Made by a program: the position numbers and the translations under genes. From the IMG/VR virus record IMGVR_UViG_3300008255_000398, positions 1 through 27,456 of that record: a stretch of DNA of 27,456 nt, one strand, 5' to 3'. Positions within the stretch are counted from its first letter, which is position 1, and each line of letters begins with the position of its first letter. Under the pieces are notes generated by a model. It saw nothing but the letters and a program-made list of their open reading frames with translations. It was not told the origin of the DNA and made no database searches. The stretch is from a virus. Lineage: Duplodnaviria; Caudoviricetes. This document shows positions 1-27,456 of the stretch, one piece after another.

Positions 1-89
1 TCAGTTATTACAATATTTGTATACTCGATTGACCTGACAAGAGCGATCCTCTCACCATCTTCATTTTGGAATGCTATTATTGCTCTCAT
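1..89 (-). CDS. Hypothetical early protein, N-terminal part (runs off the window edge)
   Basis: ATG at 89 with a GGAGGG RBS upstream. Frame MRAIIAFQNEDGERIALVRSIEYTNIVIT is open to the edge. Confidence 0.55.
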   Translation of the reverse strand, partial: MRAIIAFQNEDGERIALVRSIEYTNIVIT

Positions 90-188
90 GTTTTTCCCTC
101 CAATTAATAAGTTTAGTTCTTAGTAAATCGCCTGTAGCTGCCACAAACAAGCACGACAGGCAAACAATTATTAGATATTTATAGAAAT

Positions 189-407
189 TCATTCTAATAC
201 CACCATACTTCCCTGTTCAAATTCAATCGTAACCTGGTTTAACTTTTTATCATGCTGTACTTCTTTAATATTGCGATATACATCTATCCAATGGCCTTCC
301 CATCCGGACGGATTTTTTCGTCCGAAAAAGAAGCCCATTGCTAACATGAATATGCAAATAAATATTGTAACTATTATGTATCTATGGCTGTGGTGTTCTA
401 AGTTCAT
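189..407 (-). CDS. Small membrane-anchored hypothetical protein
   Basis: 72-aa ORF with a hydrophobic N-terminal helix and a GAGG RBS. Tightly packed with the upstream gene. Confidence 0.6.
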   Translation of the reverse strand: MNLEHHSHRYIIVTIFICIFMLAMGFFFGRKNPSGWEGHWIDVYRNIKEVQHDKKLNQVTIEFEQGSMVVLE

Positions 408-412
408 TATGT

Positions 413-559
413 CTATCCTCCAGTTTTGAAATCACAGAAAAATCCTGTACATTTTGCTCCAGTATGTTTTTCCCATTTACCTGTCTCTTTGTTATACCAT
501 GAATAGGTATACTTTTTCAATGGCTTATCACATTTAGGACAGGTACCATAATTGCCCAT
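413..559 (-). CDS. Small Zn-ribbon protein (48 aa)
   Basis: Start reassigned to MGNYGTCPKC after an AGGAGG RBS. CxxC...CxxxxC pattern. Confidence 0.6.
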   Translation of the reverse strand: MGNYGTCPKCDKPLKKYTYSWYNKETGKWEKHTGAKCTGFFCDFKTGG

Positions 560-573
560 ATAAATCCTCCTTC

Positions 574-735
574 CTATCTTAGAATTAATAAAATAATACC
601 GGCTATAAAGGGTAAGAATATCAAACAGCATCCAGAATTACTACTACCGCTATCGCTATCACTATTCTTTCTTTCACTCTCTACACTTCCCCATATCAAC
701 CTTTCCCAATCGCTGTCACTTTCTTTTTTACTCAT
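574..735 (-). CDS. Small protein with C-terminal transmembrane helix (53 aa)
   Basis: Start MSKKESD after an AGGAGGG RBS. Ser-rich linker followed by GCCLIFLPFIAGIILLILR. Confidence 0.6.
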   Translation of the reverse strand: MSKKESDSDWERLIWGSVESERKNSDSDSGSSNSGCCLIFLPFIAGIILLILR

Positions 736-802
736 AATCTCCCTCCTTTCTGAGTGTTGTAACACTCTATAAGACCTAGGAATATCCTAGGGCCTAACAA
801 TA

Positions 803-1261
803 TTACATTGTCTCAATGTATAAATCTTTCCTTAATAGCTGAAATTCTTCTTGATAATATATGCAAATTCTTTTTGTTTTTGCTGTATTATTTCCCAGTT
901 TTCCAAAGCTTTTGATCTTAGCAAATTCTACAGGATTCCATTTAATCATTGTCAATGGCTGATAGTTGTAAACATGTTGATGGATGATCAAGTCTGCCAA
1001 TGTTGAAAGCTTTGAAAAGAACTTGACCACTACTCGATATTTCATAATGTCAAATTTATATAGATTCCTATCTTTGTCTAGGAGATTAACAGCGTAGCTG
1101 TCTCCATCACCTTCTTTAGTAATAAATAATACATTTTGGTTCCCTTCCAGGTCTTCAATACTTTTGAAGTACTTACCAGGTTCCAATGATCTTAAAAATA
1201 ATGTTTCTTTATTTACAATCCCAATCAATCCAAAATAATTTCTAATTTTTTCACAGTTCAT
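803..1261 (-). CDS. Hypothetical protein (152 aa)
   Basis: ORF with GGAGGG RBS. The stop codon lies in a hairpin repeat. Confidence 0.75.
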   Translation of the reverse strand: MNCEKIRNYFGLIGIVNKETLFLRSLEPGKYFKSIEDLEGNQNVLFITKEGDGDSYAVNLLDKDRNLYKFDIMKYRVVVKFFSKLSTLADLIIHQHVYNYQPLTMIKWNPVEFAKIKSFGKLGNNTAKTKRICIYYQEEFQLLRKDLYIETM

Positions 1262-1418
1262 AATTATTCCCTCCAGATTTTTATTAAGAGTTAGTACTCT
1301 ATTGAAAGCCTGAAATTCAGACTCACTAACAATACTATCTTTTTTATCAGAAATAAGGTAAAATTAATATAGTAATTCATCAAGGATAGACTCCAATTTT
1401 CAAAAAGGAGCTGTTTAT

Positions 1419-2096
1419 ATGTATTATGGTTTAATCCCTGCAATAGTCAGCATGGAACGAAAAAACAATAAGAACAAAAGCACAGTTAATGGAAAAAGAC
1501 TTATCGACTATACTTTAGAGGCTGTCATGGACAGCAGTTTATCAAAGACCTTCATCTCTACCGATTACCCTGAATCAGATTTCCAGAATTTCTTGCCCAG
1601 TCCCAAATTTGTTTACCTTGAGAGGCCGCTAAATCTACGATCAACAGGCCTTGATTCAAAGGCTACAGATTACATGGAACATTGTATAATTAGTCAGGGA
1701 ATCAGCTTCAATGATGCTATCATATTGCTCCAACCTGAGTGTATATTCAGGAAGGGCAAAGACATTGACATGGCCCTTGAAGCATATGAATATTCAGGGA
1801 AAAACACACTTGTAAGCGGTAACTATTTAATTACGCTTAAGCAATTGTATAACCTGGATGGGACGTTAATGCAGCCAGGAGAACATGTCAGAGCTGATAA
1901 AAGCACAAAAATATTCAAAAGAAACTCTTCGATATATATCTTCAATGTAGGATGGTTTATCTATCATAAAACCATCTTTGAAGATAATCCTTGCTTTTTT
2001 GAAATGGAATCTTACAAATCCCTGGAAGTACGCAACCACAATGATTTCGTACAAGCCGAAGCCATGGTTAAAGGCGGCATACTCCAAGAATGGTAA
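1419..2096 (+). CDS. Acylneuraminate cytidylyltransferase (NeuA)-like protein with a degenerate CTP-binding motif
   Basis: AGGAG RBS. Motifs GKRLIDYTLEA, ISTDY, ERP, IILLQPE, KRNSSIYIF and FEMESYKS align with 21885-22574. The PARxGSxRxxxKN motif is altered to PAIVSMERKNNKN. Confidence 0.8.
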   Translation: MYYGLIPAIVSMERKNNKNKSTVNGKRLIDYTLEAVMDSSLSKTFISTDYPESDFQNFLPSPKFVYLERPLNLRSTGLDSKATDYMEHCIISQGISFNDAIILLQPECIFRKGKDIDMALEAYEYSGKNTLVSGNYLITLKQLYNLDGTLMQPGEHVRADKSTKIFKRNSSIYIFNVGWFIYHKTIFEDNPCFFEMESYKSLEVRNHNDFVQAEAMVKGGILQEW

Positions 2097-2099
2097 GAG

Positions 2100-2123
2100 A
2101 GAGAGGGATGCCCCTCTCTTTTT
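2100..2123. terminator. Intrinsic terminator between convergent genes
   Basis: AGAGAGGG-ATGC-CCCTCTCT stem followed by a T run, between the stops of 1419-2096(+) and 2122-2406(-). Confidence 0.65.
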
Positions 2124-2406
2124 AATATTCTGAGGGTAATAATATTGTTGTGACAGAACGATCCCACTCAGTTTTAATCCATATCGTAGACTTGTTAATA
2201 GTATAGACAGACAATAGCATACCACCATTTTCAACAGAATCATTATTTGTTGCAATATCATCAGGTTCCAGGTCGCCCCAATCACCCTTTAAATGCCTTG
2301 CTAAGCAAGCGATTATTTCAGCACTCGTAAATGTTCTTTTCTCAAGTTCGTCCTCAATTCCTATTGTATAAACAAGCCTACCGATTGGAAAATTAATTTT
2401 AGCCAT
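2122..2406 (-). CDS. Conserved phage/plasmid hypothetical protein (RHxxGDWG...TTILLPSEY family)
   Basis: Recognisable motifs LARHLKGDWGDL, LLSVY and IWIKTEWDRSVTTILLPSEY. GGGGAG RBS. Confidence 0.8.
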   Translation of the reverse strand: MAKINFPIGRLVYTIGIEDELEKRTFTSAEIIACLARHLKGDWGDLEPDDIATNNDSVENGGMLLSVYTINKSTIWIKTEWDRSVTTILLPSEY

Positions 2407-2517
2407 AAAATCTCCCCCCGCTCTGTCGTGGACAGAGCTATAAATTATTTTTTAGTAATAGAGCGGATTAGCACTCTATAGACAGCCCGGAATTCTGTCT
2501 CGGACAGTCTAACAATG

Positions 2518-2856
2518 CTAATAGGTAACTAGTTCAATTTCTTCCATTTCACGATATTGAATAGTCATGTCTTTATAAATCCAAACTCTTAGAATCTTGA
2601 AATTTGTATCAGCACATTTAAGCTTGTTATAGCCATATGTTCTCTGTAATTCTTCCAATGTTTTCAGAAAATTTGTTCCATTGTGTCTGATTATAATAAA
2701 TCTTATCTCGACTCTGTTTTCATCTTCAAATATTTTCAAATCTTCAATCAATTTACTTATTGTGATAACGTCCATTAATACATCATGGTAATACATTGGA
2801 TTTTGATGTTGATCCATAATCATCTCAATGAATTTTGATAAAGTAGTTTTAATCAT
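2518..2856 (-). CDS. Hypothetical protein (112 aa)
   Basis: GGAGGG RBS. TAG stop lies in a hairpin repeat. Confidence 0.75.
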   Translation of the reverse strand: MIKTTLSKFIEMIMDQHQNPMYYHDVLMDVITISKLIEDLKIFEDENRVEIRFIIIRHNGTNFLKTLEELQRTYGYNKLKCADTNFKILRVWIYKDMTIQYREMEEIELVTY

Positions 2857-2929
2857 AATATTCCCTCCAGATTTTTTATTCAGAGTTTAGCACTCTATAA
2901 AAGGCCCACGTAAAGGCCTTCTAACAATA

Positions 2930-3748
2930 CTAAACATCATCCTCTTGATATACACTCTCTTGATTGATACAATCTGTCTCACAAGCGGCGATGCAGTTAT
3001 GCAACTTTACACTATACATATAATTGAGGTAATTACAATTCTTACATTTAGGATGTAATGGCTTTGGATTGACTGGTATTTCATTGACTTCAATATAATC
3101 CTTCAACTGGTTAACAATATTATGTTCTTCAAACCATGCCTTTAATTGGGCATCATTTTCAAGTACTGTAATAGATGTCATAAAACTTCGTAGTTTACTT
3201 GTTTCTTTAATGATCCAATTGTTATCCAATTTTCCACAATAGGCGTGATTTCCAGACACTTGAAAGCTCCAAATTCCATTATGATAATAGTCAAGGCATC
3301 CCCATTTAATATCACCATCAAACCATGTTATTGTATCATCTGTAATATCTTCAATGAAGTATCGCTTATAATTACTACCATCCCAAAAATTGAAAGTATA
3401 TTCATAATCAAGAGTATTTAGATTATCTTGAATAAACTCTCTATCGTTACAAAATAGCAATAGTGGGCGATCTTCAATTATTTCATATGTTGCCAGGTCA
3501 ACAGCACAATTTTTAATTTTGTAAGTCTTGAAAAACTTGTTGATATCATCCGATCCTATATTTTCATTCCAGAGGTCAAATTCTTCATTGATTAACGCCA
3601 ATTGAGAACTTGACAAAGGATAATCCAACTTAAAACCGTCATTTCTTGCGAACTGTGATATCTTTTCAATTTCATCCTTTTTAATTAAAACTAGCCCATT
3701 TTCATCATAAGTAAGCTTTACAGCAACATTGTCTTTTAATCTTTCCAT
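2930..3748 (-). CDS. Hypothetical protein (272 aa) with Cys-rich C-terminus
   Basis: Start reassigned to MERLKDN after GGAGGG, because the upstream TTG start overlaps the hairpin repeat. Confidence 0.8.
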   Translation of the reverse strand: MERLKDNVAVKLTYDENGLVLIKKDEIEKISQFARNDGFKLDYPLSSSQLALINEEFDLWNENIGSDDINKFFKTYKIKNCAVDLATYEIIEDRPLLLFCNDREFIQDNLNTLDYEYTFNFWDGSNYKRYFIEDITDDTITWFDGDIKWGCLDYYHNGIWSFQVSGNHAYCGKLDNNWIIKETSKLRSFMTSITVLENDAQLKAWFEEHNIVNQLKDYIEVNEIPVNPKPLHPKCKNCNYLNYMYSVKLHNCIAACETDCINQESVYQEDDV

Positions 3749-3825
3749 AATTTTTTTCCCTCCAAGGTTAATATTAGAGTTTAGCACTCTATAAAAGGCC
3801 CTTGAGGCCTTCTAACAATCCTAAA

Positions 3826-4311
3826 CTATTCAATTTCAGGCTGATTTTTTCGCCCTGCTTTAACTGTCTGTGAACCATATGTATTACGTATAGTTCCCAT
3901 GTCCCACGATCCCCGACTTTTGCACACGTACCACTCGGGTTTATAGTACCAACATTGTTTGACCTTATTCCACTTCAATTTAAGGGCCTTTAGATGGTCT
4001 TTAATCGGTTTTGTATCGCCCTTAACATAGAACCACCAACCACACACTTCAATTTCAATATTGGGATATTTCAACAGCTCATTGATGATATCGGCGAAAA
4101 TGTCGGCTTCCTTATGCTGGCTTGCTGTCTTTTTCTCTGTAAAGCCTTCATTCTCTGATACTCTGTCAATGGCATCATGATATTGGTTAAGCATTATCTT
4201 AAATTCTACATCATCACCATTATTTCTATCTGGATGCAGTTCAAGAGCTAATTTTCTATATCTCTGTTTAATTTCATCAATGGTATTACAATCATAAAAA
4301 TAATTTGTCAT
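3826..4311 (-). CDS. J-domain (DnaJ-like) protein
   Basis: N-terminal EIKQRYRKLALELHPDRNNGD with an intact HPD motif. The C-terminus (GWWFYVKGDTKPIKDHLK...W) is typical of phage J-domain proteins. Confidence 0.85.
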   Translation of the reverse strand: MTNYFYDCNTIDEIKQRYRKLALELHPDRNNGDDVEFKIMLNQYHDAIDRVSENEGFTEKKTASQHKEADIFADIINELLKYPNIEIEVCGWWFYVKGDTKPIKDHLKALKLKWNKVKQCWYYKPEWYVCKSRGSWDMGTIRNTYGSQTVKAGRKNQPEIE

Positions 4312-4383
4312 AGTTTTTTCCCTCCATAGGTTTAATATTAGAGTTCAATGACTCTATAAAAGGCCCTTAAGGCCTTCTAACAA

Positions 4384-4527
4384 TCATTGAATATATAAGT
4401 CGTTCCAATCATCCTGGTCTATCCAGTTAAGACCTAAACAACTTAGTAAAATATTGTGTTGTAGCAACGTGAAGTTGATATCATTATCACACATTTCAAG
4501 TATTACCTTTTTAAATATTTCAGCCAT
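4384..4527 (-). CDS. Small hypothetical protein (47 aa), not in the ORF track
   Basis: MAEIFKKVILEMCDNDINFTLLQHNILLSCLGLNWIDQDDWNDLYIQ*. GAGGTG RBS. Overlaps the upstream stop, and its TGA lies in a hairpin repeat. Confidence 0.6.
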   Translation of the reverse strand: MAEIFKKVILEMCDNDINFTLLQHNILLSCLGLNWIDQDDWNDLYIQ

Positions 4528-4666
4528 TAGTTATCACCTCACCACAATTATTACATTCTAAGGTATTAACATATTGACTATCATTGACGATATTATCTAA
4601 TGATATTATTGAGATATCATCAATTTCAATAATATCGGTACTACCACAATTTAGACATTTTTCCAT
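4520..4666 (-). CDS. Small Zn-ribbon protein (48 aa)
   Basis: MEKCLNCGS...LECNNCGE (two CxxC) after a GGAGGG RBS. Confidence 0.65.
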   Translation of the reverse strand: MEKCLNCGSTDIIEIDDISIISLDNIVNDSQYVNTLECNNCGEVITNG

Positions 4667-4741
4667 GATATTCCCTCCATAGGTTTTTATTAAGAGTTTT
4701 AACACTCTATAAAAGGCCCACGTAAAGGCCTTCTAACAATG

Positions 4742-5143
4742 CTAAACAGCGACTTGACTATCTTTCCAATTATCCAATAATTGGGGAATGTATTGTTTTG
4801 ACATTAAATCAAAGCTTACAAACCATTCATTTTCAATTTTTTCGAATTTAACAGTAAAAACGGCGTGTTTCCTATTGCCACTATCATACAAACCTTCCCA
4901 AATTGCTTTTATCCAGGGGAAATCAATACCTTGACTCGATACGTCTAAATTTGTCCCACATTCACGAACAAACCAGATATATTCTCTTTCATATTCTCTG
5001 TCATGTTGCATGTTATTAAAGTTATTAGCCAGTCTTAAATAATCAATTTCAATATCATTCTTATAATATTTCACATAGCTATTAGCGGTTAATAACATTG
5101 TCTCCCTGAATTCTACTAGATTCCCATTTTCTAATTTAATCAT
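4742..5143 (-). CDS. Hypothetical protein (133 aa), first gene of the leftward array
   Basis: GGAGGG RBS. TAG stop lies in a hairpin repeat. Confidence 0.75.
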   Translation of the reverse strand: MIKLENGNLVEFRETMLLTANSYVKYYKNDIEIDYLRLANNFNNMQHDREYEREYIWFVRECGTNLDVSSQGIDFPWIKAIWEGLYDSGNRKHAVFTVKFEKIENEWFVSFDLMSKQYIPQLLDNWKDSQVAV

Positions 5144-6175
5144 AATATATTACCCTCCATAGGTTTATTTGTGTACAAAGTACACTATAGGGAGAATAAA
5201 CAAGCCAATTGGCCTCCTTATTCCCTCTTACAATACTTTGTTTTGGAGGGAGGGAAATTTTTCCAGTCGTCAATATTTTGTCTTTTTTCACTTATTGGCT
5301 ATTATCCAGTGTTAAACCTCAATGAAGGGAATAACGGATATTTTACCATCATATAGACGATTTATATTAAGTTGTCAATGTACATGAGGTCATTACTTAA
5401 AAGAGGGTTTAAACGTGTACTAAGAGGTAGTCAATTGAAGTGAGCTAAGATGTAAACCAGGTTGATAAAACTTGTATATCCAGTCAATTAGACAGATTGC
5501 CTAATTTTTGCCCATAAATGCAGGGCGTGGAGGCCGGGCGGCCTGTAAGTAATTAAGAAGTGTACTACAATTACTATATTATCATGAAAATAGTATCCGT
5601 GGGTTACAAACATATTAAGCGTTAATTACAGTTAAATTTCATAAGTTGATGTTATATACAAAATATGGAAAATGTCGGCCGTTGTTAGTTATCTAGGTAG
5701 GAAAAACAATCTTTTCAGGGTTATTTCATCAATGAGGGTTATTGAATAACATCAAAAGAAGGTAATAAAAAGAATGTTAACGATTGATATTTAAGCAGCG
5801 TTATTTTATTGATAGGATAGTTTTGATTTAATATAGTAGGGTAACTATATTGGTCTAATATTAATCTGTCTTATTTTGAGTGTTAAGGCCCTTAAAAATG
5901 ATTTCCCCTATTTTAGGGCCCTGGATGTTTTTGCGCCAAAAAGTTGAAATCTAAGCGTTATTACCAATATGTACCAGGATAATATTGGATGATAAAGATA
6001 TTTATGTTTAGATTGTGGATAACTTTGAGGATGGGTATGTGGAAAATAATGGGAAATGGCTATATATAGGCGTTTGTTGATGGCATAATATGGTATTAAT
6101 GGAAAATATTATTGCCGGGTGGACCTGAGACAATTAAAACGTAACAGTAAATGAGAAAATAGCCAATTTGTGTAA

Positions 6176-6189
6176 CAAACATATGTTCT
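6176..6189. promoter_or_regulatory. LexA (Cheo) box, one mismatch
   Basis: CAAACATATGTTCT versus the Gram-positive consensus CGAAC-N4-GTTCG. Confidence 0.45.
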
Positions 6190-6223
6190 ATGCAGATAGA
6201 TAGCTGATTACCGGACGTAACAC

Positions 6224-6237
6224 CGAACAAACGTTTG
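6224..6237. promoter_or_regulatory. LexA (Cheo) box
   Basis: CGAACAAACGTTTG. Confidence 0.5.
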
Positions 6238-6580
6238 TTACAGAGATTTGATGATGTCAATATATGGATAGTATGGAATAATTTTCTGTCATTGTGATGA
6301 TAAGACTTACAGAGATATGGAATATTATGGATAAATTTAAGTATTGAAGTTATTGTAAATGATGTAATATATTCCCATGGAGAATGATTGCATAAATGGA
6401 TAAATTTGGGCGTACTGTTAAAAGATGGATAATCCATGACATATATGGGAAATACTAGGAGAATATTGATGACAATATATGGAAAATGACTAGATAATAT
6501 TGGAAAATGATGAGTAAATATGTTTAAGTATGGATATACTCACGTTTATTTCCTGTTACTAGGAGATTTGAAACGCTCTA

Positions 6581-6604
6581 AGAGAGAGAGAGAGAGAGAG
6601 AGAG
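6581..6604. repeat. (AG)12 microsatellite
   Basis: Read directly from the sequence. Confidence 0.9.
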
Positions 6605-7031
6605 GTAACAGACAGTAAATATATATAAGCTATATATTTTTTGTTCTTGCTTTTTTCTTTGCTGGAAATTGTTTTTAAAAAGCCGCAAAAATTACCAAAA
6701 TATATGAGGTATGTAAATATATTGAAGTTATGGTATATGTATACATGACTATGGTATGAACTGGAAATTATTGATATATGGAAGATGATATTTTGTAGAA
6801 AAGGTATATATATTCCCTGGATATAACTGGAAACGTTAGGGAAATGTTTGGATAGGGTGAAATTATACAAGCCTCTAGGGTAGTACTGTTACTGTTACGG
6901 AGTGAGTTTTTCTCCTGTGATAGAGTGGTGTTGAGTATGGGACAGTATTGCTGACCTTATGTTACTTACGTTTGTTGGTAGAATATGGAAGGCTTGAAAG
7001 GGTTTGAGGGAGAGAGTTACAGGGATGGGGG

Positions 7032-7045
7032 CGAACATATGTTCT
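7032..7045. promoter_or_regulatory. LexA (Cheo) box
   Basis: CGAACATATGTTCT. Confidence 0.65.
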
Positions 7046-8070
7046 CGGAACAGTGACTCGATCCCTCTGTTACTTGATGATGGAAGAAATGGGAAATAGT
7101 TCCATGTGAGGTGGGAGGATGGATAATAGTGTGTCGAAATGTGTAGGTTATGTGGATAATGATGGGAATTGGTAATTGTCGAAAAGTGAGCTGGGAATGG
7201 AAGAAAATGGTAAATAAGCGTGTCACGCTCCCAATTTATGGATGAATCGCTTATATATAAATAAATTTATCCCATAAATGGAAAATAAACACATATTTGT
7301 GAGGTCGAAAAAGGCGTTGTCAGTTTAACTGACGTGTCAGTTTAACTATATACTGGAAATTGTTTTATTCAAACTAATTGACACTGGTAAATACTAGGAG
7401 AAATAAGGCGTTTTTCGTTGACATGTGAATCATATTGATGGATATATTATACAGTAGAATAAACATAATATTTTGAGCGTGTCCAAAGTATCATTAAACC
7501 ACTGTTAAATATTTAACAATGTCATTAAGCTCTGATTACCAGATGGATATAAAAAAGTGAATAAATCCGGAAAAACACAAACAAAACACTACATTTGTCC
7601 ATAATTATGTTTATATATCCAGATAATTTCCAGAAATGGATAATGGGTATGGAATAGATTGGAAATTATGGGAATTGTTACGGTGTTTTTGCTATCGTCT
7701 AATTGAACAAAATAAACATTTTGTATAATTAGAATTCAGATACCCCTATATTACTATGTTATAGCTGGTAATATCCATAATATGGTAATTGTCGAATTGG
7801 GATAATAGTGATGTTATTACCATGTATTAGTATGTATGGTAGTATATGGTATGCATGATATATATTTATATGAAATAGCACAACAAAATAATTATTGTTT
7901 TTGTGTGAATTTCGTGGTATTATGGGCGTGACAGCAGGCCATATCTTAACGTTATTACCATATACTGGAAGACACCCGGAGTACCCACCACCCGGAACAT
8001 CCGTTCCCACGTACCAGGGACCTGGTTTGATCATTCCCCAAATAATTTTTCCCCAAGTACAAATAAAACA

Positions 8071-8088
8071 GGCGAACACGTGTTCGCC
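8071..8088. promoter_or_regulatory. Perfect LexA (Cheo) box upstream of the rightward genes
   Basis: 18-bp palindrome GGCGAACACGTGTTCGCC about 60 bp before ATG 8147. Confidence 0.7.
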
Positions 8089-8146
8089 GGAAATGAGGAT
8101 GCATGAGTAACAGTAAAACAGATTTACCACCAGAGGGAGGTACTAT

Positions 8147-8677
8147 ATGAATATCGACAATAAAGCTGGCGAAGTCAGCTTACTTAATCTACATACAATG
8201 GTAAAGAACATCACAAGAGTATTACGGTTATCAGAGAAATCTACACAGCGTATCATCACAGGGTTAATGCGAACATTTTTCCAGGATTTAGTAAATTCAT
8301 CCTGTGAGGGATTAGATAGTTACAGTGAAATTTCTAACAATGAGGACACGCATAAGCTTATTGCAGCTAATTATCTTAAGAATTGCAGTGGAGCGGTTCT
8401 GGGATTCGACCTGGAAGAAATTGGTGTAGATGTAGATCATAGCGTAAGACTTTACCCAGAGAAATTTTATCTCCAGGAATTTCACGCACAGTTAATGTAC
8501 GTAATAGGGGAATATCTGGAAAAAGACGAACAATTACAGATCGAAGAAGAGGGTTGCGGTGGAGCAACGAGCAAAGATGATAATGGGATGTCCTTTGCAT
8601 TTAAGTTAGCATGTGGATGCCTAAGTGAGTTACAGTATATTACTAAAGTTCACCTAGATAGTAAAAAAGGAAAGTAA
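8147..8677 (+). CDS. Hypothetical protein (176 aa)
   Basis: GGGAGGT RBS and protein-like composition. Confidence 0.75.
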   Translation: MNIDNKAGEVSLLNLHTMVKNITRVLRLSEKSTQRIITGLMRTFFQDLVNSSCEGLDSYSEISNNEDTHKLIAANYLKNCSGAVLGFDLEEIGVDVDHSVRLYPEKFYLQEFHAQLMYVIGEYLEKDEQLQIEEEGCGGATSKDDNGMSFAFKLACGCLSELQYITKVHLDSKKGK

Positions 8678-8835
8678 CTGCATTTGCTTTCAAGCGCAAC
8701 TAATAATACTTGAGATGCAAGAGGCAGTTACATGACTTTCTTCATCCAAGAAAAGATATCTAAGAGGAGATAAAGCATGGTGGAAATTTCATTCTTTACC
8801 ACCCGCTTTTAATCTTTTGATCTTTTAAGAAGGAG

Positions 8836-9093
8836 GTGGAAAATATGATAGTTGATGATCTGCCAAGGTCAGAGGATGATTTTGACAAGCCAGAACTTAA
8901 GGACGAGGATGTTTTTGACATTAACATTAATGAGAAGGAGAACGACAAGTATATTAATTTTGAGCCTACAGGAGGGGAACCTGTATGTCCAGCATGTGGA
9001 TTTATGTTAAATAGTGAGAATGAGATATGGTGTCCATTTTGTGGGTACAATGTACTGTTAGATTATGAATGTGAGGAGGATATTGATTTATGA
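8836..9093 (+). CDS. Acidic Zn-ribbon protein
   Basis: CPACG...CPFCG. AGGAGG RBS (start may be ATG 8845). ATGA overlap with the next gene. Confidence 0.7.
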   Translation: MENMIVDDLPRSEDDFDKPELKDEDVFDININEKENDKYINFEPTGGEPVCPACGFMLNSENEIWCPFCGYNVLLDYECEEDIDL

Positions 9094-9425
9094 AGGACAT
9101 GGGATTTGAAACAATATTAGAAAGGGCACAGAAAGAAAAAACGAAAGCTTTGGTATTTACTGGAAACAAGAAATATTCTTATTTTATTGACAGATTATTG
9201 GAATTAGGAGAGGTTAGGAGAGAGAAGCCTAATCGTTATGTTTTGCCAAATGGATCATGGATACAAATTGCAGTTAACGTTAAGACTTTGCCTGAAACTT
9301 ATAACTATGCTGGATATGAAGTTGACGCAATATATATTGATGAAATAACTGATATGGACCATCAAGCATTGGAATATTTAAGTACATTAATAAGGTCATC
9401 TGGAGGTGAAGCGAAAGATGAATAA
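9090..9425 (+). CDS. Truncated terminase-ATPase-like protein (Walker B region only)
   Basis: LPNGSWIQI...YAGYEVDAIYIDEITDM...EYLSTLIRS aligns with TerL FPNGARIKL...YQGQEYDVIGFEEATGF...QFVSTCLRS. No Walker A motif. Confidence 0.65.
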   Translation: MKDMGFETILERAQKEKTKALVFTGNKKYSYFIDRLLELGEVRREKPNRYVLPNGSWIQIAVNVKTLPETYNYAGYEVDAIYIDEITDMDHQALEYLSTLIRSSGGEAKDE

Positions 9426-10665
9426 GGTTGTAAAGGTCCAAGTATTCACTGAGAACAAAGAGATATACAAGATCATACATGAACTTATGTTTGAAACTAG
9501 AAAGTTACAGAATAAGGCCATTTGTGCGATGTATGAGTGGTCCGACTTTAAGTTTGAATATAAGGATAAGCATGGGACATATCCGAAGCCTTATGAAATC
9601 CTGGAGAAGAAAAAAGGAGATGGCGAAGAGTTTTACAAAACTGTGGGTGGGTATATTGATATGCACACCAGGGAACTTTTCTATAAGAATATTTCCAACA
9701 ATTCAAGCTCAGCTATAATGGAAGCTATGAAGCTTTTTAAGGCTAAAGAGAAGGACATGCAAAAGTGCTTATGTACATTGCCATTTTACCGCCAGAGCAA
9801 TAAAATAAACCTGCATAAACAGGTTATGAATATGTTTAAAAATGATGGGAAATATTTTATTGATGTTGGACTTATTTCTCAGAAATATAAAAGAGAATTA
9901 GAATTAACATCTGGACGATTTTTATTAACCATGTGTATCAATGATAACAGCCAGAAAACTATAGTTAATAGAATACTAAACGGTGAATATAGCTTATGTG
10001 AGAGTGAGCTGAGGTATGTAAAACGGCTTAAGAAGTTCTTTATATACCTTACATATGGATTTGACCAGGTCCAATTTAAGACCGGTAATAATGTTTTGGG
10101 TGTAGACATAGGAATCAAGTATCCTGTCTACATAGCTCTAAAAGACAGTTTGAAGCGTTGGCATGTGAGTGGTGACGAGATTGGAGCCTTTAGAAAACAG
10201 GTAGAAAAAAGGCGATATGCTAAGAGAAAGCAAAGGCTTGTATGTGGTGACGCAAGCCGCAAACATGGGCGTGGTAGACATTTGAAGCCTGTTACAGATA
10301 TTGGAGATAAAGTCGCTAGATTTAAAGATCGGATCAATCACAAATATAGTAGTTTTATAATTGATATTGCAAAAAAGAATAATGTTGCTATAATAAAGAT
10401 GGAAGATTTGACCGGGATAAATGATGATGTCAAATTTCTTAAAAACTGGCCCTATTATGACCTACAAAGTAAGATTAAATATAAAGCCGAGGCGGTAGGC
10501 ATAGTAGTTGAATTGGTAAATCCTGCATTTGACACTAAAGAGTGTAGCAAGTGCGGTCATATAGAATCAGGAAACATAAAGCCACAAGAGACATTTAGAT
10601 GTGAATCTTGTGGATTCGAAGCTCAAAAGAACTACAATTCGGCATTAGTTATAGCCAACAGATAA
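9418..10665 (+). CDS. cas12f: Cas12f/TnpB-family RNA-guided protein (415 aa), probably nuclease-inactive
   Basis: RuvC-I VLGVDIG, RuvC-II IKMEDL, NWPYYDLQSKIKYKA, Zn finger CSKC...CESC. RuvC-III reads QKNYNSALVIA instead of NADxNAAxNIA. GGAGGTG RBS before ATG 9418. Confidence 0.85.
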   Translation: MNKVVKVQVFTENKEIYKIIHELMFETRKLQNKAICAMYEWSDFKFEYKDKHGTYPKPYEILEKKKGDGEEFYKTVGGYIDMHTRELFYKNISNNSSSAIMEAMKLFKAKEKDMQKCLCTLPFYRQSNKINLHKQVMNMFKNDGKYFIDVGLISQKYKRELELTSGRFLLTMCINDNSQKTIVNRILNGEYSLCESELRYVKRLKKFFIYLTYGFDQVQFKTGNNVLGVDIGIKYPVYIALKDSLKRWHVSGDEIGAFRKQVEKRRYAKRKQRLVCGDASRKHGRGRHLKPVTDIGDKVARFKDRINHKYSSFIIDIAKKNNVAIIKMEDLTGINDDVKFLKNWPYYDLQSKIKYKAEAVGIVVELVNPAFDTKECSKCGHIESGNIKPQETFRCESCGFEAQKNYNSALVIANR

Positions 10666-10674
10666 GCAGTTTAC

Positions 10675-10792
10675 GGGCTGACTTGACAGCCTTAAAGCGA
10701 GACAGGGGTTCGCCCCTGTACTCTGCTAAGTCGTGATTACGCCGACATCCCAGGTGTGTGCCTGGCAATTAATATAAAAAACTGTTTTGAAG
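10675..10792 (+). ncRNA. tracrRNA/omegaRNA-like scaffold, copy A
   Basis: Starts 10 nt after the cas12f stop. Stems GGCTG/CAGCC, ACAGGGG-TTCG-CCCCTGT, GTCG/CGAC and CCAGG/CCTGG. Homologous to 18796-18913 with compensatory changes. Confidence 0.75.
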
Positions 10793-12558
10793 ATGGTATT
10801 ATAATTGGCGAATTGAAGAGTTTATAAAGTATTTGAGTTGAAGTAAATGGTGGGCATGATAATGTTTGAAGTAAATGTAAAGAATGATAATGTTTGAAGT
10901 ATGATCATATAATGAGCTAAGGTTTGAAGATAGGAAAACATATAATAAAGTTTTAAGCGGTGGAATATTTGAAGAAATACATTATCGGTTGAAGATAGTG
11001 TGGTAGTTGTTTGAAGAAGTGAGTGAGATAGAGGGAAAGTTTGAAGCGATAGAGGGAAATTTTGAAGATAGGTAATTAATTGATATTATGTTTGAAGTAT
11101 ATAGTAAGATGATAATGTTTGAAGTATATTAGTAAACTTAAAGAACTTGAAGAATAATCTTGCATTTGAAGATGTGTTATTGAAGAAGATGTGTTATTGA
11201 AGAATTTTATATTTTGAAGATATGAAGCTTTATATTATTGAAGATATGGAACTAATAATAATTGTTGAAGAGGTTTGTGGGAGTTAATTGGAGATTTGAA
11301 GATTTATTTAGAAGATTATATAAATTATCTAATGTTGAAGATGGGATAAAGCATGTAAAATTTGAAGAGAAGAAAATTATGAGATATTGAAGGTTGAAGT
11401 TTAAGTTTATAATGCATTAGGCAATGTTGAAGTTGAAGGTTTGGATGATGTCTTTATTGAAGAATGTAAGTATCCCATTTGTTGAAATTGAAGGATATGT
11501 CTATTGTTTATTATTGAAGATGTAAGTATGGTATGGTGATATTGAAGGCTATATAGTGTAGTTGAAGAAGGAAATTAGAATATGCTTTATTGAAGTTTAA
11601 ATACATTTATGTCTGTTGAAGGCTATTGAAGAAAGAAAAGATGTTGTTTCTGATTAATTGAAAGTAAGCTAATATAGTGTGTTGAAGAAGGAGAAATATT
11701 GAAGAAACCTAATAAGACAGTTGAAGAAATGGATATTGAAGAAACTAATGGCATTACAATATGTTGAAGAAATAATTTGAAGATGATATGTATAAGCAGA
11801 ATTGAAGATAGTTGTCTAAGGTATGTTGAAGAGAGTATATGTTGAAGATAGGTATATTGAAGTAATAAAGAGAGATTATAGTTGAAGAAAATGTTTAAGC
11901 TATATATTGAAGATTGTTAAGGATTGATTGGATTGAAGATGGAATTTGATTGAAGTATAATGAGTGTAATTGAAGGATTAAATAAATGTAAATTGAAGTA
12001 AGATACTATTTATAAGTTGAAGATACAAATTATTATTTACTATTGAAGATATTATTTGGAATTATTGAAGAATGGGAAGTATTGAAGATATTTATTGAAG
12101 AATGTTATGTTTTATCTAGTTGAAGATAGAATTGAAGAATGTATTGTTTTATGAAGTTGAAGAATATGTATACCCTCTATAGTTGAAGATTGCTATTATA
12201 AAATAATTGAAGAAAATATATTATACACCCAAATTGAAGACCCAAAAATTGAAGGCAAATATATATGATTGAAGAATGTGCAATGTTATTGAAGGATAGA
12301 ATAATTGAAGAGTATAGTTAATATTAATTGAAGTTTATGCTAAGAGATGATTGAAGAGAATGAAATGATTGAAGAAGATAAAATTTACTGATGATTGAAG
12401 GTTAAGATTTATATTTTATTGAAGAGATATAATAATAGTATTTAGTTGAAGATTAAAAATGTGTTATATTGAAGAGAATGAAAATAATAATAGTATTTGA
12501 TTGAAGAAGAGCAATGATTGAAGAGATAGTACTAATTGAAGAAGGTTTATAATTGAAG
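10787..12558 (+). CRISPR. Non-canonical array of about 77 TTGAAG hexamers with variable spacers (mean period about 23 nt)
   Basis: Manual count of 77 exact copies on the + strand, and I saw none on the - strand. No ORF. Bounded by the scaffold RNA and a terminator. The repeat itself is certain, while the CRISPR role is inferred. Confidence 0.65.
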
Positions 12559-12601
12559 GAAAAAGGATGATGTGTTTGGCCTGCCTATGTCAGGTCTTTA
12601 T

Positions 12602-12652
12602 TTATGCAAAAAAGTCTGTACTCAGAGCGGAGTACAGGCTTTTTATGCATAA
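12602..12652. terminator. Bidirectional intrinsic terminator closing the array
   Basis: TTATGCAAAAAAGTCTGTACTC-AGAGCG-GAGTACAGGCTTTTTATGCATAA inverted repeat with A/T tracts. Confidence 0.8.
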
Positions 12653-12789
12653 TAATTACAATAACTCAAATTATTTTTAATTAACAACAGGAAGTGATTA
12701 AATTATATTATAGCTATGAGCTAATTGCAACAATCATGTTGAAAATTGTCGGATATACATATATTATTATTATAGGGGTGATGTAACAA

Positions 12790-13245
12790 ATGGATAAAAT
12801 AAATTATGAAAATCTATATAAAAAAGCATATACAGGTAAAGAATCAAGTTATGAAATATTTGAAAAGTGGGCAAAATCAAGGAACATTATTAAATTTATT
12901 AAAAAAACAGGATCATGGAAGCAGATAACAAAAAATGGTATAAGAGGAAAGTTCCAAAACAGAGGGTATGAAAAAATGCCATTATCGGATCATACATCTG
13001 TATGGAAAGATAAGACAGGGAAAAAAATTCTTATTAGTCAGCCATATGAATATTATCCAGGTGATATGATGTCTTGTTTTGCTCCACCTAATATATATTG
13101 TGATGAAGAGCGTTCCCAAAAAAACTTTAATGAATTAAAAACATGGTGTAATGAAAGAAATTTAGAAGTAACGTTCTATGATTCAACAAATAGTTGGTAT
13201 TATCCATTCAATGCTATATTAATTGAAATAAGACAAAAAGAATAG
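12790..13245 (+). CDS. Hypothetical protein (151 aa)
   Basis: GGGGTG RBS. Motifs DHTSVW, ISQPY and SWYYP. Confidence 0.75.
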   Translation: MDKINYENLYKKAYTGKESSYEIFEKWAKSRNIIKFIKKTGSWKQITKNGIRGKFQNRGYEKMPLSDHTSVWKDKTGKKILISQPYEYYPGDMMSCFAPPNIYCDEERSQKNFNELKTWCNERNLEVTFYDSTNSWYYPFNAILIEIRQKE

Positions 13246-13293
13246 AGTGTTTTTTCTATCAGGCAACATTGGAACTTTTGGAGAGGTGACAGA

Positions 13294-13752
13294 ATGAACG
13301 ACATCACACTATACGGTAGAAATAGTTATGAAGATAAAGTAGAACCTTATCTTGACCAGATTGAAAAAATGTATATGGATGGATATGGAAGAAAAAAGAT
13401 TGCTGATAATCTTGGAATTTCAGTAAGTCTTTACACCAAATATTTAAAAATCCATAAGGACCTTGCATTAGTTGAAAACAGTGGAACTGAAAACATTGTT
13501 GAGAAGCTACGAGCTAGCGTAATTAAAGAAGCGACTGGATATGAGACAGCGGAAGAAACAACAATGTATGATGCAGATGGTAATGTTATAGCAAAGAAAG
13601 TAAAAACATATTTCAAGCCTGGAAATGCTAGATTGTTAGAATTCTTATTAACTAATTTTGAGAGAGATACATTCTCGAAAGATGGTAAACAGGATGATGA
13701 TGGAGCTATTCTTATCGAACTATCACCGGAAGCAATGGAATACAGCGAATAG
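13294..13752 (+). CDS. terS: Terminase small subunit
   Basis: N-terminal HTH (RKKIADNLGIS) and ATGYETAEETT...LLEFLLTN pattern. Lies upstream of terL. Confidence 0.7.
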   Translation: MNDITLYGRNSYEDKVEPYLDQIEKMYMDGYGRKKIADNLGISVSLYTKYLKIHKDLALVENSGTENIVEKLRASVIKEATGYETAEETTMYDADGNVIAKKVKTYFKPGNARLLEFLLTNFERDTFSKDGKQDDDGAILIELSPEAMEYSE

Positions 13753-13763
13753 GAGACATAATT

Positions 13764-14369
13764 ATGAGTGAAAACAGCAAAGATAAAATAGTGGTATTAG
13801 ACTTTGGACATGGTGGAGATGATCCAGGCGCACTATTTTGTAAGGGTAGAGGAACAGAGGCCAATTGGGTAAACAATGTTGGGTTAAACATTTATGATGG
13901 TCTGAGAAAAACAACAACATTTGATGAAAAGTATAAGCTCAGATTGACCAGGCATAATGTTGGAAAGACGATTAATCAAAGATGTGAAATTCTTAATAAG
14001 TTTGCACAATGCTATGATATTGTTGATGTTTATAGTATCCATGCTAATTCTCATGCATCAGCGAATGCCAATGGTGCAGAGATAGCTCTTGCGCCAAGTA
14101 ATAAGATTGATGTTGATTGGGCTACTAGCTTTTTAAATCAATATTGCAGTAAATTTAAGTTTACTAATAGAGGTATTTTGATTAGACCGCATAAAGATAA
14201 TTCTAAACAGAGTTATTATGGATTGCAGAGAAAAACAAAATCTAATGTATATGTCAAAATCATTGAGTTTGGATTTGTTTCTCATGATTCAGATAGTAAA
14301 AAGTTGTGGAATTGCATAGATGATATTGCAGATTTCACAGCAAATTTTATAAAAATGAGGTATGATTAA
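13764..14369 (+). CDS. N-acetylmuramoyl-L-alanine amidase (Amidase_3), putative endolysin
   Basis: VVLDFGHGGDDPGA, E (TEAN), SIHANS and IIEFGFV Zn/catalytic motifs. Confidence 0.9.
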   Translation: MSENSKDKIVVLDFGHGGDDPGALFCKGRGTEANWVNNVGLNIYDGLRKTTTFDEKYKLRLTRHNVGKTINQRCEILNKFAQCYDIVDVYSIHANSHASANANGAEIALAPSNKIDVDWATSFLNQYCSKFKFTNRGILIRPHKDNSKQSYYGLQRKTKSNVYVKIIEFGFVSHDSDSKKLWNCIDDIADFTANFIKMRYD

Positions 14370-14381
14370 GGATGTGAGGTA

Positions 14382-14609
14382 ATGTCCGAAAAGTATTTTA
14401 GTAAGTATACAAGAGTTGGGAAATACAAAGGAGAGATTAGCAATAGATTAGTTGACACTGATCATGATAGTACTTCTTTTAAATGCCCTACATGTGCTAG
14501 TACAGACATAACAAGAGCAACAGCAAGTAGTTTAAGCTGGACTTGTGTGAACTCTCATTCATGGGATGCTCCACACTTTAAGAAATATATAAGAAAGATC
14601 AATTGGTAA
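14382..14609 (+). CDS. Small Zn-ribbon hypothetical protein
   Basis: CPTC...CVNSH. GAGGT RBS. Confidence 0.65.
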   Translation: MSEKYFSKYTRVGKYKGEISNRLVDTDHDSTSFKCPTCASTDITRATASSLSWTCVNSHSWDAPHFKKYIRKINW

Positions 14610-14644
14610 TCGACACAAAATACACACCAAAAGGAGATGACAAC

Positions 14645-14917
14645 ATGCCATTATTGCCAGGTAAAATGGGTTTGGGAAAGAACATAAGTGAATTGATGTC
14701 TGGTGGTAGACCTAAGAAACAAGCTATTGCAATCGCAATGGATAAGGTTAAAACAAGGCCTAAATCTATGTCTACGCCTATGAAAAATAAGGCAAAATCT
14801 ATGATTACAGATATTAAGTCAAAATCTAAGGCTGTCCCTAAATCTACAGGATCAAGGTCTAAAGCTGTCCCAAAAACTAGGACCGCTGATAGTAATTACA
14901 GTATATTTAAAAAATGA
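14645..14917 (+). CDS. Small basic Lys-rich phage protein
   Basis: MPLLPGK...KNISELM..GRPKKQAIAIAM motif common in phage morphogenesis regions. AGGAG RBS. ATGA overlap with terL. Confidence 0.7.
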   Translation: MPLLPGKMGLGKNISELMSGGRPKKQAIAIAMDKVKTRPKSMSTPMKNKAKSMITDIKSKSKAVPKSTGSRSKAVPKTRTADSNYSIFKK

Positions 14918-16311
14918 GAAAATTAACACTACTTGGTGAACCATCAGCAAAACAGAGAGAATTTTTTCTTGCTAAAAGAAAACATATTGGATATGGTGGT
15001 GCTCGTGGAGCAGGTAAATCCTGGGCTATGCGACGTAAATTTATATTACTTGCTTCACGATATCCAGGCCTTAGAATTCTTTTATTAAGAAGAACATTTC
15101 CAGAATTAAGAGAAAATCATCTTCTACCTCTCCAGTTAGAAATTGGAGGGTATGTTCGATATAAGGAAAGTGAGAAAGTATTTATCTTTCCTAATGGAGC
15201 TAGAATTAAACTAGGCTACTGTGATAATGAAAATGATGTATTGCAGTACCAGGGCCAGGAATATGATGTAATAGGATTTGAAGAAGCTACAGGATTTACA
15301 GAATTTCAGATTCAGTTTGTATCAACGTGCTTACGATCCGTCAGGACGGATTTTGAGTCACGAATCTATTATACTTGTAATCCTGGAGGCGTAGGACACT
15401 CGTATATAAAAAGATTGTTTATTGACAGAGAATTTGAAGGAAATGAAAATCCAGATGATTATGTTTTTATTTCTGCAAGAGTTTGGGATAATAAAGTTCT
15501 TATGAAGAATGACCCAAATTATATTAAGATTCTAGATTCATTACCAGAGGACCTTCGAAAAGCTCATAGAGATGGAGACTGGGATGCCCTTGCTGGACAG
15601 TTCTTTAAAGAGTTTTGCAAAGATATCCATGTAATAGAACCATTTGTTATACCTGATAGCTGGACAAAATATGTTACTATCGATTATGGATTGGACATGT
15701 TAGCAGCTTATTGGGTAGCTGTAGACTATCAGCGACATTGCTATGCTTATAGAGAGGTGCATGAACCAAATTTAATAATTAGTCATGCTGCAAAGCGTAT
15801 TATAGAGGCAAATAATGGAGAAAACATTAAGGAATTTTATTGTCCGCCAGACCTCGACAATAGACGACAAGATTCAGGTAAATCTGCATTGCAAATCTTT
15901 GGCGAACATGGTATAATTTTTTCAATTAGCTCAAATGATCGGGTTAATGGTTGGTTAGCTACAAAGGAATTACTTAAAATTTATGACAGCGTAGATGAAC
16001 ATACTGGTGACCCGATCAGAACTAGTGATTTAAAAATATTCAGCAATTGTAGGAATTTGATAAAGCATCTTCCGGTAGCTCAGCAAGACAGCAAAAACCC
16101 TAATGACGTGTCGAGCGTACCGCATAATATAACTCACTCATTGGATGCACTAAGGGGTTTTGCAATCACCTGGGTTGATGCTCCGTCAAATTCCGCCGAA
16201 GATGAAGTTACTGGAAAAGTTTGGGTAACAGGAGAGCTGAAAATGCGAGGATTTAATTCTCGACAAATTAAGCAAATGGCTAAAACAGGAAAAATAAAAC
16301 TGCTTATGTGA
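14914..16311 (+). CDS. terL: Terminase large subunit
   Basis: Walker A GGARGAGKS, Walker B VIGFEEA, motif III TCNPGG, nuclease IDYG and HSLDALR. Confidence 0.95.
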   Translation: MRKLTLLGEPSAKQREFFLAKRKHIGYGGARGAGKSWAMRRKFILLASRYPGLRILLLRRTFPELRENHLLPLQLEIGGYVRYKESEKVFIFPNGARIKLGYCDNENDVLQYQGQEYDVIGFEEATGFTEFQIQFVSTCLRSVRTDFESRIYYTCNPGGVGHSYIKRLFIDREFEGNENPDDYVFISARVWDNKVLMKNDPNYIKILDSLPEDLRKAHRDGDWDALAGQFFKEFCKDIHVIEPFVIPDSWTKYVTIDYGLDMLAAYWVAVDYQRHCYAYREVHEPNLIISHAAKRIIEANNGENIKEFYCPPDLDNRRQDSGKSALQIFGEHGIIFSISSNDRVNGWLATKELLKIYDSVDEHTGDPIRTSDLKIFSNCRNLIKHLPVAQQDSKNPNDVSSVPHNITHSLDALRGFAITWVDAPSNSAEDEVTGKVWVTGELKMRGFNSRQIKQMAKTGKIKLLM

Positions 16312-16320
16312 GGGAGTATC

Positions 16321-17205
16321 ATGAATACCCAGTTAATATTGATAGATGAATTAGAAAATAGATTTTTATTGAAGAACAAAGATATAGATATAGTTTTTGA
16401 TATGAATAAAGCTGATGTAGCATATGTTACATTTAGTAAAATAGATTTTTCAACATACCCAAATATAAAACATGTATTATGTCCATGTACTAACACGAAA
16501 CATATCACAGTAAATAAGACTCAGACACTACACTACTTAGATGATGCCGCATGGTTAGGCTCAAATGTAAGGTCCACTGTAGAGTGGACTATTTGGGCTA
16601 TAATGAATTTGTTAAAAAGTGATCATAACAACAGGCCTAATGAAATATTTGGAAAGACTGTGGGCATTATTGGTATGGGCAGGATAGGTCAAAAAGTAGC
16701 TAGAATACTTAGATCACTTGGATGTCATCTCATTTATCACGATCCATATGTTGAACAATGCGGTGGAATTCTTAATATATCTTTAGAAAGAATTATGAAA
16801 TATTCTCAAATTATCACTGTTCATGCAGTGAGTAATGAATCTACATTTAAACTAATTTCAGAAGAACAATTTAATCAGGTTAGGCATAGACCATATTTTA
16901 TTAACTGTTCAAGAGGAGCAGTAGTCAGTGGTAAAGCTTTATGGAATTGTTACACCAGGAACAAACTAAAAGGATTTGCTATTGATGTGATTGATACTTA
17001 TGATCCAGAAACTATTGCTAGTATTAGACATGAATCGCTAATTAGTAATAGGGTTATATTTACAGATCATAAGGCTGGAAGTAGTATTGAAAGTAGAATT
17101 GCAACAGATAGCTATGTTATTGACAAATATATCACAACTAGGGGACAGCAAAATGGAGAAGACGAAAATAATAGTAGAATGCTGCAACAATCATCTCGGA
17201 CTTGA
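16321..17205 (+). CDS. D-2-hydroxyacid dehydrogenase family NAD-binding protein
   Basis: GKTVGIIGMGRIG, FINCSRGAVV, AIDV and TDHKAG. Confidence 0.88.
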   Translation: MNTQLILIDELENRFLLKNKDIDIVFDMNKADVAYVTFSKIDFSTYPNIKHVLCPCTNTKHITVNKTQTLHYLDDAAWLGSNVRSTVEWTIWAIMNLLKSDHNNRPNEIFGKTVGIIGMGRIGQKVARILRSLGCHLIYHDPYVEQCGGILNISLERIMKYSQIITVHAVSNESTFKLISEEQFNQVRHRPYFINCSRGAVVSGKALWNCYTRNKLKGFAIDVIDTYDPETIASIRHESLISNRVIFTDHKAGSSIESRIATDSYVIDKYITTRGQQNGEDENNSRMLQQSSRT

Positions 17206-17923
17206 TGAAGTTCGAATGAAGATGATTGAAGAGGCAGCAAAAGCAGGAGCGACTTATGTAAAATGGCAGCTTTATAATTCCGATTTTATCAATGAAGAAT
17301 ATCCTAATTATGAAGTTGTAAAAATGAACATGAAAAGATGTGAACTTACGCCATTAGCAGTAAGTAACATCATGAGGAAATCTCAGGATATGAATGTTAT
17401 CCCGATGTTTACCATCTTTAATATTGACAGGCTTGCATTATTGCAGGGATGGCCGCCTACTGCTATGGCTGTTAAGATAGCAAGCCCGGACCTATTGAAT
17501 TATTCTTTAGTAAATGCAGTAAGGTCCAAATTTAAAGATTCAGAAATGTTCATTAGTGCTGGTATGCACAATGAAGAAGAGATTGAAAACGCTAGATATA
17601 GGTATAGTGATTTAAAACTTAAATGGTTGTATTGTGTTTCGAAATATCCAGCACATAAAGAAGATATATCATACATTGATATGAGAAGCTTTGACGGATT
17701 TTCAGACCATACAGAAGGCATCGATTGCGCTTGTCTAGCAATAGATATTAATCAGCCAACGTATATTGAAAAGCATTTTACATTGTCTAAGTTACTTCCT
17801 GGGAAAGACCAGGAAATTAGTATTGATCCGGAAGAACTTAAAAGGTTAGTAGTTCATTCTGGATATCATATTAATAACTACAATTATAAAAGGAGATTTA
17901 AAGAAATTGGAATATCTAGTTGA
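17153..17923 (+). CDS. neuB: N-acetylneuraminate/nonulosonate synthase family (NeuB), no C-terminal AFL domain
   Basis: ECCNNHLG, VKWQ, KIASPD, ISAGM, YCVSKYP, GFSDHT, IEKHFTL. Confidence 0.9.
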   Translation: MEKTKIIVECCNNHLGLDEVRMKMIEEAAKAGATYVKWQLYNSDFINEEYPNYEVVKMNMKRCELTPLAVSNIMRKSQDMNVIPMFTIFNIDRLALLQGWPPTAMAVKIASPDLLNYSLVNAVRSKFKDSEMFISAGMHNEEEIENARYRYSDLKLKWLYCVSKYPAHKEDISYIDMRSFDGFSDHTEGIDCACLAIDINQPTYIEKHFTLSKLLPGKDQEISIDPEELKRLVVHSGYHINNYNYKRRFKEIGISS

Positions 17924-18776
17924 AGAGAGAAGTTGTCCTATTTGTAATAAGTATGATTCGTCAGTAATGTGGAAGAAAAGCCCTTTGACAAAATATAGTA
18001 AGACTATAATGGATTATGAAGATATGATTCATGGCGAAAATCATATATGTCACATATGTGGGATGGTATATGAAAAGTATCCAATGATTTCTTCCTGCCT
18101 GGATGAATTTTATCAAAAGGATGAAGAAAAAGGGATAAGTCCTTACCGTGAAATCTATTCGTATACTATGAATAGCATATACCTTCATTTTGCGCATACT
18201 GTGCAATATTGCAAAGAGGTATTAAAGAAAGAAAACTTTGGTGATTGGTTAGACATTGGAAGTGGTGATCCATGGATAACTAAAGAAATGCAAAAATATG
18301 GTTCTGGATGGAGTTGGGACCCTGGATTTGATCACACAAGAAATTTCAAGAGCGATCCAAGAAGTAGATTTGACTTGGTCACATGTATGAACATGCTTGA
18401 ACATGTCTATGCTCCTATAGAGTTTTTACAAAACATGCATCCACTGGTTTCTAACTTTGGTAACCTTATTCTATGTGTACCATATGTGTACACTAATAGT
18501 ATTACTATGCATAAAGACCAATGGTTTAGTAACGCTCATATACATCATTTTGACATTAATTCTTTAGATAATACCTGCTTATTAGCAGGATGGAAGATTG
18601 ATAGTGTTCAATTGCTTTATGAAGAGATGGGACAGAAGATATATGTTAGATGTAAGAAAATTAGGCCTAAACAGCCTGTATTTAATTTTAATAAAGAAAA
18701 AGTTAGCAGAGCAAAAGATTTTATCTCACTTCAAAATCAAGTTTGGCTGGCTGGAAATGATATGAAGGTAGTTTAA
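17907..18776 (+). CDS. Class I SAM-dependent methyltransferase with N-terminal Zn finger
   Basis: CPIC...CHICG, WLDIGSG, FDLVTCMNMLEHV, HIHHF. TTG start after AGGAG. Confidence 0.85.
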   Translation: MEYLVEERSCPICNKYDSSVMWKKSPLTKYSKTIMDYEDMIHGENHICHICGMVYEKYPMISSCLDEFYQKDEEKGISPYREIYSYTMNSIYLHFAHTVQYCKEVLKKENFGDWLDIGSGDPWITKEMQKYGSGWSWDPGFDHTRNFKSDPRSRFDLVTCMNMLEHVYAPIEFLQNMHPLVSNFGNLILCVPYVYTNSITMHKDQWFSNAHIHHFDINSLDNTCLLAGWKIDSVQLLYEEMGQKIYVRCKKIRPKQPVFNFNKEKVSRAKDFISLQNQVWLAGNDMKVV

Positions 18777-18795
18777 TGGGTGATGAATGGTAATA

Positions 18796-18913
18796 GGTTA
18801 ACTCGATAACCTTAAGGCGAGGCTGGAAAAATTTATTCTTGCACTCTGCCAAGCCGTGAGTATACCGGCATCCCAGGCGTGTGCCTGGCAAATTTAATAT
18901 ATGTTAAGACTAG
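18796..18913 (+). ncRNA. tracrRNA-like scaffold, copy B, with anti-repeat
   Basis: Aligns with 10676-10776. The 3' segment AATATATGTTAAGACTAG (18896-18913) is imperfectly complementary to the adjacent repeats, including G-U pairs. Confidence 0.75.
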
Positions 18914-18924
18914 TGTTTGTGCTG

Positions 18925-19085
18925 GTTTAGTACTAACATGTGTTGACTTGGAGGCTGGATGTTACAAAACTTAATAACATAATATCCAGGTTTAGTACTA
19001 ACATGTGTTTTGTTGGAGGATGCTGCTTACTGCACCAATTAAATATAATCCTGGCAGTTTAGTACTAACATATGTTTAGTTGGAG
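18925..19085 (+). CRISPR. Mini CRISPR array: three 29-nt repeats and two spacers (36 and 38 nt)
   Basis: GTTTAGTACTAACATRTGTTnnnTTGGAG at 18925-18953, 18990-19018 and 19057-19085. Confidence 0.88.
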
Positions 19086-19163
19086 CTAGAAGATTTACAC
19101 CAAATTTGGAGAGTTGAAGCTAAAGTAAATAGACATTTTAATAACATTATAAGGAGCGACAGT

Positions 19164-20384
19164 ATGAATAAACAATTTAAGAAAGACAGAACAGGAAAGT
19201 ATGTATTAGAGAGCAATATAAAACCACCAGAAGGTCCAGAAATAGCGGAAGTATCTGCTATACCTAAAGGTGAGCTATGTGTAAAGGTAGAGGATATATC
19301 TGATATATCGTTACCAGAAGAAGTGCTAAAAGTAAAAAAGGCTGATAAGCTTGCCATTGTTGGGTTTGCTCCTAGCTGGAACTTAGCTCCTTTTGATGAT
19401 AAAGAGTTTGATGTTTGGGGAATTAACGAATTATATGTCTTGGCAGTAAATAAAAGGTTTACAGGTTGGTTTGAAATTCATGATCCTTGGTCACCTTCCA
19501 GGAACAATGCGAATCATCACAATTTTTTAAAAACCTGTACTATCCCTTTATTTATGCAGAGACATTATGGCGAATTCCCCAATAGTCTTGAATTCCCACG
19601 TAAACAGGTCAAAAACTTTTTTAACCAGAATATTATTATTGGCAATGTTGGATCATACTACACAGATTATAGTAACCAAATAACCTGGATGAATGGTCTT
19701 GCTATAATGCTCGGATATAAAGAAATTCATGTGTATGGCGTTGATATGGCTCAATCGAGTGAATATGCTTGGCAAAGAGCAGCATGTCAATTTATGATAG
19801 GCTATGCCCTTGGAGCTGGAATCAAAGTGCTTATCCCTAAAAATAGTGAGTTATGCAAATATCCTCGTGACTATGGTTGGGAAACAGACAATTATCAAAG
19901 GAACTTGAAGAAACAAAGAATCAAGGATGTTGGAAATAGAATTCAGCATATCGAGAATGCAATCATTGAACAGGATTATTATAAAGATGCTTTTGCAACT
20001 GAAAACAAGAGAGCTAATGACGATTATAACAATAAAATCAATCAGCTTAAATTAAGGGTTGTGAAACTTCAAACCATGCTTGAGAAGAATTCTGATATTA
20101 ACAGGATTATAACTACTATGCCTAAAGATATGAAAGAGCTTGAAACAAAGACACCTGAAATTCTTGGCAAGGTAGCTAAAGAAAATGAAACTGTTGAGGC
20201 AGAATTGAAGGCTTTAGAACAGGATATAACTGCTCTTAGGACTGAAAGAGAGCAAGTCAACAAGCAACATTTTATCCAGATGCAAATATTGGACCTTAAC
20301 AAAAAGAATCATACTACATCAAAAAGCTTACATCAGGGTTGTCTTGATGAATGCAAACATGATTTAGCAAATAACTTAGTGTGA
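19164..20384 (+). CDS. Putative nonulosonate/sialyl-transferase-like (Maf/DUF115-type fold) protein with C-terminal coiled coil
   Basis: LAIVGFAPS, VWGINE and AIMLGYKEIHVYGVDM motifs. ATG 19164 follows AGGAG, whereas the TTG at 19080 lies inside a CRISPR repeat. Confidence 0.6.
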   Translation: MNKQFKKDRTGKYVLESNIKPPEGPEIAEVSAIPKGELCVKVEDISDISLPEEVLKVKKADKLAIVGFAPSWNLAPFDDKEFDVWGINELYVLAVNKRFTGWFEIHDPWSPSRNNANHHNFLKTCTIPLFMQRHYGEFPNSLEFPRKQVKNFFNQNIIIGNVGSYYTDYSNQITWMNGLAIMLGYKEIHVYGVDMAQSSEYAWQRAACQFMIGYALGAGIKVLIPKNSELCKYPRDYGWETDNYQRNLKKQRIKDVGNRIQHIENAIIEQDYYKDAFATENKRANDDYNNKINQLKLRVVKLQTMLEKNSDINRIITTMPKDMKELETKTPEILGKVAKENETVEAELKALEQDITALRTEREQVNKQHFIQMQILDLNKKNHTTSKSLHQGCLDECKHDLANNLV

Positions 20385-20391
20385 GGTTGAT

Positions 20392-21123
20392 ATGAATAGA
20401 TTACAGGGATTAATGTTGGGATTTGGAGATATTGGAACAGCAGTGCATAGCTTGTTTAAACATGTAATTAACTTTGAGATTATTGATCCAAAAAGAAAGA
20501 TGGTTGCAAAAATTGATAGGACCAGATATGACATTATAGTTGTAACTTATCCTTATCATGATGGTTTTATTGAAGAAATAAATGACCTGGCTATTAAGTA
20601 TTCAGCTTTTGACATAATGATATTTTCTACTTTGCCAATTGGGATCACTAAACAAATTACTGGAGCTGTACATATCCCAGTAGAGGGAAAGCATCCAGGA
20701 CTTGACAGGTATATAAGAAGCTGGAGATTATTTATAGGGCATAATGGCAATATTAGCGAAAAAATAATGCATTGTTTAAATAACATTGGCAACAACTACA
20801 CATTGGTAAGAGATTCTAATGTGACAGAAGCATTGAAGCTTTTATCAACAACTTGCTATGGTATTAACATTGAGTTTGCAAGGCTTGTTGGTGAAGTATT
20901 CCAGACATTGAGAAGCGATTATTCTTTGTGGAATGAATATACCTCAGCATATAATCTCCTGTATTCTAATACCAATGAGTTCAAGAGTATTAAGAGATAT
21001 AATCTTTATGCGCCTAGAGGTCCTATTGGTGGACACTGTATAGTATCTAATGCAAAATTATTAGGGAAATCGTTTAAATCACCTATTATCGACATTGTGA
21101 AAGGGGAACAATATGAGTCTTAA
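20392..21123 (+). CDS. UDP-glucose/GDP-mannose dehydrogenase family protein, short form
   Basis: GFGDIG Rossmann motif, FSTLPIG, EALKLLSTT..GINIEFA and catalytic IGGHCI. Confidence 0.8.
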   Translation: MNRLQGLMLGFGDIGTAVHSLFKHVINFEIIDPKRKMVAKIDRTRYDIIVVTYPYHDGFIEEINDLAIKYSAFDIMIFSTLPIGITKQITGAVHIPVEGKHPGLDRYIRSWRLFIGHNGNISEKIMHCLNNIGNNYTLVRDSNVTEALKLLSTTCYGINIEFARLVGEVFQTLRSDYSLWNEYTSAYNLLYSNTNEFKSIKRYNLYAPRGPIGGHCIVSNAKLLGKSFKSPIIDIVKGEQYES

Positions 21124-21925
21124 AGATATAAAGGAAAGATCAGAGGTAGTTATCATTGGAACTGGGAGGTATGAAGAGGAGCTTCCTTATGCATTTGATT
21201 TAAACAAAACAGATGTGTGGGCGTTAGGTCCTAGTGCTTTTAAAGCTTATGATAATAATGAACCATTTTCATATAACTGTTTATTTGAGATACATAATAA
21301 AAAGTATTCTCCATACTTTAGAAATGAAATTTACCAGGAATTCTTGAAGAAAAATCCTGTTAAAAAGATTATGCAGAAAGAAAGCTATACTTATCCTTTA
21401 TCAGAAGCATACCCACTTGAGGAGATAATAGAAGAGTTTGGAACTAAATTCTTTATATGTTCTCTCTCATATGCTATAGCATTAGCCATACATATGAAAT
21501 ATGAGAAGATAGTTCTAAGAGGTATTAACATGATCATGACTGATGATTTAATACAAAAAAATGGTGTTGAGTTTTGGTTGGGAATTGCTGAAGGAAGAGG
21601 AATAAAAGTTGAAACTTCTTCAGTATGTGATTTATTGAAATGTGGTAAAATGTATGCATATGAATGTGATAATACATTAGCTGTGTATCAGCAAAGATAC
21701 ATGAATACTATCATAAGAGAGATAGCAAGATATCTGCAAAGAAACCATGAATTCCACACAACTATGGCTGAAATTTCTTCAAGTGTTACTGACATGTTTA
21801 ATATGCTTACTACTGAAAGAGTTGGCTTCATGAGACAGATACTTGAAAGACATGAAATAAACTATAGAAATGAGGATGATGAAAATGAGAATTGTTGCTC
21901 TAGTACCTGCAAGGAAGGGCAGTGA
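21113..21925 (+). CDS. Paralog of 19164-20384 (putative glycosyltransferase)
   Basis: VVIIGTG, DVWAL, LFEIH, YPL, AIALAIHMKYEKIVLRGINM and FWLGIAEGRGIKV all align with the paralog. Confidence 0.6.
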   Translation: MSLKDIKERSEVVIIGTGRYEEELPYAFDLNKTDVWALGPSAFKAYDNNEPFSYNCLFEIHNKKYSPYFRNEIYQEFLKKNPVKKIMQKESYTYPLSEAYPLEEIIEEFGTKFFICSLSYAIALAIHMKYEKIVLRGINMIMTDDLIQKNGVEFWLGIAEGRGIKVETSSVCDLLKCGKMYAYECDNTLAVYQQRYMNTIIREIARYLQRNHEFHTTMAEISSSVTDMFNMLTTERVGFMRQILERHEINYRNEDDENENCCSSTCKEGQ

Positions 21926-22574
21926 AAGGGTACCTAATAAGTCTATGATGAGGCTTGTTGGTAAACCATTATTATTCTACACCATTGATGCCGCTGTGGA
22001 CTCTACTCTAATAGAAGATATTTACATAAGCACTGACTATACACCAACTGTACTTAAGCAATGTCTTAAGAGGAAAAAGACACACTATGTAAGAAGGCCT
22101 GACGAAATGTGTACTAGTAGTTCACCAGCAATAGATTATATAAGACACTTTATTGATGTTGCTGATTTAAGTCAGGACGACATAATTGTTCTTTTGCAGC
22201 CTACATCTCCTTTAAGAACTGGTATAGACATAACTAATGCAATAGAAGCGTATAAAAATACGGATAAGGAAACATTAGTCAGTGTTGTTAAATTTCCTAC
22301 TATAAAGCAGTTTTATTATTCTGATGGATCACCAATGGAGATCGGTGAGTATTTGAGATTAGAGCAGTCTAACCAAACTGTATATAAGAGGAATGGTAGT
22401 ATCTATATATTTAATGTCAGATTCTTTAAAGAGCGAAATGATATATTTGGACACAGCCCATATCTTTTCGAGATGGATTCATTCAAAGCAGACGATATTG
22501 ACGATATGAAAGACTTTAAGAAAATTGAAGCTTTTGTTAAAGGGGGAGGGTTTAAGCTTTGGAAATCTTTTTAG
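21885..22574 (+). CDS. neuA: Acylneuraminate cytidylyltransferase (CMP-nonulosonate synthetase)
   Basis: VPARKGSERVPNK, GKPL, STD, RP, LLQPTSPLR, NGSIY, DIDD. Confidence 0.92.
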   Translation: MRIVALVPARKGSERVPNKSMMRLVGKPLLFYTIDAAVDSTLIEDIYISTDYTPTVLKQCLKRKKTHYVRRPDEMCTSSSPAIDYIRHFIDVADLSQDDIIVLLQPTSPLRTGIDITNAIEAYKNTDKETLVSVVKFPTIKQFYYSDGSPMEIGEYLRLEQSNQTVYKRNGSIYIFNVRFFKERNDIFGHSPYLFEMDSFKADDIDDMKDFKKIEAFVKGGGFKLWKSF

Positions 22575-22789
22575 ATATACTAACTCTAATCTTATGTATA
22601 CTTAATATTATCTTTATTATGCAGATCAGTAGAGAAATTTTAAGTATGCAGCAAAGCAAAGAAAATGAGTACAAAGAAATCAATAAGATTCTAGATAGGG
22701 AAATGAAAGCCCTTAGCAATGATGAATATGAGGATAAATATCAAAAATTTCAGAGTGAAAACGACTTATACACCAACAAAAAGAGGTGA
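22559..22789 (+). CDS. Small single-transmembrane protein
   Basis: Hydrophobic N-terminal helix. GGGAGG RBS with a TTG start. Confidence 0.6.
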   Translation: MEIFLDILTLILCILNIIFIMQISREILSMQQSKENEYKEINKILDREMKALSNDEYEDKYQKFQSENDLYTNKKR

Positions 22790-22795
22790 GCATGA

Positions 22796-23041
22796 GTGGA
22801 CATTAGATGTATAGTTTGTAATAAGCTCTTATGTAAAGATATAGTTGGAAATATGGATATATCCTTCTCTACTGATTTATACAATGGTATAGATATAGGA
22901 TATGAACCCGGAAACATAATCGAAATAATGTGTCCTAGATGTAAGGGCATTTACAGTATAATCAACAACGAAGGTGGCGACATGAAATGGTTAGAGACAT
23001 TGAAAGAGAGGTACAGTATTCCAATCGGGATGACTTCATGA
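22796..23041 (+). CDS. Com-like Zn-finger protein
   Basis: DIRCIVCNKLL...IEIMCPRCK resembles the Mu Com pattern. Confidence 0.6.
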   Translation: MDIRCIVCNKLLCKDIVGNMDISFSTDLYNGIDIGYEPGNIIEIMCPRCKGIYSIINNEGGDMKWLETLKERYSIPIGMTS

Positions 23042-24945
23042 CAGATAGTGAACTAACCGATATAAACTGTTGTATAGACAAACTAAACAGCAACATTGGC
23101 GACATGCAAGATAATTACACCAGGTGGGATGAAGAAGAGGAAGCATTTAATCAGGACCAAGCCGAGGAAGAAAACAAGCCTAATAGTAGGATTAACATAA
23201 TAAATAGCACGATCATGGGTGAAGTAACTCAGATTATTGACCAGAATATTTCTACTATGGCAAAGGGTGAAGGTCCTGATGATAAAAACTTTGAAGAATA
23301 CGCCAGAATCGGTCTAGATTGGGCATTCAGGAAAAATAGAATTCAAAAGAAATTATATGTGCATGAATTACGCCGAAATAAATTTGGTGTTGGCTGGCTT
23401 AAGGTATATTGGGACAAATCATTTTCCAATGGTTTTGGATGTCCTATTATGACTGTGCCTCCAATTAATAAGATATTTATAGATAGTAAGATAAAAGAAC
23501 CTTATAGAATTCAGGAAGCTGAATATATATGTGAAACAATATCGCTTAGCAGATCATTTGCAGAAATGGAATATGGAGAAGAGAAAGCATCAGCAATAAT
23601 GTATGGCCTTCTTGAATACAGAGATCAGGGTGTATTTGATGAAAGCACTACTATAGATGATGATGACTCTTTTGTCCTATGCATGTATTGGACCAAATGC
23701 AAAGGAAAGCTTCGCTTGCGTGAATTCACAGGCGATGGATTATTACTTTTTGATAGTTTTAAGGGCAAGGATAGAAAAGAGAATCAGAAGCATAATGAAA
23801 TAAAACCAAGGTCCTATTATAAGCATGTTAATAATGCGTATCCCTATTTCTATACACCGAAGTATATAAAAGAGGGTGACTTCTACGGATATGGAGACTG
23901 CAAATTATTATTACCATTACAGAAAATGATTAATGAGCTATACGATAAGATTAGAATCAAAATGAGGCCAAATCTAATACTGATTGATAAGAGTTCAGAA
24001 ATTGATGTATCTTCATTTGACTCGGAGGATTCTTTTAACCCATATCCATTTAATGGAAATAGATTAAGAGGACAGCCTGTATATTCAGTGGAATGGGGAA
24101 CAATAAACCAGGATGTATTTAGACTTATTCAGAATATCCATGAGGAGGCTCAAAGAGTTACTCGTTTCTCAGATTTGATGATTGGACAAGCTAAGTCGGC
24201 TGATACTGCAACAGAAGCCGCAATTCAACATCAACAGGGTGGTACACATACTACTTTTGAAAAATCCATGCTTGAGCTAACAATGTCTGATGTTGCAAAA
24301 TACATGTTAGGTCTTATGATGGAATTTGTAACTAGTGGTAAAGCATTTAGACTTATGGGTGACCAGGGAATGGAAGATAGTTATAAATGGTTAGATTTTA
24401 GGGATATGACTAAGATTCCTTCATTAGTACCTGCTACATCTGGCTATAAAGACAAGTTTATGGAGAAAAATCCGAAACAAAACATCCCTGAATGGGAAAC
24501 TTTGGAAGAGAATGGTAAGCTGGTTACAAAAGAGGTAGAACTTGACATTGAAATATCTGTTGGATCAGGATTGCCTAAAAATAAAGCATTTTTATGGCAA
24601 ATGATCAGGGAATTAAGTCAAATGCAAGGTATCGACATAGAAGAACAGATGCCAATGCCAAAACCTGCCATTACCTGGAAGGAATTAAGACAGTTCATGA
24701 AAGACCATATTGGCATTCCTATTCGTGGTGATGACGAAATGAAAAAGTATGTTGAACAGATGAAGAAAATGAGAGAATTAGCAAATCAGCAACAGCAAAT
24801 GGCTGGAAATAATATACCACCAATGGCAAATCAAAGAATGTCTGGTAACGCTAATATGCAAAGTGCAGATGTCCAGGGAATGACACCAGGTGGATCACCT
24901 CAGCAGCCACAACAGGCAGAGCAGCCACCAGTAGGAGCAGTTTAG
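22987..24945 (+). CDS. Portal protein (P22 gp1-like)
   Basis: 652 aa, lies between terL and scaffold. FGVGWLKVYWD, TATEAAI, DIEISVGSGLP and a Q/P-rich tail. Confidence 0.85.
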   Translation: MVRDIEREVQYSNRDDFMTDSELTDINCCIDKLNSNIGDMQDNYTRWDEEEEAFNQDQAEEENKPNSRINIINSTIMGEVTQIIDQNISTMAKGEGPDDKNFEEYARIGLDWAFRKNRIQKKLYVHELRRNKFGVGWLKVYWDKSFSNGFGCPIMTVPPINKIFIDSKIKEPYRIQEAEYICETISLSRSFAEMEYGEEKASAIMYGLLEYRDQGVFDESTTIDDDDSFVLCMYWTKCKGKLRLREFTGDGLLLFDSFKGKDRKENQKHNEIKPRSYYKHVNNAYPYFYTPKYIKEGDFYGYGDCKLLLPLQKMINELYDKIRIKMRPNLILIDKSSEIDVSSFDSEDSFNPYPFNGNRLRGQPVYSVEWGTINQDVFRLIQNIHEEAQRVTRFSDLMIGQAKSADTATEAAIQHQQGGTHTTFEKSMLELTMSDVAKYMLGLMMEFVTSGKAFRLMGDQGMEDSYKWLDFRDMTKIPSLVPATSGYKDKFMEKNPKQNIPEWETLEENGKLVTKEVELDIEISVGSGLPKNKAFLWQMIRELSQMQGIDIEEQMPMPKPAITWKELRQFMKDHIGIPIRGDDEMKKYVEQMKKMRELANQQQQMAGNNIPPMANQRMSGNANMQSADVQGMTPGGSPQQPQQAEQPPVGAV

Positions 24946-24946
24946 T

Positions 24947-25378
24947 ATGGAAATAAAAGAACATAATGAATTAATAAAAGTCATGTTTGATGGAAATAAA
25001 TCCATGAGACATGTTTTAACAGATGAAGATATAAAAAAAATGACACTGACCGAAGGGCGTTTTCCCTTCACAAGATTGCCTGTATGTGCTCATTGTGAGA
25101 AGCTAGGTCTTTGGTCAAGTGATAAAATAACTGGTGAGATGATTGGAATATGTAAGAGCTGTGGAACTATAACTAAAAATCCTCATACATATTCTGATTA
25201 TCTCTCCAGGAATTATGATGTAGATGAAACTGGCAAGACATTTAGGTCAATGCTTATTGCTGATAAAAAGAAAGATGCAATGAAGAGATTTTTCTTGCCT
25301 GACTATTCGAAGATGGGTAATAAGAAGGATAGATTCAGGATTAAGCTTAAAGGATCGGAGAAGATTTATAATGAGTGA
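24947..25378 (+). CDS. Hypothetical Zn-finger protein
   Basis: CAHC...CKSC. Lies in the operon after the portal. Confidence 0.7.
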   Translation: MEIKEHNELIKVMFDGNKSMRHVLTDEDIKKMTLTEGRFPFTRLPVCAHCEKLGLWSSDKITGEMIGICKSCGTITKNPHTYSDYLSRNYDVDETGKTFRSMLIADKKKDAMKRFFLPDYSKMGNKKDRFRIKLKGSEKIYNE

Positions 25379-25772
25379 AGAGGTAGGATTAAACAAAGAT
25401 AAGAGCGAAATGACTATTCTTGAGAAGAGAAATAAGCTTGAAGAAAAGCTCATAATTATCTCAAATAATAGAGCTTTAGAGAAATATGATTTTAAGACTG
25501 CAAAAATAGAAAGAGTTATCTTTAATATTGAAGAATATGGCATTAACGATAATTATTTTGGTGGTAACTGTGCCAGGCTTGCAAAGCTGAAAGACAGTAA
25601 GTTTATGTTAATTGTATCAAAGCAAAACACTACACTAGGGATACTTGTACCTAAAGAATGTCTTCCATCTCTGACAAAACATGAGTTAGAGTGGATTGCA
25701 TCTTTCTATAAAATCAAGATTGACAGCAAGATGACAAAAGAAGATATTGTCGAGAGAATAAAAAAGGTGTAG
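25371..25772 (+). CDS. Hypothetical protein with C-terminal HeH/Rho-N-like motif
   Basis: LTKHELEWIASFYKIKIDSKMTKEDIVERI. Confidence 0.65.
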   Translation: MSEEVGLNKDKSEMTILEKRNKLEEKLIIISNNRALEKYDFKTAKIERVIFNIEEYGINDNYFGGNCARLAKLKDSKFMLIVSKQNTTLGILVPKECLPSLTKHELEWIASFYKIKIDSKMTKEDIVERIKKV

Positions 25773-25836
25773 AATGTAATTAACATATCTGACCTAGATT
25801 ATAGGTTTTAACGATTCAATTCGGAGGCAACTTAAG

Positions 25837-26634
25837 ATGGACGAAAAAGAAAAAACTAATCTTACAGATTCCCAAGAGAACAAAGATGAAAAACACATTA
25901 ATAATGATGTCGAAAATAATGAAGATGTCGATTCAGAAGAATTAGACATGATGGATAATGAGGACGATTCCAATGAAGATGATGATCCCAATGAGGACGA
26001 ATCTGATGAAGGGAAGCAAAATGTCCCATTAAAAACATACCTACAAGAGAAAAAGAGAAGGCGTGAGTTATCACGAGAGCTTGAAGAATTAAAAGCTAGT
26101 AAATACGAATCTGATACCAGAGAGTACAAAAAAAGCGTATATGACAGGATCACTAAAGCCAACTATGACGATGGATTGGCTGAGATCATAGCTGATGAAT
26201 TAGCTGGACTTGCAAACTCTGTCAAAGTGAATAAGGATGATAAATTCATTTTAGATTTAGAGGAAGAAATAGAGGATTTAGCTGCTGAGGATGATTTCTT
26301 CTCAGATATTTCAGACTATAAAGACCAGATAATTAAAAAGGCCTTATCCTATAAGAAAGCCGGAATCAAAGACTTCGATATCTCTGCAATATATTTTGGT
26401 GTAAGAGGTAGAAAACGGATTAAGGAATTTAATACTAAGAATGAAGTTAAGAACCGAATTCGAAATAAAGATGATGTCAAGCCTAGTAGTGAGTCTGTTA
26501 AAAATGCAGGTTCTAAGCCTATTAAGAGTAAGCATAAATTAACTGGCGAGGACCAAAAAATCCTTAAGGAGCTGCAAATTGCACAGCCAGATGCAGGCTG
26601 GACACCAGAAAAATATTTGAAAAATAAGAAATAG
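25837..26634 (+). CDS. Capsid scaffolding protein
   Basis: Acidic N-terminus, NVPLKTYLQEKKRRREL coiled coil, and position before the capsid genes. Confidence 0.75.
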   Translation: MDEKEKTNLTDSQENKDEKHINNDVENNEDVDSEELDMMDNEDDSNEDDDPNEDESDEGKQNVPLKTYLQEKKRRRELSRELEELKASKYESDTREYKKSVYDRITKANYDDGLAEIIADELAGLANSVKVNKDDKFILDLEEEIEDLAAEDDFFSDISDYKDQIIKKALSYKKAGIKDFDISAIYFGVRGRKRIKEFNTKNEVKNRIRNKDDVKPSSESVKNAGSKPIKSKHKLTGEDQKILKELQIAQPDAGWTPEKYLKNKK

Positions 26635-26649
26635 AATAGAGGTGTACTT

Positions 26650-27198
26650 ATGGGACAAGTTTGTAATATAAGAAATTGTTCTGATAAGGCAATTTTTCCG
26701 GTATATTTCTCAACAGACAGCACTAGTTTTGGTGGTACTGATACGTTGTATAGCTCTGATGTAGGAAAATTTGTGCAAAAGACAACATCTGCAAATAACG
26801 CTGTTATTCTTGTAAGAGGAACAACAGCAAATAGAGCTCCAGGAGGAGCAGCAACAACTACAATGCAAATACTAGGGTTTATTCATAGTGTTCCACAGAA
26901 TACAACTGTTGGATCAACTAAGCCTGTTTATATCAGGAGAATGAACCCAATGACAGAGTTAGAGATTTCATATTCTACTTTGTATAGCAGTAATCTTCCT
27001 GCTACAACAGACATAGGCGCATTTATAGGCCTTAGTAATACTACTACTATTGCGGGTGCTTGTTTATCAATGGGTGGTATTGGTACAAGTCAAGCAGGTA
27101 CCACAAGTGGAAGATTCATAAGAATAAGCGGATTTGATAACAATAGACGAAAAATATTTGGCTATCCAGTATTGGAAAGCTCAGCTATAGACTGGTAA
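26650..27198 (+). CDS. Thr/Ser/Gly-rich virion protein (putative head decoration)
   Basis: Lies between scaffold and major capsid genes. Composition rich in small residues. Confidence 0.6.
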   Translation: MGQVCNIRNCSDKAIFPVYFSTDSTSFGGTDTLYSSDVGKFVQKTTSANNAVILVRGTTANRAPGGAATTTMQILGFIHSVPQNTTVGSTKPVYIRRMNPMTELEISYSTLYSSNLPATTDIGAFIGLSNTTTIAGACLSMGGIGTSQAGTTSGRFIRISGFDNNRRKIFGYPVLESSAIDW

Positions 27199-27214
27199 GG
27201 GAGGGAAATATTAA

Positions 27215-27456
27215 ATGGCTTATAACATCACGGACGACATCTCAAGAATGCTCGAAATGGGACAGAGAGAAATATTTACAAAAAACTTTGATATGTACCC
27301 TACCGAATGGACTAGTTTTTGCACAAGGAAACAGGCCCGAAAAAGGTCTGAAACATACGATAGTATGGGTAACTTGAAGGCAGCTGAGATTAAACCAGAA
27401 GGTGGACCAATTAACTATGGTAAGGTATTACAGGCTTACCAATCAACTATAACAAA
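27215..27456 (+). CDS. Major capsid protein, N-terminal part (truncated by window)
   Basis: GGGAGGG RBS. MAYNITDDISRMLEMGQREIF...YPTEW...GNLKAAEIKPEGGPINY resembles HK97/Mu gpT-like capsid N-termini. Confidence 0.75.
   Translation, partial: MAYNITDDISRMLEMGQREIFTKNFDMYPTEWTSFCTRKQARKRSETYDSMGNLKAAEIKPEGGPINYGKVLQAYQSTIT

Follow-up and report, generated by a model that had tools for sequence, protein, structure and literature searches.

The groundwater phage locus described here is best read as a type V-F system of the AsCas12f1 clade that has been remade as a non-cutting DNA binder with many guides. In the window, by which we mean the whole stretch of 27,456 nucleotides analysed, a probably nuclease-dead Cas12f is followed by a tracrRNA-like scaffold and an array whose repeat has shrunk to the hexamer TTGAAG (Table 1). 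Our best reading of the array, with a probability of about 45%, is a library of guides that carry nothing but the handle, that diversifies by itself and that serves a dead Cas12f in binding DNA. New here are the loss of two catalytic residues from the effector, a second scaffold with a compensatory handle, the regular spacing of the units and their changes in a variant strain.

Table 1. Features of the phage Cas12f locus and of the second scaffold and array, in window positions.
Feature	Position	Strand	Basis or content
AsCas12f1-like effector, 415 aa, intact ORF	9418 (ATG)..10665	+	Pfam, sequence and fold comparison
Scaffold 1 (tracrRNA-like)	10666..10786	+	fold and comparison with relatives
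Unit 1: first handle and 20-nt spacer	10787..10812	+	joined to scaffold 1
Handle-only array	10787..12558	+	77 exact TTGAAG, consensus R-TTGAAG-A, 76 spacers
Two terminator-like hairpins at array end	12578..12645	+	terminator scan and sequence
Scaffold 2, scaffold 1 paralog	18793..18920	+	70/97 aligned columns identical
Ordinary mini CRISPR array	18925..19111	+	three 30-nt repeats ending TTGGAG(G/C)

All exact copies of TTGAAG in the array, which spans 1.8 kb, lie on one strand, against 1.7 expected by chance in mononucleotide and 3.1 in dinucleotide shuffles of the region (maximum 9 in 500). Spacers measure 8-25 nt in 65 of 76 cases (median 18, mean 17.2) and all 76 are distinct, as are 76 of the 77 7-mer seeds. 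These recounts uphold the sequence-only reading, which had claimed about 77 copies on one strand, mostly unique spacers of mostly 8-25 nt and a chance expectation of one or two copies, the last being about right. The period of about 23 nt is variable; spacing is regular and guide-sized from end to end, with a CV of 0.44, whereas units placed at random give 0.98 (never below 0.65 in 5000 simulations). One-mismatch copies number only 10, where chance predicts 11. Each of the six frames holds 25-76 stops, so that none is open, and unit lengths modulo 3 are evenly spread; the stops and the all-different spacers rule out protein-coding sequence or a perfect tandem repeat. Of six frame tests for a coding origin of the spacers, one was low (15 vs 31 stops) and five were not. 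A derivation of the spacers from the decayed 5′ part of the ancestral repeat lacked significance, since equally high scores arose in 46 and 127 of 500 shuffles.

Sequencing runs confirm that the array exists as DNA. In one of them, possibly the source of the record, one contig covers positions 8000-13500 and shows 0 differences, and array pieces from two other groundwater runs also show 0 differences (the comparison covers 4 of the 10 listed runs).

The closest relative, locus L036, reveals where the hexamer comes from. Its effector is 72% identical and keeps the RuvC-III aspartate, its scaffold and scaffold loop are the same as those of scaffold 1, and its array is ordinary, with 10 copies of a 29-nt repeat that ends in TTGAAG (G follows in 9 of 10). 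Compared in this way, TTGAAG is the 3′ end of an ancestral CRISPR repeat. An automated search found strict Watson-Crick pairing between scaffold loop and repeat end in 20 of 25 related loci, with five triplet types; 20,000 permutations gave a mean of 8.2 and a maximum of 15, a test that overstates significance because related loci are not independent. Four of the five misses pair by eye and the fifth (L005) is ambiguous. A six-row alignment has changes on both sides in two of three pseudoknot pairs. Pairing of the tracrRNA loop with the repeat 3′ end is thus found at the level of sequence and of covariation in the relatives; in the phage locus, AAG of the handle would pair with CUU of the scaffold loop, and (R)UUG with CAA(U) of the anti-repeat stub.

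In the array a purine precedes the hexamer in 61 of 77 copies (p=4e-4) and A follows it in 54 (p=5e-7), in agreement with the repeat of L036 over its final 8 nt. The conserved unit tends towards 8 nt (R-TTGAAG-A); that it is nearer 8 nt than 6 had been overlooked before. One could ascribe the motif to a role outside Cas12f loading, as a PAM-like NTTG field in DNA, an 8-nt class 1 handle mimic or sites for another protein, which we consider very unlikely. Most units do begin with NTTG, and the relatives' 30-nt repeats with 35-38-nt spacers may resemble type I-B repeats. AsCas12f1 reads NTTR, and a conserved unit of about 8 nt equals the length left by Cas6b (PMC5965381). Against this, the motif is already accounted for by repeat-end homology and loop complementarity, a Cas6 site that could release an 8-nt 5′ end is missing, and the effector's PAM-reading residues are unlike those of AsCas12f1 (H72, Y76 and K96 are G, D and M).

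The structured RNA previously noticed after cas12f is borne out by folding of 10660-10815 (z = -3.55; 0 of 200 shuffles equally stable). The first hairpin of scaffold 1 (10676-10691) exposes the loop ACUUGA, with CUU at 10682-10684. Its anti-repeat is only a stub, with CAAU starting at 10766, and the long repeat:anti-repeat duplex, full in scaffold 2 and in the relatives, is absent. Compared with the scaffolds of relatives, scaffold 1 lacks about 35-38 nt and is therefore fused in cis to unit 1, which would make a natural single-guide arrangement. Downstream, the terminator that had been proposed at the array end is matched by a terminator-like hairpin on the + strand (12578-12596) and a second hairpin (12616-12637), scored on the - strand, that by eye is followed by a T-run on the + strand too. 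Rfam gave no match at gathering score, its three sub-threshold matches lying at the terminator, and the tRNA search found none.

Unit 1 resembles a fused guide like the single 3′ guide on the omega-RNA of TldR or IS-borne TnpB, which have no array; in the phage, the scaffold derives from a tracrRNA and a further 76 units come after unit 1. It is conceivable, if distinctly unlikely, that unit 1 alone serves as the single guide of a TldR-like repressor, the other 76 units having expanded by slippage and been kept as an RNA that titrates the dead Cas12f of this phage or gathers it into multimers. The cis fusion and the spacer of exactly 20 nt fit such a role, unit 1 has no listed change in the variant strain, and neighbouring spacers share blocks (10 pairs at score >=22 vs 3.3 expected). 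On the other hand, the window holds no target of spacer 1, whose best match of 15/20 compares with a mean of 14.7 in shuffles, and the regular, guide-sized spacing extends throughout the array.

The same genome offers a second view of the handle. Scaffold 2 has the loop ACUCGA, a full-length anti-repeat and no adjoining cas gene; the repeats of its mini-array start at 18925, 18990 and 19057, around spacers of 35 and 37 nt, and only this array has repeats of about 29-37 nt, the handle-only array having 6-8 nt. Between the two channels the change of loop and handle is compensatory, CUC/GAG in scaffold 2 vs CUU/AAG in scaffold 1. Along with the L036 repeat end and the loop covariation, this second scaffold supports the view of the hexamer as the scaffold-pairing handle of a shrunken repeat. 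That part of the sequence-only reading stands; as detailed below, its targeting guides gained no support, arrays in homologs were not found and the nuclease it implied is most likely dead. A lone TTGGAG at 19106, 20 nt past the last mini-array handle, may be due to chance. The mini-array spacers reached at best E about 1 against phages, and spacer B has no exact 20-nt match in IMG/VR. A spacer match on Bacillus plasmids (E 0.07), intergenic in the one record opened, was not accepted.

The gene ending at 10665 indeed encodes a Cas12f, as had been stated. Its product matches Pfam Cas12f1-like_TNB and exceeds, in NCBIfam, only the general guided_TnpB cut-off, remaining below that of Cas12f2. AsCas12f1 chains are its best solved relatives by sequence and by fold (AsCas12f, E 7e-39; ~36% identity with AsCas12f1), and it is Cas12f1-like in its size, within 400-500 aa, and its REC, WED, RuvC and zinc-finger parts. 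RuvC-I D230 and RuvC-II E329 are retained, as are the dimer-interface residues E40/F44/Y48 and a full-length C-terminus with zinc-finger cysteines. Two of the four catalytic residues (D, E, R, D) are changed, by D405N and R387I; T372D and A404K accompany them. Among 264 homologs, position 405 is D in 256 and position 387 is R in 242. Alanine at the equivalent AsCas12f1 residues D401 or R383 abolishes cleavage, according to the available text of 10.1101/2023.07.03.547593. Having lost two residues needed for cutting, the phage Cas12f is probably nuclease-dead, judging from its sequence, although the remainder of the protein is conserved; the nuclease implied earlier is most likely inactive, its degraded site having been overlooked. 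Residues 366-415 are 54% identical to L036, vs 75% elsewhere; the same segment of L036 is 81% and 73% identical to two further relatives (L001 and L002). Since three of the four PAM-reading positions differ from AsCas12f1, the PAM cannot be inferred from that enzyme. No sigma family occurs among the scanned neighbour genes, with no adjacent rpoE/HTH and no C-terminal truncation.

We suggest the following mechanism. A single transcript of about 1.9 kb would run from scaffold to terminators, and a dimer of dead Cas12f would bind the scaffold. Any handle might then dock, in cis or in trans, presenting the next 10-20 nt as guide, and host RNases would trim the remainder of the array RNA. Addition of spacers by Cas1-Cas2 is implausible because full repeats are gone, so that the library would change by unit duplication, deletion and point mutation, not by capture of foreign DNA. 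The AT-rich guides cannot act as precise memories; most likely they act through a PAM and a short seed, by analogy with dead TnpB/TldR, for which the available text of 10.1101/2023.11.30.569447 describes binding by a TAM and a seed of about 6 nt. The dead enzyme may thus be parked on many AT-rich sites of host or rivals as a roadblock to transcription or replication. Taken with all its parts, a non-acquiring CRISPR-derived system with one scaffold, 77 handles on the same transcript, diversity from slippage and mutation, a broad range of evolvable short-seed specificities and a second, conventional channel kept orthogonal by a single base of loop and handle is a tentative proposal that we hold at less than even odds.

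Several observations count against a guide library. No more than about 3+4 bp can form with the handle, and activity of AsCas12f1 fell when the long repeat duplex was cut back further; 31 of the 76 spacers are shorter than 17 nt. The spacers are low in complexity and contain 4.7% C, more extreme than any other phage part measured (10-14% C), as would be expected of drifting filler; the array RNA folds weakly. Predicted accessibility of the hexamers is no higher than in the rest of the array RNA (0.16 vs 0.15). TATAAT occurs 6 times in the array vs 2.9±1.8 in mononucleotide shuffles, and near-consensus -10 boxes 23 times vs 13.6±3.4; over 8000-13000, promoter-like sites equal those of shuffles (29 vs 26). 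That the spacers are promoter-like guides is suggestive only.

A variant run (X7), whose contigs have a depth of 2-3.5 and may include errors, differs from the record by the deletion of a whole unit, a local duplication and point changes. The deletion, of 30 nt, takes out precisely one array unit, and none of the listed changes falls inside a hexamer. Spacer 2 has lost its first 2 nt, which shifts its seed and speaks against a guide library. Changes at 10666-10667 preserve the pairing of the closing stem. The changes listed in one effector ORF fragment are synonymous in 3 of 3 cases; the contig bearing on the catalytic state has 9 differences, 6 of them listed.

Nothing comparable was found elsewhere. 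A hexamer-only array is present in none of 117 other loci, so that it is derived in this phage's lineage, contrary to the expectation that homologs would share such arrays as a family-wide feature; the absence covers 14 terminase-related phage loci and four whole phage records, and the literature searched has no such array either. In IMG/VR, a four-unit TTGAAG pattern, which can miss arrays because one gap was fixed at 19 nt, gave 9 matches, all perfect tandem repeats or coding. The scaffold pattern gave 5 matches, two known loci and three (L076, L079, L080) dropped as chance; the second scaffold pattern gave 0. In a Clostridia-class sample, 1 of 399 passed E<=1e-60, the centre genome itself. 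The reported lack of cas1 and cas2 holds for the whole phage record, itself only ~54% complete. That the array is a non-functional relic, a decaying locus with a short repeat expanded by chance, would agree with the catalytic decay, the absent adaptation genes, the single lineage and the low-complexity spacers. We find it highly improbable: exact hexamers persist with one-mismatch copies at chance level among spacers diverged beyond alignment, the spacing is regular, the ORF is intact with only synonymous changes listed in one fragment, and the closing stem is maintained in the variant.

Targets above shuffled controls, for which the earlier reading had proposed a search, were absent from the window, from INPHARED and from 380 genomes of one clostridial family, which may not be the host's. 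Outside the array, the window contains as many seed matches as shuffles give, without the depletion that self-avoidance would predict for an undefined PAM; a slight excess in one test stems partly from an artefact in the masking of unit 77, beyond which the best matches are three of 17/20. Self-targeting was dropped, no match exceeding controls in the window. The best E listed against INPHARED phages was 0.01, and nothing was significant in the clostridial family, of which 380 of 401 genomes were scored; units 49-50 match a coding gene of genome G252 at 30/30 positions, which we put down to chance in AT-rich DNA. The L036 spacers likewise had no match in the sequences searched.

The lack of targets bears on the main rival, an RNA decoy acting as anti-CRISPR, whose 77 handles would load junk guides into the AAG-handle Cas12f-tracrRNA of a rival phage or host; we rate it as possible, though unlikely. 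The dead protein may in addition form dominant-negative heterodimers, and the phage's own mini-array would escape through its orthogonal GAG handle. The spacers do resemble unselected, unstructured filler, L036 is a natural and active AAG-handle system, and the orthogonal scaffold 2/array 2 pair lies in the same genome. PMC11656645 provides two precedents: Racrs with a single repeat, and a dead Cas9 from a phage for which sequestration of crRNAs has been proposed. Conversely, the cognate scaffold and conserved dead effector directly upstream would soak up decoys, and no active cas12f lies in the 27 kb examined (roughly 24 kb of phage is outside). Depletion of handle-antisense triplets (TCA 1 vs 8.2, TTC 1 vs 6.2) was rejected as a sign of selection, a control non-coding region being depleted too, and is not array-specific.

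If the guide-library reading is true, the array represents a natural minimum of a tracrRNA-dependent repeat, at about 23 nt per guide vs 65-70 in relatives, and shows how guides for a 415-aa effector could be multiplexed at very high density. The loop/handle pairs CUU/AAG, CUC/GAG, UUC/GAA and CUG/CAG would offer a natural orthogonality code. Altogether, the locus points either to guides diversified by mutation or to a new anti-CRISPR RNA of many binding units, in a class of phage array that standard CRISPR finders would presumably overlook.

Among known systems, the phage locus shares with type V-F Cas12f1 of the AsCas12f1 clade (PDB 8j12, 7wju, 8dzj) its fold, a tracr-like scaffold directly after the gene and a loop that pairs with the repeat 3′ end. 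Unlike these relatives with ordinary arrays, it has a repeat reduced from 30 nt to 6-8 nt, an anti-repeat reduced to a stub, spacers of about 18 nt vs 35-38 without signs of acquisition, and an effector lacking two catalytic residues. Dead Cas12f for DNA binding is also described in the available text of PMC13472631, where some array-associated dCas12f are proposed repressors; those dCas12f and dCas12f-sigmaE proteins are C-terminally truncated and mostly sigmaE/HTH-linked, whereas the phage effector keeps its full length, has lost single residues only, lies in a window without such a partner and goes with handle-only repeats. TldR (10.1101/2023.11.30.569447) and Cas12m, as far as that text goes, likewise combine a dead RuvC, a mobile-element context and short-seed binding; TldR carries a single fused guide whose promoter target can be identified, in contrast to 77 units per scaffold and no target found here. 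Racrs, single repeat units and viral mini-arrays, in the part of PMC11656645 available, are also phage repeat-derived RNAs of potentially non-productive complexes, and array 2 is a typical mini-array of this kind; a Racr consists of one near-full repeat and brings no effector along, while the phage has 77 minimal handles with cognate scaffold and protein. Finally, TIGR-Tas and VIPR, in the available portions of 10.64898/2026.04.26.720920 and 10.64898/2026.10.21.760802, are phage arrays with very short fixed motifs and variable segments too; their effectors differ and their periods are constant at 18 and 5 nt, whereas the present array joins Cas12f and a tracr-like RNA to a variable period of ~23 nt.

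Seventy-seven exact copies of TTGAAG run through the array, all on the + strand, which confirms the count of the sequence-only reading. That reading allowed one or two copies by chance, and shuffles yield 1.7 (mononucleotide) or 3.1 (dinucleotide). No two of the 76 spacers are alike; their median length is 18 nt, 65 fall within the claimed 8-25 nt, and C accounts for 62 of their 1310 bases. The structured RNA ahead of the array (scaffold 1, folding z −3.55) and the terminator closing it, seen here as two terminator-like hairpins, are likewise upheld. Each reading frame of the array has at least 25 stops. Units are spaced much more evenly than random placement would give (CV 0.44 vs 0.98), and one-mismatch hexamers stay at chance level (10, with 11 expected), so handles, the TTGAAG units, remain exact or vanish as entire units. 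A purine occupies position −1 in 61 of 77 copies and A position +1 in 54 of 77. The conserved handle leans toward 8 nt, which fits both the CAAU stub of the scaffold 1 anti-repeat and the final 8 nt of the repeat in the closest relative, L036.

Certain spacers have blocks in common with their neighbours. In X7, a sequencing run carrying a variant strain of the same phage locus, a 30-nt deletion removes exactly one unit, and 33 letters with a further handle and a locally duplicated piece stand in place of a 202-nt stretch. In addition, 11 nt are inserted, spacer 2 lacks 2 nt at its beginning, and spacers carry two substitutions; no listed change touches a hexamer. The evidence from X7 on the array is weak because its contigs have a depth of 2-3.5 and were aligned at 85% likeness.

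The hexamer probably derives from the 3′ end of an ancestral CRISPR repeat, a well-supported origin that agrees with the earlier proposal of a repeat shrunk to its scaffold-pairing handle. In L036, whose Cas12f is 72% identical with the catalytic D kept and whose scaffold loop is the same, ten copies of a 29-nt repeat end in TTGAAG, followed by G in 9/10, with spacers of 37-39 nt. Homologous scaffolds and ordinary short arrays occur at the related Cas12f loci L001, L002, L005, L006 and L007. In alignment with its relatives, scaffold 1 is missing some 35-38 nt, made up of the distal anti-repeat plus the first repeat's 5′ portion, and hence continues straight into handle 1. Its loop is CUU and the handle ends in AAG. 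Under strict automated scoring, loop bases 2-4 complement the repeat end in 20 of 25 distinct scaffold-array loci (24 relatives and the window's second locus), the triplets being CUC, CUU, UUC, CUG and UUU. Inspection by eye shows pairing in four of the five automated misses, L005 being the ambiguous one; the L006 match used an overshot repeat end, and a by-eye pairing is also present there. Permutation of loops against repeat ends gives a mean of 8.2 and a maximum of 15 among 20,000, a figure which is no probability since the 25 loci share kinship.

Scaffold 2, a paralogous RNA of the same phage that together with its repeats spans 18793-19086, matches scaffold 1 in 70 of 97 columns. It has a CUC loop, a complete anti-repeat and three 30-nt repeats ending in TTGGAG; as read from these sequences, the CUC loop and GAG handle represent a compensatory change within one genome. 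A solitary TTGGAG lies 20 nt beyond the last mini-array handle, and the final L007 repeat is cut down to its 3′ end. Both hint at how handle-only units may arise, and either could be chance. Spacer A of the mini-array folds on itself in a 10-bp hairpin; no targets of the mini-array spacers were found.

The predicted fold of the Cas12f-like protein is closest to AsCas12f1 (pLDDT 85.5, Foldseek E 7e-39), and catalytic D230 and E329 are retained. Four positions depart from the 264 homologs: N405 (D in 256), I387 (R in 242), D372 (T in 247) and K404 (A in 242). The first two align to AsCas12f1 D401 and R383, either of which abolishes cleavage when changed to Ala, according to 10.1101/2023.07.03.547593. 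Divergence is concentrated in residues 366-415, with 54% identity to L036 and 75% over the remainder; L036 itself is 81% identical to L001 and 73% to L002 in this segment. In one ORF fragment of a variant run, all three listed changes are synonymous, six of the nine differences of the X7 contig being listed. We infer a conserved non-cutting binder. A catalytic residue is also missing from some near homologs, P0005 and P0008 (in P0005, D to Y at RuvC-III), and L005 would represent a separate catalytic loss within the clade.

Coordinates of the features, in the window unless a related locus is named
Feature	Locus	Position	Strand	Remark
Cas12f-like ORF	window	9418-10665	+	nearest AsCas12f1 by sequence, E 6e-81
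TTGAAG array	window	10787-12558	+	
Scaffold 2 and mini CRISPR array	window	18793-19111	+	distant from cas12f gene, within sugar-modification cluster
NeuB-like synthase, cytidylyltransferases, 2-hydroxyacid dehydrogenase, methyltransferase	window	16321-22574; 1419-2096		between terminase and portal; second cytidylyltransferase copy at 1419
Small DnaJ-domain protein	window	3826-4311	-	within leftward genes
Long non-coding G-skewed stretch	window	5900-7760	+	(GA)n run near 6581-6604
Spacers 1 and 2	L036	6352-6456		share ~14 nt in reverse complement (by eye), as though a single target region had been sampled on either strand
Scaffold	L007	3543-3890		29 of 30 nt match scaffold 1; the cas12f downstream of it is more divergent (39%)
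Array start	L002	6396-6460		first spacer starts complementary to own repeat; second repeat without 5′ end
Related phage Cas12f	L005 (record G001)	4001-5460		RuvC-I D to N; two repeats only

The record is a virus of 27,456 bases, about 54% complete, with terminase, amidase, P22-like portal and sugar-modifying genes. The latter likely make a sialic-acid-like sugar modifying the virion or host surface. The G-skewed stretch holds 35 TGGA, mostly as A-TGGA-(A/T)-A (dinucleotide shuffles 17.2, maximum 27 in 300), presumably resembling the ANGGA sites of CsrA-sponge RNAs. The window's proteins are also encoded on a 51,752-base contig. The array with its surroundings (8000-13500) is present with 0 differences in a single contig of one run, possibly the source, and identical array pieces occur in two further runs, four of the ten listed runs having been compared. 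As first read, neither Cas1 nor Cas2 occurs in this partial record. It contains no second cas12f.

Array units very probably dock on scaffold 1 and its Cas12f. Judged from sequence, we tentatively favour (probability about 0.45) that they would form a short-seed guide library for a dead DNA-binding Cas12f, which may serve as a roadblock on the DNA of the host or of a rival; host RNases would process the transcript. Supporting this, dead TnpB relatives bind via a seed of ~6 nt (10.1101/2023.11.30.569447), and 76 of 77 7-nt seeds are distinct. Against it, the handle/scaffold duplex is very short, and in AsCas12f1 the long duplex is dispensable only in its distal part. In the main rival reading, which is unlikely, the array would be a multivalent RNA decoy aimed at Cas12f systems with an AAG handle, L036 being one, and would spare the phage's own GAG channel; precedents are described in PMC11656645. 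Also against a guide library, the spacers are filler-like and the window shows no self-avoidance. The spacer matches that were expected to exceed shuffled controls did not do so in the window, in INPHARED or in a single clostridial family (401 genomes sampled, 380 of them scored). That a single unit is a real guide and the remainder an expanded tail is improbable; a role of the motif outside Cas12f loading is slightly more so, and a mere relic is the least probable of all.

The anticipated arrays beside other Cas12f homologs did not appear: across 117 other loci (1.09 Mb with some redundancy, four whole phage records included) there is no hexamer-only array, and none is among the nine matches of an IMG/VR pattern scan. 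A literature search covering few subscription journals found no handle-only Cas12f array, and supplements could list such loci. Section 7 of a survey from 2026 on periodic elements between genes (10.64898/2026.10.21.760802) reports mainly 60-79, 18 and 5 nt periods and, among 66 other clusters, describes those of 10, 8 and 7 nt alone. For VIPR and the Thermus-phage Cas12r the search covered abstract and outline. PMC13472631 mentions truncated dCas12f proteins that are linked to arrays.

The locus derives from type V-F, yet differs from it in three defining traits: catalysis, a long duplex, and full repeats with acquired spacers. In its proposed action it can be likened either to the binders dCas12f and TldR (a dead TnpB repressor) or to Racr, the phage-encoded solitary CRISPR repeat RNA, yet it is a member of neither group.

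Follow-up and report, generated by a model that had tools for sequence, protein, structure and literature searches.

What use could a phage have for a CRISPR-associated nuclease that appears unable to cut, and why is its gene followed by a long run of one short repeated word? The stretch of DNA analysed here (the window) is a virus record of 27,456 bases, which also carries genes for terminase, portal, amidase and sugar modification. The data sets listed as containing the locus are metagenomes of aquifers, groundwater and wetlands, with no RNA data set among them; four were compared with the window. No Rfam match was obtained for the window and no tRNA was found in it. The reading preferred here, to which a probability of about 60% is given, is that a type V-F1 CRISPR-Cas12f system captured by the phage became a non-cutting, multi-guide DNA binder. 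As judged from sequence, the parts of the protein that bind RNA and DNA are retained and the loss of cleavage residues is local, and the array repeat is reduced to seven or so bases predicted to pair with a tracrRNA, RTTG facing its anti-repeat and AAG its stem-1 loop. The gene and the residues concerned are as follows.

9418 to 10665, + strand: cas12f gene, AsCas12f1-like (type V-F1, former V-U3), 415 aa (sequence, Foldseek, PADLOC)
10105 to 10107, + strand: RuvC-I Asp230, intact (GVDIG; AsCas12f1 D225) (alignment)
10402 to 10404, + strand: RuvC-II Glu329, intact (MEDL; AsCas12f1 E324) (alignment)
10528 to 10539, + strand: YTSQ changed to FDTK (AsCas12f1 T368-S369-Q370 read D-T-K) (alignment)
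10576 to 10578, + strand: Ile387 in place of a conserved Arg (AsCas12f1 R383; NR reads NI) (alignment)
10630 to 10632, + strand: Asn405 in place of the RuvC-III Asp (AsCas12f1 D401; ANADYNAARNI reads AQKNYNSALVI) (alignment)

The cas12f frame is open from an ATG at 9418, with GGAGG upstream, and its start overlaps the stop of the preceding ORF. Both sequence and fold are those of a type V-F1 Cas12f: the AsCas12f1 structures are the closest solved ones on either count (272-276 bits, 36% identity), the AlphaFold2 model (mean pLDDT 85) reaches a Foldseek TM of about 0.70 to AsCas12f1 chains, and PADLOC calls the ORF Cas12f with 335 bits. Residue equivalents were taken from alignment to AsCas12f1 structures (7WJU numbering) and to 33 relatives. 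This alignment bore out what the initial annotation had read from the letters, namely the changes of D to N, NR to NI and YTSQ to FDTK, the retention of all four zinc cysteines (C376, C379, C395, C398) in an intact ORF, and the intact RuvC-I Asp and RuvC-II Glu, both of which lie just upstream of the interval 10420 to 10665 that it had marked. The RuvC-III helix is present; the intact D-E-D triad and zinc-finger Arg of type V-F1 enzymes are not found, N405 and I387 standing in their place.

The altered columns are strongly conserved. Among 239 homologues in which all three catalytic columns were aligned (of 242 fetched), D405 is kept in 232, R387 in 215 and T372 in 222, and the Asp372 of the window protein occurs in no other. 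The TS pair and the Arg are retained in 199 of 209 proteins with D-E-D, as against 6 of the 30 without it. A contig from another study (run X2) spans 10351-10726 with 0 differences. Because of this conservation and of the identical contig, the substitutions are not due to chance and are unlikely to be an assembly error.

AsCas12f1 no longer cleaves when D225, E324, R383 or D401 is replaced by alanine, and S369A reduces its cleavage (10.1101/2023.07.03.547593); the equivalents of two of these four essential residues, R383 and D401, are altered here. The earlier proposal of a nuclease-dead protein is likely to be right, but the D-to-N change is not decisive: the Fanzor GtFz1 cleaves with a natural D-E-N triad (PMC11423790), so that D-to-N alone is no proof of death. 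SpuFz1 D606N is even more active, and the equivalent change did not raise the activity of Cas12 or TnpB (PMC11423790). In the alignments, the stronger evidence for nuclease loss is that the R383 equivalent is gone together with TSQ, and cleavage of double-stranded DNA has probably been lost. A rearranged site (D230-E329-N405, perhaps helped by Asp372) that still cuts or nicks, with the array as a compact weapon against rival elements, is improbable. It would draw on the GtFz1 precedent (PMC11423790), on the two catalytic carboxylates and four cysteines that are retained and on the uniqueness of Asp372. The Arg whose replacement abolishes AsCas12f1 cleavage (10.1101/2023.07.03.547593) is Ile here, however, the D-to-N exchange brought no gain in Cas12 or TnpB (PMC11423790), the TSQ and Arg changes resemble those of two relatives that also lost a catalytic Asp (P0008 and P0011), and many units of the array are too short for a 20-nt guide.

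The position of the damage was examined in an alignment of 34 proteins, in which departures were scored at columns conserved to 85% or more. There was 1 departure in 19 columns of WED/REC and 3 in 46 of RuvC I-II, that is 4 in 65 before the last 50 residues, as against 9 in 23 within them. In 18 of the 33 relatives the last 50 residues show no departure; P0008 and P0011, whose RuvC-I Asp is lost, come nearest, with six each. Against the relatives L030 and L031, dN/dS is 0.11-0.12 in RuvC I-II with synonymous sites near saturation, the remaining two regions (WED/REC and the last 50 residues) being too saturated for it, and these values do not date the inactivation. Since the damage is local to the last 50 residues, it points to targeted nuclease loss and not to decay. 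A tree of 39 proteins places the window protein beside the intact L030/L031 group as its sister (support 100/100), and the four labelled altered proteins require four separate changes in it. As a side observation, L004 (6001-7450), P0005, P0008 and P0011 represent three further, separately derived active-site changes in the clade; L004 has just two full repeats and one spacer and is a candidate single-target regulator.

If the protein binds DNA without cutting it, its guides should be sought in the RNA elements of the window, which are listed here.

10675 to 10786, + strand: tracrRNA 1, four hairpins, 112 nt (homology, covariation)
10787 to 12558, + strand: minimal-handle array, 77 TTGAAG (consensus R-TTGAAG-A) (motif count)
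12578 to 12596, + strand, and 12616 to 12637, called on the - strand: two terminator-like hairpins closing the array (hairpin prediction)
18790 to 18923, + strand: tracrRNA 2, no adjacent cas gene, stem-1 loop ACTCGA, full-length anti-repeat (homology)
18925 to 19085, + strand: canonical mini-array, three 29-nt repeats ending TTGGAG, two spacers (repeat search)

TracrRNA 1 begins right after the cas12f stop codon and is homologous to elements behind related genes and to the copy at 18790-18923. In an alignment of eight copies, 93% of cells pair, compared with 33-42% in slid controls, and double changes occur in 13 of 22 pairs; the structure was derived from the same alignment, which favours its pairing score. 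The stem-1 loop reads ACTTGA, of which CTT (10682-10684) pairs with the AAG of the handle, and the shortened anti-repeat begins with CAAT at 10766 (CAAC in L031) and pairs with RTTG. Of the 77 handles, 61 are preceded by a purine (p 4e-4) and 54 are followed by A; the purine at -1 fits the U that replaces C in the anti-repeat of tracrRNA 1.

The loop contact could be followed through the clade. By a strict rule, the stem-1 hairpin was found in 10 of 17 loci examined; in these ten loci and the two window copies, loop bases 2-4 were scored by script as complementary to the last three bases of the repeat in 11 of 12 cases, where repeat ends were set by hand, mostly by counting 29 from the 5' G. 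In the twelfth case, L034, the repeat ends in GAG and matches its loop on inspection. Four loop:repeat triplet types occur (CTT:AAG, CTC:GAG, TTC:GAA and TTT:AAA), and the two window tracrRNAs follow their own arrays, CTT going with AAG and CTC with GAG. None of 20,000 permutations, which ignored kinship, reached 11 matches. By this comparison, pairing between the loop and the repeat end covaries across the clade, and the window has what is expected of type V-F1 here, a tracrRNA with an anti-repeat and a stem-1 loop that pairs to the repeat end. In AsCas12f1, the repeat:anti-repeat duplex stacked on stem 1 is the core and only the distal duplex is dispensable (10.1101/2023.07.03.547593); the pairing that the phage appears to have kept is roughly this stacked core. 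A scan of viral sequence with the tracrRNA pattern gave 0 matches. In six distant members (L006, L008, L013, L036, L045 and L115), weak matches to the tracrRNA model lie upstream of cas12f, which suggests a second tracrRNA position there.

The handle array is sharply defined. TTGAAG occurs 77 times in its 1,772 bases, as against 25 times on the rest of the + strand and 0 times on the array's - strand, with few near-misses. The same word forms the 3' end of the 29-nt repeat in L030/L031, whose proteins are 72% identical to the window protein and have an intact active site, and whose loop is the same. The canonical array of repeats of about 29 nt that adjoins the gene in type V-F1 is thus absent, handles of 6-7 nt taking its place. 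Unit length has a median of 24 nt; 54 of 76 units measure at least 20 nt and 22 are shorter, some with 0-4 nt between handles. The spacers average 17 nt, contain 4.7% C as against 17% in the canonical spacers of L031, and fold weakly (-0.109 vs -0.186 kcal/nt). Their composition best fits the phage's own non-coding DNA on the + strand, which neutral filler could equally give. Most are unique; near neighbours share 8-mers in 3.7% of 297 near pairs as against 1.3% in shuffles, and Tandem Repeats Finder reported only short local duplications. Extended -10 boxes are found in spacers 8 times against 2.5 (p 0.006 before correction for 14 patterns). The idea that the spacers are eroded copies of the old repeat was rejected (score 14.32 vs 14.34 shuffled). 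The suggestion of a multiplexed binder with short spacers is thus supported by the tracrRNA and the handle array.

Apart from the strain described below, no second handle-array locus was found, the window's own record being the only one among those listed of 123 loci. Viral scans for four TTGAAG and four TTGGAG returned 9 and 7 loci, none with a Cas12f match (the four-TTGAAG pattern does recover the window), and 14 phage loci found by their terminase had no Cas12f within the stretches examined.

Pieces of the phage, or of a diverged strain of it, were found in other samples. Runs X2 and X3 hold near-identical pieces, with 0-1 difference in those listed, and X1 may be the source of the window. 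Run X7 differs from the window at 96 of 2,291 bases (4.2%) over seven coding pieces; at the listed places 33 codons are changed, 23 of them silently. One X7 contig, over 10609-10981, has 0 listed changes in the 112-nt tracrRNA or in the handles and 2 in 103 spacer bases, together with an exact deletion of a 30-nt unit; 6 of its 9 differences are listed, so that the N codon is not readable there. In a second X7 contig, 202 nt are replaced by 33 nt holding one handle, and an 11-nt insertion restores a handle inside the window's 39-nt unit. On this array evidence, which consists of single contigs at depth 2-3.6, tracrRNA and handles are preserved in the X7 strain, and its differences from the window are of whole units.

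These data bear on two further explanations. According to the first, the locus is a decaying relic, in which the nuclease died, the array eroded and was expanded by slippage, and nothing is selected now. Such a history would fit the likeness of neighbouring spacers above chance, the local tandem duplications, the confinement to a single lineage and the four separate origins of active-site damage among the 39 proteins. It is nevertheless unlikely in view of the 77 exact handles with few near-misses, the low dN/dS of an ORF that has stayed open, the lack of listed changes in the X7 tracrRNA (P about 0.009 if it changed as fast as the genes) and the failure to trace the spacers to the old repeat. 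According to the second, the handles matter and the spacers do not: the array would be an RNA decoy or scaffold that, alone or with the dead protein, sequesters the tracrRNA or Cas12f of a rival element with TTGAAG at the end of its repeats. Sister systems whose repeats have this ending do sit on FtsK/integrase elements, the spacers are C-poor, weakly folding and without targets found, and viral repeat-like RNAs have been discussed as inhibitors (10.1101/2023.03.03.530964). A decoy is likewise not very probable, for the phage still carries the cognate tracrRNA, the lobe that recognizes DNA is conserved and most spacers are unique; the 2 listed changes in 103 X7 spacer bases lie below the rough synonymous rate of 12%, though in one low-depth contig and not below the overall 4.2% (p 0.2).

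With a non-cutting, multi-guide binder as the preferred reading, gene, tracrRNA and array would be co-transcribed up to the terminators at about 12600, and the scaffold would pair with any handle. This pairing would probably be helped by placement on the same RNA (in cis), because 7 bp are weak in trans. The 14-20 nt after the handle would act as guide, and a Cas12f dimer would sit on matching DNA and block transcription, with rival elements or genes of the host as the likeliest targets. Units would change by duplication, deletion and recombination, not by Cas1-Cas2 capture; no cas1 or cas2 match was found among the 27 window proteins scanned. A more specific version can be put forward only tentatively, and is rather doubtful: a natural RNA with one scaffold and many guides, in which a single unprocessed transcript lets the tracrRNA loop in cis to any of 77 seven-base handles, made accessible by removal of cytosine, with guides diversified by slippage and recombination without Cas1-Cas2, so that dead Cas12f represses many genes at once.

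What the guides would recognize was sought in several ways. Exact matches of at least 10 nt anchored at the 5' end of the guide number 9 in the window against 11.7 in shuffles, and offsets 0-2, with or without a TTR PAM, gave nothing convincing there; offset 2 yielded 22 matches against 12.6 at 10 nt, which are not PAM-linked and in part run through the handle. The PAM assumed in these tests, TTR, may not be the right one. The PAM-reading residues of AsCas12f1, H72, Y76 and K96 (10.1101/2023.07.03.547593), read G, D and M both in the window protein and in its intact sister, and the PAM is therefore probably not TTR. Among cultured phages, 41 records matched in short pieces, of which the best 20 cover at most 4% of the query at E 0.01 or worse, and five related phage records gave only short AT-rich matches to spacers. 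No robust match of a guide to a promoter or gene beside a PAM was obtained in the window or the related phages; the silencing of host genes or of the phage's own, also proposed in the initial annotation, thus found no robust target signal in the window.

One region stands out in the near-matches (15 nt, at most 2 mismatches), with 7 on the + strand of 8147-10660 against 1.2 expected; over the whole scan, p is below 1/90 with this setting and 0.04 with one other. The excess could mean that the dead complex is an autoregulator, which represses the operon that encodes it or sets the timing of the switch to the downstream packaging genes. Held in two of five settings, it is not significant in the other three, however; the region was chosen after the fact, and several mismatches fall within the first guide bases. 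Autoregulation is accordingly a very improbable explanation. A further match concerns the intact sister, in which spacer 11 of L031 matches the sibling FtsK/integrase element L030 (1399-1434) at 32 of 36 positions. The ancestor therefore probably served in conflict between mobile elements, and this sister targeting also speaks for the reading in which the window enzyme still cuts. The flank of the L030 protospacer ends in CCAG, which is the only PAM hint for the clade and comes from one diverged protospacer.

The canonical mini-array, with its own tracrRNA, stands 8 kb from the cas12f gene. In runs X2 and X3 it has one more spacer, of 36 nt; this difference between samples, with no other effector in the window, is again in favour of an enzyme that cuts. 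X1 contigs break at the repeat of this array, and its spacer 1 had no exact viral match.

Several known systems resemble the locus in part. AsCas12f1 (7WJU, 8DZJ, 8J12; 10.1101/2023.07.03.547593) shares the fold, RuvC-I/II, the CCCC zinc finger and a tracrRNA of four stems that has two repeat:anti-repeat segments, of which one stacks on stem 1, whereas in the phage D401 and R383 are changed, the repeat is reduced from 29 to about 7 nt and spacers are about 17 nt long. The phage "dCas14" is likewise a phage Cas12f without a catalytic residue, and was interpreted as a repressor (Al-Shayeb et al. 2020, PMC7162821). In that system a host gene is matched by one spacer, in contrast to 77 minimal handles with no target found here, and the passages of that paper on the system mention no reduced repeats. 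As far as these passages go, a phage dead Cas12f repressor was thus already proposed in 2020 (PMC7162821), and the handle array is the new part. Truncated repeat-spacer units of Cas12k (Hsieh and Peters, 10.1101/2021.02.06.429022) also combine a non-cutting type V effector, a repeat cut to its tracrRNA-pairing part, a 17-nt spacer and a neighbouring canonical array. They differ in having a handle of about 13 nt, one unit per element and a role in transposon homing, as against 77 tandem handles of 6-7 nt. The window array shares with them the repeat reduced to its tracrRNA-pairing part and the short spacer; its effector is Cas12f, not a Cas12k with TnsB/TnsC/TniQ, and neither these proteins nor a transposase were found among the window proteins scanned.

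Non-cutting Cas12f is also known as dCas12f-sigmaE and CRISPR-adjacent dCas12f (Hoffmann et al. 2026, PMC13472631), and guides of 14-16 nt suffice for DNA binding by other dCas12f (PMC13472631). Those described there differ in C-terminal truncations that remove part of RuvC, single guides that are self-contained and need no tracrRNA and, in most cases, a sigma partner (PMC13472631). The window protein is distant from them (46 bits to 9N9C vs 275 to AsCas12f1), one tracrRNA serves many handles and the RuvC-III helix is retained. A Pfam scan of 27 window proteins showed no linked sigmaE and HTH genes: no sigma factor matched, and the one weak HTH match is the small terminase.

TldRs are RNA-guided repressors with a dead RuvC, some of them phage-borne, which are derived from TnpB and have one omega RNA. 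They have neither tracrRNA nor array; the window protein, instead of having a TnpB origin and an omega RNA, is nested among Cas12f systems with tracrRNA and array. The likeness to TldR and dead Cas12f drawn in the first reading hence holds for function only, given the tracrRNA and the lack of a sigma factor among the window proteins. TIGR arrays (10.64898/2026.09.09.750476) and phage Cas12r (10.64898/2026.04.20.719267) are other systems. No paper on tandem 6-7-nt handle arrays for Cas12f was found in a literature search that reached few subscription papers.

The array suggests that a CRISPR repeat may shrink to 6-7 bases and still be read; at this length, arrays would be hidden from repeat finders. 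It would also show how some 75 guides can be packed in nature into 1.8 kb behind a single promoter. Because an intact, 72%-identical sister exists and a canonical array is present in the same genome, the transition from an immune nuclease to a regulator lends itself to tests by direct exchange of parts.

Some minor observations concern the remainder of the window. A 111-aa ORF at 9090-9425, which overlaps the cas12f start, has a weak match to part of the large terminase family, and an atlas search with the ORF at 8147-8677 gave no usable lead. The stretch at 5400-8100 is long and without a convincing gene; it is G-skewed, rich in the words TATGG and TGGATA and contains an (AG)12 run, and is possibly an origin or a further RNA region. 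An intergenic element of 44-51 nt, with a hairpin containing GGCC, occurs four times in the left-arm genes (2859-2936, 3786-3829, 4318-4394 and 4671-4748). A sugar-modification cluster (NeuB, two cytidylyltransferases, a dehydrogenase and a methyltransferase) lies among the packaging genes at 1419-2096 and 16321-22574, and in the relative L001 sugar-pathway-like ORFs, read by eye, follow the array as well.

Follow-up and report, generated by a model that had tools for sequence, protein, structure and literature searches.

A groundwater phage locus was found to carry a Cas12f gene, a helper RNA (the scaffold) and then 77 short repeats, in a window (the whole stretch of DNA analysed, a partial contig of 27,456 nt) that holds one Cas12f and no second. 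The first of its two scaffolds, S1, has lost the anti-repeat stem, the protein is eroded at its C-terminus, and the array consists of 77 perfect hexamers accompanied by local tandem duplication. We tentatively favour a reading in which an ancestral Cas12f1-tracrRNA-CRISPR cassette, of the type found in the related loci L066 and L067, was split into two jobs, the first copy having become a Cas12f that no longer cuts and draws its guides from a handle-only library. Within this reading, the architecture of handles and scaffold is well supported, and the weak point is the role in guiding and silencing. The repeats have shrunk from about 30 nt to 6 nt, the part that S1 can still pair. The features are listed in Table 1.

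Table 1. Features of the two scaffold copies and their surroundings in the window.
Feature	Coordinates	Strand	Basis
Cas12f1, AsCas12f1/V-U3 clade, 415 aa	9418..10665	+	Homology; start placed at 9418
S1, tracrRNA-derived, four hairpins, joined to the first handle	10675..10786	+	Folds; homologue alignment
S1 stem-1 loop triplet CTT, pairs with handle AAG	10682..10684	+	Covariation
S1 CAA stub of the long anti-repeat, putative partner of handle TTG	10766..10768	+	Folds of relatives
Handle-only array, 77 perfect TTGAAG, 76 spacers	10787..12558	+	Counts
Two terminator-like hairpins closing the array	12578..12645	+	2 found vs 0.1 in shuffles
S2, orphan tracrRNA, no adjacent cas gene	18795..18924	+	Homology, fold
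S2 stem-1 loop ACTCGA	18801-18806	+	Position in scaffold
S2 long anti-repeat	~18889-18913	+	Tail:repeat duplex -16.7 kcal/mol
Mini-array, three 30-nt repeats ending TTGGAG(G/C), starts 18925, 18990 and 19057	18925..19086	+	

Two Cas12f1 scaffolds and their repeat ends

S1 and S2 are both tracrRNAs of Cas12f1 (type V-F1). An earlier note had described them as two copies of one scaffold RNA, and they do align (10666-10800 with 18786-18960, 74% mean column identity; 85% in a 52-nt core, family D10). Stem 1 (GGCTG/CAGCC vs GGTTA/TAACC), stem 3 (GTCG/CGAC vs GCCG/CGGC), the CCAGG-YGTGTG-CCTGG hairpin and the loops ACTTGA and ACTCGA are all present as it reported. The description holds for the four shared hairpins but not beyond them, as S1 lacks the long anti-repeat and the 30-nt repeats, both of which S2 has. 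Aligned with S2 and seven homologues, S1 shows a gap of about 38 columns covering the long anti-repeat stem, and at most a 3-4 bp stub of the repeat/anti-repeat duplex could form. S1 folds more stably than all of its 200 shuffles (z = -3.83) and scores 105 bits with model R1, in whose training set it is included. For S2, which is 78% identical to the L066 scaffold, 11 of 200 shuffles were equally stable (z = -1.76). Rfam returned two weak chance matches in the sequence, neither of them on S1 or S2. S2 has the long repeat/anti-repeat duplex of type V-F1, with repeats in the range of 29-33 nt and spacers in that of 35-40 nt (two spacers, of 35 and 37 nt); in runs X2 and X3 the mini-array is longer by one repeat-spacer unit. 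S2 and its mini-array are an ordinary orphan tracrRNA with a canonical array, following the type V-F1 pattern except for the missing gene.

The loop and repeat end had been proposed to covary as in a tracrRNA:crRNA pairing. Across homologues, all 19 scaffold/array pairs match, with four triplet types (permutation mean 8.0), and in a nine-sequence alignment 100% of the filled cells pair, two of the three pairs changing on both sides. The covariation is real, but it is already published as the short repeat/anti-repeat pseudoknot of Cas12f1 (PMC11246509), present in both S1 and S2, and is thus not itself a discovery. The proposal that TTGAAG is a crRNA handle is supported by L066 and L067 (72% identical), which share the ACTTGA loop and have full repeats ending in TTGAAG. 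The likeness to the OsCas12f1 scaffold, pointed out in the note, was also correct (loop ACTTCC, end TTGAAGG; PMC10090079 supplement). The two scaffold/array pairs would be orthogonal in one direction at best, since the CUU of S1 could pair with GAG through a U-G wobble, while CUC of S2 against AAG would leave a C-A mismatch.

The pairing capacity remaining in S1 corresponds exactly to TTGAAG, the loop CTT matching AAG and the CAA after the last hairpin matching TTG. This CAA pairs with the repeat TTR in the minimum-energy folds of S2, L001, L007, L066, L068 and L069, and is unpaired with it in those of L002, L067 and S1 alone; on alignment A4, 85% of the cells are paired. Six base pairs in two helices are a weak grip for the capture of a handle by S1, and its tail folds with array units at a median of -4 kcal/mol. 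In the OsCas12f guide, deletion of stem 4 increased interference tenfold, and Al3Cas12f naturally lacks this stem (PMC13186708). By our own count on the published guide, stem 4 is the repeat/anti-repeat stem. Those engineered deletions were made in single-guide RNAs, not in arrays.

The Cas12f protein and the handle-only array

The protein matches AsCas12f in the PDB (E 7e-81) and Cas12f (2e-100) and Cas12u3 (2e-98) in PADLOC. Its predicted structure (pLDDT 80), whose best Foldseek matches are AsCas12f1, has the WED/REC/RuvC/TNB fold, and its length lies within the 400-500 aa of Cas12f1 effectors. The RuvC residues D230 and E329 are retained, but the third Asp of the D-E-D triad is replaced by N405, in a column where 214 of 221 homologues have Asp, and conserved residues beside it are also eroded. 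Lineage-specific changes affect 15 of 37 sites in residues 366-415 compared with 24 of 249 before them (P 9e-6); in its sister, the same two sets of sites contain 2 and 12 changes. Apart from this C-terminal erosion, the reading frame is preserved. The branch of the phage protein is about twice as long as those of its sisters, and synonymous sites were saturated in an attempt at dN/dS. Since N405 occupies the position of the Asp whose equivalent mutation in OsCas12f1, D406A, abolished cleavage (PMC10090079), the phage Cas12f has, judging by its sequence, probably lost DNA cutting.

In the closest relatives, the nuclease is intact and the repeats are of full length, with TTGAAG at their end. 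This hexamer closes the ancestral repeat on its 3' side in the sister clade (100/99 support), and the relatives carry their arrays where the handle array lies relative to S1. Repeats with this end occur in L066-L069 and L078, as well as in 7 of the 14 published systems listed. An origin from an IS605/IS607 TnpB element is not supported: the protein falls among CRISPR-associated Cas12f1 effectors with a tracrRNA and arrays at their loci, and no transposase family was detected among the window ORFs scanned. Neither sigma nor HTH families were found among the three upstream ORFs or in the ORF past the terminator, and two of the upstream proteins had no Atlas match at 0.9 or above.

Between 10780 and 12560, TTGAAG occurs 77 times on the + strand and never on the - strand, with 1.7 occurrences expected by chance and a maximum of 7 in 2000 shuffles. 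The spacers are non-coding and range from 0 to 50 nt (median 18), 54 of the 76 reaching at least 14 nt and 10 falling below 10 nt; with such spacers and 6-nt handles, the regular full-repeat array that type V-F1 has beside its effector is absent at S1. Their C content is about 5%, compared with 12-18% in the canonical spacers of relatives. A purine precedes the handle in 61 of 76 cases (61% expected, P 2e-4), as predicted from pairing with the U that follows CAA. One-mismatch handles show no excess (10 vs 10.9 by chance), which indicates that the divergence of spacers is not matched by decay of the handles. Handle exposure (0.139) exceeds that in all 12 sets of shuffled spacers (0.103 +/- 0.014). 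The array has grown by local duplication: neighbouring units resemble each other (P 0.002), and at least eight tandem duplicated segments, with periods of 16-37, were identified. One of the hairpins that close it was scored on the + strand and the other on the - strand, flanked by A and T runs.

Other origins of the array were considered. A protein-coding repeat (IEE/VED-like) was discarded given stops throughout the three + frames and unit lengths of 25/25/26 by phase; no ORF of at least 80 aa lies inside the array on either strand. An array of promoters was rejected because promoter-like sites are at chance level (15 vs 16.5). TATAAT is not enriched in the array (6 vs 3.9). The extended -10 motif TGnTAnnnT, one of five motifs tried, occurs 8 times vs 3.1 (P 0.002), three of the matches being duplicates of one unit; this excess is counted in favour of the guide reading given below. 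Words complementary to the handle are scarce in spacers relative to base shuffles (TTC 1 vs 6.2, TCA 1 vs 8.2), an avoidance that is non-significant against dinucleotide shuffles. The window was also compared with assembled contigs of runs X1-X4. One contig of X1, possibly the source run, covers 8000-14583 with no differences, and the short contigs of X2-X4 falling in the array, among those listed, have none either, which excludes an assembly artefact.

Proposed function and rival explanations

In the favoured reading, the second copy would stay an ordinary tracrRNA with its mini-array, served in trans, and the first would bind DNA under RNA guidance without cutting it, its guide library consisting of handles and spacers alone. 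A single transcript would run from cas12f through scaffold and array to the terminator. Cas12f, which acts as a dimer on one RNA (PMC13186708), would bind the scaffold, and this would capture any one TTGAAG by two 3-bp helices (loop CUU:AAG and stub CAA:UUG), often extended by a U:R pair. Capture would occur most simply in cis, with the weakly folded, C-poor RNA in between looped out, and the 10-20 nt after the handle would serve as guide. Guides of 14-16 nt work with dCas12f (PMC13472631), and the 54 spacers of at least 14 nt are counted in favour of a guide role. The complex would bind without cutting and could silence AT-rich promoters, either of the host or of mobile elements that compete with the phage. 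Hexamer slippage and point mutations, rather than Cas1-Cas2, would supply new guides. The fullest version would be an array at the theoretical minimum: one cis scaffold and 6-nt handles would form a 77-member library with which a non-cutting Cas12f silences many promoters at once, slippage instead of Cas1-Cas2 would create the diversity, RNase III maturation would be dispensed with, and the compensated CUC:GAG scaffold would insulate the canonical array. Taken jointly, these elements make a doubtful proposition.

Spacer targets were at chance level inside the contig, and none was convincing in eight related loci, upstream of nine cas12f genes, in GenBank phages or in five Bacillota genomes, the last of these searched without a control. 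Protospacers beside a T-rich PAM, as expected for type V-F1, therefore did not emerge above chance in these sets. Spacer 1 of S2 had no exact match in viral contigs. None of the 83 canonical spacers matched at full length outside its own locus, among the matches listed, and no PAM was derived for this reason. In non-coding DNA, an excess of seed-plus-TTR was confined to one of two offsets (39 vs 25, P 0.013), with 17 vs 24 at the other.

The main rival, which we consider unlikely, is an RNA decoy or anti-CRISPR. The array would soak up host or competitor Cas12f-tracrRNA complexes that use TTGAAG-ended repeats, with spacers as linkers; the non-cutting protomer may also poison foreign Cas12f dimers, and the CUC:GAG pair of S2 would protect the canonical array of the phage from the decoy. 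This would account for perfect handles next to targetless, length-variable and C-poor spacers, and it agrees with how common TTGAAG-ended repeats are in the family and with the dimeric state of Cas12f on one RNA (PMC13186708). Other systems offer precedents in Racrs (PMC10651486) and in Cas9-directed viral sgRNAs (10.64898/2026.06.01.729453). However, the phage's own scaffold and protein precede the array and would consume it, and foreign tracrRNAs would favour full-duplex crRNAs (-11.6 to -16.7 kcal/mol) over units that bind the S1 tail at a median of -4. No Cas12f Racr was found in the accessible portion of the literature on RNA anti-CRISPRs.

It is quite unlikely that the first unit alone matters, with S1, handle 1 and spacer 1 together serving a nuclease-dead Cas12f repressor as its natural single guide RNA and the other 76 units being a tolerated slippage minisatellite. 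Handle 1 is covalently placed as in an engineered guide, units duplicate locally (P 0.002; at least eight tandem segments with periods of 16-37), and there is no evident processing route in the absence of a long duplex. Yet neutral drift should yield many one-mismatch handles, of which there is no excess, the purine bias at position -1 and the raised handle exposure run along the array, and 1.8 kb is costly for a phage whose array ends cleanly at a terminator. Decay of the whole S1 cassette is improbable. In that case the protein would be drifting and the array would be junk or would act at the level of DNA (for instance as tandem -35-like boxes or as sites for protein binding) with no relation to the scaffold, consistent with a protein branch about twice those of the sisters, with 24 vs 12 changes even outside the C-terminus and with three handle-led promoter-like sites. 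On the other side, the frame is intact and the erosion is centred on the nuclease end of the protein (P 9e-6). The scaffold has a good fold and shows compensatory changes, the hexamer corresponds to the end of the ancestral repeat and sits where relatives have their arrays, and promoter-like sites are at chance level.

Relation to known systems and search for a second example

Type V-F1 systems (AsCas12f1, OsCas12f1; PDB 8J12, 7WJU, 9NZQ; PMC10090079, PMC13186708) share with the phage locus the family, the fold, a tracrRNA after the gene, the pseudoknot of the stem-1 loop with the repeat end and, in OsCas12f1, the guide end TTGAAGG. They differ from S1 in having a long anti-repeat and repeats of 29-33 nt instead of 6, whereas the phage spacers (0-50 nt) come from duplication and the third RuvC Asp is lost. 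CRISPR-adjacent dCas12f and dCas12f-sigmaE activators (PMC13472631) resemble the phage system in a dead nuclease (on the phage side, by sequence), a single-guide-like scaffold, guides of 14-16 nt and a proposed or shown control of transcription. Their proteins are C-terminally truncated and in most cases associated with sigmaE and HTH genes, and every guide RNA has a scaffold of its own, whereas the phage protein is full-length, of the AsCas12f1 clade and eroded by point changes, no such partner was found for it, and one scaffold precedes 77 handles. Racrs (PMC10651486) and viral sgRNAs (10.64898/2026.06.01.729453) are likewise phage RNAs that mimic repeats or fused tracr-crRNA; unlike the phage locus, they are solitary units against host type I, V-A or II systems and come with neither a dead effector encoded alongside nor a long array. 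VIPR and TIGR-Tas also combine phage arrays of very short conserved motifs and variable segments with silencing of competing elements, but they use other effectors (Vipr, Tas), their periods are fixed and they lack a tracrRNA. TldR proteins are associated with phages, originate from TnpB and its omegaRNA, and use one guide per scaffold. They are not known to have a handle array, unlike S1. Their likeness to the phage system lies in a dead RuvC and RNA-guided repression (10.1101/2023.11.30.569447).

The handle-only arrangement is known from one lineage only, and no natural array built on the trimmed stem was found besides the phage locus. Protein-led scans revealed no second handle-only array, and a terminase-led scan retrieved 14 loci without Cas12f. 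Of the scaffold-pattern scans, one gave a single chance match and another only L001 and L002. A scan for triple handles returned at least 123 loci, with no Cas12f among the matches listed; 46 of those listed were dense loci, nearly all in one reading frame. In one Bacillota class, 0 of 399 genomes matched at E 1e-40, in a scan run without a positive control.

The locus may represent a new way for a phage to store many guide RNAs. Provided that the handles are read, it would be a case of natural multiplexing, at about 24 nt per guide vs about 66, with one shared scaffold and one of the smallest Cas effectors; guide diversity would arise without spacer acquisition, which bears on the guide supply of orphan or dead phage Cas12 systems. 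Should the array prove to be a decoy, a CRISPR locus would have given rise to an RNA anti-CRISPR. Having no fixed period and 6-nt repeats, such arrays should be missed by standard CRISPR finders, and similar ones may hide behind Cas12f genes annotated as transposases. The stem missing from S1 is the same one that engineers have trimmed in single guides.

The two scaffolds and their pairing with repeat ends

The earlier note had placed two copies of one scaffold RNA in the window, here called S1 (beside the TTGAAG array) and S2 (beside the TTGGAG repeats), and proposed that their stem-1 loops covary with the repeat ends (CTT:AAG and CTC:GAG). Aligned to each other, these regions agree in 74% of columns, and they fold alike, with stems and loops at the proposed places. 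Homologous loci were fetched, and the region downstream of the gene was read in 37. A stem-1 loop could be placed together with a repeat in 18 of them, and S2 brought the number of pairs to 19; the count excludes L079 and L084, where no repeat was found automatically, and 17 loci without a recognisable scaffold of this type. The triplet at loop positions 2-4 had its reverse complement among the six 3'-terminal repeat bases in 19/19 pairs (loop triplets CTT in 7, CTC in 5, TTT in 4 and TTC in 3), against a permutation mean of 8.0 and a maximum of 17 in 20,000, in a set whose repeat ends were fixed by eye and which includes close kin (L006/L009, L066/L067 and L068/L069). A nine-sequence alignment keeps the three pseudoknot pairs in every filled cell, two of them varying on both sides. 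The resemblance to the OsCas12f1 scaffold proposed in the note holds too: the published guide (PMC10090079) opens with the same hairpin and closes in TTGAAGG. The presence of two scaffolds and their pairing is confirmed, and the pairing is correct but already known; the interpretation as a whole is partly supported.

In the sister clade (protein P0002 and loci L066 and L067; 72% identity, 100/99 support) the ADYNAA motif is intact, the scaffold combines the ACTTGA loop of S1 with a long anti-repeat, and full repeats with TTGAAG ends form regular arrays; L068 and L069 follow the same pattern. Relative to these, S1 has a deletion of ~38 nt that takes away the anti-repeat and all but the 3' quarter of the first repeat; by this comparison, it is the derived form. 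The sequence of the handle, the TTGAAG hexamer, follows from this, since AAG lies opposite the S1 loop CTT, and TTG opposite the CAA left directly past the last hairpin. A contact of this stub with the repeat (CAA:TTG, TAA:TTA or TAA:TTG) occurs in the folds of S2, L001, L007, L066, L068 and L069, and is absent from those of L002, L067 and S1 alone. The arrays of L001 and L002 are canonical except for first spacers of only ~20 nt, a hint that in that clade repeats and spacers start to shorten at the scaffold end.

S2 is an ordinary scaffold, with a long anti-repeat that pairs with the S2 repeat at -16.7 kcal/mol, three 30-nt repeats with spacers of 35 and 37 nt, and 78% identity to the L066 scaffold; no cas gene adjoins it. 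Sequencing runs X2 and X3 have one extra repeat-spacer unit at this array, beside the scaffold-side repeat in X3, and the contigs of run X1 break where that unit sits; the array is therefore either sample-variable or collapsed in the window assembly. S1 and S2 share 71% identity, and both show 72-78% identity to L066, so they may have arisen by duplication in the phage lineage or by two separate acquisitions. The CUC of S2 cannot pair with the handle AAG at one position, and the CUU of S1 can pair with GAG through wobble; instead of the two orthogonal pairs suggested earlier, insulation would be one-way.

Coordinates of the features discussed
Feature	Sequence	Positions	Strand
Repeated 60-90-nt cassette, four copies	window	2859-2936, 3750-3829, 4300-4394, 4671-4748	-
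Region of short ORFs (~3 kb)	window	5140-8140	
(AG)12 run	window	6581-6604	
Contig coverage in run X1	window	8000-14583	
ORF of 111 aa	window	9090-9425	
Cas12f1 ORF	window	9418-10665	
S1	window	10675-10786	+
Handle-only array	window	10787-12558	+
S2	window	18795-18924	+
S2 mini-array	window	18925-19086	
Sugar genes among virion genes	window	16321-22574, 1419-2096	
Short first spacers	L001	6372-6450	
Short first spacers	L002	8508-8584	
Eroded Cas12f (P0008)	L007	4985-6445	
Tandem scaffolds	L074	2632-3100	

The Cas12f1 protein

The contig contains a single Cas12f-like sequence, which encodes a Cas12f1 from the AsCas12f1 clade (PDB 8J12, E 7e-81; PADLOC Cas12f, 2e-100), and AsCas12f1 structures are the top matches to its predicted structure (pLDDT 80). 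In RuvC, D230 and E329 are retained, and the third Asp, present in 214/221 homologues, is Asn; T372, S373, N403, A404, A408 and N411 are likewise changed. Lineage-specific changes affect 15/37 scored sites in residues 366-415 versus 24/249 earlier ones (P 9e-6), compared with 2/37 and 12/249 at the matching sites of the sister protein. D406A, at the matching residue, kills OsCas12f1 (PMC10090079). We infer a non-cutting protein whose RNA and DNA binding are still under selection. Such a loss is not unique: a triad member is missing in 27/221 homologues, L007 among them, in two of these solely by truncation.

The S1 cassette derives from type V-F1 and would work like a Cas12f1 RNP, but departs from the type in three defining features, the RuvC triad, the long duplex and the regular array, and should not be classed as an ordinary member.

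On a complete phage, L007 encodes an independently nuclease-eroded Cas12f with the first RuvC Asp changed to Asn, a normal scaffold and a mini-array of two full repeats with AT-rich spacers, for which a self-target search found none. L074 is a further two-scaffold arrangement, with two identical tandem scaffolds, each with its own repeats, behind one Cas12f-like gene that has apparently lost the third Asp as well.

The handle-only array and its possible roles

The array holds 77 handles on the plus strand and none on the minus strand (1.7 expected), with no excess of one-mismatch handles (10 vs 10.9). The preceding base is A or G in 61/76 units (P 2e-4), as expected if it were paired with the next U, and the following base is A in 54/77. 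Predicted handle exposure is 0.139, versus 0.103 +/- 0.014 with shuffled spacers and 0.065 with canonical-spacer composition (12 controls each). Adjacent spacers are alike (P 0.002) and near-perfect tandem copies make up several segments; local duplication is therefore the source of the units. No protein is encoded in the array, which ends 3' in terminator-like hairpins. It is seen in one lineage, with no second handle-only array among the matches listed in pattern-limited scans; nor did the literature searched, with subscription papers mostly outside its scope, contain a Cas12f array with repeats reduced to the pseudoknot handle.

According to PMC13186708, removing stem 4 from the OsCas12f guide gave tenfold higher interference, and Al3Cas12f naturally lacks this stem. 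By our count on the published guide, the deletion removes the repeat/anti-repeat stem and leaves ~six repeat bases, which makes S1 joined to its first handle a plausible natural single guide. The remaining 76 handles would be in use too, either by cis looping or as free fragments, a step past precedent. We tentatively favour the array as guides for a non-cutting repressor, because the binding part of the protein is conserved, 54/76 spacers are at least 14 nt long, guides of 14-16 nt are enough for dCas12f (PMC13472631) and extended -10 motifs are in weak excess (8 vs 3.1, three of the 8 being duplicates). Against this, TATAAT is not enriched, the promoter scan was at chance, and no target search, whether of the contig, related loci, GenBank phages or five Bacillota genomes, gave more than chance matches; for guides this short and genomes so few, the negative results weigh little, yet they do count.

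Targetless, variable spacers would better suit an array serving as a decoy, which we find possible but doubtful, as it leaves the phage's retention of its own scaffold and protein unexplained. The perfect handles fit poorly both with a functional first unit alone, which is unlikely, and with a relic cassette, which we consider quite improbable.

The phage record and neighbouring regions

The window is the entire 27,456-nt virus record, with terminase, portal-like, amidase and sugar-nucleotide genes. A 51,752-nt contig on record encodes the same Cas12f1, so at least 24 kb of the phage lies outside the window. The sequence occurs in aquifer and groundwater runs: one contig of X1, possibly the source run, has 0 differences over the stretch covered, and the listed fragments of three further runs agree.

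The 111-aa ORF that overlaps the start of cas12f is similar to part of a terminase large subunit (PHROG 979, E 1e-5). S2 lies within the sugar gene cluster, which includes a NeuB-like synthase, a 2-hydroxyacid dehydrogenase, a methyltransferase and two cytidylyltransferases; by our interpretation of its ORFs, sugar-nucleotide-like genes adjoin Cas12f in L001 too. The region of short ORFs, of doubtful meaning, has a C-poor plus strand, strand-biased words (ATGG 41 vs 12, TGGA 39 vs 11) and the (AG)12 run; it may be an origin or may give rise to a further long non-coding RNA. The four minus-strand cassettes, each with a GGCC hairpin followed by a GGAGG ribosome site, immediately precede successive leftward ORFs and look like a repeated early-gene expression signal.

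Follow-up and report, generated by a model that had tools for sequence, protein, structure and literature searches.

The window that we have analysed, that is, the whole stretch of 27,456 nt, is a single phage contig that encodes a terminase, a portal protein and a cluster for sugar synthesis (NeuB, cytidylyltransferase, dehydrogenase and methyltransferase). Within this cluster lies a small RNA cassette, here called B, that spans 18796-19085 and comprises a tracrRNA with an anti-repeat, then three 29-nt repeats (Table 1). The only cas12f gene detected in the contig is elsewhere and is followed by a second scaffold, A, and by a large array of hexamers. The original prediction, made from the sequence alone, had set B inside the sugar genes with no adjacent cas gene, and this holds, the nearest cas12f ending 8.1 kb upstream. 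Its repeat, spacer and hexamer coordinates, the 29-nt repeats, the 36- and 38-nt spacers and the 20-nt gap all check out as well. The anti-repeat that it gave as 18896-18913 is indeed present, but is somewhat longer (18889-18913).

Table 1. Position and strand of cassette B, its flanking genes and the related features of the phage contig.
Feature	Position	Strand	Evidence or remark
Cas12f1-like gene, likely in-trans partner	9406..10665	+	ends 8.1 kb upstream of B
Scaffold A, paralogous to B	10674..10786	+	loop CUU at 10682-10684; anti-repeat mostly deleted
Large hexamer array	10787..12558	+	77 TTGAAG, 1 TTGGAG
Methyltransferase gene of sugar cluster, upstream of B	17907..18776	+	sequence searches
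tracrRNA stem 1 of B	18796..18811	+	fold; compensatory pairs vs A and L186; loop/repeat-end covariation
Stem-1 loop of B	18801..18806 (CUC 18802-18804)	+	predicted to form a pseudoknot with the repeat end, GAG
tracrRNA stems 2-4 of B	18816..18888 (18816-18850, 18853-18869, 18873-18888)	+	fold and covariation
Anti-repeat of B	18889..18913	+	duplex with repeats 1-3; homologous stretch in L186/L187
11-nt linker, anti-repeat to repeat 1	18914..18924	+	fold; L186/L187 comparison
Repeat 1 of B, 29 nt	18925..18953	+	in runs X2 and X3 present twice, with one more spacer in between
Spacer 1 of B, 36 nt	18954..18989	+	target searches without match
Repeat 2 of B, 29 nt	18990..19018	+	
Spacer 2 of B, 38 nt	19019..19056	+	target searches without match
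Repeat 3 of B, 29 nt	19057..19085	+	
20-nt guide-length segment after repeat 3	19086..19105	+	target searches without match
Bare hexamers after B	19106..19119 (TTGGAG 19106-19111, TTGAAG 19114-19119)	+	
406-aa gene downstream of B, without known family	19164..20384	+	homologue in L303 cluster

The stretch 18796-18953 folds into four stems and an anti-repeat:repeat hairpin (z -3.3). Although the three repeats differ from one another at positions 21-23, and repeat 3 additionally at position 16, the anti-repeat pairs with repeats 1, 2 and 3 at -16.5, -15.2 and -15.4 kcal/mol, respectively (p 0.002-0.004, 500 shuffles each). Joined by the linker, the anti-repeat and repeat 1 are predicted to form a natural single-guide hairpin in cis. 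Across eight scaffolds both sides change in 13/22 pairs, a level reached by 0/500 shuffles, and slid controls score far lower. An Rfam search yielded no family for B and 2 chance matches elsewhere, while sigma-70 promoter prediction over 18500-19300 found 0 promoters against 3.6 expected. Spacer 1 folds on itself at about -6 kcal/mol (the region was computed with an offset of one base), which could hinder its use as a guide.

The closest relatives of the phage Cas12f, those of L186 and L187, are 72% identical to it, have intact active-site motifs and belong to elements that also encode FtsK, integrase and Rep. Both loci carry the same scaffold, anti-repeat and linker, followed by 10 and 15 full repeats that end in TTGAAG. 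Scaffold identity is 83/107 for B-L186, 78/109 for B-L187, 74/107 for A-L186 and 72/108 for A-B. The pairing of stem-1 loop and repeat end is CUU:AAG in A, L186 and L187, and CUC:GAG in B, L121 and L123. By an automatic rule, the loop triplet complements the repeat end in 25/39 cassettes (42 cassettes were examined, 39 with an array, ignoring kinship between them), or in 18/32 unique combinations against a null mean of 7.6 (p 5e-5); the automatic end-calling mis-called several cassettes, B among them. In stem 1 of B the paired changes preserve the helix, the loop and the ends of all three repeats have changed together, and this family covariation predicts a CUC:GAG pseudoknot for B. Stem 1 and the pseudoknot are the conserved core of Cas12f1 guides (PMC12255294), whose tracrRNA is usually flanked by cas12f on one side and the array on the other (PMC8548392). 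Given the scaffold homology, the pairing and the L186/L187 cassettes beside cas12f, B is best regarded as a real type V-F1 cassette of a detached variety. The anti-repeat pairing, the match of loop and repeat end and the homology to Cas12f cassettes likewise imply that the B repeats depend on this scaffold.

A rather different origin could be proposed from the repeat and spacer lengths (29 nt and 36-38 nt), namely that the B repeats are a viral mini-array or repeat mimic serving a host class 1 (type I-B) system independently of the scaffold. The 5' half of the B repeat does resemble clostridial I-B repeats. Moreover, viruses commonly carry mini-arrays that make use of a host system (PMC11656645). 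Such a mimic would scarcely need the dedicated anti-repeat and covarying pseudoknot of B, and each related array that we found accompanies a Cas12f scaffold. BLAST of the B repeat against 399 genomes, a check proposed with the original prediction, gave no identical repeat, nor did a repeat model applied to three overlapping samples of ~150 Bacillota genomes (49 candidates scored in each, few per genome). The sole clear array in these samples is itself a Cas12f cassette, its repeat 21/29 identical to that of B. The host type I-B repeat that the original prediction had named as a threat to its own reading did not appear in the genomes searched; the type I-B reading is already largely refuted and we consider it very improbable.

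Other searches for relatives of B were less informative. The scaffold model had no match in 151 Clostridia-class genomes, a weak negative, and a scaffold motif scan of viral contigs gave 2 matches, both known loci adjoining cas12f. The 14-nt repeat motif occurs in at least 120 stretches of viral contigs, and among the matches listed none has two near-copies of the repeat. Genome G449 has 17 repeat-model matches, with no array in the two stretches inspected. A second "array", in G008 (L286 1500-1650), was rejected: it is a cluster of about six short palindromes without a scaffold and not a CRISPR. These palindromes contain the 10-nt palindrome of the B repeat.

The original prediction also held B to be the ancestral or intermediate state from which A arose. 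The layout of B is indeed that of L186/L187, but neither stem 1 nor the tree supports B as the ancestor of A or as a direct intermediate. Stem 1 of A is 22/23 identical to that of L186, while B has only 15/22, and A and B agree at 15/23. B is conserved at 13 columns in which A has changed, and A at 8 in which B has; 5 columns set A and B together apart from L186 and L187, and their stem 4 is 19/20 identical. The tree of A, B, L186 and L187 leaves their order of descent unresolved (p-AU 0.40, support only 68/17). On this sequence comparison B did not give rise to A but is its diverged paralogue. L192, L258 and L269 also have two tracr-array cassettes for a single cas12f, placed around or after the gene, with repeats that differ in L192 and L258.

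A detached Cas12f tracrRNA with a mini-array is by itself an uncommon layout with precedent. In 7 of 44 cassettes the distance to cas12f exceeds 1.5 kb, namely in B, three of L195, two of L265 and one of L201. The other six are 1.6-4.7 kb from their cas12f and have weak model E-values (0.02-0.36), yet their arrays have matching loops. RuvC-I is altered in L195 and L265, which are probably one lineage.

With respect to its surroundings, the sugar cluster of the related phage L303 is made up of similar types of genes, arranged somewhat differently, which abut one another and have no scaffold between them; this cassette-free cluster includes a homologue of the 406-aa protein (58% over 201 aa). 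Cassette B is thus an insertion in a phage sugar-gene cluster. The motif ATGAAT (start codon plus Asn) occurs at 18783-18788 and again at 19164-19169, on either side of B, as if the cassette had entered where the downstream gene begins, although this is a post hoc observation. Another phage, L121 (4972-8594), has an intact cas12f-tracr-mini-array directly before sugar-synthesis genes and among head genes, and is a second example of a Cas12f RNA in a phage sugar cluster. Elsewhere in our contig, a family of 44-51-nt intergenic repeats (D1, D9, D17) lies between minus-strand genes, at 2859-2936, 3786-3829, 4318-4394 and 4671-4748, and is possibly a repeated promoter or regulatory element.

DNA matching the window occurs in 2017 groundwater runs, three of them containing at least half of its words and one being perhaps the run from which the window came; no RNA data set was among the matches listed. 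In contigs from runs X2 and X3, the sequence returns from 18954 to 18925 by way of 36 different letters, which amounts to a fourth repeat-spacer unit at the tracr-proximal end of B with an identical repeat 1; the X1 contigs break at exactly this repeat. (X1-X3 are 2017 groundwater runs, possibly from one campaign, with a contig depth of 2-5.) The window may therefore under-count the B array, which is either longer or variable. Either an identical repeat was collapsed in the window or the population is mixed, and the contigs fit both.

BLAST of both spacers and of the 20-mer, as suggested with the original prediction, gave no protospacer match with a PAM in the sets searched. The whole unit found no target among phages and plasmids, and the single spacers and 20-mer reached at best E 0.1-2 against phages. 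In 2.18 Mb of loci there were only chance-level 20-mers with 3 mismatches, one of which falls inside the cas12f genes of L124/L189. The 20-mer (19086-19105) has three 18-nt matches in viral sequences, none of which extends; the 399 genomes gave two partial spacer matches of 21-26 nt; and self-targeting seeds of B or A spacers were no more frequent than in shuffles. In the L187 array (11403-12400), spacers 11, 13 and 14 match their own L187 element with 1-4 mismatches, and spacer 11 also matches L186 with 5, which points to conflict between sibling elements.

The lack of a target and of a predicted promoter, together with the mutual differences of the B repeats, might mean that B is merely a neutral, decaying relic of a cassette whose cas12f gene was deleted, its terminal hexamers being chance or debris; in line with this, an intact cassette stands before the sugar genes of L121. 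A relic would hardly be expected to retain the helix through paired changes in stem 1, to change its loop along with all three repeat ends, or to have an extra unit with an identical repeat in two runs. Moreover, tblastn detected no cas12f remnant near B. We regard decay as quite unlikely.

The two bare hexamers beyond repeat 3 require a more guarded interpretation. Two TTG[AG]AG motifs within 40 nt occur in 26/60,934 control tiles, and a TTGGAG 17-24 nt from a repeat has p of about 0.002, both being post hoc estimates; the terminal hexamers exceed chance, but may be coincidence. The 14-nt arrangement of two hexamers is common to 11288 and 19106, with 0 cases in 4.3 Mb of controls, again post hoc. 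The original prediction had given the tail the format of the large array; it is above chance but shows no special likeness to array A, and a derivation from A was dropped because the alignment is no better than with 24 other TTGAAG stretches. Two further candidates failed as well: a decayed fourth full repeat downstream of B was rejected (p 0.54-0.87), and local duplication of the end of repeat 3 is unsupported (p 0.83). We lean slightly towards the first hexamer, TTGGAG, being what is left of the 3' end of a fourth repeat after a deletion. The rarity of the hexamers, the position of TTGGAG at guide length and the shortening in relatives (a 22-nt spacer in L121, a short spacer and 5'-truncated repeat in L123, a single repeat in L188) speak for a collapse in progress; against it counts that the second hexamer starts only 2 nt after the first. 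Single hexamers do arise by chance, since TTGAAG is internal to 1/23 L186/L187 spacers.

In the large array, where the hexamers are separated by gaps of 0-50 nt, the C content is only 4.8%. Scaffold A has just 10 nt between AATATA and the first TTGAAG, and its matching stretch shows no significant pairing with B or L186 repeats (p 0.09-0.68). To say that A has no anti-repeat, as had been done, is therefore nearly right; however, a purine directly precedes TTGAAG in 61/77 units (46.6 expected, p 0.0004), as if two or three pairs persisted, and A may keep 2-3 proximal anti-repeat pairs. The proposed joint loss is borne out, A being without both the anti-repeat and the repeat body that are full-length in L186/L187. 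The first base is A in 54/77 units of array A, but G or C in the spacers of full repeats (25/25 in L186/L187, 3/3 in B); these A-starting, C-poor units are thus not simply trimmed units of the B type. Just 3' of the array, at 12605-12650, is an inverted repeat with flanking A and T runs that resembles a terminator. No hexamer-type array was seen among the other cas12f loci compared, and a search of mostly open-access literature found no paper on hexamer-collapsed arrays or on a phage whose Cas12f tracr-array is detached.

The best PDB matches of the phage effector are Cas12f1 chains (E 7e-81). In the alignment with 7wju, presumably AsCas12f1 to judge from its 422-aa length, Arg383 and Asp401 correspond to Ile and Asn. 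The first RuvC Asp and the Glu are kept, while the RuvC-III Asp has become Asn and the TNB Arg has become Ile; most relatives retain the Arg and Asp altered here. In Un1Cas12f1, R490 and D510 are needed for cleavage (PMC8053092), and from the motif we infer that these are the equivalents of the two replaced residues. With two active-site residues replaced, binding without cutting is likely, and the phage Cas12f is probably nuclease-dead, a feature that the original prediction overlooked. Altered RuvC motifs are also seen in other members of the clade (P0005, P0008/L127, P0011, L195 and L265), which suggests repeated inactivation.

Alternatively, B could be real but serve another, nuclease-active Cas12f, encoded either by a second phage gene or by a co-resident element of the L186/L187 type, which the phage would re-target or decoy. 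B is nearer to L186 (83/107) than to A (72/108), L186 and L187 have an intact Cas12f along with FtsK, integrase and Rep genes, and the repeat of L186 is a further pairing partner of the B anti-repeat (-10.8 kcal/mol, p 0.024). Furthermore, a 51.8-kb contig encodes the same Cas12f protein as the 27.5-kb window contig; about half of the phage may therefore be missing from the window, and a second cas12f may exist outside our view. On the other hand, the 5 columns shared by A and B and their nearly identical stem 4 (19/20) hint at a duplication within this lineage, if only with a support of 68/17, and the Clostridia-class genomes, weak negative as they are, provided no match to the scaffold model. 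This possibility appears unlikely to us. We prefer, with moderate confidence, to view B as a self-contained type V-F1 (Cas12f1) guide cassette whose effector is encoded elsewhere and reads it in trans, the phage Cas12f being the most likely candidate. The original prediction of use in trans agrees with this, as a Cas12f tracr-array cassette so placed can work only in trans. Nevertheless, stem 1 of B differs from that of the gene-adjacent cassette (15/23), and its loading on the phage Cas12f is not assured.

Several known systems share features with this arrangement. In the type V-F1 systems of AsCas12f1 and SpCas12f1, as in B, the long tracrRNA comprises stem 1, pseudoknot, side stems and anti-repeat and directly precedes the array, with which it shares the strand (PMC8548392, PMC12255294), but B has no adjacent cas12f, and here there are two scaffolds with different pseudoknot triplets and an effector with two replacements. 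Stand-alone guides that act in trans, without an adjacent effector, are known from TnpB (omega-RNAs) and from the orphan gRNAs of dCas12f-sigmaE; the same reports describe Cas12f inactivation followed by minimisation of the array to a half repeat, and engineered Cas12f guides that tolerate loss of the duplex (PMC10691335, PMC12259090). B differs from these guides in its separate tracrRNA and anti-repeat, its full repeats and its spacers of acquired length. Nor does a sigma factor gene accompany the phage cas12f, since none of the ORFs next to it (9090-9425, 8836-9093 and 12790-13245) had a sigma match, and shrinkage here takes the form of many hexamers behind one scaffold and not of duplicated fused guides. 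Virus-borne mini-arrays (PMC11656645; 10.1101/2023.03.03.530964) are, like B, short viral arrays with no adjacent cas gene and a probable role in competition between elements; they copy the host repeat without a tracrRNA, whereas B has its own tracrRNA and a Cas12f-type repeat. A further parallel is with the gut Cas12f elements L195, L265 and L201, each of which also has a tracrRNA and mini-array separated by several kb from its cas12f; these have full repeats throughout, and no collapsed hexamer array was present there among the loci compared.

How might such a cassette operate? Read-through of the late packaging/sugar operon would transcribe the tracrRNA and array together. Repeat 1 would be paired by the anti-repeat in cis, repeats 2-3 by that of separate transcripts; trimming would fall to RNases of the host (presumably RNase III), and the CUC:GAG pseudoknot would set the register of a guide of about 20 nt. 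The resulting complex would act by binding and blocking DNA, be it a competing element's or the host's, and not by cutting it, while host Cas1-Cas2 would add spacers at the tracr-proximal end. A more elaborate scheme, which we offer tentatively and find on balance doubtful, is that the nuclease-dead Cas12f runs two guide channels distinguished by a 3-bp pseudoknot (CUU:AAG for A, CUC:GAG for B), with B as the one still able to take up new spacers, growing tracr-proximally while deletion collapses its oldest end to a 20-nt guide plus hexamer. If so, the route of repeat collapse to a hexamer-only CRISPR format would have been caught in progress, and cross-talk would be one-way, because B guides can wobble onto scaffold A while A hexamers mismatch scaffold B.

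Since the gene-adjacent unit has shrunk to six-letter repeats and B retains full ones, both guide designs are present in one genome. B is thereby a natural full-length control for the hexamer array, with one genome and one effector, with and without the anti-repeat:repeat duplex. This side-by-side arrangement makes it possible to test both pseudoknot-only loading of guides and the insulation of guide channels by a triplet, and is relevant to the shrinkage of CRISPR arrays as Cas12f loses its nuclease activity, as well as to the design of compact multiplexed guides.
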